A stretch of DNA of 64,000 nucleotides from Ostrea edulis. Lineage: Eukaryota. Location: assembly GCF_947568905.1 (NCBI RefSeq), contig NC_079171.1, positions 47,678,001 to 47,742,000 of the forward strand. Direction: 5' to 3'. Numbering within the stretch: position 1 is the first letter of the stretch; every line of letters starts with the position of its first letter. The translations under genes were made by a program, and so were the position numbers. This document shows, piece after piece, positions 1-64,000 of the stretch. The notes under the pieces are model-generated. The model saw only the letters and a program-made list of their open reading frames with translations, made no database searches and was not told where the DNA came from.

Positions 1-187
1 AAGAAAAACGAAAATGATTAAATGCCCACATTTTCTTTATAGAAATACCTGTATTTTCCGTATACATTTTAAATTAGATGTACATGTACTTTTTTTAAAT
101 AAACGAACTGCACTAAAACCTTTAGATCAGATGACCGATATTATATAATTGCACATGTCTTTACCAGCAATTATTCAACAACCTCAG

Positions 188-397
188 AAAAACATGCGAC
201 ATTTCTTCAACAACACTCACGTAAGCTAGGGAGGAGAGAGACTTTGTTTTAATAGAGGATAATACTCGGTGCTGAATTGGCTGTCTTGAAACTGTAGAGG
301 ACATTTAAGAGTCTGGAAATATGTATATGTAACCGTGCGTCTGTCACCGAATGAATTCTTCCTGGGTAACTGTGTGATCAGCAGTGCTGAGGAATAG
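188..397 (+). CDS. Possible two terminal exons of an upstream gene (188-220, 298-397)
   Basis: AG/GTAAG-bounded segments splice to KTCDISSTTLTGHLRVWKYVYVTVRLSPNEFFLGNCVISSAEE*; no family recognised. Confidence 0.22.
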
Positions 398-547
398 GTA
401 AGGTGATTTATGTTTATATATACTAGCGGAAGAAAGACATTGTGTAGTTTAGTAATTCTATTTATAGATTTATATACAAAATACTGTGTTCCACTGTGTA
501 TATCATTATTTGATATATTTTTTTAATTATTTTTTAATGCAAACAAC

Positions 548-565
548 ATATGAGAGAGAGAGGCG

Positions 566-621
<56 letters not shown>
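548..621. repeat. Microsatellites: (CA)n(GA)n here; others at 6675-6733, 12424-12500, 13972-14033, 14278-14330, 17125-17156, 17505-17542, 18836-18877, 24592-24632, 26648-26714, 34132-34176, 34640-34685, 59575-59622
   Basis: Direct dinucleotide runs. Confidence 0.97.
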
Positions 622-625
<4 letters not shown>

Positions 626-1195
626 GGGGGCACAGAGAAATATTGTTTAATATCAGAACGACCTGTCCGTATTTCAAGACATACGAAATAATTTGTATCA
701 GATGACAAAAAGAGTAAATGATCACCATATTACTAAAGATCACGTAAAAATAAAAAATATCGCTATATGGATTTTACATCAATAGACTCTCACGTCACTT
801 CCAACTTGCATAATAGCCATGCTGGAGTTCATATCTTAATATTTTATCTTATTCATAGCCGAGGAAATTTCATGCAAATAACATTCTAAAGTTCGCTTCA
901 CAGTAAACAATACGTGTATGATTATATTCATACGTCAGGATCGAATGATTCGTCAAATATTTGAGAGAGGAGCGGGTGTTAATCAAGTCTCAAGATAAAT
1001 GTGTTTTACACCCCCTCCCCTTTTGAACAGTGCCCATGTGCATCTTACATTAGTTAATGTACATTCCATTTTCCACAATAAAATATATCGAAATAATTAT
1101 TTCTGCGACAACTCACCAAAGCTCATTTTATGTGTGATCATTTTGAAAATTTCTCAAATCAAAATATATTCGCGAAGAACTATCGACAGTAACAG

Positions 1196-1227
<32 letters not shown>

Positions 1228-2235
1228 GGGCTTACTTAGTTTATATAAATAAACGTCAAACGTGAAATTTGAGTTTTAAATACACTTTTTGTATATTCAA
1301 CTTCATAAAATAAAAAAATAAAATAGGCATACATATTCATCTTATTTGCAATTAGAACACAAACACAGGTATATTTAAACACAACACATCCCCTACATTC
1401 CTCGCCCTTGTGCCATTCGACAAAGTCAGCTTGTATATGATTTTGAAAAATATATATAATTGGCAAAATTTAATGAGATGGATGGAGGGGCTCAGAATCC
1501 TCACCTCTGTTTAATCCGTCCGCAAGTTTTAAAAAGAAAAATTATTCCAATTTTATGTCTGCATATTATTCAACATGCACCAGGTTTGAAAACAAGAAAA
1601 TGAGCATAGTAAAAATTCTCAAATATATTTTTTTTTATCTTTTTCCCCTAATATATAAAAATATGAAATGCATATTTTGTAAATGCACGAAAACTGTCTC
1701 AGGAGATACAAGTAAAAAAAAAAGATTTGGAATGAAATTATTTTGAAATGAATTCTAATATTTTTATGGCTTCGAAGCCTGGTCGCACATAGGGGATCCC
1801 CCCCCCCAAAAAAAAAAAACATTTCAAATCTTGTCGTCCAGAGAATATCGCTTCATTTGGATACTGGTACATAAATCCAGCGTCGGAACTCAGGAAATAG
1901 ATAACACAATCTTCTCCCACCACGCGCCTCACACAACAGTAGGGTAAACACAAATAAATTTCAACTTCCTTGTCGGTGTGTGTTGCCCGAACCCTGGATG
2001 TTGTGAAAACGTTGTGTATCCGTGTATGTTCACTGAACGGTAAGATCATTTGCTCGGTATTAATGCAATCAATTAAGTTGTATAATTATGACCTTATACA
2101 GGTATGTCCCCTTCATTGTGAGATAGTGTTGATTGTAGATATATGTATGCACATGGAGTTTAATTGAATCCTTGAAATAATTATGTAAATATCTATGTTG
2201 AGAATTTTAAGGAAACATTTCTCCGTACATCTCAC

Positions 2236-2593
2236 AGGTGCTTGTGGACAAGACTTCCGGTACCCCCCTTATTTTATTTTTAAATGTTCAATTCCTTGGG
2301 TATTTCGGACGTATTTTGGATAAAATATGTAACTTCAGAGTTTATCTATTTCAATGGAATACACAAATCTCGCATAGAAACCGTTTTTAAAAATGTCATA
2401 TCACCGATATATTATGATCGGTGATATGACATTTTTAAAAACGGTTTCTATGCGAGATTTGTGTATTCCATTGAAATAGATAAACTCTGAAGTTACATAT
2501 TTTATCCAAAATACGTCCGAAATACCCAAGGAATTGGAACATTTAAAAATAAAAGAAGGGGGGTACTACCGGAAGTCCTATCCACAAACACCT
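2236..2593. repeat. Foldback palindrome, ~175-bp arms, 8-nt loop (2409-2416)
   Basis: Inner ~125 bp of the arms appear perfectly complementary. Confidence 0.92.
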
Positions 2594-2977
2594 TTGGTAC
2601 ATCTAGGTACACGTATATGATCTTTACAAACACTTGCCCAGCATGGCCTATCAAACTAAACTAGACCTACGATTTGATCATTTTGCAATATCCCGTGGAA
2701 GTTTATTCAGTAGATGAATATTGAATGGTAATACAAATAAATGTTCATTAACATTAATTATCATCATTAAAATCAGATATAAAGTTTTATATATCATTAA
2801 TGCACATCTTAGACATGGTCAATACACTATAATATTATCATTCATTATAATCGCTACATACCCATATGTACTGAACAGAGTTACTGTCTGTACCTTTTGA
2901 ATAATATTGTTTCTTGTATGAAATTGATACAATTAGTGTATACCAATACAACTTGTCCACATGTAGTTGACTATAGA

Positions 2978-3129
2978 TAGATAGGGCTCACGGCGGGTGT
3001 GATCAGTCAACAGGGGATTCTTACACCTAGATACCTTATCCCATCTTTGGTGTGTCCAGGGGTCCGTGTATGCCCTACTCTTAATTTTGTGTATGATATT
3101 TGTCACTGTTCGTTCTCTTCATCTTTTCA
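2978..3129 (+). repeat. Short 3'-end fragment of the same PLE family; further copies at 10073-10183(-), 32670-32785, 33908-34047, 40250-40500, 43030-43085(-), 52345-52425(-), 53960-54305, 56610-56710(-)
   Basis: GGGGATGCTTACTCCTCCTAGGCACCTGATCCCACCTCTGG...GGGTCCGTGTTTGCCC...GAGATTGATCACTGTTCGTTATC variants. Confidence 0.85.
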
Positions 3130-3361
3130 TTAAGTCAGTAAGCTATTCTTAAATTTTACAATCAACAACCTCCTTTCGTTTCAGGGGAATTGCATTTGAA
3201 AACCTGGTTCCTATTATTTTTTGTATTGTGCCTACAGTCGCTCAGTCAGATGCACCACTGGTAGTATATATACGATGTGGTTATATTTTGTCATGGTTTA
3301 AATCCACTTCACACCATACTTATTTTGTATTTCACATTTCCAACACTTGTATTTCTTATCA

Positions 3362-3585
3362 TGCCTCCGTGGTCGAGTGGTTAAAGCACCGCGCTCAAAA
3401 TCACACGGCCTCTTACATCTGTCGGCGCGGGTTTGAATCCCACTCGCGCCGGTTATTGAGAAAGTGTCCCAGTTTACTTTCGGAAGGTTCCGAAAGTCTC
3501 CTCCCATGTATATCGTATCTGGGTTCTCTCTTCCACCAATAAAAACTGAAAATTTGTTGAGTGTGGCGGAAAACACCAATCAATC
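3362..3585 (+). mobile_element. tRNA-derived SINE, same family as 46562; fragments also at 14748-14770 and 19545-19670
   Basis: GCCTCCGTGGTCGAGTGG...GGTTTGAATCC...TTCCACCAATAAAAACTG...GTGTGGCGGAAAACACCAATCAATC. Confidence 0.85.
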
Positions 3586-4679
3586 TTATATGTATATTTC
3601 AATGATTCAATGATCTACTTGAAAAGAAAATGTAAATCCACTCTTTATATTAAATGCATTAAAACTGTTAATTATCTGCCAGACATAATCAAGTGTACCT
3701 ATACCGGCCGTGGTCGACACTCATTCAATCAATCAAGGACAGGGACAATTTATTCTGTATTACTCGACGAAAGTACATGTGCGACCCCCCCCCCCCCCCT
3801 CAAAATGCCATACTAGAATTTTTCAGAACGTTTTTGAGATCAAAGTTCTTTCGTAGGTGGTACCGAAGAATCGGTGCATTTTATTACTGGATAAAGATGC
3901 ACATTTTATTACTATTTCTGTTTTATTGTTACCAGAAAGAATGTCTTGTAGATTAAATATATATCAAGTAGGGATCGATTTAGTCCGAAAGCAATTAAGA
4001 CCAAATATACACCATGCTATAATATACTATAGAAATATGTCCCATTATTCAGAGTTCAAAATGCGTAAAGTACATGCATCCTTTTTGTTAGAGGTCTATT
4101 AAACATTCACGTCTACGGTATTGAAAAACAATCGGTTGTATTTCCCGAGCCTTATAGGTGACAATCTAGGACGATTATGGGTGAACTTTTAGTGCAAACT
4201 AAAACCAGATTTTTTTGTTAGCCAGAATGGATTCCAATTTATGAACAAATACACGTCACTTCCTCGATCTCATTTGATGATATTCATGGTGATTTTCTGT
4301 GTACCAAACTTGTTTATCATTCGTATTACATTTCATCAGGGCTGGGTTTACTTTGGAAGCAAAATGAATAGTAAAACTGCCAAACCACTCCAAATACAAG
4401 CTACTTTAACGAATACTTCCTAGTTTGAGTTCTGCAAGATAAAAAAAAAGTCTTCAAGATTTAAAGCCATGACTTATTTAAAACAAATCTTAAAGTGCAG
4501 TGTGCGTCCCCTTTTAAGCCAAGTCCTATGTATTTTAACCTGCACCTTCCTTTTTCACATATTTCATTTTTATTTCTGTTACTTTGAAGAAGAGAAATTT
4601 TATTCATGGAAGTAAAGAGAACAAGAAATCAATAGGAATAGAATAAAAATATGTTTAAATTGACTACACTAATACAATA

Positions 4680-5080
4680 AACGTCTGTATAAAATGACAA
4701 CAAAATTAAATTAACATCTGCATAAAATAACAACAGAATGAAATAAAAATATGTATAAAATGACAACAGAATAAAATAAAAATCTATCGAAATTGACAAC
4801 ACAAATAAAATAAACATCTGTATAAAATGACAACAGAAACAAAATAAAAATCTGTATAAAATGACAACAGAAATAAAATAAAAATCTGTATAAAATGACA
4901 ATATTCAAAAAATGTAAGTAACATAAACGACTGTATAGAATGACAACAAAAATAAAATAAAAATCAGTATAAAATGACAACAGAATAAAAAAGAAGAAAA
5001 GAAATCTGCATATAGTGACAACGGAAAATGTGTCCAAAATGACAACACCAAATGACAACCGAAAAGGAATCGACATAAAA
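4680..5080. repeat. A-rich minisatellite, ~33-34-bp unit
   Basis: GTATAAAATGACAACAGAA(A)TAAAATAAAAATCT repeated about 11 times. Confidence 0.9.
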
Positions 5081-5576
5081 TTAAGGTATTACGCACTCCC
5101 TAAAAATAAGACACACCCTAAAATATAAAACCCCCTTAACATAAGACACACTCTCCCTAGAAATGAAATGTAATACTGATATATACACTATTTACAATAC
5201 TGCTGCAGACACCGATAAGTGCTATTAGCATACAATTTGTAGATGTACCTGATATCACAACACGGCCTTCTAAGTGCAGGTTTGGCAATAAAGATAAGTG
5301 TGGACATTGTAAACTTCATCATTTCCTTAAGACTCGAATTAACCACTGCGTACATTTAAGCTTTCAAATATCACGTGCAGTATATTGGACTGGTAGTGTC
5401 AAAGACGGAAATGTGTAAGCTACGCTTGTAATGATATTTCAGGTATCGGAGTTTTACATTTAACCCTGGGTAAGATGGCTATCTGTAAAATGTACGAAAA
5501 CGGAATAAAATGTTAAAAGAGATTTAAGAGGTTGGTGCGTATCGATAATACAGACACTTTGCATGTAAAATACCAG

Positions 5577-5620
5577 TATATAAAGCTGGTCCTGTTGTCC
5601 GTCTCGCTGTCTGTAGAGGT
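5577..5620 (+). promoter_or_regulatory. Putative TATA box and very short non-coding first exon of the PTP gene
   Basis: TATATAAA 5577-5584 and GT donor 5619; paralog has TATATAA 58705-58711 and GT at 58746 with the same spacing; coding exon 1 is preceded by an acceptor, so an upstream exon is expected. Confidence 0.45.
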
Positions 5621-6675
5621 ACATCTCGATGTGTTATCTGTGTATCAATGTACATGTTTTCACGAAATCTGCTATTAAGTGGAGAATACATAACACATAT
5701 GAAACGTGTACAACATAGGTCATACGACAGAATTAAGGATAGCACTGAAGGGAGCGCTTATATTTATATTAAAAGAGGGGGAACAATCAACAACTTCTTA
5801 ACTAACCATGTATTGTAATTAAAATCCGTGGATAATTATATTTAACGGGAGATGCAAAAAAATAAATAAAATAAAAACACCTGTAAAATCATTAACAACA
5901 TCACAAGAAGGACCACGATTTCATCAAGATTTTTATTTTTCTTTCTGTTTTTTTTTTTTTTTTTATTATTTAAAAACAAATTTAACACATAATGTCATGA
6001 CAGTAAGTATTTGTTTTATAAATTGCGGAAGTGTATTTGGGAAAAATGTAGCTTTAACACCTGATTTTCAGATAAGAATCATAGGTACATTTGTGAAGGT
6101 CAACAGTATTAAGGAAGAATAAGCTGTCAAATTCATGTTACCAAAATGACCAAAACTGTTTTTACAGTCCATACAAATCATCACTGACATATAAAAATTC
6201 ATATATCTCGCGATCTTTTGTTGTAATTTTGAAATTGGAAATTCTTTCTTTTATATCAAAACAATTATATGAATATATATCATTGATTGTGATTGAAGTT
6301 TACACATGTTGTTATTTTCACTCTCACATTTGTTTTTATATATTTTCAAACACATTCCAGCATTTTAATCAGAGTTCAAAATAAAAACACAAGTTTCTTT
6401 TTATGTCCTTGTTGACAGTAAATGCCCCTTTATCCATGCGTTGTAAACCAATAACATTTCACTATAGGTATGAAAAATTAACAACGTATTTTATTAAATC
6501 ATTACAGCTTTTGAAGTTTGAAGTGCATCGTGTGCAACTGCACGACCACGTGGCATCAAAATTTGTTATATCAATAAAAATATCTATACTTCGAGTCCAA
6601 GTCATAAATCGCTGGACTCCGTGTGAACGTTAAGGTGTAGACTAATCTGCAACTGTTTGGACAATATGACGGCAA

Positions 6676-6737
<62 letters not shown>

Positions 6738-6798
6738 AAGGTCGGAAGTAAATTTTGAAATTTCACTTCTTTTGTAGATCGAGTGAAGAAATGTTAGC

Positions 6799-6853
6799 AT
6801 GATTCTCTTCGTCAGCCAGTTTATGCTTCTTGTAACATGCATAAGAGCGTATG
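6799..6853 (+). CDS. PTP exon 1: signal peptide [18 protein letters not shown]
   Basis: Hydrophobic N-terminus; AG acceptor at 6776-6777 upstream, GTAAG donor at 6854; near-identical exon in paralog at 59507. Confidence 0.88.
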
Positions 6854-9800
6854 GTAAGATTAAACCATCTTTCTTCAAATTTTATGACATAAGGGTAGTT
6901 TTCCTTCTAGGTACATGTATGATATATAGAGGATATCTATATTGCATGTTTTGATATTTGGTTTATCCAACGAGTTGATGTGGTGTATTTATTCGCGAAG
7001 CTTGTCGAGCGAATTAATACACAATATCAACGAGTTGGATAAACCAAAATATCAAAACACGTAATATAGATGTTCTATTTATCTCATACGTCTTCATTTT
7101 GCTTAATTTTGAGATGATCCTCAGTACGGTAGAAACAGCTGATTGAATTTGTTTTGAATCCGTGGCACAGGTGTCGTACTTATTAATCTTCCTTACGAGG
7201 TAAAAATAGCGCGCTTATAAACGATTCGGGTATATTACAAAAGGGCATTTTTATAAAAGAAACCATGGAACAAAATTGAATTAGAAGGCATTATAGTTTA
7301 TAATTCAAAATAATTTTGCTATTCCAACAAGATAACAACTATTGACCGAGTAATTATTTTTTGACGTAGGCCTGACATTCTGATAAAAGTTTGAAGTTGC
7401 CGTTTTTTTTAAATAAACATGTGTAACAACGATCAATGAAAGTATCTTTTTCAATGCTACGTTATTAGAATGTTTAACGGTTTACAATGAAAAGTAGTAG
7501 TGTTTGTGTATTTGGATTTTATTCATGTTGTTTTTTGAGATCTGAGGGCGAGAGGAAATCCTGAAGCACTTAAGCAAGTAAAGCTGTTGAGATTTATTTC
7601 ATTTAATATGTCTCCAGAGAAAAGAGACTGTGAATGCTTGGTACCACGACGTAATTTCGATTAGGCCTTCCAGTTAAGGCCTTCCAGTTGGCGGTTGATT
7701 CCTTGTCGATGATAATAGACTTAGTGTGGACATCACTTTGTTTTCTGATGGTAATTCTTGAGTAGACTCTACATCTACTTATTGACCGAGTTGACATTTT
7801 AATGACCGTTAACTTACAATATGGCAGTGGGGGCAATATCATTATACTTTTGTTATAAAAGACATTCTAAATAAATACAGAATGACAAGTTATACACTTT
7901 ATTTTATGCATCGATATGCATAAACACAAAATGGGTCATACAGGTGGGGACAGTGTTTAAAAGTAGTTCGGACCGGAAGTGCTTTATCTCACTTGCAATA
8001 CACACAACGCGTATGGGATAAATGTAAATATCGCGTGGCTGTGTCATACGCAAACTGTATTCGAATACGAGTTATTTTTTAACCATATTCACATATTTTA
8101 GCTAGTGGCAGAATGACATGCCCAGGATGAAGCTATGTCATTCAGTAAACCGAAAGAGGACTAAATGGTTACAGAACTCTGTCATTCAGTCACCTTACCA
8201 GACCTTTTAGTGAACATTCAGTCGACTGAATGGCACCGTTTCAATATGTGGTGTCTCTAGATATAGAAAAGGAGCGAAACCGTTGGCTGTCCTTTCCCGT
8301 GTTACATTGTTTTATTGTTTCAATTGACAGATAATAGATGTAATAAAAATATAAACAAAGTAGTATAATGTTGAAGATATACGAAGGAAAACTCTTTTAG
8401 AACATAGTTCATATAAGGCACATAAAATGAAATGTACAAAAATGTTACAGTTCACAGGGTCCCTATCTGTATGTTAATTACTATTTGAATTTGCATACAT
8501 TTGTTAGTAAACAGGGGGGGGGAGGGTCAACAACATTCATTGGTACTAAGAATAGGTGGTTTGCTGCTACGACCCTGAGAGAAATGCGTTGATAAAAATT
8601 GTGGCATTTCACTCAAAGCTGTTAAGGTCTCTACATAGCGATAAATACTGAAATGGGAAGTAAGCCAATATAATTCCAATGTTATTCATTACAATTGTTT
8701 TCATTGGACAAAGATAAATCTAAACGGGAATTTACACATCAATAAATCCAAAAACGCTATATGTATACATACGCGCTTGAAAACAAACAACATAGTGCGG
8801 GGAAATTGTTCAAATTATTGAAGTTGATAATACAGGGAACGAATTGGAATTATAAGAATCAAACATTCTTTTCGAAGAATCTATCGATGTGTAAACTCTG
8901 GACATTTTACTCACAAACTTAACATAAAAGTGCTTCGCCCTTTTATTCATGATCAGTTTGTGAGTAAAATGTCCAGAGTTTACACATCGATAAATTCTTC
9001 AAAAAGAATGTCTAATTCTATAATACAAACAAACAAATAATCGGTAGTAGCATTTTGCATCAAAGATATTGAAAGCGGAGCAGAAAGTGAATTTTATGTA
9101 TTGTGCAAATTGTCAAACAACTTTGCAAATAAATGCATAAATTATGAATTTAAAAACAAAACGTTTGGAAAATGACTAAAAATGAATTAAAATAGATGTA
9201 TAGGCAATCTTAAAACATTCATGGGATATGCAGAAGATTTAACGTATTGTCTTTGACATCAATGTAGTTGCTGATGCATTTAATTTAGATTATTGCAGTG
9301 TTCCCTTTATGTGTGAATTCTTCCACTCACACGATATCCTCGACATAAAGCCATTAGAAATTACACCTTACAATGTATATCTTTAAAAGAAACCTAAAAC
9401 TGAATTGATCTTCAGTTTTCCTAAATGTAGAAAATTTAGCACTACGGAGACCAGCATGGCAGCAAAGTGAGTATCCTGATAGAGACTGGGGAGCAGAGAA
9501 GGCAGTTGACGGAAAATACACTGACCGCTCATCAGGAGGAAACCAATGTACTATATCTAATAATGGTCAAACAACAGCGATGTGGAGAGTGAACCTGGAG
9601 AGTGTGGTCAGCATCAGCCATATTGACATCTACTACAGGACGGACAAATTGCCGAGTAAGTATATACATGTACCCAGTCGGGTATTTTTGCATATCCTTG
9701 TATGTGAATCCTATGACTTCTGACGGAGACTGTTGCCATTGGGTTTACTATTGTTTGAGAATATTTTGAATGACTAAAGCTGTATAATTGCATTGTATAT

Positions 9801-12424
9801 GATATTCGACCATTTGAGGAGCAATCTATATATAAGAATCATAAAGGAAGTGAATTATTGATAAAGGTTTCATACGAAAGTTACTGTGAAGTAGTGTTTG
9901 ATACACACACATACATGTAGTACACGATATATCAAAACTGTATTATCGCGTTTCTTTCATGTATAACACATGCTTTCAAATTAATTCTGATCAAAATATT
10001 TCACTGCAATAAGTGCACACATCTATGTGTGGTAAATTAAAAGACTAAAACCAATGAAAAGCAACACTTTCCATGAAAGGTGACGATAACGAACAGTGAT
10101 CAATCCCATAACTCCTATAAACAAAAAAATACATAGTTGGACAAACACGGACCCCTAGACACAGCAGAGGTGGGATCGGGTGCAACAACCATATGTTTGT
10201 ACGTGGAATTGAATAGCCCAAATCATTAAAAAAAAATGAATTATCTTTGATTGTTAGGAAATGATACTTTAAAAAAGAAAGCTTTTATATGTAGAAAGGT
10301 TGTCCTTATATAAACCATTAGTTTAACGACCATCAAATATGTTTTCTAATTATCTGGTTACATGTAGAATCTTACATCACAATAGTGTAATGCGTATATA
10401 TATGAACTAGCATGTCAGAGCCATTTTCGCGGGCACCGAATATGGGGATTTCATATACAAACGTAGAAAATACGACACATACATGAAACACAAAAAAAAA
10501 AAAAAAAAAAAAAACCAACCGAAAACACGCTCACAAACATGCACGTATATAACACACACATATTTACGATACGCGATGGCCATTAAAATATGACAACGAC
10601 TGCCAGTCGAGAATTTTTCAATCATAAGGAGACGTCACCAAGACCGGTGAAGGGCTTCCAATTTAGGCCTTTGTTTGACGCTTACGGCCATTGAGCAGTG
10701 AGGATTCTTTAGCGTGCCACACCTACTGTGACACGGGACATCCGTTTTTAAGGTCATCTCAGAGGATATGTTACATTCACACCTGATGCCGAGCATTTGG
10801 TGATATAGATAGATAGATAGAAATATTGAAAATCAGAATGACACATTCCATAAAAAACAATCATTTACTGCTAGCGCTTTCTCCATGTCTACATGGTTCA
10901 TCAGGCAGTTCAAATATACAAACATTGTTTAGTAACGTCTTTGTTATGACGTCAGTTAACCAAGTCCTCTATGACGTCATAACGTTGACCGGTAGCGTTT
11001 GGTAATTGTCTATAATTCCCACATATTTTGTAAAAATATTATGCTAAATTGTAGTTCAATTGTTCAAATAATTATTTTCTATTAAGCCTTGGATTAAGGC
11101 TTGGATTAAAAAGTTTAATAAAATAGTCCTCGTTGGTTTTGCGAGTTATTTCATTTTCAGTCCACATTTTAAAGAACGGGAACACTTTAAATTTACCACC
11201 GCCGTATTCCGCAAAATGTTCACTACATGGGGTGTTCCGCACACTAGGATCTTTAATTTGTTGTTTATGCACCCTAACTCGCTCATTCAGTTTGTTCGTT
11301 TGTCCTATGTCTCCACAAGTTGGGCAAGTGGCACAGTAAATAAGATTCTCAGATTTACAGTTCATGTTGGCATTGACTTTCAATATTTTCCCGGATTTTA
11401 AAGTTATGGAATCACCCTCTTCTATTTATTAGCACGTTCCGCAACGTGTGCCATCACATTTTTGACGTATTTGACTTTATTCATATATATTATATATATA
11501 AAGAATAGCACATACCCATTTCCATATCACACCCTGTATCAGCCCGAGACACCAATATCAGCCAGAGGGTCGAAGGCCTGAGGGCTGATATTGGTCGAGG
11601 GCTGATACAGGGTGTGGTATGGAAATGGGTATGTTTTATTATGTTTATTACATACTTAGTAAAAACATACAAAATATGTCTACTTGAACAAATAAAACGT
11701 AATCAACATTGACAAGAACTCATATTACATGTACTTATATCTTTGTTACAATATTGATGTTCATGAAGATTTTTGTCTGAAAAATAACGATTTACACTCC
11801 CTTGAATTGACTTCAGTGTATCGGATTCATATCTCTCCCCATTTGATTTCTTTACATTCATAAAATATCTCGCAAGATGCATATCTAAGTCCCCGACCGG
11901 GATTTCCTCTGGTTTTCTCAATTTGTTACTCTTTCTTAGGTAAGTAGTAAATTTCCTTAAATCCGAATCAGTTTTCCTACTTGTGTTCGCATTTTTTAGT
12001 TCCTTATCAAAGTCAAAAGTACATTTATCCCCAGTATCTTCATGGTCATTCTGTGTGTCGGTCCCTGTGTCAGTAGGCACGGGCACAATTTTAAGGACTT
12101 AGGTCTGTGGGTTGCACCGATTCTAAATCCATCGTAATACAGTAAGAATTTTCACCAACATCAGCGGTATTTAATTCACACATATATTTGAGTTCGATTA
12201 ATCTGTTTGCCCGCGATTCAAAAGTATTTTCTCTTCCTTCATGTTCGTCCATGTTCATGTTGCCTATGTTCGTCTGCAAAATATTGAAGCGGAAAAAACC
12301 AGAGGAGTTCCGGATAGAGGGGTTCCGCAAGGGGGTCTGATACGGATATGCAGGGCTGGTACGGGTATTGTAAAGTAACCTGTATTGCATATGCAAAAGA
12401 AACCTGTATTTATTACTAAGTATG

Positions 12425-12504
<80 letters not shown>

Positions 12505-13966
12505 TCAGTACCCCCTTGCTTGTGGTAAGAGACGACTAAATGGGAGCGGTCCTTCGGATGAGATCGCAAAAACCGAGGTCCCGTCTCACAGCAGGTGTGG
12601 CACGATAAACACCCCTACCTGTTCAATGGCCATAAGCGCCGAGATAGGCCTAAATTTTGCAGCCTTTCACCGACAGTGGTGACGTCTCCATATGAGTGGA
12701 ATAAACAATATTCAATCCATCAATTTTTTTTTTCGGAGTTAAATTTAAAAACACTTTCTAGAAATATTTCGACCGTGTATCTGCTGTAGCAACTTACAAA
12801 GTCTACATACACAAAAGTACTATGACGTCACAGTATGTATTATACAATTGAGAAAAAAAAGTCAAAGTTGATATTCTGCGAAGAACATTTGAAAGGGTAA
12901 GAATCTAATAATAAAATGAACAATACTAACCAGATCTCGTGGACACATTCTAAAATATGACTATGCGTACAATTAAATATTTGGGAAATAATGTAGCAAC
13001 ATTTTAGAAATAGTTAACATCTGGCCTAAGTGAATACAAACGAGAACTATTACAGAAGTAGTTTACTCGTAAATTTGTTAAAATCAGTTATTATAACACG
13101 TTCTTTGCATACAAGACATTAATTATTAAAGACAAAAATGTTCCCTTTTCTTTATTCCGAATGGTACAGAAGTATTCATTTTTTCTTTCATAAATTTTCT
13201 CTAAAGCTAAGATAAATGTCATATTTGTAAAGTTTTTCTATTCCTATTATAGAATAATCGTCAATACTAAGAAAATCTGTATAGAAATGAATAGCAACAG
13301 GGTCATCAGTTTCTCGTCTAAAAATAACAAATTCAAAACATGCCTTTGGTATAAAGTTACCGCAGTTTCTCCCATATATATACAAATTTGTAGCATTTTT
13401 GAAACACTACATAAACTACATTGCCGGATTTACAATCGATATAATTTTTAATACAATATTGTGACACTTTTTATTATATACCCATCAATGTATCGTTCGT
13501 TGATACTGTGGATTTCACAGCGTGTGATCCGGTTTTCCGGATCACCACACTGTGGTTTTCTGATTCCGTATCAGTATCCTCTGAAACTGATGCCGTCACA
13601 ATGACGTCACAATGTAACAACGCAGCGTTATTTGTGGAAAATATTGACCGCGTCACAAAACAAAACTACGTATACAAAACATAATTTCATGGTATGTCTG
13701 TGTTTTTGATAATTTGGATTACATTTATCATCATATAAATGTGGATTTAAAATGCAGAATGGGGTATAAAATAAATTTATCATTACTACAGTAACTTGAT
13801 CCGAAGAGTTGGATCACGTCTCGTTGACAGGCGCGGATCATCAGATCAAACTCGACGCTTCGCGTCTCGTGTGATCTGATGATCCGCGCCTGTCAACTCG
13901 ACGTGATCCGACTCTTCGGATCAAGTTACTGTAGTAATAATATATATGGATCTTGAGTGTTGTTGG

Positions 13967-14032
<66 letters not shown>

Positions 14033-14277
14033 ATCCAAATAGAAAGAGTTGATATCACACAGTCAAAATAATTCAATAAAAAAAGCAGGAAAATATACAG
14101 TTCCAAAATATATTTAAATCACTAGCGCTTTCTGGATTTTAACATCCATCCTCAGGTGAATACAAATTTGGATAGAAAAACACCCGAAACTTATCCCAAG
14201 AAATTTCTCAATGGAATCTATTATAGATTCCATAAAATTCATTTTGGAAAACAACACATTTAATTTTGATGGCGAAA

Positions 14278-14335
<58 letters not shown>

Positions 14336-17119
14336 AATGATCACAAGGTAAAAAACGTTCAATAATAATCAACGATCAGCCATTTCTTTGAAAATAAGTA
14401 AAATTTTGTCAGTGACATCCCTTTTAATAGTCTATTTTATGATTGCCATGCTTAATTAGTATTATCTTATTGTATGTATCCCTTTGCATTATGCGCACAG
14501 CTGTGCCCATTTTGATATTATCAGTGTTTTAGATGCATATTGATTGGGATCAATTTGTGTAATTTACATGTTTATTTGCTTATCATGGGCACGAATTGTG
14601 CTATGTTAACTGACCTGATTTTACATTCTCATCAAGCAGAAATTATTCAAGAGCTTTTACGTGAGAAGAAAATATATCTTGTTGTGGCCTTCAATTCGAC
14701 ATATAGATAGATCGACGACGTTTTATCTATCAACAATAATATTTTTTGGAGGGCCTTCGTGGTCGAGTGGTAGGCGCCGGGTATATTTTTCGGTGTATTT
14801 AATGAGAAATCTTCATTTCTACTGCATAAAGTCCATTTTTTCTACCAGAAACATTTCCTTTGAATGGGAACTCAATACTCGACTGAGGAAACCAATAAAA
14901 ATCATGGTACAGTGTATACAGTGTACAGTGTATTTGACTAAAAACCCCATGTGGCGTAGGGGGTGAGAATATTGCGGCGTAGGGGGACCGGGATTCCCTT
15001 TAGAAAAGTTTCTTACAAAAATCCACATCATAAAAACAGTGAATATATAAATATCAAATTCAAACTTGTTTAAGGTAACTCTGATATTTGTTCGATAAAC
15101 CGACAATGATGTGTCTTACTTTTTATGCTATTAAATTTTCATTTTTAAAAAATTCTCTAAAATATATTACCAAAATACCAGATGATTAAGTCAGTTTCAT
15201 ATTTGAATGAAGTTGACATGAACTTTTGATAATTTCAGGTAATGTAATGACCAGAAAGACAAACAATCTTTGGTTAAAAGACACAGACACTTAAAGTATG
15301 GATACTACTTAGCCCCCCCCCCCCCCCCCCCCCGATATGTTTTTGGTACGATAATTTCTCTGAAATGTGTGGATTCCCTGTCTATCTCACCCTAATATTG
15401 ATTGATGTACAATCGTTTCACTTTTTTGTAAGCTTCAGAGATTTATCATCTACTGATATAATAAAATAACAATCTCTAAAGATTACAAAAAAGTGAAACG
15501 AATACATAAATATAAATTAGGATAACATAGACAGGGAATCCACAAATTTCGGGAAATTGTCGCCGCAAAAACATGAGGGGGTGGGGGATAAGTAGTATCC
15601 TTACTTCAGGTGCCTCTGTAAATAAACCAAAACGAGTAACACTGGCATAAAAAAAGAGAATTTAGAAACACTACCTAAATGCGTTACTCCAAAAAGATAG
15701 AAGAATCCCTCTTGATCCATTAAATTAGAAAATCCCTCTCAAGAAACTTTTCGACCGAAACGTCAACGAATCGAATTTCCTATATTTCCTTTTGGCTCGT
15801 TTCTCAATCTATTTCATGTATAAGACTGTTTGTAAACATTATCGAATTATTTACGAATAAATATTATTTAAACTAAATAACTAAACTTTGCTCGTAAAAT
15901 TAACCAACTATGCATGTACAGAAAAAAAACTCACCGGGCATCCCCTTCTATTGCTACGTGTTTGATAATTATCTATGTGTACATTTGAGTAAGTTGATTT
16001 ACACTAACATTGATTTTCAAAAGAATGAATTACAAGTGAGTAAACATATTTCAACAAAAAGATTACATTAGAGATGCATGTTTAATATAATTAACGTTTC
16101 GGTCATTGACACCTGATGTACATATTTTCTCCACAGTGCGAAATGATTCCAAGACGTTTGTTTGCACATGAAATTTCTGAAAAGTAATAATGAAGGATTG
16201 ATGTTATTCTAAAGACATCCTTGCCCTGATATAAAAATGTTGTGGACTGCGAAAAATCACACAAGGGACACATAAATATAATCAACGACTAAAGGTATTG
16301 AACAGCAATATCATTTATCAGTTATTACACTATTCTTTAATGGCACTTACACGTACAATCAGAAATAGTAAATCCTTATAACGATGCAATGAATTGAGGA
16401 CCGCAACCAAACTCAGCCAGAGTTCGTTTTAGCATGGACCGCAAACATTCTCTCACCAGAGATCGCGTTACGCAAGCTTCCCTTACATCCTTGTCAACGC
16501 TTGTAATCACGTGATAATATAATCACATGGTATAAATGTGGTCATTCTCGTTTCCTTTCTTTTTAAAAGTTCTGGTAACAGGTTATACATCAGGCTCTTT
16601 TCATAACCCACTGGCACTTTGATAAGTACAGTTTTGTTATTAAGCTGTTTGCCTCTTATTTTACAAGTTTTATTGAATGTGTTACAGCCTTTCTTACTTT
16701 TGATTCCATGTTTAGGTTAAATTTCTACCACGTGAATGACCTACAGTACTGTACATTCATATGCATATTACGAAGTAGTTCCAAATTTAGGACCAGAAAC
16801 AGTTATTTTAAAGAATTTACAGTAAGCATCAATTTAATTGTACCAAAAGCATTTCATATTATGACAGACTATTTAGTCCAAAACATAAATACAATGTATT
16901 GGATATTAGAAACTTTTACAAGATTTCTGTAAAGGGCCATTGACAGAGGTCTAGTGCTCGTAGCGCACGGGACTATGAGTAGAGGATAGGACCGCAACGT
17001 GTTATACACCACCTGTATTCAGGGTGGGGAGGGGGATGTTGATAACTCGTGCTGCACTGTGAAAAATGTCTTTAGTTTGATTTTGACGCATATAACAATT
17101 CCCGCATAAATCATATATA

Positions 17120-17159
<40 letters not shown>

Positions 17160-17507
17160 CGATTTTCACATGTATCGTTTAGATCCTAGGAGTAAACGTA
17201 AGGTTGGGTGTTATAATTGTTTGTTTGTGCTTTATATTAAATATTCTATACAATTGCATCGAGAGATCCACTCTCCTTATAAAATATCTTAAACACTGAA
17301 TGACACAGCGACTGTGTGGGATTGCATCAGTGTGTATAAGTAGCGCTTTAGGAACATAACAAAGCTTCCTTTCTTAGGGAAGTCGTTGTGGCCGAGTGGA
17401 CTTACGCACTGGTTTGACAATCTTGCTAGGCGGTGGGTGCCGTACGTCGCTGGTTCGACTCCGGGCTGGGGCGAAAATTTCCAGTACCTAGTTGTGATTA
17501 TTTAGTG

Positions 17508-17545
<38 letters not shown>

Positions 17546-18832
17546 GGATAAATCTCCGATATAATCTTCTAGAGTGCTCAACGTGGCCTTACGGAGCTAC
17601 ATACATTGATGATCAGATGGATTTCAGTCACATATCATTTATTTCTCTACAGGCTGTTTCGTAAGGGGATAGCTCCCTTCACTCGTCAGGAGAAAACTAC
17701 ACCTAACGAAAAACACCTACATGATTGAGTATATGTTACACAGAAACATACTGGATAGTTGCTAAGCATGATTACACACATGATTGAGTAAATAGAAGTT
17801 TACTGGAATGACGGCAATTACTGACAAGTTCTGAACGTTTATTTAATGAAGATTTTTCGGGATGATATATTATAAAGAATTTCTCTAAAATACATAGGTT
17901 GCACTTTTTTTTAATGATGATATTTTTCTAAAATTTCCCACGTGATTTTGTAGTTAATATTTTTATCTTTCAATGTCCATATGAATTTTCTGAGCTCGGT
18001 GGTATTTTTTTTTCGTGGGATTACTGAATGAATGGGTGTGGTTGGCGTATCTTAATTTGAACTCAGTGTCTGCTAGTCCCACGTAGCTCTCTTCTTGCCC
18101 ATTATCGGTTCTGACTCTAGCTAAATAAACAATTCCGTGGGCGCGACATTCACCGTTGAGCGGGCATTGATCTTTAGTACGGCAATTCTACTGTTACATG
18201 TATCTCCAGTCAGGCACACTTGTTTGATTGAAGCATTATGCGAGTCAATTACATTTTGCATGGATGACATACAACTCTATGGTATTTTAATAGTATTTCT
18301 GTTGATAGTCGAGTATAGAACATGACCTATAGGGAAACACTCATCTATAATCTTGAGAAACTGTTTACCCAAGTTTGTTTACGTTACGTTCATATGGGGG
18401 GTTAAACCATGTGATGTTACGGGAACAATTTCTTCTGCTGTTTTGTTTGGTTTTGGCAGATTTGTCGTATTTTAGCTTGTACTCATAGCCGCTTTCATCA
18501 AGTGCTTTTTCGTATATTCCTGCGGTTTTGACGAATTCTTCTTTATTCGATGAAATTGATGACAATCGGTGATTGATGCCTGATGGTATAACTTTAAGTA
18601 TGGAAGGCGGGTGGTTGCTGCCGGAGTGTAGGTAATGCGGAATGTTGCCGGGTTTCAAATACGGGGAATGTTTGCTTGTGTGTAAGTTCAACGTTACATC
18701 TAAATAGTTGACCACCTTCTTGTTGGCATATATAGTGATACGGAGACCATGATCCTCAAATATCTTGCACAGACGTTGTTTTATCTTCTCTGTGACTTGT
18801 GCGTTGCATTTCGTAACACCTAGTGCGTCGTC

Positions 18833-18879
<47 letters not shown>

Positions 18880-21800
18880 TGAGTTGGTTGGGAGTCAATC
18901 AGTTCCTCTACATGCTATTAATTTTACTCTGCAAAACCCATGACGACTTTAAACATTTAAGATAACCGTCAATCATGCACTGTAATTTTACTTCGGTTCC
19001 CTACAAACAAAATGATCTGAGAATTTTCCATATAATTTTGAATAAAAACAACAATCGCTGCGCTGAATATACATTATGTATATATTTTAGTAAGAAATTT
19101 TGCTTACGTTAAAAGGATTATCAGTCCCCCTACGTCACAAGATTCTCACCCCCTACCCCACATGGGGTTTTTAGTCACATAATCGGCATACCATGATTTT
19201 TATTGGTTTCCTCAGTCGAATATTGAGTTCCCATTCAAAGGAAATGTTTCTGGTAGAAATGGTTTTGGACTTTATGCAGTAGAAATGAAGATTTCTCATT
19301 AAATACACCGAAAAATATACCTGGCGCCTACGCTACTTGTAGATTGTCGAAGTGTTTGAGTATTTCCAAAGAGTTCTAGACTCCCCAATTGTTAGTGCTA
19401 GCTTGTCAGTAACCAGTGTCTTTAGTGCAATACTTTCGGCTTTCTAGATTTATCTTAATTAAACACAATCAGTCTTTGAATACTTGTCGACCTACTTTCT
19501 TCGCTTCGAAATCACATCCGCGCGCTACACTGATCACGGTCCCCGCATGTGGCATTGTACACGGTGTACATTGTATCTGGGTTCTTTCTTCCACCAATAA
19601 AAACTGGGCGCCACCAAATAACTGAAAACATATTGAGTGTGGCGGAAAACATCAATTAATCAATCAATCATTCACACATCGATTCGATATTATCCATGTG
19701 AACTTCAAAGAAAACAAATTTGTCTGTTTCATACCTACATGTAGATATTTTATTGAAAATGGATATTAACAGCAAACTGTATGACAAACGGGACGATTTC
19801 AGCTTCTCCATCGTCAACTTTCTATAGTTATGTAGCAATATTCCATTATCACCTGCATATTGTTTTTATATCTCTCAATTGATTCGATACGCAAGGGCCT
19901 GTTCTGCGCATGTTCAGTTTTTATATCGAAGTAGGCTACTGGAACACAAGTTGATGGTACAGGGGTTTCAACAGTCGCGTTATTAAAATCACCATTTCGC
20001 AAATTTTATGGTCGTTACAACGATCTCCTTTGCCAATACAACCTATCATTGAGTCAAATAATGTCTGACGTGTTTTATACCGATTGGTAGACCGTTCTTG
20101 GCACACTGATTTTGACTAGAAATAGCTCCGTTTACCTGATCAAGATATAGGGTTTACGGCAGATGTGACCGGTCAAAAGGGGATGCTTACTCCTCCCGGG
20201 CACCTGATCCCACCTCTGGTATATTCAGGGGTCCGTGTTTGCCCAACTTTATGTTTTGTATAGCTTACAGGAGTTATGAAATTGATCACTGTTCGTTATC
20301 TTCGCCTTTCATGAAATTGATCGCTGTTCGTTATCTTCACTTTGCAAACAGGTCTGTATTAAGTTGTCTCAGCCAATTAATGTTGTATATTTTGGTCTAT
20401 GACGTCAGGTTTTTTGTTCTCATATATGTTTGTTTTTTTATTTCAAAGTTGCGGAATATAAATGTTATTTACAGATATGTCCAGAGAAGAAGTATGAGTA
20501 GGCATACGATATCATTGGAAACTCTTTGAAAACATGATGAATAAATATATTCTTTTAAGCGTCGACATGTGTTATATTGTAATGGGCATCAACTGATATA
20601 CACGTACAGACGTAAAGTTAGTCAATTTCTACTTGATATATTAAAAACCACAAACTATCGCATTGTCACGCCGTGAATCAATAATGCGATATTTCGATTT
20701 TGGGTTTTGTGTCTGTGGGCATCAGAGCTTATTATGGTAGGCTATTTAATATGTACTTTTAGGTCCTAGTGAATACACTACGCGGTTTGCTGGATTTTAC
20801 CTCTACGTATCCAACACTACGTCAAAGGATGACGGTCATCTGTGTTTCCATGAAATACAGAATGTGAACGGTACACCAGTAGAGAACCAGACGATAAGCT
20901 GTTCTGTTCATGGACAATATGTTATATACTACAACGAACGGAAACAGGGTGTTAACTATCCTAGTTTCTACTCACCAAACGCATTTAATGAACTGTGTGA
21001 ATTGGAAGTTTATGGTGAGTAGAACTGCCTCCTATTTCCCCTTAGTGCCGCATTGTGAGTTATTCAAAGCTGTATGACCCGATGTTCATGTATTATTTTT
21101 GTACATAATTACTTTAAAGCAGATTAATTACTTAATAAAGTTATTAACTTTTCCTTAATTACATGCTTGAAAACATCTGCATGTAAAAGAAAACAGTGAG
21201 AATATTATTTAGACAGCAAATATAGTGTGGTACATATATAATTATACAGTGTTAGACGTCTATAAATAGACACACGCGCATCAAGGTAATCCCAACATGA
21301 TGTATTAACTCATACGCAACTGTCTAGTTTTAAGGTTGAAAGAGCGTAATACAACGAATTACTAAGAGGTATTTGATATTTTTATTTCTATTAAACTTAT
21401 AGCACGGTATAGTTGTAACAAAGTACACAGCTTTACACTTGGCTATATTTAGATCTAAAACTTCATAGTTATTTCGGATTTCAAACATTTCGGTTGAGCA
21501 TCACTGAAGAGACATTATTTGTCGAAATGCGCATCTGGTGCATCAAAATTGGTACCGTATAAGTTTTACAGATAAGATCACCGATGATCTGAAAGTTTGA
21601 ACTGGTCACGTGACTGTCACTTGAAATGACAGAGTGATGCGGTTATTTGTAAACATCGATTTAAAATCAAACAATTTTGGTTAAAACAGGTGAAATAATG
21701 TATGATATGTCATACAGCCTCATAACTACATACGTGTGATGATTTAATAGCGTTTTTACGAGATGGAAAGATATTGTAATTCGGACCATACAGCTTTAAT

Positions 21801-24588
21801 TATGTACAATATAAAGAAAATTGAATATTTCTATGTCTTAATACAGGATGTCCCGACCCAAAATATTTTGGAGTGAATTGCGATCAACCGTGTCCCGACG
21901 GATGTCAAGAAAAAAGGTGTGACGTCATTACGGGCCATTGTCTGGGATGTATACCGGGTTATCAAGATCCTCGCTGTACCAAGGGTATGTGTACATGCAA
22001 ATGCTCAATGCTACCACAGCGCCCATCGAAAATTTTAGAACTAACTTTTTTTTTTAAATTCCACGTCTTTTTTGTCCGCATGTATTGTGGAGCTACGGGG
22101 CTGTTCCCTTCCCCAGGACAAACGAACAAAAAGTTTTACTTAAGTAACACATGTACTAACAAGGTTACCTTTAATTGACCTAATTAGAGGAGAAGGGGTG
22201 GGGTTTTTTTTACTACAGTGGGGACAGCACACCCTTGACCAAGTTTTTTTAATTACGAATACCCATCCCCCTTTTGACAGCTCTGGAAAAATAAAGCATG
22301 TATCAATGGCAGATTAAAGGGGGCGCAGCCGCACCCCCCCCCCTAAAATGTTCATATTTAAGGTAAATCGTGGTATTTTGTTTAGAAAAATGTACTAAAC
22401 GATAAAAGAAGCAATAATTTCTTCCAATCTTGGAGAAATAAATGACAAAATCTTTTGATTTCTTGAATTACTTTATTGGGAAAACTTTTCCAAAAACCCT
22501 TAAAATTTGCGTCAATTTATTAATTTCACCTTGTTAAAAATGATAGAAAATAGTACAAATGACTAAATAGGTGACATATTTCAAGCCCTATAAAATCTGT
22601 AATATCCAGGAGCTTCCGGGGGCTCCCCCCACACTGGGCCCCACCAGGGCTTCACCTTTGACCCCCTGTCTCATAAAGTGGCGCCCCCGTACATTTAACC
22701 GCGATTCCTGGATCCGCCCCTGTGTATGTCATTGTTCCTATTGAAGTGTTATATTTATGTTTACAGTTTCATATACATTATTAAGCTGTACTATCAATTG
22801 ATGGATTGAATACTGGTGATTATTTGTACATGGTCACAAGGATGATCTTGGAGGAAAATCAGCGGGTTTTAAATATCCTAATTCGATGTGGTAATGGATA
22901 GAAATGTTAGTCCAATGCGAATCCCTGTACATTATATTGACTTTAGGTATTTTCATATGGATTAAGAACCTAATATATTAACAACTAACATTAGTGCTGA
23001 TACATTGGCGGATCCAGATTGGGTTTCCTGAGGTCGGAAAGTCAGAAACTCCAACCCCCCCCCCCCTTTCATCAGAAAATTGTGCTTGAAAAGGTATCAA
23101 TAACGCATTTTTAGGATGACTCCCTTTGAAAGACCAAAGTTAATGGCAGAACCCCTCTTCCCTTTCAAACAATTCTGAATCTGTCCCTGCTGATATATAA
23201 AATTAAAGTTTAATGCAGAATTTCGGAAAGTTTTTTAGTATAAGCTGATACAAATTGATGATTTTTAATCTTTTCATAAATATTAAACATTTTTTCAATC
23301 AAAGATTGTTTTGTTGTTTGTTTTGGTGGGAGGGGGTATAGCTACTGATGAGTTTACACAAGCATTTACAAATCTTCTCAATGATTTTAACTTGCAAATT
23401 TAAAAAAAAAAATATGGTGGCCATGAGTCCGTTTCCATGTTGCTGGCGGTAAAACAGGAAATAATTATCAATTACGTTCATATTCTTTGTTCAAGGCTTG
23501 TTCTAATCAAATATCATATTTCATTACATATTCCGTGGGGATCCTGGTTAGAATAGGTCCTTTGTACCACTTGCTTCTCGTAAGAGACGAATACATCTTG
23601 AGACAAGGTTTATCAAACCAATGCTATAGCGTGAATTACCTAATCTTGCATGGTTATTGCATATACGGATGCATACTAGTATAATGTTTCTAATCTATTG
23701 TTAGCGTACTGTTGTCATTTAAAATTAATTAATCTAGTTTCCATTGTGCTTATACGGATCATATCATTTAAATTGTAAAGTGATCCCCAACGTTGAAGAC
23801 AACAACATTAACACCCGATATTTACTAATCAATACTAAAAGAGACAAACAGCTACAAATATATACAGGAGTGAAAACACAACCTCGCTCTTGTGGTTCCT
23901 GGAATCGAGAGATTCGGGGTTCCCACTTCCGGTAAAAAGGAACGGGTCCCCTGGCAAATCGCCCATATCATAATTTAGATAGCCAATTTCACTACATCCC
24001 CCTATTTTGGGGAGAAATGTTCCTATTCCGAAATAGAAAGATCCTACTCTGACAGATTCCGATGAACAACTAATATGATTACCGAAACCCCTCTCTGAAA
24101 ATTACACATTACACATTAATTAAAACAATACACAGATCAAAATAATCATATAATGGACATATATAAATTTTACCCTAAAATTAATTAAATTTTAACCTTA
24201 CGGACACACAATACATTATCGGAAATCCACGAACAGAAAAGCCACATCACAAAGACAAATGGAATGTCACACACAGTCCAAAGATACATGGAGCATTCTA
24301 CACGCACACATCTCAGAGCAGGGAATCAGATAGGCACATCACAGCCTCCAGTAACGACACACAAATAGGACTCCCCGCTTACCAACAGTGGGGCTATTCC
24401 TAACAAGGATTACATAAACTAGGAACACTCCCCATTTATACATGCATAAAAGATAGACTACCGGGTCCCTAAAAAAACCATCTTTAGTGCAACAACCTCC
24501 CGCACAACCAGTCCTGCTCATACCTCTGGTTTCCTTTGAGATCAGTCCCGAGCTTTATCCGACTATAGCGCAACCGAACTACAATTTG

Positions 24589-24635
<47 letters not shown>

Positions 24636-26645
24636 ACAATAGTTCCGTTCCTCATCATCCGGTGTAATTTCCACACATGCTTGGTGACACCAATCCCGGC
24701 TGACTACATTGGACCATCATTCTCTTAGGGTTCGTCTGTTTACACACACAATACTGTTTGACAGCCATAACCTTACTTCATTGTGTGTGCGGGTGAACTG
24801 GCTTTGAGGCCGGTGTCCTTTTAGACATGCTCCTTGTACCCATATATGGTCCATATTCTAAAGGAGAACTAACTGCCCCGCCCCTGGTATCCGTATCAAC
24901 CCTTAGGGTCTCAGATTTCTCGTCAGCTGAACAGCCCTCCACACCATCTGATGAGGGTCGGTTATCCCTTGGACCCCCACACCAATGATAATTTACCAAC
25001 CACTTAGGCAATTCCCCAGACTCGCAAAGTTTACCTTGTCATGGCACATGACCTATAGCTCACGGCGAGACTTAACTACATACACACTTTCAGATTTAAC
25101 CTCAGCACCCCCCCCCCCCCCGGGGGGGACCCAACCAAATTAATTAAACCTTTTCCCCAACATTCCTGCGCCAGTAAACAATGATTTTACTTTAAACTTT
25201 CGCTCCCTAATACGCAAGTCGCAGTCCCGCTTCATAGACTTTTGGGACCCTCTTAATCTGTCCCTAGCTAGTTCATGGGCCTCGTGAAGTTGCTTATGGG
25301 ACTCTGAAACATACTTGTTTACCTTTACCCCTCACTTTGAACAGACCCGGGGGTCTTGAGCATAAGGATTGCAGGAATATTCACCCCCATCCCAGTATTA
25401 ACCTGTTTGGGGTACACCCCGTATTACGGTTTACTGGTGAACGGATTGCGCCTGCTAATGGACTTTGTATTAGTCCCAGATGCGAGGTTGGTTATCCACA
25501 TAGCACATGGCGTCCATCAAGGTACGATTGTCCATTACTGGATGTTCTATATGGAGTTATGAATATTGAGGGGTTTGCACACTTTCGGGAACAACTCACT
25601 TTCTCCCCTGATTTGTGAATATTTCAAAGGGGTAGCTAAATCGTACAAAGAAATTAATCGCTGAGCAAGCCGTTATCTCTGCCGTTAGTGATGGTAACGT
25701 GGCACACTCCGCCAATTTGTAAAACTATCGTCCACCACCAATCCCCCATCTGTATGCTGCAGGGGTTTCAAGAAGTCTAAATGAACCCTCTCCGTGGGAC
25801 TACAAGCCCGGTATATCTTATACGATGTTCGGTGGAAAAGGGTTGTCTTTTTATTCTCATTACATACCCCACAGACTCGCACATAGTCCTTAATATCTGC
25901 CGACATTCCCCGTCATTAAACGTCTGTTTAAGCCGTTCCTTAGACCGATTAACCCCCTGGTGGTCTACTAAGGGAATATCATGGCAAATGGGCACAACTT
26001 CGACTTTTAGTTCACGCAGTACCAGAAAATGACACTGACAACTAAGGTTATCTGCTCGCCGCCAAATAACCCAGAGTCATCCAACCGGAAACATTCTCGT
26101 TCCAGTAATAGCATTTTACTTCAGGGTCGCAACAAAAAGGTTCCCCCCTCTGAAGGGGTTACCACCAAGGCCAAATACTCCCTTCGGTGTAATAATGCCT
26201 GATCAAGTTTCTAGGCGCCTACTACTGGCCAGGATCGAATGAGGACAAGGGGAATCCCTTAATCCCTGATAATGCTCACCCTCTGAACTGGTCCCTGTAG
26301 GGGCTACATGTAACTGTCATGTAACATCTGGCATCAATCCCCCATCCTGATTAATAACTAACCTAACAGTTGGAGATATCCCTGTCATCCCACCCATTCT
26401 TAAGTAACCGCCTAACCCGATCTATCACCTAGTCATCTCGCCCCAGCAGTGGGAGCCTCATCCCTATCAGAAAACCCAGTCGGATTTACCCTCCTAAAAT
26501 AACTGAACCATTGGGACAACGTAATCTACTTCCCCGAGGAAGTCTTGACATTTATCGTGGGTACGTGTGCAATACCTGAACCCCCCGCACGGCAAGTATT
26601 GCAAACGCACATTCTTTCTAAGGGGCATACAGGGCGGCACGACAT

Positions 26646-26717
<72 letters not shown>

Positions 26718-29700
26718 TTCACGTGCTTCCTACGGGCGGTTCTTCAACCTGCATGTTATATTGGCTTAGCTCTTCCAGCCACCTCGTGATCTGCCCCTTT
26801 GGTACCGAAACTTAACCAGCCAGGCCAGACTATGGTGGTCAATTCGCACAGTGAATTGTCCTAGCAAGCAATGACTACTATCTAGTGAAATGTACCAAGG
26901 CCAGTAATTCTTTGCGCGTTGTGTAATATAGACGGTGTTCGTTAGACAGCACTGCACTAGCATACCCTATCGTACGCTCCCGTCCACCCTGGTCCACCAA
27001 TAGCGAGATATGACGTATCGGTATACAATATAGAATACCCCTCGGGTGTGGGGATGATTAAAACGGGCGGAGATGTCAATAGGGATACCAACTCATCGAA
27101 CGCTTGCTGATCACCCCCCTCCCATGCGAATGCGCTAATGATCTGTTATTGAGCAAAGAGGAACAACCTCCACTGAAGAACTATGGATAAAGTTCCGGTG
27201 ATAGTTGGCAAAACCAATCATCCGACTTAGCATTTCTTGTCACCGGCCAATTCTGTTTGCTGGCGGCGTTCGGTCCCTTGAAGGTGAGGTTCGATCACAA
27301 AAAGCGGTTTTCGTATACTCACGGCCTGGTATGTTCTTAAACTGTGGGGATGGTAAACGGCTACTACTGATGTAGATCATACACCTGACACCGGCTCTCT
27401 CTGGACACAAACACACGCTTACTCAGTTTATACGTTTTAACACTGCGCGCAGCATCCTCGAAAGTAGGAGGGTGATTCTCTATAAGGCGCTGCTGATCAA
27501 GGCTGCCGATGGACTGCCTGCTCTTGGACATGACCCGGGACACTGATCCCAAGGGCTCGCTGAGAACCCCAACCCACCCCACCCCCATTGTTCAAGAGAC
27601 TCAGATGCCTCCTGGGACATGGACTTAAACTCAATCTGAAATGCTGCCTGTCTACATTTCCCCCATACCAAACCCATCTTCGAACCTAGACACCACCTGA
27701 GGAAAAGTAAATTTTCCCTACTAGTAAAGATGTTACGGAACATATGAGCCTGTCCATCAACCGCCAGGATAAGTGCCATAAGACTATCATCATTCCACCC
27801 ATAGTGCCTGGTCAGGGCCCTGTACTTAGTGCAAAATATTCCCCACTCTACACTACCCGTATACTTTAAACTCTTTGCTTCCATGAGAATAATCCTTAGC
27901 CAGCTCAGCTGAGGTCGGAAACCTGGATGATTGGGAAGCATTTATAACTGTTGTGACTGGTGAAACATACTGGTAGCCTGTGGCCCCTAATAAACCCCAT
28001 GTAGCCAGGGGTGACATATACATATCTTCCTGTAGTGTACTTGTAGCATTCCCTCCCACTGGCTAAGGGGTACTGTACACGGGTGGATTAAAAGAGTGAC
28101 TAACCCAAAGTGTTAAGTGTTGATCTTTCCTATCAGGCCAGTATCCCTCCCATCGCCCCACGTCCCTCCCCTGGGTTCATGCTTACGCCTTTCCGCCTAG
28201 CAACCTCACCCCGGGACGCATCTGCCACCTGTCAACTGCGGTCTACCAACCACTCAAGCCATAGCCCTAACCTAGCGACAATTCAACAGCTATGCATACA
28301 AAAAGTCTAATGTAACATAAATTACAAAATTGTATACCTTCCAAATAAATAATTTATTCTAAACTAAATCACGAAGTTAATTCGTCGATTCTTACATAAT
28401 TACTATTCAATTCCACGCTCGTCTAAAAAGACCTCTCAATATCCTACCGGCGACGCCAATAAAGTGATCCCCAAAGTTGAAGACAACAACACTAACACCT
28501 GATCACTTCGTGAAAACGAATATATATTTACTAATCAACACTAAAAGAGACAAACGGCTACAAATATACACAGAAGTGAAAATACAACCTTGCTCATGTG
28601 GTTCCTGGAATCGAGAGATCGTAGATTTCCGCTTCCGGTAAAAAGGAAACAGGTCCCCTGGCAATTTGCCTCATCATAATTTAGATAGCCAGTTTCACTA
28701 GAAATACAACATTACGCACATCACCATATCAACTTTTTGGGAAAAAGGTTATATCTCAAGAACCCCTTGGCAAATTTTTGTCAAATTTGTCACAGGGTAT
28801 CCTTGGCCTAAGGGCTTTTATTTGTACTAAAACTAGGGTTGTGACCCTTGAACAAGGGGAGATAATTAGGAAAATGCAGACAAAAGTAGTGGTTGAATCA
28901 CTGGGCAGATTATCACCAAACTTATGGATAAGGATGAGGATAAGTTGTAGATAAAAAACTGTTCAAGGCATCATCCTGGGGCATAGGGTGTGGTCTCAAA
29001 GTCACTTCAAAGTTGAACTTAAATTGTGTTTTGTTAAAACTTTGATATTTTGCTTAGTATAAGAACTAGGATCATCAAATTTTGTCAGTTGATGCATCTT
29101 AGGACCTAATATCATGTTGTCTCAAAAGTAGGCCATGGTGACCTACTTTTTGAATTCCGCATGTAATTATTATTAAATGGATTTTGATGAATATCTTGGA
29201 CACTTTTGAGTCTATGATCATCAAAAGTTGTCAGTTGATGGATCATTGGACCTTGAAATGCGTGATGTGAAAAGTATGTCACCATGACCTACTTTCTGAA
29301 TTTTATGGCTAATCATTTATGAATACATTTTAGGTTGTTATTTCAGATACCGAGATGTTTAGACTCATCAAACCGTATAAGTTGATGCGTCTAGAGGCCT
29401 CGAAACATTTATAAAAAGTAGGTCACAGTGACCTACTTTTTGAATTTTGCAGACATTCAAATTTCACATTTTCAATTTTAGATGCATTTTTTTGGACACT
29501 ATGAAAGCTAGAATCATCAAACTTTGTCAGTTGATGTATCTTGATTCTTCATAGTTTGGTGAACAAAAAGTAGGTCACCGTGACCTACTTTTGGAATTTG
29601 ACGGCTATATTTTAATATTTCAGATACTATTTGACTTACAATTATCGAACTTTATCAGTTGATGCATGTTGAGTCTTCAGAGTGTATTGACTAAATAGTA

Positions 29701-32700
29701 GGTCACTGTGACGTATTTTTGGATTTTGACCGCTATATTTGAATATTTCAGATTATATTTGACTTACAATCATCAAACTTTGTCAGTTGATGGGTCTTGA
29801 GTCTTCAGAGTGTGTCGACGAAAAAGTAGGTCATTGCGACCTACTTTTGGAATTTGACGTTTATATCTGAATATTTCAGATACTATTTGACTTCATTTAT
29901 CAAACTTTGTCAGTTGATGCATCTTGAGTCTTTGGAGTGTGTCGACCAAAAAGTAGGTCACTGTGGCCTTCTTTTGGAATTTGACGGCTATATTTGAATA
30001 CTATTCGACTTGTCAGTTGGTGCATCTTGAGTTTTCAGTGTGTCGACTAAAAGCAGGTCACCGTGACCTACTTTTAGACAGTTAACCATTTTCCAACAAT
30101 AACATGAAATGTAATTGCATTAAAAATCGGACAAAATACAATGTGACCCCCTTGTTCTAATTGTATGCATAGTAAATTCGGTATTTAGCACCCCAACTGT
30201 CTCTATGTCCCTTGAAAAAATTCATGTAGAAGAGAAATATGTACTACCCAGATATGCACGTAGGTTAAGTAACTTCATTTTGTAATTATTTTGATTGCCT
30301 AACCTAATAGTGTACTGTATAATATCCCCTTCATACACTATCATGTGATAGGTCTTTAAAACCTTGTTAATTCATGAATCTTGGTTAGTGAGAATTTTTG
30401 CCTGTTCTACAATGTATCAAAAGAGCGATTCTAGGCCCATGGGCCTCTTCTATTATAAAGCTAAATTATTTAGTTGTTAAGTTATATCCCTTTTCACTCA
30501 GACTACTCCAAAACAGACGATGATTAATCAATATTGGCATCTAAGGTGAAGGTGCAATAAGAGCATGCATTTCTTAACTGTTCAATATTTAACTCGTCAT
30601 TAATGCATGAAGCAAACTGATTTTGTAAATGGGGAAATCATAATTTATGTACAGTAAAACATTTTGCTTAAGTAAATATCAAATACCGGCTCTGTCAGAT
30701 TCGGAGGACCCTCGTCTGCCATTTTGGCTTGTTTACGTCGTTACGGTAACGTCAATATTGAACACTCCTACTCGGAATGTTTCGGGCACATACAATTTAC
30801 GCAATGCAAAGTTAGCGTTCAATAAATTATCAGGATATTGAACGCTAACATTCTCTAGTATTTACGCAGATTTTATATTAGGCTATTTATCAGCTATATG
30901 ATAAAACTTAATATCCCCCTCTAAAACATCATATATCCCCATCGTATTTACCACGTTGGCAGCCTCGTGCATTTTTCATAAATTTAAAGTCAAAGTAGAC
31001 GACGTGTATTGTGACGTCACAATAAGTCCGAGTCAATGTACTTTCATAATTCGTAAGGCACAAAATATAGGGGCTACTAAGTTAAATCGACTGGTTTTGG
31101 TCGATACAAAAACAAGCAAGAAAATCAGCATTCATGGAGAATGGAAATTCAAAAACTGTTAACATATGAGAGGGCTCCAATTTCAAACGCATTTTTGTAG
31201 TCTTGCTTTGTTTCGGTATAATAAACAATTCATTGCATGAATGTTCTGGAGATATAAAGATTTATTCACCCAAGAAAAATCATATTCCCCTTGGTCGTTG
31301 GCCTCGGGAATATGATTTTTCTTGGGTGAATAAATATCACACGTTGTCAAGTACTGTTACCCGTTGATAAATACTATCACCACGGAGCACGTGCTTTCTG
31401 TTCTCAGGGGGTAACATTATGGTGGGCTTTTTTTCCAATCAGATTGGAGTATTTTACATGAAAGTATAATAAATTGATTGACTGTCCCCCTTGTTTAAAG
31501 TTTTGAGTATTGATTCCAAGTACGAAATGATTACACCCCCGATTGAAATAGTAAAAAAAAACTATAAAAGTCGAGAAAATTTTTTTTAGTTAATAATCGT
31601 CAAGAATTTTGAAATACGGCGGCTTCATTTAAAGTGTTGCTGCGTCCCAACATAGTGAGAAAAAACCTGCAACTATATAATGGATACTTTTTTATAGCAG
31701 TGAGTGGGACGATTATAAGGTAGAAGTTATGATTATTGGTCTTATTAAGCCCCACCCCCTCTCTATCCCTCTTAAACATACACCATACGATTTAAGAAGT
31801 CGATAGATTTTAAGATTTCAAATTTTAAAATCCGGTAGTCCCCCCCCCCCCCCCGAAAAAAATAATCTGTTTCCTTCGACACGTTGTAGGTTAATGCATC
31901 AATGTAATTAAAAGCAGATCTTCTATACCTTCTTCTGTAACGGTTAGAGGAGAACTAGTTTTAATTAGATTGGCTGATGCATGTTACACTCTACATGACG
32001 TACAGACCTCTAATGCTTTAAAAAGAAAATTATGATCTACAATGGAACACAAAATGTTTGATAACGAAAAATGTCATTCTATGATAAGATAAATATTTAT
32101 CAAAACATCCAAACCTTTCTGTGACCGGGATTTACGTCCGAGACCATCAATGCCTCTGTAATATTAATGTTTGCTGACGGAATTTCTCTTACACTTGACA
32201 CAGCGACATTTACACTGCGGGATCTACGTCCGAGACCATCAATGCCTCTGTAATATTAATGTTTGCTGACGGAATATCTCTTACACTTGACACAGCGGCA
32301 GGTTCAAACATGTATGGCTGAATCTTAAACACTAACGGGATGTCCCCGATGTCAGAACATTGAATATCCATTATGTATAATTTATGATTTTCAATATAAT
32401 CTATTCACACATACATACCCGATCATATGTAGCTGCTGCAGCAATTGAAACATATAACGTCATGACGTATCACTTGATTAGATAGCTCAATAGTGACAAT
32501 TTGTGAATATGTGCAGATAAAATGCATGTTTGTATCAATTATTGGGAGTAATGAAACAATATATCAGCAGAAACGTGCTTTATTAAGGTTACTTCTGATT
32601 TTATTACATTGAAAATCATGGTAAAACCCCTTTAATGTCAAATGTCTAAATAATGCATATACTCTTTTTAGGTACCTGATCCCATCTCTGGTGTGTCCAG

Positions 32701-34128
32701 GGAACCGTGTTTGCCCAGTTCTCTATTTTGTATTGCTTATAGGAGTTATGAGATTGATCACTGTTCGTTATATTCTCCCTCCATACATGTACCTTAGGGT
32801 GTTTAATATTACGAAGTGCAGATTGTTTGACCTTTTCAGTATGTGATGCACAAACATACGGACTGGAGTGTTCTTCATCATGTGGTAACTGTAGTGATGG
32901 AGAAACATGTCACCATGTCAACGGCAAGTGCCCACAGGGATGTGATGCGGGAGTGCACGGGGAGAAATGCAAGAATCGTGAGTTCATTGTTTATGTGTTT
33001 GTTGATTACGAAGCGTCCGGACGTGCTGACTCAGTGATCTGAGGTATGTGACCCTCTCGTATCCCAAAAGTTTCAAACCTATTCCGTGAAAAAAAATGTG
33101 GATTTCACTTTCCTCAAACGCTCGGCATTTAATCGAAATTAGAAGCACTTATAAAGCTAGTGACGTCTCCATATAGCTAAAGAATTCTGAATGTAGACAT
33201 AAAACATCATATAAACAAGATATCTGCTCACATCAATATTTTGTGATGAAATCCTTTACTTGTTCAATGTTTTAAGTCATTGTTGTGACGTCATCCCTCT
33301 AACATCTCCGTTAGAAAAATGTCCAATTAGTTCGAATCTGTTTATTTTTAAGCAAAAACTACCCTTTTATAAAAACTTATTGGGCACTTTTATAGAATGG
33401 ACAAGTACCTTTAAGAAAGGGGTGAATGTGATAAAGACCAAAGTTTTTTTCCCCGAAGAATAGACAGACACGGTAAACATTCCAAATTCATACTTTTTCT
33501 CCATCTTTAAGTAAAAACTAAATAATTCTCTTAGTGTAAATCTAAGATTCACGTACTTAGCAATTTTACCAGAGTTTGTTCTGCATGTTCTTCGTCCACA
33601 TTCAAACCACCCGATATGATTGTATGAACACATAAAAACCAATTAAAATTTATAATTAACAACAATACCAAACTTTGTGACACATGTTCTTCACCCATAT
33701 TTAAGCATGCAATATAACCATGAACCCACAACTTTATTTTCCAGACTTAATAACTAAAACAAAAACAAAGGCGATACGCACTTTCACGATTTTTGAAATT
33801 GTCGTTAGCACCACCCTTCTTAAGGCTTATACTCTTTATTACACAACGTAACAAGATGACGATTGAAATCTTTTGTGAAAATGTTTGTATCGATTAATTT
33901 GTTTCTCCCATAGGCGACTTGGTATTGCTCCTCCTGAACACCTGATACCGCCTGTGATATATCCAGGGGTCCGTGTTTGCCCAACACTCTATTTTGTATT
34001 GATTATGGGAGTTATGAGATCGGTCACTGTTCGTTATCTTCCCCTTTGTAAACAATGGAGGAAATTCGAACCAATATTGGATATTTCTCTTTGATCTACG
34101 GTGTATCTTTTTACATTTCCCGCACTGA

Positions 34129-34179
<51 letters not shown>

Positions 34180-34281
34180 CACAAAAACCCAACAACACCC
34201 TACTTTCTTAAAGTGTCGGATCTGAGAAGATACAAGGCCAGTAAAGAAATTTATAAAAGCACTGAAAAGGCCACGACACTG

Positions 34282-34312
<31 letters not shown>

Positions 34313-34638
34313 TGTTTGAAAAGAATACATAAATGATCTACGAGTTTGTTTCCGCCGTATATGATGTGTTCATTTGTAAGAAAGTCTGGACCCGCTGATT
34401 TCCCCTTTGATATTGCCGTAATATGTTGCCGTATTTCCTCAGATATTGGATCTTGTACAATAGTAGATTGGGAGAAGCTTCTGGACTCACTATCTAGATG
34501 ATATACATATTCATCAATACTATATATAGTACTATTGTGTATGTAGTCTTGCGTTACGTTGCTATGAGAGATGAACACGGTCGAAATTTCTACAAAGTGT
34601 TTAGATTTTTTTTTTATATCTAACATCGAAAAAAGAGA

Positions 34639-34686
<48 letters not shown>

Positions 34687-37600
34687 TGAATCAATGGGAA
34701 AAGCAATTTTTGAAAACGTGGATAAATTGGTGTTCTGTGGTAATGACACAAAGTTGAAATATGTATATAAAAAAAGACACCATAGATTAGAGAGAAATAT
34801 TTGGTGCAATATCTTTGACTCTGGCGTCTATGGTTTGTCTATCATCTTAGGCTCATAGCTCAGTGGTTAAATCATCGGACGGATGAACCACATACCCCGA
34901 GTTCGAATCCTCCAGAGGTTATATTTACTGAAATAAATTTTGAAAATGAAGTCTATTTTTTAATCCAAAATATATTTTCTGCCTTTTTGACGTATACTTC
35001 GTGGTCTTCGTTGATCAGGTCTTCCAACAGTCTGTTGGAATTCCCATGGGCACGAATTGTGCTCCTTTGTTAGCTGACTTGTTTCTATATTCATATGAAG
35101 CAAAATTTATTCAAAAACTTCTACGTGAGAAGAAGAAAAAAACGCTTGCTGTGGCCTTCAATTCGACATTTAGATATATCGACGACGTTTTGTCTATTAA
35201 CAATAATAGCTTTCATCCATATGTTGATTCGATATATCTCTGTGAACTCGAAATAAAAGACACTACAGAGTCGTCCACTTCTGCTTCATACTTATATATT
35301 TTATTGAAAGTATATATTAGCGGCAAACTGACAACTCAACTGTATGTCAAACGATGATTTCAGCTTCTCCATCGTCAACTTCCCATATTTATGTAGCAAT
35401 ATTTCATTATCACCTGCATATGGTGTTTATATATCTCAACTGATTCGATATGCAAGAGCCTGTTCTGCGTATAGTCAGTTTTGAAATCGAGGCAAGCTAC
35501 TGCCAAACAAGTTAATGGTTTTAACAGTCTCGATTGAGGTCAGCATTTCGCAAATTCTATGGTTGTTATAACAATCTAGTTTGCCAATACAACCCATCAT
35601 TGGGTCAAATGCTCTCTGACGTCTTTCATACCGATTGTTAAGCCGTTCTTGGCACGCTGATTTTGACTACGGATAACTCCGTTTACCTGGTAAGGATATA
35701 GGGCTCACGACGAGTATGACCGGTCGACAGGGGATGCTTACTCCTCTTAGACACCTGATCCCACCTCTGATGTGTTCAGGGGTCTGTGTTTGCCCAGCTA
35801 TCTATTTTGTATTGCTTGTAGGAGTTATGAGATTGATCACTGTTCGTTATCCTCACCTTTCATACATGCATACTCATTATATATCATATCTTTCATGGTT
35901 AAATAATTTTATGCTTATTTGAGAAAATATTTCTAGGTGTAGTGAGTCACATTATGTAACATAATGGACAGTCTTACGGTCTTCTCATAGTTATTGTGTA
36001 CATAAATCACCAGATACCTTGTATCAACATGTGACTGTCCTCATATTTAGGGCTTAAATATATATTTATCTTTTTTTTAAAAACTATGAAATCTCAAACG
36101 TTTTTCTAATATATGGGATTTTATAACATTGTGAACACGGTGTAATTTTATTTTCACCATGTACCAGAGCCAAATGCAAGGTGAAGATAACGAACAGTTT
36201 ATTTATTTCAACTACACCTGTCTTTCACTGAGTAGTCTTTGCGGTTAACGTTGATAAAATTCCACTGTATTAAGTATTTTGGTTTTCTTGTGTAGATAAT
36301 ATGGATAATTTCAATACTACATTGCTTTTCATAGGGTCATATTGTTTACAATTTGAAGCAAACAACATACATTACTTCAAGGCCTGTCAGATATGCTTCA
36401 TTGCCATTCCTACAATTAATAGTTTATGGTTTGTTGGATAACATCGTATTTTGATAACATTTACATGCGTTTTCCAATCATAGCTTGTCAAACTGGATCT
36501 TATGGGAAGAACTGCGGTCAGAATTGCAGTGAGAACTGTAACGTGACAAACCACTGTAACAGATTTACAGGGGAGTGTGACGGAGGCTGTAAACCTGGAT
36601 GGAAGATGCCAACATGTCAGCAAGGTAACTGTATGTGTAATCCGATCATGCATATTGCGTGGGACTTTAAGTGTATCATTACACATACTACAATTTGTAA
36701 AGTGATCTAAGTACTTACTAATTTGTTAGATATATATAAAAAACAAACTGATTTCAGAATGTGGCGGTGGGATGTACGGCACAGCCTGCAGACAGAGATG
36801 TGGTCAATGTCTAGACAACGAACAGTGTCACCATATTAACGGCATGTGTTTGAATGGTTGTTCTTCAGGATATCAGGGAGGGAACTGTGAAGAGAGTGAG
36901 TGAAGTAAAATGGTTTATATTGTAGTTTTAATATATCAGGAAGTATAGCACTGTTCACTTTTATTCAAGCTTGTGATGAGAAGTTCTGGGGAGTCGGCTG
37001 TAGAAAAAATTGTAGCTCAAATTGTGTAAATGAGACCTGTCAACATGACACTGGTGTGTGTCATCAGAATAAAGTAAGTCAAATAAGAACTATACAGTCA
37101 AACTATCGTTACTTTGTGATTGTTTTCATTTCAATAATAAAAATGGTTTCAAATGCCACATGACTGATAGAGAATGGACTAAATCCAGCTTTGCAAGTTG
37201 CATGATTGAGACGGCGTCAGACCGAAATTAAGTTCTGAGTTTTTATTTGTTTTATCCCCAACACATAATTAATACGTCAGCGTCATTGTAATGATGATTC
37301 TCTGATAGTTTACAGCTCTCCCTCCAGACAAGGGATCGTCAGCGGTACCAGTCGTCGCTGGAATCATCGCCGCTGTCTTTGTCATCATCATCATCTTAGT
37401 GATGTTTTTCTTTAGAAGGTTTGTAAATATAAATCATATGGGTATTTTTAGCTCACCTGAGCTGAAAGCTCAACTGAGCTTTTCTGATCACCCGTATTCT
37501 GGCGTCCGTCCGTCCTTCTGTAAACTTTTCACATTTTCAACTTCTTCTCAACAACCACTGGGCTAATTTCAACCAAAGTTGGCACAAAACATCCATAGGT

Positions 37601-40600
37601 AAAGGGAATTCTAAATTGTTTAAATAAAGGGCCATGCCACCTTCCAATGGGAGATAATCAAGAAAAGGTAAAAATAGGGTTGGGTCATTAAAAAATCTTC
37701 TTCCCAAGAACCACTGGGCCAGAAAAGATGAAATTTATAGATAAGCTTTATTAGGTAGTGCAGATTCAAAATTGTTAAAATCATGACCCCCGGGGGTCGG
37801 ATGGGGCTACAATAGGGGATCAAAGTTTTACATACAAATATATAGGAAAAATCTTTAAAAATCTTCTTAAGAACCACTGAGCCAGAAGAGCTGAGATTTA
37901 TATGAAAGCTTCCTGATATAGTGCAGATTCTAAATTGTGAAGATCATGGCCCCCGGGGGTCAGATGGGGCCACAATAGGGGATCAAAGTTTTACATACAA
38001 ATAGATAGGGGAAATCTTTAAAAATCTTCTTCTCAAGAACCACTAAACCAGAAAAGTTGAAAATTATATGAAAGCTTCCTTATATAATGCAGATTCTAAA
38101 TTGTCAAAATCATGGTCCCCGGGGGTAGGATGGGGCCACAATAGGGGATCAAAGTTTTACATACAAATATATAGGAAAAATCTTTAAAAATCTTCATCTC
38201 AAGAACCACTGAGCCAGAAAAGCTGAGATTTATATGAAAACTTTCAGATATAGTGCAGATTCTAAATTGTTAAGATCATGGCCCCCGGGGGTCGGATGGG
38301 GCCACAATAGGGGGTCAAAGTTTTACATACAAATATATAGGAAAAGTCTTTTAAAATCTTCTTCCCAGAACCACTAAGACAGAAAAGCTGATATTTATAT
38401 GAAAGCTTTCTGATATAGTGCAGATTCAGGTTTGTTAAAATCATGGCTCCCAGGGTAGGATGATGCCACAATAGGGGATCAAAGTTTTACATACAAATAT
38501 ATAGGGAAAATCTTTAAAAATTTTCTTCTCAAGAACCATGGGGCCAAAGAAGTTCACATTTACATGAAAGCTTTCTGACATAGCGTAGATTCAAGTTTGC
38601 AAAAACCATGGCCTCCAGGGGTAGGTTTGGGGCCAATATAGGGACTACGGTTTTACATGCAAATAGATATGGAAAATATTCTGATATGGACCAAGGTGAC
38701 TCAGGTGAACGATGTGGCCCATGGGCCTTTTGTTTTTCTTTCATGACAATCAGAAATAATATGAAATTATAGGAGTAGTTTAAGTATAAATAAAATAACA
38801 ACGTAAAAGTGAGAATGCCAGTGGTTATATCATACTTAATTGTTTACCCTTGATTTGGATTTATCTTTGTATCGCGATTTGTTGATATTTTCTATAATGA
38901 GTATTCGTAAAAAATATCGTCTTGACAAGTTAAAAACATCTATTCATATCTACACTAATCAGAGTTTTTTCTTCTTTTATCAACTATTTTGTATAGTATT
39001 GATTTGATATGTCAATGGCGCGTAAGTCAGTTGCCAGTACATGGCACAAAACTACGATCCGGGTGGGCAACATTGCAGAATCACTATAAATATTTGGTTT
39101 CAATATTCTTTGAAAAGTAAAGAAAATTAGAGGATAACTTTATATTGTCTTTAATATTTCAAAGCGTTATCACACGAAATTAAAAGGAACTATACTTTGG
39201 ACTTTTCCACCAATCAATTCACGTGAAAAACTGATTTTACAGTTTCATTTAGATATTTAACGATGTGAATATAAAGTATGAATTGTGCTTTTGCTATCAT
39301 GCTTCTAAGAATATCTACCCTAAGAATGCTTATGATTTAATCCCCCTCTTCCTGTGCGGAATGAACCGAAGTATAAATATACTGTGTGACGATTATCAAC
39401 TAACAAAGGGGAATGCAAAGATGCATATAGAGTGTTCATTGTGTACATAATGAGTCCTATTTTTTGTATAGAGTCAAATGCTTATGAGAGTAAAGTTTCT
39501 GCCGGTAGAAACCATGATAATTACTGTTGCTTGTGTTGCTATATATATCATTATCTGTCAGCCTATACAGTGAATATTTTCCATTTAGATATCAATGTTT
39601 AACACGTTGATTATTGTTGCCTGTGAACTTCTAGTTATTACACACATCAACTATCTGCCAGCGTATAATGCACTTACAATACATATTTTAATCAGTAAAT
39701 ATTTTCCATTTCAATCTTTGCTTTGAATACATTGAATTTTATCTGCTGCAGAGCAAGATCACAGGGCAAAGATAAAGCAGAGTCCCCGCAGAGTGAGGAT
39801 AGAAGAGTACTGCAAACAAATGTAAAATGTATGAATCTCATTTACTAGATTTAACAGAGTCAATGCCACCAATAATTTGTGTTTAGTTCTAGGGAAAATA
39901 TATGATTCTAAAAGGTATGGAGGCCTGCCTCATAAAAACAACTTACATTGTAATATCATTAATATGAACACTAGTTTGTATAGCGTTACGGTCAATATCA
40001 TGAGCTCATACATCGGAATTAGTGCAAATTATTATTGACCTTTTTGTTGCTGATTTTAGATATGGATTCTAAAATCCAAGCAAAATGTCAACTGTAAATA
40101 TTCCACCAAAGGTCATTTTACAAACTGTTCGTGTTGGAATAACCAATAATTAAAGCTAATCTAGATTTGCAATAAATTATTTTCGGTTTGGTATATAATA
40201 TAGTACAGTCATTAGCACGACGGACTGATACGGGTCATTGCAATGTCACATAGTCGGACGTGTTTCATACCAATTGTGAGACATTCTTTACATACTGATT
40301 TTCACTATGCATTACTCCGTTTACCTGGTCAAGATACAGGGTTCACTGCGGATGTGACCGGTCTACAGGGGATGCTTATTCCTCGTAGGCACCTAATCTC
40401 ACCTCCGATATATCAAGGGTACGTGTTTGCCCAACTCTGAATTTTGCATTTCTAACAGGGTTATGTGGTTTCTCACTGTTAGTTGTCTTCACCTTTTCAT
40501 ATGTTTCACATCAGACAAAATATGCATTTATTACTATAGTAGCGGAACGTTTTGCAAAATTGTTATGATATTGATATTTATGCACACTGTATTTACAGCA

Positions 40601-43600
40601 CAATCGAGAGCAAGTAGCTCAGAATTCAACAACCTTTATGCGAACACAAGTGATAATAAAACTGATAACAATGATTCACAAAGAGTAAACAATGCAAGCT
40701 TGGATAAATCAGAAGCGAATACAAGAGAAGACGACGTTGACATCGACGAGAAAGTTCACGAAGAAAATCCTTACGGAGACTTGGATATCAAAGAAGAAAT
40801 AATTCCAGACATCCTGTTATCAAAGCTGGAGGCAGCCATTGAAGAGAAACGGAGGGATGAAGATGATGGTTTTAAGAGGGAGTATGCAGTAAGGGAATTT
40901 ATAAATAGTATCATGTCTATAGGTACTGGGCTTAATTGATGTTTATGCAAACAATGAAATGATCATGCAGTAGTAAACGCACCTTGCATTTGAAGATAAA
41001 CTCCCTGAATATATTTTGTTTTGGCATTCCAGAATCTGCCTTATGGAGAGAGATTTCCTTGTAACAACGGTAAACTGCCAGAAAATATAACAAAGAACAG
41101 ATTCAAGACTACGTTTCCTTGTAAGTTCTACAACAGAATGTGTTAACTGAAATAAGTGAAGTGCATGCAATTTGCATTTTCGACACGTTGAATTGTTCTT
41201 TACAAAATGCAAGGACTATTGTAACATGGTGAAATTGAAATCCGACAGATTTGGGGTCAAAGTGAACGGAAAAGATCAAGATCGGTAGATTTATAATGTT
41301 ACAGGGTAGTATCATCTGAACAAGGTCTTCAGAGAATGCTTGTGCATATGTAGGGAGACACAAAATAATTTATTCTAATTAAGGTTTTTATCAACGATGT
41401 TTCTCTATAGGACAAGCACATAAAATTATATCCACTTTCAATTCTGAATTGATTTTTTTTTATAACTAGAAATCAACGGCTTGTAGTATCGGTTTTTTGT
41501 TGAATATAAAGCTTTCATGTTTCCCTTTAGTTTCTTACCTCACTACCTGGAATTTGGTATAGAGCACAGACAAACGTACACGTTCCCCGTGTTGTGTGTG
41601 TCCTTACTGTAAAGTTTTCCGATGGAGTGCAACTCCGTTAATTAAAAAGAAAGAATTTACAATATGAGGGGTCAGACCCAGGGATCCTTTCTGTAAAATA
41701 ATTATTATGCTGACTGTAAATAATTTTACAAAGTATTTTGGCCTTGTTTGAAACCTTGAAGCCAGGAACATATTTTACATTTTGTGTGCACTTTTTCAAA
41801 ATAATAGTCAGGGATTTGGCATAAAATGTGTCAATATCCTTACTACTATTATGACATAACACTTGTAAAATGTTACATTATTAAATGAATTATATACTAT
41901 TAATTGATTTTTCCTATTGCCTATAGACGACCATTCTCGCATCCAACTAAAAACGACTCCGTCTGACTATATCAATGCCAACTTCATTCACGTGAGTCTT
42001 CACCATCCATACTAAATGATGCATTTCAAATGCTATATCTTCTCTGAACTGACATTACAAGACTCCCCCATTCTTACTCTATCATTGTTATATAACTGGG
42101 ACCAAACAGGTAAGATCTGAATAGAGAAATTCATCAACAGATTAACTGTAATCGAATTCATACACTTAAATACAACTTATTTGACAGTTAATCAAAGCTT
42201 TAAATATTAGATTTCTTGTAGTGGATATTTTAATATTATTGTGTACTATAATAAATATATGCTTTGTCTCGTATTTGGACGTATATTATAATCTGGATTA
42301 CTAACTTAATTTTCATGACAATTAACAAGCAGGTTCTACAACATACATATACGTATATCACATCTATCACTGACTCTAGTATTGGTACGAACGGATTATT
42401 GATATGGGAGGTAACTGCAACATCAGGAGGAAACTCACGTGTTTGGGTGGGGAACCCAGAATGCGATGATATTAGCAAAATGCTGAATTGATAGTAACAT
42501 GTATATACTTATATTTTCAGGGCGTTGAGAGGATGAATGAATACATTGCATCACAAGGTTAGAGAAAAAGAAATAGCATGACATCAGAACTTTCAATTGT
42601 TTATAACTACACATCAATCTATCTCGACTCATGCGTTTACCCCCAAAAGGAAATATTCTATCAAGCAATCTATAAATGCTTGTTATATCATACAAAATGG
42701 TATTGGTTGGATACATGTGAATGGGTCGTTACAGTGACATGCAAATGAGAACAGTTTAAATTTCCTGATTATGGATTTTCCACAGGTCCTAAGCAAAACA
42801 CACTGTCAGACTTCTGGACAATGATTTGGCAGGAGAACGTGAGACAAATCATCATGCTGACTAACCTGAGGGAGGGTAATAAGGTATTGTCACATCATCT
42901 TAACATGGTTGTCTTTGGATACTTGCTAAATTGTGTTTCACCATAAGAATATGTAATGTTGGTAAAAACCTCTCTTAACGGAAAACAAACAAACCAAAAT
43001 AATTATATTCACTTTTTCCTACATATTTTTCGAAAATGAAAAGGAGAAGATAACGAACAGTGATCAATCTCATAAATCTTATAATCATAAAAGTGTATCC
43101 ATTGAAAACATCAATCCATGTCCTGTGGTGGCGTTGTTACAGAGATATACTTAAATGATTTACTTTTTCATATACAGGCAAAATGCGTGCAGTACTGGGC
43201 GGACATCGACGTACCTGCTACGTTTGGAGTGTTTTCTTTACGTACAGTAGAAGAGAAACATTACGCGTTTTATATAATCCGAACGTTCAGGGTCACTAAT
43301 AATGAGGTATGAATACAAGTGTATGTAACATATGTCTGAAATAGTTGTGCAAGTTATATCAATGCTTATATCTTGCTATTTTAAATCCCAATACCTATGT
43401 ATTACAAATATACAGATATTATTGCGCATGGAATGATAAGGTGTATGCTATGATAATGTAATATTATATTCTTGTCCACATGATATCAATAGGATGTGTT
43501 TCATCAAATTCAAATTTCGTTTGGTAAGCGAGCCGTTCGTTTTATGTTTATTACAATATTAAAATGATCTAGTGCGTATCACTTAAAGTTGCATAGGAAT

Positions 43601-46600
43601 AACCGTTTGGCTTTATAGTCATTCAATGGAAAACACTATGATAATAACAGTTAAATATTACCTGAAAATGTTAATTTACGCATAGAAAGAAATTCAGAAT
43701 ATCACGTGAACTCATTACAGTAACTTTAATATCACATAAAGTCTATATAACGGCACTATTCAAAAGTTGTCTTAGAACCCTAGCATGGTTTTATACACCT
43801 TAATCATTTGCTGACTATCAATATGATTGATAATTAGTTAAAAAAGACACACATGGTGACACAGTATCACTACACCGCCTGGCCGGATCACGGGACACCG
43901 GAACCGCTCTGTCTTGTCAATTTCCATGATCACGTGACGAGAACCAAAGATAAAGCTGATGTCGGTCCAACATTGGTACATTGCAGGTATATATATACAT
44001 GTGTTATATAGCAGACATAGGGGACTGAATTGGCTGATAATATATTTACAATAATATATACATATTATATACATATACATATTACCGCTACTACTATTAT
44101 TGCTACTATAATTACTACTATTACTGCTACTATTTCTAAAAATTCTAAAACTAAAAATAGCTATAATACTAAATTCAATACTACTAAAAGTTTAACAACT
44201 ACTGCATGAAATTCAACTATTGACATTTGAAGTACATGTGATGGCTATTATTTGTTAATCTAAATGCAATTCAATCCATATGCTTTTAAGTGTTTTCTGT
44301 GTGGGGATTCATCTCTTACATGCTATCTAGAGGAAAAGAAAGGAAATGTGTTACTCGTATGAAAAAAATAAAACAACTGTACTTTTAGTGCTGGTATCGG
44401 TCGCACGGGAACATACATCGCTATAGACGCTTTACATTGGGCTGGCAAGAAAGATAAGAAAATAAACATTGCAGAATACGTGAAGAAGATGAGAGAGAAC
44501 AGAATGAACATGGTGCAGACATATGTGAGTACAATTGATATATGTATTGTCGGTGATTGATTGTGAATGGTACTTAATGTGAAGCAAAATCAATTTACCA
44601 TTGCGTGCGGTTTCTTTCTGAGTTTAACAGGCATACGAATGATATAGGTGCTTTACATTACGTTAAAAGCCAGTAAGAAATTTAATTGCGAATATTTCAA
44701 AGAACATATGAATCTGAATATAATGTAATGATATCAAGTGTATATCTCATTCATAATTTGCATATTGTTCTCTATCACGTTCTTCCCAGGAGCAATACAG
44801 AAGCATTTTTCTGGCTCTGAATGATATGGTAAAAGCACCAACAGCTGTCCAGAAGAAAACGCAGTTTGTCCAAAAAGCAGAGGAAATTCAGAATGACAAA
44901 CCGGTGAATCAAAGTGACCTTGGTAAAGAATTCCAGGTGTGTAGTATCTTAACGAAGATTTTAATCACTCGATGATCGTAAAGATTATTTTGATGTTTAC
45001 ATTGCAATCCATACAAACATGGCTGTTTTTGAATTCGGACGGTGTATGATGCGCATGTATATAGATCAATCAATCAGTTTAGGCCTGGACAATTCTTCAG
45101 CATTAGATAATTACAGGATAATAATTTACTGTGGCTTTAAACATGTGGGCTTACATTATCTACAGGTTCCAGGTTGGTTGGTTGGATGTATAATGTTTAA
45201 CGTCTCATTAGATACTTTTTCACTCACATGGAGACGTCACCATTGCCGGTGAAGGGCTGTAAAAGTATGGCTATCATCGGCGCTTACGGTCTTTGAGCAG
45301 GGAGGGATCTTTATTGTGCAACACCTGTTGTAAAACGGGGCCTCCCAATTTAGTCACCATTTACAACAAGAAAAAGGGTACTTATAATATATTCTAACCT
45401 GATCACCTCGAGGAAATGTTATAAAAGTCGAATAATAATTTTTTATTGTCTTTTTTTTCCGGAATAAGTGATTTGTTTTATTCTTTGAGATGGCGATGAC
45501 AAAATTAGAAATAACTATGAAAGTAAATTTAGAGATCGACCTATAATCTTTTCTTCTGCAGAAAAATTAAGCTGGTAGCTCAGAAATAACATGGCAAATA
45601 ATTCAGTACACTTTTCTTATAGAAGCAATGCTAAGTATCTCAAATAATTAATCACAGTTGTTCCCACCCCTGTCGTTTTAAAGGTTCTGTGTTTACCTTG
45701 CTTGGATTCTTAATAGATCATTTTTTCCAACAGAATATGTTCGAATTTCAACTTTTGTACTCATACAGTCTATCGGTCGCTTGTATGCTTTTTTTGTTTA
45801 TGATGTAATTCACAAATACAAGATGTCATTAAGTTGAGTATCGCCTTATGTATTTCATACCAATTGTTGGATCATTCTTTACATACTGATTTTGAATACG
45901 GAATACTACGTTTTAATGATCATGGGTAGATCAAAATTCATCTGGTATATACAGGAGTCCAGGTTTGCCAAACTCTAAATTCTGTAATCTTTGAATGATT
46001 CATGATTTTTTTTTCTTACAAGTTTATTATTATTTCGGGTTTCCAATATTTTAGCTTGAATATCGCTGAAGAGACTTTATTTATCGACATGCGCATCTAG
46101 TAAATCAAAATTGGTACTGTATAAGTTTTACATTACGACCACTGGGTCGAGACCTCTACTGGTGGACTGTTAGTCCCCGGAGGGTCTCTACAGCCCAGAA
46201 GCTAAGTACTTCGTTACTACATGTAGCTTGAAAATACGGATATATATTTAATTGCTTTAATAAAATTTAGAAATATATTTCAAACTTGAGATTAACTCCC
46301 TCATGCATAGCTCTGATCCGTAGACGAATTTGACTNNNNNNNNNNNNNNNNNNNNNNNNNNNNNNNNNNNNNNNNNNNNNNNNNNNNNNNNNNNNNNNNN
46401 NNNNNNNNNNNNNNNNNNNNNNNNNNNNNNNNNNNNNNNNNNNNNNNNNNNNNNNNNNNNNNNNNNNNNNNNNNNNNNNNNNNNNNNNNNNNNNNNNNNN
46501 NNNNNNNATCTTTATTTCCATTATTTCAGCTTGAGCAACACTGAAGAGACATCATTTGTCGGGGGGCCTCCGTGTCCGAGTGGTTAGAGCATCACGCTCA

Positions 46601-49600
46601 CAATCACACGGCCTCTCACCTCTGGCCGGCGCGGGTTCGAATCCTGCTCGCGCCGGTAAGTGAGAAAGTTTCCCAGTTTGCTTTCGGAAGGTCGGTGATC
46701 TTTTCCCAGGTACATTGTATCTGGGTTCTCTCTTCCACCAATAAACACTGGACGCCACCAGATTACTGAAAAATTGTTGAGTGTGGCGGAAAACATAAAT
46801 CAATCATTTGTTGAAAAGCAGCTGATGCGTCAAAATTGGCACAGTATAAGTTTTACATTACGACCCCTGAGTCGAGGCCTCTGCTGGTGGACTGTTAGTC
46901 CCCTAGAGTCTCCACATCCCTGTAGCTAAGTGCTTCGTTACTAGCTTGAAAGTACGGATGTATATTTAATTACTGTGATACAATTTAAAAATTCATTTCA
47001 AAATTAAGGATTATCTCCCTCATGCATAACTCTTATCCTTAGACGATCTTTTGCACTCTAGTTTATTTTTGTTACAAATTTATTGTTATTTTTGATTTAC
47101 AATATTTCAGCTTGAGCATCAATGATGAGCCATTATTTGTCGAAATGCGCATCTGGTGCATCAAACTTGTTACCGTACATGAGATTGATCGTTTTATTTA
47201 CTTTTTCGTACATATTTATCGAAAATAAAACGGTGAAGATAGCGAACATTGATCACTCTCATTACTCCTATACGGAAATGGAGTGGTCCGTAGTCAGAAT
47301 CAATGTGTCAATTATAGTACATGTAGCCCGGAAAGCATATAAATGCATTGTTATTGAAAAGCAGTAATACATGTATAGTGGGATAAACGCATCTAAACAA
47401 TTAATAAACCTTTGATAACATATTAAGGATACGGTACACTGATTGTAAAGTACTTTGAAAGTATTCATACACGTGTATCATTCCGTGGGGATCCGGGTTA
47501 GAATAGGTCCTCAGTACATGTACCCCTTGGTTGTCGTAGAAGGCGACTAAATGGGGCGGTCCTTCGGATGAGACCGCAAAAACCGAGGCCCCGTGTCACA
47601 GCAGGTGTGTCACGATAAAGATCCCTCCCTGCTCAAAGGCCATAAGCGCCGAGCATAGGCTGAAATTTTGCAGCCCTTCACCGGCAGTGGTGACGTTTCC
47701 ATATGAGTGAAATATTCTCGAGAGGGACGTAAAACAATATTCAATCAATCAATACACGTGTATCAGTATGTCAAATTCCATTTCAGACTCTCATGAAAGT
47801 GAGACCTTCCTATACGGATGCAGATTACAAGTTCGCACTACAATCAGGAAGCGACAGAACCAGAATTCTCCCACGTATGTTAGCCTCAATGTTAATCTAA
47901 TTTGTTTCCTGTTAAAGTCAGAAAAATAACGAAACAGACTTTGTCTACGTATGTTAACATTCAATCTAATTTGTTTAAGAATTCAATTGGCAACATGTAG
48001 AGCAAATATAATACATAAAGTTCATCCTATATCCTTATGACGTCTAAGATTCTACATCAAATGTTTTAATTTTTTTTCCAGTTGACAAATACAGTCTCTA
48101 TCTCTCCTTTAGTGGAGGAAAGCGCGGGAACTACATCAATGCTATCTCTGTTCCTGTAAGTATCATGTTCTGCACTTCATGCCTCTAAATACATAAACAG
48201 TACAGCTTAAGAATGTCTAGGAATGGGTCATTGCCCATAGACATATCTCTTTGTCACAGTATTGCATCTCATGACACACAGAAGAAAATATCAAATTTTA
48301 CATATATTATTTGATGATAGAATGATACGTACTTAAGAACATGCGGCACGATGTGGCCAAAATAACTAGTCAATGAATATTTTTTTATTTTTTTTCATGA
48401 AGCACCATCAGGATGTCCTGTACAATGTGTATAAATTTCAAGGCCACTTTCTAGGTATACAAAGGAGATAATAAGCTTTGAATTACCCCCTTTTCGAAAA
48501 TTGAATTTTACAAGATCATTCCAATTTTTAATTAAACGATAATCTTTAGAATATATGCAAAATATAAAATATATAATAATAACATGCTTTAACATAACCA
48601 TATAATAAGAAATTGGGAAAATTGAAGGATTTGAGGTGGAAATTAGTACTAAAAAACAGGGTAGTCCAGATACTAAATGAAGCACTGCTCAAAAATCTCT
48701 CAATGAATTTTTTTTTTTGCAAACACTGCAATTAAAAGCTATTCATATACCTAACTTCCTGTAGAAATATGAAGGAGTGAAGCTAATCTTGATTTTGAGC
48801 TAGGCGTTCTTGAAGTTATACATTGATATGTTCTCTTGGGGTTAGGCTTGGCGAAATATTTGTTATTGATAACTTTCAAGCTTATATTCTTTTCATGTAT
48901 AACTACAGCTGTACTGTTAAAAGTAATGGGAGAGAGGACAGTCTCAATTTATTTGCACTACCAAAAAAAATTCCCATTGTCAAAAACGAAGGGGGGGGGG
49001 GGCAGCCTAATTCTTCGTGCCTGTTTTGGAATATATTGTTACAAACTATATTTGTTTTGAACCTATTGAAATATTTAGAATTTTCATGATTATGGAACAA
49101 ACATTGAGTTACTGAAAACAAATTAAAATTGATTTTTTTTAAAATATACATGTATGTATTAAATATGGCTTCGAACAAAACGTCCAGTCCAGCTTTATAA
49201 CGTCTTCTTTCAAACCACGGGTTAGGTATAGTTAACGTCAATATAAGCTCCTACTTTCTGTACAAGATCAACACCATTTCCGCGGCCATGGTAGCTAATA
49301 TCGCTTGACTCGATCGTCTTCATGTATTTTTCAAGGTATTTAGGCTATGTGACGCACATGTTGTGACTATGCACCTTTTTCTTTTTTACATGTCTGCTTC
49401 TCGCTTATATTCCGACGTGTGTCATATTTCTTACATAGTTTCACAGTAGTTACCATTTCCGGAGCAGTATTTCGTAAAGTTAGTAAAAATAATTTGGAAT
49501 ATGAAATAGTTTGAGAGATAAAGCGTACTTATATTTTAATAAAAATGCTTGCAAAAATTCAACATTCCTAGTATGGAAGTTAATATTTGAACAAAAGTAA

Positions 49601-52600
49601 CGTTTGTTGTCATAAGGAGGGGGATTTTCGCAAACAAGGATCGATTATAAGAGCACCTGAATAGTTCGTACGTTTCCCAAGCAAGATTCGGAGAAATGTG
49701 TGTCCAGTTCTAGTTTCACACTACTATAGTAAATATCAACAAATGATCATCATCTTACACTTGTACTGGGTCATTGTTTACAGACGATTGACTTTCTTTT
49801 TGTAAATGTCTAGAGATGCAAATTACATATGCATGTAGGAGCGATTTCGGTTACCTATAGGCTATACTATCAAAATTACTGTGGCGCATACTATATAGAT
49901 ATGACATATGCAATGTATATGAAAAGGAGACTTGTAATCACTATGAAATGAAATAAAAATTATCATTTGACAAGAATTCAATCAACAGATTTACACATGA
50001 CGGTAGCAAATTACGACAAAATATGATGACATTTTCCCCGCGATACAATGCCGTGACGTACTTTTTTATTATGACGTCATATAGTGTGTCTGTGCAGCAT
50101 TGTGATTTTTCTCTGGAAGCTTTAACTACTCTATGTCCGGTTCTAAATTTATGATAAATTCGCAACCATCACGTGATCATCGTCCCGCATATCCTTAAGT
50201 GTTTGACTACTTGTTCGATGATATTGTACATTGGACAGTTTGTCTACCATTAGTATTTTGACAAGTAATAGGTTGAATAGATATAGGCTGTCAATATATA
50301 CTTATATTTTCGTTTCATTGAGTTAAGCGAGATAACCCCAGATGCTATTTCACTGTTGATTCCTGTGGAGATGTCAAACGCAATATCGATTTGTGTTTTA
50401 TTTTATGGATGACTTCTAATAAAAGTGAATGGTAAATCGATGTTCAAACATTTGAACAAGTCTTTTGTTATAGCGGTTACATTCAGTAAGTGGTAAACTT
50501 TAGTTAATATATATAATTTATCAATAGTTGCATAGTAGTTCCGTGACAAAACTGTTAGTGCATTAGCGTGACAAAAGCGTTCTGTCGGTTTTGAGGCCTC
50601 AGATCAGTATTTTTATGCATCCGGAATCGTAGATTTGGGGACATGCAGTTTTCGGTCCATCCGTCTGTCTGTGGCAACAAACAATCTTGCTCAGATATTT
50701 TATACCATACGATGAAATGCTTTCATGTGTATGAACATTTCTCGCAACAATACCTTTCCATTGACGGCTTTATCTTGGACATTGTGATCTCCATATTGAC
50801 CATTGACCTACTTCGACTTTGTTGTAATCCGGGGACATCAGTGTTTTACGAACAAATCTTGTTCAATTTCTGATTTGAATTGCTTCAGTGAACTCTATGT
50901 GAAGCAATTGAAGAAGGCAAAAAAGTAGACACAGATGATATACGTATATCTGTGCACGATGCGAAAATAATGGGATGTGGAATATAGGCGTAGAAAATAC
51001 CAATACGTGTAATACGTAGTTTCATAATATCTGAACATTTCGGTAACTTTACTATCAATACATGAAAAATAAATCAGTTATTAAAGCGTTACATCCTCCT
51101 TATATAAAGTTCATGAAAATGGACTTGTACCGTATATAGTTCTTCCGTTTTGGAATATTTATCAAAAATTGCAAACGGTATCCGGTGAATGTGCTTTTAT
51201 TTTTACATGTTTCTTTCTTCCTTTCCTGTAGTCTTACGACAACCAAGACGCGTTTGTTGTAACTCAGTATCCGCAGATAGGGGACGCTGTGGACTTCCTG
51301 CGACTGCTCACTGATCATGAATTAGACACCGTGATATGCCTAGACGCCATGAGAGAAGTGGAATCCGTATGGAATTATTTTTTTCTATGTTTCTTTAAAA
51401 TATTTCTCTGGATTTGATATGCTGTGAAGATATCCTTGGTTTTTTTTATTTTAGATATTTTGAAAGCTTACAAGATGCTTCTTCTTTCATTCATATCACA
51501 ATTGTGACACAGTCAATTTCAATAATGGGACGTATCTTTAATCGGATCCATTTATTTATAGATGAATCTCCATTTTTCTTTTTAAAAAAAATTTCAGACC
51601 ACGAAATGGCTACCAAGCAAGAATAGTTCAAAATCCGTTACTCCATTTACTGTCCATTGTCATCAAGAAGAGTCAACGGACGTACAATCTACCACACTTC
51701 ATGTTGTTAAAGAAGGGGCAAGTATTTCGATAAAAGTATCAAAGAAGTTAATGCAAGAAAATAATCAGGGAAAAGTGATTTGGTTGTATGGGTAGTGCAA
51801 TGGTAGTACAGTCGTTTCTTTACTCTGCAATCTGCCCTCAATCCTAGATATTTGCAGTGGTATGAAGTTGAGGGAATGATGATCGCCTGCTTACAAACGC
51901 AGGTATATTTATTTCATGAGATAGGACAATTCAAATTATCCAAGTTAATGTCTAATGAAATCGTCTGTGTACAACCAGATTAATCGTCCGAATTGATATA
52001 CGTTTTTATGCGTTCGCGGTTTATCCTGACATTTATCATTTATATCAAACTACTCAATCACAACAACGTTAAACCTACTTTGAAATAGAAAATCAACGGA
52101 ACGAAACGATCTCAGTAAAATACGTTTGTTAGACATTTTTCTCGATGTCAAACAAGACGAATATTTTCTCACAAAACAATTACTATTCCCATGAGGATAC
52201 GGGTTAGAATAGATCCTCAGAGTCCCTTGCTTGTTGTAAGAGGTGACTAAATGGGGCGATCATTCGGACGAGACCAGAGAAAGGTGTAGCACGATATATA
52301 TTCCTCTCTGCTCAAACATCAAAACGATGAGCATATTAATGAAAAGTGAAGATACGAACGTGATCAATCTAATAACTCCCATAAGACGTTTAAAATAGAG
52401 AGCTGGTCAAGCACGGACTCCTGGATATAATACATTACGTCAAAGCCGTTTTATTGAAACTGTTGTCCTCGGTGTTAAGCAATATAGACATTGCAAATGT
52501 TACGTTCTAGTACTTGTGTTACATACAACAAATACTCACAAGAGCAAGCTCAAAATATGTACAAGGAAAGTATGCATTTCAATTATACTATTTACATAGA

Positions 52601-55069
52601 ATGATATATACTAAGTTTGAACTCAACTGAAAATGAACACTGCTGGTTAGCTTTAACTAATTTTGCAGACAAATGTCGAAGCCCGATCTATTACGATTGT
52701 TGAGCCACAACTCCAATTGCAAGCAGGGCGGGGAACAACACAGATGCTAAGTCTTTTGAGATTCGCTCTTAGCAGTAGAGCTGAAGGACCCATAACTGTT
52801 GTCAGCAGGTAAACTAGTTATTATTGAAATTTGCAAATACCTCGTATAGCGAATGTTTTCAAATGCATTTATCGTTTGGATTAAATTCGGTACCTAGAGT
52901 TTTGTAGCTCAAATGAGCTGAAGGTTTATGTGAACTTTTATCCAGCATTCGTTTATCCATGGGTCTGTAAACTTGTAACATTTTGGACTTCTTCTCCACA
53001 ACCAAAGAATCAATTTTAACCACACTTGCCATATAGCATCCTTGGATCCAATGAAGAATTAAACATTTTTTTTTTCATAAGGGAGATAAATGTATTGATG
53101 GAATAGTGAAATATGGTTACATCTTTTAGAAATTTTCTCCAGAATCAATGGGCTCTGATAAGTCATACTATTATGCAAGCATCCGTTAGGTAGTGCAAAT
53201 TCGAATGGATTTTCTCTGTGACCAACAAAGGTAAGATGTTAAATTCTACCTAGGATTATCTTGGGGAAACATTCTCTGAAGAACAGAGGGATCATATCAA
53301 TGTGCAAGCATTCCAGATAGAACAAATTCAAGTTTTATTCAAATGTTGGCGCACGAAAGTGCGGAAAGGCCATAATATGAAATTGAAGTTTTACGTAGAA
53401 ATAGATATAGATAGGATCAAATATTCACCTCACCCACAGCAGGACCATCGTATCAATTACAATCATCGGTAGAAAGTTTAAATTCAAGTGGGTTTTTTTT
53501 TATTTCAGCCCCCCACCCCCACCCCGGGGGGTAGGGTTTGGCCACAATATGATATTAAACTATTATTCGGGAATACATAGGGATTTGATTAAACTTAAAT
53601 TCTTTTGAAGACTGACAAGGCCACACGAAATCAAAAAATTTGTCTGGAATCAAATGTTCTTTTATGATAAAGAGGATATAGTCGTAGGGATTAATTTTTA
53701 TTCAGTTCTGGTTGTCTGGCCGAAATTTTAACCCTTTTCATAACATTTAAATGGTGAGGGATTCGACTCTCATATTCCATATGTAAAACTTATACGGTAC
53801 CAATTTTGATGCACCAAATGCGCATATGTGTTTTGTTTGTGACATGACTTTTCCTTTGCTACAAACCTTGTGATAAAGCCCTTGGAGTTTAGGTTACAAT
53901 TAAGAAAACGTGACCTAAACAGTCTTAATTATGTAAGGAAGGTTTTTTGTATATTGCATAGCGATTTTTATGGCTACTGACAAAAAAGTAGATGGTACAG
54001 GGGTTTCAACAGTCTCGACTGCAATCAGCATTTCGCAAATTCTATGGTCGTTATAACGATGTAGTTCGTCAATACAGCCCATCATTATGTCAAATGCTGT
54101 CTAACATGTTTCATACCGATTGTTAATTCGTTCTTGGCACATTGATTTTGACTACGAATAACTCTGTTTACCTGATCAGGACATAGGACTCACGGCCGGT
54201 GTGACCGGTCGACAGGGGGTGCTTACTCACCCTTGGCACCTGATCCCACCTCTGGTGTATCCAGGGTTATGAGATTGATCACTGTTCGTTATCATCACTT
54301 TTCATGGCAAGATCAATCGATTCATACCGTGAACTTTGACCTTGTGATACTGACGTTGGAGTTTAACCTACAAGTTGGTTGGGTTTTTTTCCAGAATATT
54401 AACTCCAGGATTAAGTTGGATATTTTTTCATAATGCATGTATGTAGGAAAGAAAATACTTTCAAAAGTATTCTCCAGCAGCGAAAGGTCATGTTACACAT
54501 ATTGGTAGTAATAAATCCATAGGATTTTTTAATTCAACTTCGGCTATGCCGTGATCCTTTGGGGCTAGGTTTCGGCACAATATAGGGTCAAACTTTTTCA
54601 TATAGATATAAAATATATTTTTTACCAGAAAAGGTACATAACAGCAGGATCAGTATGTCTCAGTTGAGCGATGTGGTACATCGATCTCTTGTTTTCTATT
54701 GTAGAGATGGTGCAACTCTTTGTGGTGTGTTCTGTGCCGCACATAATGTTCTACAACAGTTGTCGATGGACGGGGAGGTCGACATTTTCTCTGCCGTCCG
54801 GCAACTCCACGTCAGACGTCCAGAACTCTGCTCTAGTTTGGCAAGTTAAATCCTGGCTTCATTATACAGACAAAATGGGCATTTATCAATAATGTTGTCA
54901 TTTCACTCCATTATTCATCAATAATAATTTTACAAAAGAAAAATATATAATGAACAACCATTATGATTTCTCATGACAGGAAGAGTACAGGATGATCCAC
55001 GATGTTGTATTGCACTACATCCGGTCACGTGAAGGTCACTTAGAGGAGAATATATATTCAAACCAGTGA
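6799..55069 (+). CDS. Receptor-type protein tyrosine phosphatase with F-type-lectin-like domain, EGF/laminin-EGF repeats, TM helix and tandem PTP domains (26 coding exons, 1099 aa)
   Basis: Manual splicing of exons 6799-6853, 9431-9655, 20763-21014, 21847-21984, 32840-32977, 36484-36624, 36758-36895, 36970-37073, 37309-37418, 39752-39828, 40599-40888, 41033-41120, 41927-41991, 42521-42557, 42786-42883, 43178-43306, 43838-43986, 44389-44524, 44790-44936, 47787-47874, 48082-48155, 51232-51366, 51598-51717, 52669-52808, 54705-54840, 54980-55069 gives 3300 nt, open, with matching phases. Motifs: [62 protein letters not shown]. Confidence 0.93.
9431..9655 (+). CDS. PTP exon 2: F-type-lectin-like domain, N-half
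   Basis: [13 protein letters not shown]...GAEKAVDG...QCTIS...[21 protein letters not shown]; AG/GT boundaries. Confidence 0.92.
10821..11400 (-). mobile_element. Penelope-like element 3' fragment: C-terminal GIY-YIG endonuclease plus hammerhead-bearing tail
   Basis: ORF 11072-11383 [36 protein letters not shown]...LFNPSLN; ends at (GATA)n about 10802-10820. Confidence 0.85.
10867..10909 (-). ncRNA. Minimal type I hammerhead in PLE 3' region
   Basis: Minus strand ACTGC-CTGATGA-A-CCATG(TAGA)CATGG-A-GAA-A(GCGC)T-A^GCAGT; about 160 nt downstream of the GIY-YIG stop; A-A mismatch at 10.1/11.1. Confidence 0.7.
11500..11642. repeat. Foldback hairpin; similar short foldbacks at 6933-7073, 8874-8998, 31259-31338, 58861-58984, 60758-60826
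   Basis: CATACCCATTTCCATATCACACCCTGTATCAGCCC / GGGCTGATACAGGGTGTGGTATGGAAATGGGTATG. Confidence 0.85.
11703..12086 (-). mobile_element. Crypton-like tyrosine-recombinase element fragment (N-terminal SAM-like region)
   Basis: [19 protein letters not shown]...[43 protein letters not shown] resembles Crypton/DUF3504-associated proteins; adjacent foldback 11500-11642. Confidence 0.7.
13782..13938. repeat. GC-rich palindrome, 67-bp arms
   Basis: ATTACTACAGTAACTTGATCCGAAGAG...TCAGATCA / TGATCTGA...CTCTTCGGATCAAGTTACTGTAGTAAT. Confidence 0.9.
14034..14277. mobile_element. Rearranged PLE fragment between (TA)n tracts: RT piece on +, hammerhead on -
   Basis: + strand [23 protein letters not shown] at about 14195-14277; hammerhead 14119-14159 in inverse orientation. 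Confidence 0.65.
14119..14159 (-). ncRNA. Minimal type I hammerhead with U10.1-A11.1 pair
   Basis: Minus strand TCAC-CTGAGGA-TGGAT(GTTAAA)ATCCA-GAA-A(GCGC)T-A^GTGA. Confidence 0.7.
15285..15620. repeat. Diverged foldback element (MITE-like)
   Basis: GGATACTACTTA...GGATTCCCTGTCTAT...CGTTTCACTTTTT mirrored by AAAAAGTGAAACG...ATAGACAGGGAATCC...TAAGTAGTATCC. Confidence 0.8.
17382..17473 (+). pseudogene. tRNA-like sequence (SINE head or tRNA pseudogene); similar heads at 34852-34918(+) and 62390-62462(-)
   Basis: TGGCCGAGTGG A box and GGTTCGACTCC B box but no pairing acceptor stem. Confidence 0.55.
17543..18835 (-). mobile_element. 5'-truncated Penelope-like element (RT C-half, GIY-YIG, hammerhead) inserted in (TA)n
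   Basis: YDDALG...VNYLDVTL...SNHPPSI...NITWFNPPY, then with stops/frameshift CPLNGEC..HGIVYLA...[16 protein letters not shown]...[20 protein letters not shown]; (TA)n on both sides. Confidence 0.88.
17642..17695 (-). ncRNA. Type I hammerhead in PLE 3' region
   Basis: Minus strand TTTCTC-CTGACGA-GTGAAGGG(AGCTATC)CCCTTAC-GAA-ACAG(C)CTGT-A^GAGAAA; GUA triplet; downstream of GIY-YIG coding remnant. Confidence 0.8.
20763..21014 (+). CDS. PTP exon 3: F-type-lectin-like domain, C-half
   Basis: [24 protein letters not shown]...[15 protein letters not shown]...[10 protein letters not shown]; AG/GT. Confidence 0.92.
21498..21541 (+). ncRNA. Minimal type I hammerhead ribozyme, intact
   Basis: GCATCA-CTGAAGA-GACA(TTATT)TGTC-GAA-A(TGCGCA)T-C^TGGTGC: stem I 6 bp, core CUGAAGA/GAAA, palindromic stem III, predicted cleavage after C21535. 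Confidence 0.85.
21847..21984 (+). CDS. PTP exon 4: EGF/laminin-EGF repeat
   Basis: [43 protein letters not shown]; phase 1-1. Confidence 0.92.
22305..22722. mobile_element. MITE with GGCGGATCC-type termini; related element 23005-23190
   Basis: Ends CCTGGATCCGCCCCTG; degenerate left end ATGGCAGATTAAAGGGGG. Confidence 0.55.
23774..28702 (-). mobile_element. Degenerate Ty3/Gypsy LTR retrotransposon, internally deleted
   Basis: LTRs 23774-23996 (TG...CA) and about 28459-28702; PBS 28441-28458; PPT AAAATAGGGGGA at 23997-24008; gag-like 27480-27941; [11 protein letters not shown] and [14 protein letters not shown] (RT end); [17 protein letters not shown] (RNase H); YVRVCGVC...[17 protein letters not shown] (integrase). 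Confidence 0.88.
29050..30080. repeat. Tandem array of about 8 units (125-150 bp), each with hairpin AAGTAGGTCA-C.G-TGACCTACTT
   Basis: Hairpin motif at about 29126, 29271, 29415, 29567, 29696, 29822, 29949, 30051, with shared CATCAAACTTTGTCAGTTGATG. Confidence 0.85.
32126..32300. repeat. Local 92-bp tandem duplication
   Basis: CGGGAT(T/C)TACGTCCGAGACCATCAATGCC...CTTGACACAGCG at 32126 and 32218. Confidence 0.92.
32840..32977 (+). CDS. PTP exon 5: EGF/laminin-EGF repeat
   Basis: [43 protein letters not shown]; phase 1-1. Confidence 0.92.
34307..34640 (-). mobile_element. LINE RT-region fragment between (TA)n tracts
   Basis: [44 protein letters not shown] (K-A/S-GPD motif preceding non-LTR RT). 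Confidence 0.75.
34995..35862 (+). mobile_element. PLE with C-terminal RT and no downstream endonuclease (Naiad-like, inferred), 3' part
   Basis: [25 protein letters not shown]...FRYIDDVLS..., ending VFHTDC* followed by a conserved ~220-nt 3' region. Confidence 0.85.
36484..36624 (+). CDS. PTP exon 6: EGF/laminin-EGF repeat
   Basis: [44 protein letters not shown]; phase 1-1. Confidence 0.92.
36758..36895 (+). CDS. PTP exon 7: EGF/laminin-EGF repeat
   Basis: [43 protein letters not shown]; phase 1-1. Confidence 0.92.
36970..37073 (+). CDS. PTP exon 8: last, partial EGF-like repeat
   Basis: [34 protein letters not shown]; GTAAGT donor. Confidence 0.9.
37309..37418 (+). CDS. PTP exon 9: transmembrane helix
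   Basis: [37 protein letters not shown]; only the AG at 37307-37308 keeps frame. Confidence 0.85.
37445..38733 (+). mobile_element. Helentron-associated non-autonomous element (HINE-type) carrying about 5 tandem ~165-bp satellite units
   Basis: TTTTTAGCTCACCTGAGCTGAAAGCTCA start, GTCC microsatellite, AAGAACC recurring at about 37706, 37869, 38035, 38201, 38367, 38531, end CTCAGGTGA.CGATGTGGCCCATGGGCC..TTGTTT. Confidence 0.8.
39752..39828 (+). CDS. PTP exon 10: juxtamembrane
   Basis: [25 protein letters not shown]; phase 2 to phase 1 bridges exons 9 and 11. Confidence 0.75.
40599..40888 (+). CDS. PTP exon 11: acidic juxtamembrane region
   Basis: ...NNLYANTS...EENPYGDL...[10 protein letters not shown]; part of ORF 40427-40939. 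Confidence 0.88.
41033..41120 (+). CDS. PTP exon 12: start of D1
   Basis: [29 protein letters not shown]. Confidence 0.92.
41927..41991 (+). CDS. PTP exon 13 (D1)
   Basis: [22 protein letters not shown]. Confidence 0.92.
42521..42557 (+). CDS. PTP exon 14 (D1, 37 nt)
   Basis: [12 protein letters not shown](G). Confidence 0.9.
42786..42883 (+). CDS. PTP exon 15 (D1)
   Basis: [33 protein letters not shown]. Confidence 0.93.
43178..43306 (+). CDS. PTP exon 16 (D1)
   Basis: [43 protein letters not shown]. Confidence 0.92.
43838..43986 (+). CDS. PTP exon 17 (D1, WPD loop and catalytic Cys)
   Basis: [27 protein letters not shown]...GPTLVHCS. Confidence 0.94.
44389..44524 (+). CDS. PTP exon 18 (D1, P-loop and Q-loop)
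   Basis: [15 protein letters not shown]...[12 protein letters not shown]. Confidence 0.94.
44790..44936 (+). CDS. PTP exon 19 (end of D1, D1-D2 linker)
   Basis: [12 protein letters not shown]...SDLGKEFQ. Confidence 0.92.
46336..46507. other. Assembly gap (172 N)
   Basis: Run of n, inside the hammerhead tandem repeat. Confidence 1.
46562..46802 (+). mobile_element. tRNA-derived SINE, full length, with TSD
   Basis: A box GTCCGAGTGG, B box GGTTCGAATCC, (AATC) tail; TSD ATCATTTGT(C/T)G at 46551-46561 and 46803-46813. Confidence 0.85.
47481..47751 (+). mobile_element. Second SINE family (Deu/Nin-like core, (TCAA)n tail, no tRNA head); other copies 10625-10800(-), 12503-12720, 23532-23600, 45180-45345(-), 52187-52335, 57768-58010, 60240-60450
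   Basis: 14-bp TSD ATACACGTGTATCA (47467-47480 and 47752-47765); CTTCGGATGAGACC..AAAACCGAGG...GATAAAGATCCC recalls the Deu/Nin SINE domain from memory. Confidence 0.8.
47787..47874 (+). CDS. PTP exon 20 (D2)
   Basis: [29 protein letters not shown]. Confidence 0.88.
48082..48155 (+). CDS. PTP exon 21 (D2)
   Basis: [25 protein letters not shown]. Confidence 0.9.
51232..51366 (+). CDS. PTP exon 22 (D2)
   Basis: [45 protein letters not shown]. Confidence 0.9.
51598..51717 (+). CDS. PTP exon 23 (D2), GC donor
   Basis: [40 protein letters not shown] then GCAAGT. Confidence 0.85.
52669..52808 (+). CDS. PTP exon 24 (D2)
   Basis: [14 protein letters not shown]...[10 protein letters not shown]. 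Confidence 0.88.
52905..54695 (+). mobile_element. Old degenerate copy of the same HINE-type element filling most of intron 24, with nested fragments
   Basis: TAGCTCAAATGAGCTGAAGG at about 52905; CTCAGTTGAGCGATGTGGTACATCGATCTCTTGTTT at about 54658-54695. Confidence 0.6.
54705..54840 (+). CDS. PTP exon 25 (D2), GC donor
   Basis: [45 protein letters not shown] then GCAAGT. Confidence 0.9.
54980..55069 (+). CDS. PTP exon 26: last coding exon
   Basis: [29 protein letters not shown]. Confidence 0.9.
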   Translation, partial: EEYRMIHDVVLHYIRSREGHLEENIYSNQ

Positions 55070-55126
55070 CTGACAAACTGTATAAAAGATGTAAAAGATT
55101 GATCGCGGAACCACAGAGCTGTGTAC

Positions 55127-55132
55127 AATAAA
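55127..55132 (+). terminator. Putative polyadenylation signal of the PTP gene
   Basis: AATAAA 58 nt after the stop, followed by GT-rich sequence at about 55148-55172. Confidence 0.55.
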
Positions 55133-55214
55133 CAAACCCCAGAACACGTGTGAATGTGTATTTGATTGTGAACATTTATTTGGCGATTATAACTAAATTG
55201 TAACTAGACTGTAA

Positions 55215-55805
55215 CTACACTGGTTACCTGTGCAATATAGGACACAATATAAGATACTTACTTATACCAAAAATAACTTATTCCAAAAAGTCGAACCGTA
55301 ACATACGGAGATCGGTGTTTCAGAACAATAGCTCCAAAACTGTGGAATGCCCTTCCAGAACATGTAAGGGACTGTAGAACACTGTGTGCATTCAAGAAGT
55401 CACTGAAAACACATTTTTTCCATCAAGTTTTCCAGGACTAGTTTCTATCATTTCAGTCAATCGTGTAGGTTAGATTCTGTGAAAAACTGTGAAAACTAAA
55501 GACTGTGTGTCTTAGCATTCGAGTACCATTTTGAGATGTTTTATAAAAAAAACCAAAAAAAAAAACCCAATTATTTTAATACGCCCTGAAACTGATGTTT
55601 ATTCTTATCTAGCATATTTATGGTATCTTGTGTTTTCATGTTTTATATGTACAATGAGGATAGGTACAGCTTTTAATGTTTTATTTATTTTCTATGTATT
55701 ATGTGTATAACATTCTCTTGTAAGGTATATATGCATTGTAAAGCACCTTTGAGCGTACATAGTGTATGAAAAGGGTGCTATATAAATATGGTATTATTAT
55801 TTATT
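55215..55805 (+). mobile_element. L2/CR1-group LINE 3' end
   Basis: YGDRCFRTIAPKLWNALPEHVRDCRTLCAFKKSLKTHFFHQVFQD* (55304-55441); tail GTAAAGCACCTTTGAG...AAAAGGGTGCTATATAAAT...TATTATTATT. Confidence 0.85.
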
Positions 55806-57424
55806 TCATAATAAATGTATTGTATGCCATATATGTAAATAGGATATAATGAATTGAACATAAATATATTGATGCAATTTTATATTGGACGGCAATAATT
55901 ACAATACTGTAGATATTGGTAGACAAAACCAACATGTTGCATAATTCAGCGCTTTTGTTCAATTTCTAAGGAAACGTTTTGATCGAAAATGGAGATGCTG
56001 ACAAAAGAAAGAAATTTTGTTTATAAAAATGTAGCATTTTACCAATAAATATCGCAATCTTTTTGTAAATGGAAATATTGGAGAAACGTTTGAAATAAAG
56101 AAAACGATGGAAATCCTTAAGTACAGCTTAAGAATTTTGAAATGCCCCAAAATGGATTACTTTCGAAAAGTAGTAAGTTTTGTGATAAACATAGGTAATT
56201 TCTTTGTTTTCTTACATTGTTATTATATTTTTATTTGCATGGAATAATAAACTAAAAAAAATCACAATTCCTTCCTCGTGTTACTCTGATGTAAATGGAA
56301 GACCCAGGGGACCAATGTGTGATTTCTAAAAATCGATTCCTTCAATATTCTTTTTTAAACTTGACACAATTTTCATTAAATTACACCTTACCTATCTCTT
56401 GATATATAGCATACATGATATTATAATGACATGGGGTATCGCTAATTTTTAGCTTAGCCATGTGCATGTAAACATAGGATCATCAACGTCTTCCGTGGAA
56501 AAAGTAGAAAGAAAAATTCACTTTGTGACAACATGAAACGACATCGTTTACAAAATTGCAAATATATGATTCGATAAAATGAAACTGTTCTGGTCATTTT
56601 GTGTTTTAAGAGATTTGTGAAAACGTTGAAGATACGGAAATGTAATTAATCCCACAACTCCTATAAATACACATAAGAATACGCAAACATGGACCCCTGG
56701 ACATTCCAGAGGTTTTTCTGCAATGATTGGTATCATCATTACCCGATGAAACGACAAAGAAAGACATTTTATTGTTTATATTTATATTTTTAAATATTAT
56801 TAAGAATATAAGATAGAATCAAGATAATATGTTTGACACATTCGTTACGTTAAATGGAACAGCCAATGCACCTTTTGACCTTAATGACACTCCGTATTTG
56901 GTAATGATGTTGCAGACAGGTGGTACTAGAAAACTGGATCAAACTACTTTGCAACAAAAATGTATTTAGTATATGATGAAAGCAATTTCAAAAGAAATAT
57001 AAGAGAAATGATTCAGTGAATGTAAATATACGAAATTGAATGTCAATTTGATTAATATTTTCATTTAAGGAAATACATTTACACATCAATCTATTATATG
57101 TCTTTCACTGGAAGAAAACAGAAAAATACACCAATTTGCAATATAAATATAATTGAATTATGTTATAAGAAACAATATGTGTAGACCTAAGTGACTTCCT
57201 AGTAATCAGAGTTTGTTTTTTGTGTATGATATCAGTAATATTTCTAATGTAAATAATTATTGAAATATGGAAGCACTTCGTCAAACATTATTCTTAAAGA
57301 TAACAGCCATTCAACTCATGTTCGCAACAATTCAAATATCTATGTAGAACGCACATCGTCTATGCAATATTAGTCGTATGTATATTATGATTTCCCGCTC
57401 TTGTGTGGGTGTTCAGCTAGACGG

Positions 57425-58750
57425 TTATGTACAGATACACGCCACTTTCCCAATTTCATTCGATATTATTTATGGTGCTTCTCTGTGTAGAAAAATTGTT
57501 TATCATTCGGATTACATTTCATGGGGGCTCTGTTTACTCGGGAAACAAAATAAATAATAAAACTGCGACACCACTCCATATACAAGCTACTTTAACGAAT
57601 ACTTCTTAGTTTAAGGTCTGTCAGATTTAAAACTTTTCTAAAACAAAACAATTAGTGCAGTGAGTGCCCGGCCCTTCTTCTTTTAACCCGAAGACCTATG
57701 CATGTTAACTTGTACCTTCCTTTTCACATGTACTATTATAATGTATGTTGCTTTTACTTTGAGGAGTACTCCCGTGGGGACTCGGGTCAGAATAGATCAT
57801 CAGTACCCATTACTTGTCGTAAGAGGCGACTAAATGGTACGGTCTTTCAGATGAGACAGCAAATACCGAGGCCCCGTGTCACAGCAGGTGTGGCATGGTA
57901 AAGATGTATCCCTGCTCAAAGGCCATAAGCGCCGAGCAGTCCTTCACCGGCAATGGTGATGTTCCAATAGGAGTTAAAAATTCTCGAGAGGGACGTTAAA
58001 CAATATACAATACTTTGAGGAATGTGTACGAAATGACATGACAAAACGACAACCGAAAAGAAATCAGCACATAATTAAATAGCACACACACAAACGAGCC
58101 GCGCGCGCGTAAGATCCCCACCGCGTATTATTGTAGTGTAAAGGGTAGTGAATGATTGTGTATGGGATTCGTGAACACAACAAACAGCAGTACGAATGCT
58201 TACAAAATAAAACACCCCCAAAAATCAGACACCGTCCAGAATATGACAGACTCTCCCAAACAAGAACGAAATGTAATGCTGATCTACACACTATTTACAG
58301 TTCTGTCACAGGCATGGAGGACACCGATAAGTGCTATTAACATAGATGTAACTTATATCCCTACACGAACCTATAAGTGCCGGTTTGACAATAAAGATAA
58401 GTGCAGCCATTGTAAACTTCATCATTTCCTTAAGACCCTACTTAAGTGTATTAACCACTACTTATATTTAAGCTATCAAATATCACGTACAGTATGCTTG
58501 ACTGGTAGTGTCATAGATGGATATGTGTATTCTGCAGAAGTAATGATATTCCAGACATCGGAGTTTTACATTTAACCCACGTTAAGATGACTATTTGTAA
58601 AATCAACGGTAAATAAATGAAATTTCAAACGATGATTTGGTTACCTGAATATGGAGATATCGATACATATCAATAATATAAACAGACTACATGTAAAATA
58701 CCGGTATATAACGCTCTCCCGCTGTCCGTCGCGCTGTCTGTAAAGGTGAA
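57425..58750 (+). repeat. Diverged duplicate of the PTP upstream region (matches about 4240-4560 and 5160-5620)
   Basis: Shared strings such as TGTTTATCATTCG.ATTACATTTCAT, TACAAGCTACTTTAACGAATACTTC, CATTGTAAACTTCATCATTTCCTTAAGAC, TCGGAGTTTTACATTTAACCC. Confidence 0.88.
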
Positions 58751-59444
58751 TGTAGGCTTATCCTGCCTCTGATTAAAATCTTGAAATTTCATTGACTGAA
58801 ATCAATAGTACATACAACCATGATGTGTCTCTTACTAATATTCATATTATTAGTTATGTAGACACTTAGAGGGGTTATACGGAAATATATGGGGTCCTTG
58901 TAAAAATCATTGGGCGAGGCGTATGCCGAACCTAGTATTTTTTTAAGGACCCCATATATTTTTGTATTACCCCTATAAGTGTCTACTTGTATAACGAATT
59001 TATCCTGCCGATGTTTTTTACGTAGGTCTACACATTAATTAAAGGCATATTGACATTGGAGGCTTTCCTAATCCACGCGTAGAACTGTCATAATAAATGA
59101 CTACAATGTGTGTGTGAACGATGAGAACATGTCTGCAACATTTAAACCATAGACAACGGGGGGAAAAAAACCCGGAAAAAAACATATTGGGCCGAGCGTA
59201 TGATTTGTTTGCAAGGATCCCCATGTATTTCGGTATCACCCCTCTAAAAGTCTATATAACTACTGTGACACATTTTGAACAAAGCCTGTACGGCTTTCCT
59301 GAAATCTGCAATTGAATAGATTATATAAAACTAACTACCGTGTACACTGTAGGCGATGTCATTCCTTGTGAAAGTCATGGCATATATTAAATGAGGGTAA
59401 ACATGAATAAAATGAAGGTAAGCAGTAAATTATGATTGTTTTTA

Positions 59445-59475
<31 letters not shown>

Positions 59476-59506
59476 TTTTTAGTAGATCAATTGAGGAACT
59501 GTTAGC

Positions 59507-59561
59507 ATGGTTCTCTTCGTCACCCGTTTCATGCTGCTTGTCACATTTGCAAGAGCTTATG
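59507..59561 (+). CDS. Signal-peptide exon of a downstream tandem paralog (MVLFVTRFMLLVTFARAY); rest of gene not seen in window
   Basis: Same 55-nt length, phase and donor as 6799-6853; 13/18 aa identical. Confidence 0.8.
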
Positions 59562-59570
59562 GTAAACTTT

Positions 59571-59626
<56 letters not shown>

Positions 59627-61589
59627 CAACGTCTATATCAAAGAAACAATAATCGAGTGCTAGCTATGTTGTAATCTTATAAACTGATGACTAACCAGCA
59701 TCAGGTTTGTTATATGCCTCTAAATATGACTATGAAGAAAAATAGCCTACTAGCGTGTGTACTTCCTGTTCAGTACATCACATAATTGATAATGAGATCA
59801 TATACGAATACTTCGAAAAAGTGTAAAGTTGACAAAAAAGGAAGATACGTATGAATTATATCGATTCCGCGTTTGCAAGGGGATTAAAATTGATCTTTGT
59901 TGTGGTATATAATTTTATGTTGTTTGGGTGCTAACTTGTCGACCTGTCAACTCTATTCAACATATGCCCTATTTTTCCATACTGCATTTATTTCTTGTGA
60001 AAAGGTACAATATAGGATAGTTATAAAAAGGTGAACCATTTCTTGTGCAACATTAAATTCGGAAAGTGTAGATTGGTCACAATGAACTACTTATCCTCAT
60101 ACCCTAGTTGGACCAATGGGGTTTATTATGGTGATTTAATATACTTATCGCGGAAGTTAAGTGGTTTTAGCGTTATCTTCGTGACCCCCACTTGTACGTT
60201 GGTAGCGACCGTCAATCCAATATACAATGATAGGTAATAACCAGCTCTTCCACCAACGTTCAACACATACAAGTTAGAGCCACGGGTCTTTTGAACGAGA
60301 CCTTGATAACCGAGGTCCCGAGTTGCGACAGGCGTTGAGACAAAAATGAATATCAATGCTACTACCATGAGCTCCAAACATAGGTCTTAACTTGTGGTAG
60401 TTCACCTACAGCTGATGACGTCTGTATGCTAATGAAAAAATTCTCAAAGAGACGTAAATACATATTGGTATACATCATATGAAATGATTGAGATGTTGCT
60501 TCCCGTGTTGCAAAACTAAATACATTACACAACAATTTGGTCTTACGGGAGTTTGTCTTCAGTCTTCAGCCAGAAGATGTGCATACAATGTATAATGGCT
60601 TTTCTAAAACGCGAAACGGAAAACTCAACAGATATTTCAGAATTAGAATAATGATCATAACGGATCATAACGTGGATTTAAATACTGTACATGACTTTTG
60701 CAAATAATTAAATTAATTGATAATCAAAATATTATAGCAGCGGGAACTATGGATGTTAACGAGTACTCGACAATCGCTCTGTGATACCAATCATCGACTA
60801 AATTTTTATTTGTCGAGTACTCGTTAAAATAGCTTTTTTAGTAATGTTCATCAATTCTAAACACTTCAATATTTTTGCGATTAAAAATAGTGTAAGGCTA
60901 AAGTCAAATCCGTTTTAATTCGTACTTTGAAATTCTTATGATGGAAAAAATGATGTAATGTAGATTATGTGAAACTGAACTAGCATTCTATGGGGGTGTC
61001 GACAAAGGACAGCAAACATATTGTATCATATTAATTATAGGCCGACATTCGTTACAATCATCGTTGAAATTTCCATCAAAATCTTCAATTGAAAATGTCC
61101 TGTTAGTTCACGGCAAAAACGCCAAATTACAGATCCCGTATACTAATTGTCCAAATAGCACAACGAATTTCTATCAATTAGTTAATTTCCCCATTTCATT
61201 CTAAATCCCCTATCACTTGTATCGAAGACTTCATTTATTATTATTATTGTTTGTCTGTAATGTTGGATTTCTAACTTAAAAAAAAAGAAGCCTTGTAAAA
61301 TGAATATAACTGTGCTACCGCACATTACATTTGTTACATTGACATCTGGCACCACTTATGTCCAATCCAACGAATTTGAGATGAAGTTTTCCTAACATAT
61401 AGCGTTTAAGTCGTGGTCTCTTGGGGTAAGGTGGGACAATAATGGGGGATCAAATGCTGATAGATATAAGAAATATCTTTTCAAAAATATTGCTTGAAGT
61501 GTATTAGCTAACGCTTTTCATATTTTGTATAACCATTAACTATTAAGTATCATCTATTAACAGTAATAATTTTCAGTCATATGTCAATT

Positions 61590-62235
61590 TGATATATCCC
61601 TGTGAACTGAATATAAACCACACCACATAGTCGTTCACCTCTGCTTCATACTTAGATATTTATTTGAAAGTAGACATTAACGGCAAACTAACAACTCAAC
61701 TGTATGACAAACGGGATGAGTTCAGTTTCTCCATCGTCAACTTCCCATATTTATGTAGCAATATTCCATTATCACCTGCATATAGTGTTTATATCTCTCA
61801 ACTGATTCAATATGCAAGTGCTTGTTCTGCGTATACCGGTAGTCAGTATTTAAATCGAGGTAAGGTACTGGCAAACAAGTTGATGGTAGAGGGGTTTCAA
61901 CAGTCTCGATTGAATTCAGAATTTCGCAAATTCTATGGTCGTTCAAACAATCTAGTTCGTCAATACAACCTCACATTGGGTCAAATGCTGTCTGACATGT
62001 TCCATACCGATTGTTAAGCCGTTCTTGGCACACTGATTTTGACTGCGGATAACTCCGTTTACCTGATCAGGATATAGGGCTCACAGCGGGTGTGACCGGT
62101 CAACAGGGGATGCTTACTCCTCCTAGGCACCTGATCCCACCTCTGGTGTGTCCAGGGGTCCGTGTTTGCCCAACTCTCTATTTTGTATTGCTTATAGGAG
62201 TTATGAGATTGATCACAGTTCGTTATTTTCACCTT
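61590..62235 (+). mobile_element. Same PLE family, 3' fragment
   Basis: ORF 61664-62017 [33 protein letters not shown]...MFHTDC* plus 3' region. Confidence 0.85.
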
Positions 62236-64000
62236 GTATACAAGCAATCAACAATAAGGCGAACAGTAATTTGAATTCATCTTATATGTAATAACATGTC
62301 TAGTCACATTTTCTTTGTAGTGAAACTGCAATAAGTCTGAAAGAAGCTATGTTTACACACACACACCAAATGAGGTTTAAAAAATTAAAACCCCTGCTTG
62401 ACTCGAACCTGCGACCTACAGTTCAACAGTCGGCATTCTAACATACTGAGCTACTCTGCTAGGTACTTAAATGGAAAAGGAACAGTCAAATATTGCTGAT
62501 ATCGATTTTGTCATCCATGTTTTTAAAGGAAGTCAGCCATTATGACGATGTAGAGTACTACCTTAAAAGCGAGAGTCAAGGGTCTCAAGGATATTACCTT
62601 AAAAGCGGAGGTCCCGAGTCACAACAGACGTTGGCTCGATAAAAGAAATTTGCACTAGGCCAATGGTAATATACGTTTTCCCTGCGCTTCTAACGGTATT
62701 GCTTTGTTTATGAGTAAATTATTTTAGCGCTCGTATCTCCATCAAATATATCCCCTTCAATAGGGCGTTGAAAAGAACTTCAACTAAATATACCCTCATG
62801 AAAAGAAGAGTTATGTTTTCGGGTTCCTAAGCTATTTCTTTCACGAGTAAATCAGTTTTTTACCGGAAGACAATGGAGTTTTACCGCAATTACCGCCATT
62901 GACGATGGCTCATCACCCCCCTTAATATCTTATTCCAGACACTACGATTCTTTAAAAAAAGAAAAATAATTTGGATCTCTAGGGCCTGAAATATACCTTA
63001 TATATACATGCATATTATATAATTACATTACTCTTTGATGGTTCTTAGTATGAGTTGATTTTTACCTGATTCAGCGAGCATCGGACCTAAGACAATGACT
63101 GCTCGTTTCATTGTTATGGTCATTAGAGGAGAAAGTCACAAGCGTTTTGCGTAAAACATTTGCTACTACAATTATACATCCATAAAGGGCCTTCACTGCT
63201 ACGGTCTTAAGGTAGATCGATATTCGTATGATGTCGTAGATTTTTGCGAAAATCTTTATTAAATTAAACTTTGTGCATGATAGAAGTGTATCGTTCAGAG
63301 GAATTTCATTCAATGAATAGACTACCAAAAATGGTAATCTATTGAAAGTTAAAAAGTTCATATTTTCATCAATTATTTACGATAAAAAATATGTTGTCAA
63401 GAGCAATAACTCCTATGCTGCTATTTCCTCTTTTGTATGTCTATTATCCAATGTTTTCCCAAATATCCACAATTAATAATTGCTTATTTATACATGTAAA
63501 TAAGCAGGTTTTTTTTTATAAACTGTTGACATTAGAAATTCATTGTTTGAACAAATCTTTTTCTATTTTTATTATTCTGTTTTACTATAGAGCGTGATTT
63601 TCTAATTTTGACCTATAGCTCTGGTTTTGTACACATTTTCTTTGGTTATTGATTAAATAAAAACCATATGGAGTGAACATTGATATAGTGGGGTTTTTTT
63701 ACTTTCAGACATAATATTGATAAGTCACATGAGGGTGGAAGTACATTAAGCGCCATGTACACGTCAAATATTGTCGCACCGTGACTCTAACTTTGAATGT
63801 CCGGCTATTGGCGAAGGAGAGGTCACGTACTTACTGAATCCCCTTTGTGTATGTCTAGACATAAGGAGGCTTTAAGGTCTCCTCATTAGTTCCTGTCCTG
63901 CGCTGCCTGCCCTTTGGTATTCCAGTTTTATCCAATCTCTTTCGGTCCATACAGTTCTTCTCCAAGTCCCTTTCTTATTCGGTTTCTCATGTCTTCTCTT

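What the first reader, a model, noticed from the sequence alone, without database searches (positions are those of the whole stretch)
21498..21541. Intact minimal hammerhead ribozyme, sense-oriented, in intron 3 of the receptor phosphatase
Seen: all core nucleotides (CUGAAGA, GAAA), a G-C closed 4-bp stem II, a 6-bp stem I and a stem III reduced to the palindrome A-UGCGCA-U, with an AUC cleavage triplet. It is on the strand transcribed as PTP pre-mRNA, about 310 nt upstream of exon 4. Established: such minimal type I hammerheads in PLEs and metazoan retrozymes cleave mainly as dimers through the palindromic stem III. Inference: the pre-mRNA may be cut here when a second copy is available, either another retrozyme RNA in trans or the copies at 46-47 kb in the same pre-mRNA. 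That could affect splicing or yield of this receptor.
Basis: partly seen in the sequence, partly recalled or inferred. Interest (0 to 1): 0.72.

Follow-up and report, generated by a model that had tools for sequence, protein, structure and literature searches.

The report
Solo retrozyme hammerhead in phosphatase intron
The hammerhead ribozyme motif is real and intact, but it is one 132-base truncated copy of a very abundant mobile repeat (a bivalve "retrozyme") that landed inside another transposon in a short intron, and nothing found here shows that it affects the phosphatase gene.

Summary
Window 21498-21541 (+) has every hammerhead core base, stems I and II, a palindromic stem III and an AUC cleavage triplet. 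Rfam Hammerhead_1 scores it 31.2 bits (cut-off 34) when the short stretch is searched alone.

It is not a gene-specific element. It lies in a 132-nt insertion (21439-21570), a 5'-truncated copy of a 351-nt tandem retrozyme. The exact 44-mer occurs 5,537 times in this 895-Mb mollusc genome, and 15,075 times with up to 3 mismatches. Young insertions share a 3' end 35-38 nt (one at 43) past the cleavage site and have scattered 5' ends, as Penelope-like elements do.

The copy sits inside a MITE-like repeat that fills an 832-nt intron, and its 5' junction is unique in the genome. The intron lies between + strand exons, with tyrosine-phosphatase exons downstream, so the ribozyme is sense-oriented, 311 nt before the next exon.

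Cleavage of the pre-mRNA is untested, because only assembled contigs were available. Folding disfavours the active fold for a lone copy, and published work shows that slow intronic hammerheads do not block splicing.

This scan has already reported the family many times on other DNA of this genome. Verdict: ordinary remnant of a known kind.

The parts
21498..21541 (+). Type I hammerhead ribozyme motif: stem I, CUGAAGA, 4-bp stem II, GAAA, palindromic stem III AUGCGCAU, and the AUC triplet
   Evidence: Sequence read. Rfam RF00163 31.2 bits, full model. Pairs listed.
21535..21536 (+). Predicted self-cleavage site (after C21535), 311 nt upstream of the next exon
   Evidence: Position of H17 in the motif; distance computed. 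Cleavage itself was not tested.
21439..21570 (+). 132-nt 5'-truncated retrozyme insertion. It covers monomer positions 255-351 plus 1-35, where position 1 is the first base after the cleavage site.
   Evidence: BLAST to a natural monomer from locus L028. 97-99% identical to many genomic copies. The 5' junction is unique in the genome.
21061..21438 (.). Left part of the MITE-like host repeat interrupted by the retrozyme copy
   Evidence: At least 1,736 first-look candidates (a rough figure); all 39 scored non-self hits end at 21438 or a few bases short of it. Other copies are contiguous across the site. Imperfect terminal inverted repeats at 21061-21082 and 21781-21802.
21571..21809 (.). Right part of the same host repeat
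   Evidence: At least 1,839 first-look candidates (a rough figure); scored hits start at 21571. Empty-site copies read ...CTTTACAC-A-GATAAG....
21015..21846 (+). 832-nt phase-1 intron (GT..AG), about 90% of it the host repeat plus the retrozyme copy
   Evidence: Splice signals and reading frames. Inferred from sequence, with no RNA support.
20750..21014 (+). Upstream exon (5' limit not determined), possibly discoidin/F5-F8-C-like
   Evidence: Open frame. Atlas lead at 0.90-0.91 (weak). No Pfam hit.
21847..21984 (+). Downstream exon, cysteine-rich and EGF-like, phase 1-1
   Evidence: Open frame and GT donor at 21985. No Pfam hit.
41908..42012 (+). Tyrosine-phosphatase domain exon (DYINAN motif)
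   Evidence: Pfam PF00102 21.2 bits; motif scan.
43838..44008 (+). Tyrosine-phosphatase domain exon (WPDHGTP ... VHC)
   Evidence: Pfam PF00102 35 bits, E 1.5e-8.
46104..47153 (+). Older, degenerate array of the same retrozyme lineage. It is interrupted by an N run, which was left untouched. Both of its hammerheads carry core mutations.
   Evidence: 82-87% identity to the monomer. GACA replaces GAAA at 46 kb and AUGA replaces CUGA at 47.1 kb.
53781..53825 (-). About 45-nt extreme 5'-truncated copy: stem III remnant plus an intact 36-nt 3' end, with no ribozyme core

Best explanation
The motif is a sequence-intact type I hammerhead carried by a young, 5'-truncated, single-ribozyme copy (132 nt) of a 351-nt non-LTR retrozyme. 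That retrozyme is a non-coding retroelement that normally sits in head-to-tail arrays and is thought to be mobilised by Penelope-like elements.

The family's insertions start at a fixed 3' end 35-38 nt past the ribozyme cleavage site and stop at variable 5' points. This is what target-primed reverse transcription of a multimeric or circular RNA would leave (inferred). This copy entered a MITE-like repeat that had already filled a short intron, at a target (TTTACA|GATAAG) resembling the element's own 3' end.

With one ribozyme only, the copy cannot release a unit-length RNA, so it is dead on arrival as a retrozyme. Transcribed within the intron, it may occasionally self-cleave, alone or paired through its palindromic stem III with abundant retrozyme RNA. 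The intron is short and the ribozyme is probably slow, so the expected effect on the phosphatase mRNA is negligible (inferred, not measured).
For: Motif: (RF00163 31.2 bits, full length).

Family size: exact 44-mer 5,537 times, 15,075 times with up to 3 mismatches, reversed controls 0.

Arrays: 351-nt period with 2 to 5 or more ribozymes in L015, L021, L028 and others.

Insertion ends: the 3' ends of 31 non-duplicate young insertions fall at monomer positions 35 (12), 36 (10), 37 (4), 38 (4) and 43 (1). The 5' ends are spread over positions 1-326. A target-site duplication is seen in only one clear case, L024, 10 bp. The window also holds a copy of about 45 nt that keeps only the 3' end.

Nested, in-situ insertion: the host repeat is contiguous in other copies, the 5' junction is unique in the genome, and the 3' junction is shared only with an independent insertion in another copy of the host repeat (L011).

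Youth: 97-99% identity to dozens of copies.

Expression of the family: a 321-nt contig in a metatranscriptome and a 232-nt contig in an RNA-seq run carry the monomer sequence.

Folding: the hammerhead fold is -7.7 kcal/mol against an MFE of -13.2. P(stem I) is 0.001-0.005 and P(stem III) about 0 in 132-420-nt contexts. Two copies cofold into a double hammerhead at -35.3 kcal/mol.

Literature: metazoan retrozymes, and mussel repeats of 350-390 bp with kobs about 0.1 per min (PMC7229834). PLE 5' truncation, partial tandems, 30-40-bp tail and hammerhead near the 3' end (PMC8557442). Slow intronic hammerheads do not block splicing (PMC2995048, PMC10919898).
Against: No cleavage assay and no raw RNA reads, so activity of this copy is neither shown nor excluded. 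Nearest-neighbour folding ignores the tertiary contacts that drive hammerhead folding, and it also gives a low stem I probability in tandem arrays that are presumed active, so it is weak evidence against activity. The Rfam score is 2.8 bits under the curated cut-off. No autonomous Penelope-like element sharing this 3' end was found among 34 GIY-YIG loci. The 30 loci used for the insertion-end statistics were picked as best matches to this copy, and an unbiased sample could not be fetched. Whether the insertion is fixed or polymorphic is unknown.
Confidence: 0.8

Rival explanations
1. One reading: the sense-oriented ribozyme cuts the nascent phosphatase pre-mRNA, alone or as a dimer with another retrozyme RNA, and thereby lowers splicing or mRNA yield.
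For: The core is intact and in sense orientation. The palindromic stem III allows a stable double hammerhead with any other family RNA, and family RNA is present in RNA libraries. There is a precedent for an intronic ribozyme tuning its host gene (Cpeb3, PMC10919898).
Against: Only 311 nt separate the site from the next exon in an 832-nt intron, so there is little time before splicing. Related mussel ribozymes are slow, about 0.1 per min (PMC7229834). Slow intronic hammerheads leave splicing intact (PMC2995048, PMC10919898). The predicted active fold of a lone copy is rare. The 46-47 kb partners lie 25 kb downstream. The copy is a young transposon remnant with no sign of conservation. Earlier unchecked notes of this scan list several other sense-intronic intact copies, which suggests tolerance.
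Confidence: 0.08
2. The ribozyme fragment did not insert here. It was carried in passively as part of a composite host transposon that already contained it.
For: L011 shows the same host repeat with a retrozyme at the same site.
Against: The host-to-retrozyme 5' junction occurs once in the genome at up to 3 mismatches. The 3' junction occurs only twice, and the second copy has a different 5' end and length, 503 against 132 nt. The best 40 host-repeat copies all lack the insert.
Confidence: 0.02
3. The locus is a source of retrozyme RNA: read-through transcription of the intron yields a processed or circular retrozyme RNA.
For: Retrozymes are thought to lack promoters and to depend on read-through transcription (PMC7761336). 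The copy is sense to a gene.
Against: There is only one cleavage site and 132 of 351 nt, so no unit-length RNA can be excised.
Confidence: 0.03
4. A chance or non-ribozyme match to the hammerhead consensus.
For: The loose core pattern alone is not enriched in the window: 5 found, 3.07 expected. The whole-window Rfam search found nothing.
Against: Full-length RF00163 alignment with all pairs standard, E 9.3e-7. 5,537 identical copies set in 351-nt tandem arrays typical of retrozymes.
Confidence: 0.01

Closest known systems
Metazoan non-LTR retrozymes (Cervera and de la Pena 2020, PMC7229834), especially the 350-390-bp repeats of the mussel Mytilus galloprovincialis
   Same: Non-coding tandem monomers of about 350 nt, low GC (39%), one type I hammerhead per unit, thousands of copies, and sequence present in RNA libraries. 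Helix III is 2 bp capped by a tetraloop, as described for invertebrate motifs.
   Different: The copy in question is a solo, 5'-truncated 132-nt fragment, not an array. Circular RNA was not shown here. The loop of stem III is palindromic (GCGC), so it also fits the dimer-type motifs. Sequence homology to the mussel element was not tested here.
Penelope-like elements and their minimal hammerheads (PMC8557442, PMC7761336)
   Same: Strong 5' truncation, partial tandems, a fixed 3' end a few tens of nt past the ribozyme, target-site duplications mostly absent, insertions into (TA)n, and a palindromic stem III allowing dimers. PLE fragments with hammerheads lie in the same window.
   Different: No RT or GIY-YIG reading frame in the 351-nt unit. 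No autonomous PLE sharing its 3' end was found. The PLE hammerheads in the window have a 1-bp helix III (GAAA-GCGC-UA) and different stems.
Conserved intronic ribozymes of vertebrates (HH9/HH10 hammerheads; the Cpeb3 HDV-like ribozyme, PMC10919898)
   Same: A self-cleaving motif in sense orientation inside an intron of a protein-coding gene.
   Different: Those are single-copy, conserved over long evolutionary spans, and (for Cpeb3) kinetically matched to a 10-kb distance to the next exon. This one is a recent repeat copy, 311 nt from the exon, with no conservation evidence and no match to the HH9/HH10 models.
Amphibian satellite 2 / axolotl retrozyme hammerheads
   Same: The Rfam type I consensus, which shows the palindromic motif GAAACGCGCGUC, aligns column for column with GAAAUGCGCAUC here. 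Predicted double-hammerhead dimer.
   Different: Different host phylum and monomer sequence. Helix III here can form 2 bp instead of 1.

Membership tests
Hammerhead ribozyme, type I (Rfam RF00163) | Conserved core C3-U4-G5-A6-N7-G8-A9 ... G12-A13-A14, the A15.1-U16.1 pair, and H17 not G | tested here: met
   CUGAAGA ... GAAA ... U-C at 21504-21535.
Hammerhead ribozyme, type I (Rfam RF00163) | Three helices around the core, with the open end in helix I | tested here: met
   Stem I has 6 bp (plus 4 more past a bulge), stem II has 4 bp, and stem III is 2 bp or an 8-bp intermolecular duplex.
Hammerhead ribozyme, type I (Rfam RF00163) | Score at or above the curated gathering threshold (34 bits) | tested here: not met
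   31.2 bits, E 9.3e-7, on 21488-21552. Not reported at all in the larger searches.
Hammerhead ribozyme, type I (Rfam RF00163) | [quoted passage not shown] | not testable with these tools
   Only assembled contigs were available, and they cannot show RNA ends.
Metazoan non-LTR retrozyme | Head-to-tail repeats of 150-450 bp, each with a type I hammerhead | tested here: met
   Met for the family: 351-nt period, with up to 5 or more units in L015, L021 and L028. The window copy itself is a single 132-nt fragment.
Metazoan non-LTR retrozyme | Low GC (under 45-50%) and no LTR or coding capacity | tested here: met
   Monomer GC is 39.3%. The units abut directly with no flanking long repeats. 351 nt is too short for an RT. 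PBS and PPT were not scanned for explicitly.
Metazoan non-LTR retrozyme | Expressed as unit-length linear and circular RNA | tested here: inconclusive
   RNA-library contigs of 321 and 232 nt carry the monomer sequence. Circularity and ends cannot be seen in contigs, and DNA carry-over is not excluded.
Non-autonomous derivative of a Penelope-like element | PLE-style insertions: common 3' end, variable 5' truncation, partial tandems | tested here: met
   30 of 31 3' ends fall at positions 35-38, and 5' ends range over 1-326. The sample is biased towards matches to this copy.
Non-autonomous derivative of a Penelope-like element | 3' end or pLTR sequence shared with an autonomous PLE of the same genome | tested here: not met
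   No similarity beyond incidental insertions in 34 GIY-YIG loci. The search was far from exhaustive: 150 of 1,102 candidates were scored and 30 of them fetched, plus 4 regions picked by hand.
Exapted, conserved intronic hammerhead (HH9/HH10 type) | Match to the HH9/HH10 models, and conservation at an orthologous position | tested here: not met
   No HH9/HH10 match on 21488-21552. The copy is 97-99% identical to paralogous repeats. Orthologous genomes were not available.

The most novel reading that the evidence does not exclude
Solo sense-oriented hammerheads scattered in introns are activated in trans. Abundant retrozyme RNA pairs with them through the shared palindromic stem III (AUGCGCAU), forming double hammerheads that cut host pre-mRNAs. 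Bursts of retrozyme expression would then lower the output of many genes, this receptor phosphatase among them.
Probability: 0.04. Interest if true: 0.7.

Novelty: new member of a known kind. Interest (0 to 1): 0.24.

Why it matters
For the gene, probably very little: this is a recent transposon remnant in a transposon-filled intron.

For the family, the copy is a clean, datable example of how animal retrozymes integrate. They share a fixed 3' end 35-38 nt past the ribozyme site, show random 5' truncation, and twice hit the same nucleotide of a target that resembles the element's own 3' end. This supports mobilisation by Penelope-like machinery, starting from an internal site of a multimeric or circular RNA and not from ribozyme-cut ends.

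With thousands of intact ribozymes, many of them in introns, this genome would suit a genome-wide test of whether sense intronic hammerheads are selected against.

Tried and rejected
- **Rfam on large stretches.** The whole window at gathering score and 451 nt at E<=10 gave no hammerhead. Only the 65-nt search scored it, so the blanks were filter artefacts.
- **RF00163 over the whole genome**. Only 73 of about 85,000 candidates were scored, so it says nothing about this family.
- **Chance motif.** Rejected.
- **Passive carriage inside the host repeat.** Tested and rejected.
- **Pairing with the 46-47 kb copies.** Rejected on distance. Both have dead cores, although both keep the palindrome.
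- **Autonomous partner.** 34 GIY-YIG loci were searched by BLAST and a motif scan, and none shares the retrozyme sequence. My motif scan was strict and would miss hammerheads with a mismatch at the base of stem II.
- **RNA ends.** All runs offered are contigs. No begin/end table and no locus-specific evidence resulted. The depth ratios there are not interpretable.
- **Pfam on the two flanking exons.** No hit.
- **The N run near 46.3-46.5 kb** was left as it is.
- **No consensus of the repeat was built.** A natural monomer from L028 served as reference.

Full report
**1. The observation**

On the + strand, 21498-21541 reads as follows: GCAUCA, CUGAAGA, GACA-UUAUU-UGUC, GAAA, UGCGCA, UC, UGGUGC.
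- All invariant hammerhead positions are present.
- Stem II has four pairs and is closed by G-C.
- Stem I has six pairs, one of them G-U. It can continue for four more pairs (21494-21497 with 21543-21546) past a bulged A.
- Stem III is the palindrome AUGCGCAU. It can form two pairs capped by GCGC within one molecule, or eight pairs between two molecules.
- Cleavage would fall after C21535.

The whole-window Rfam search and a 451-nt search reported no hammerhead. Searching 21488-21552 alone gave RF00163 Hammerhead_1 over its full 45 positions at exactly 21498-21541. The score was 31.2 bits (curated cut-off 34), E 9.3e-7, with no non-standard pair. The earlier blanks were therefore filter losses. 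The loose core pattern alone is not enriched in the window, but the complete 44-mer is far beyond chance, as section 2 shows.

**2. What it belongs to**

The motif lies in a repeat also present at 46.0 and 47.1 kb.
- A genome search with 21432-21575 returned dozens of copies at 97-99% identity, matching only query positions 7-140.
- The 30 fetched loci often hold two to five or more identical hammerheads spaced 351 nt apart.
- I used a natural cleavage-to-cleavage monomer from L028 as reference. Against it, the window copy is monomer positions 255-351 followed by 1-35, which is 21439-21570, 132 nt.
- The exact 44-mer occurs 5,537 times in the 895-Mb genome, and 15,075 times with up to three mismatches. 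The reversed control gives none.
- The monomer has 39% GC.

This is the architecture of metazoan non-LTR retrozymes, described from a coral, a mussel (350-390-bp units) and the axolotl (PMC7229834, PMC7761336). The scan's own notes show that this family has already been reported many times elsewhere in this genome.

**3. How the family inserts**

Among 31 non-duplicate young insertions, the 3' end lies at these monomer positions: 35 (12 cases), 36 (10), 37 (4), 38 (4) and 43 (1). The 5' ends are scattered from 1 to 326, with a small cluster at 255 (four loci plus the window). A clear target-site duplication appears only once, 10 bp in L024. Several insertions sit in (TA)n. The window also holds a copy of about 45 nt at 53781-53825 (-) that keeps only the 3' end.

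A common 3' end with variable 5' truncation and partial tandems is the signature reported for Penelope-like elements. Those also carry hammerheads near their 3' ends and a 30-40-bp 'tail' (PMC8557442).

My inference is that cDNA synthesis starts at a defined internal site about 35 nt past the ribozyme site, on a multimeric or circular RNA, and not at ribozyme-cut ends.

Two incidental insertions, in L043 and at 53.8 kb of the window, show the same 3' end.

**4. The local setting**

The DNA on both sides of the insertion is another high-copy repeat. The first look counted about 1,700-1,800 candidates on each side, which is a rough figure, and 40 were scored on each side. All scored copies end at 21438 or a few bases short of it, or start at 21571. 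Several are contiguous elsewhere and read ...CTTTACAC-A-GATAAG.... This host repeat has imperfect terminal inverted repeats at 21061-21082 and 21781-21802, so it looks like a MITE.

The host-to-retrozyme 5' junction is unique in the genome. The 3' junction occurs twice. The second case is an independent insertion (503 nt, different 5' end) at the same nucleotide of another host-repeat copy. So the copy inserted where it is and was not carried in by the host repeat. The target TTTACA resembles the element's own 3' end, TTTTACA.

**5. The gene**

Open frames on the + strand end at a GT donor (21015) and resume after an AG acceptor (21846), in phase 1. That gives an 832-nt intron, about nine tenths of which is the host repeat plus the retrozyme copy.
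- The downstream exon (21847-21984) is cysteine-rich and EGF-like.
- The upstream exon is possibly discoidin-like, on a weak Atlas lead.
- Tyrosine-phosphatase exons are confirmed on the + strand at 41908-42012 and 43838-44008 (Pfam PF00102).

The exon numbering, and the link between the ectodomain-like exons and the phosphatase exons, rest on sequence alone. The exons were examined one by one and were not joined.

**6. Does it act on the pre-mRNA?**

This could not be tested. All public runs offered were assembled contigs, which cannot show RNA ends. They do show family sequence in RNA libraries: a 321-nt contig in a metatranscriptome with one mismatch to the window copy, and a 232-nt contig in an RNA-seq run.

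Folding results:
- The hammerhead fold of the lone copy is -7.7 kcal/mol, against an MFE of -13.2.
- In the MFE fold, AUGCGC pairs with GUGCAU and the cleavage site sits in the loop.
- In contexts of 132-420 nt, stem I has probability 0.001-0.005 and stem III about 0.
- Two copies cofold into a double hammerhead with an 8-bp stem III at -35.3.
- In a natural tandem, the inter-unit stem III has probability 0.3-0.4.

These models ignore tertiary contacts, so they are only indicative.

From the literature:
- The related mussel ribozyme cleaves at about 0.1 per min (PMC7229834).
- Introns cut by a slow hammerhead are still spliced normally, and only fast ribozymes abort processing (Dye 2006 and Fong 2009, as described in PMC2995048 and PMC10919898).
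- The one well-studied regulatory intronic ribozyme sits about 10 kb from the next exon (PMC10919898).

Here the next exon is 311 nt away in a short intron. The copies at 46-47 kb have dead cores (A13 to C, and C3 to A). They lie 25 kb downstream, so they cannot help in time. Trans pairing with abundant family RNA remains possible.

I put the chance of a measurable effect on this gene at under 10%.

**7. Comparison and verdict**

The motif works like, and nearly scores as, a type I hammerhead. The repeat meets the structural definition of a metazoan non-LTR retrozyme and inserts like a Penelope-like element, although no autonomous partner was found in 34 GIY-YIG loci. It is not like the conserved intronic hammerheads of vertebrates.

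The finding is a correct reading of an ordinary, recent transposon remnant. It is a new member of a known kind, already met repeatedly by this scan. Earlier notes also list other sense-intronic intact copies (unchecked), which argues for tolerance more than for function.

Noticed in passing
window 10867-10909 (-) and 14119-14159 (-); ORF 11075-11425 (-): Two PLE-type minimal hammerheads (CUGANGA, 5-bp stem II, GAAA-GCGC-UA, 4-5-bp stem I), antisense to the gene. The first lies 170 nt downstream of a GIY-YIG-like ORF (Pfam 22.4 bits, cut-off 22.6). Its family has at least 890 first-look candidates. Copies end 51 or 69 nt past the cleavage site and often occur as inverted pairs. Rfam gives no hit for either.
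   Followed up: partly
window 17642-17695 (-); ORFs 17966-18187 and 18368-18898 (-): A third hammerhead type: RF00163 at 25.7 bits, with a long stem II and a near-palindromic stem III (ACAGCCUGU). It lies downstream of ORFs that read by eye like a PLE RT C-terminus and a GIY-YIG linker, though Pfam did not confirm them. Its family has at least 452 first-look candidates at about 90% identity.
   Followed up: partly
L011 (G000:C4:86031435-86034571) compared with window 21438/21571: An independent retrozyme insertion (503 nt, 5' end at monomer position 221) at the same nucleotide of another copy of the host repeat. The target TTTACA|GATAAG resembles the element's 3' end TTTTACA, which suggests microhomology-guided targeting.
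   Followed up: partly
L012, L013, L023 and window 21439: Four insertions with unrelated flanks start at the same monomer position (255, TTGGCTATAT). Three of them (window 132 nt, L013 133 nt, L023 134 nt) are near-identical short copies, and two more short copies start nearby (L005 136 nt at 251, L022 139 nt at 248). L012 is a 489-nt copy with the same start. This may be a preferred stop of reverse transcription or a short subfamily.
   Followed up: no
window 21527-21545 (+): An alternative 6-bp hairpin, AUGCGC/GUGCAU, places the cleavage (and ligation) site in its 5-nt loop. It dominates predicted folds of the solo copy and of the circular monomer, and might act as a ribozyme-off conformation.
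   Followed up: partly
window 21010 to 21843 (run X8, table 5): One DNA-run contig at single-copy depth joins these two points, skipping 832 nt, which is exactly the intron's length. The joint is shifted by 4 nt, so it would read in frame with Thr in place of Tyr. It could be a paralogue lacking this intron. Exon 3 has many paralogues, to judge from depth.
   Followed up: no
window, whole (against 60, 63): Methodological: Rfam searches of 451 nt or more missed hammerheads that score 26-31 bits when 65-81 nt are searched alone. Short AT-rich ribozymes are lost in the speed filters.
   Followed up: yes
window 14770-15002 and 19110-19331: Long inverted repeats (66-72 nt pieces, 86-99% complementary) lie about 4.1-4.4 kb apart and enclose the PLE-like ORFs at 17.9-18.9 kb. 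They may be an inverted PLE pair or a DNA transposon.
   Followed up: no
window 37628-38687 and 29067-30020: Tandem arrays with periods of about 165 nt and about 128 nt, of unknown family.
   Followed up: no
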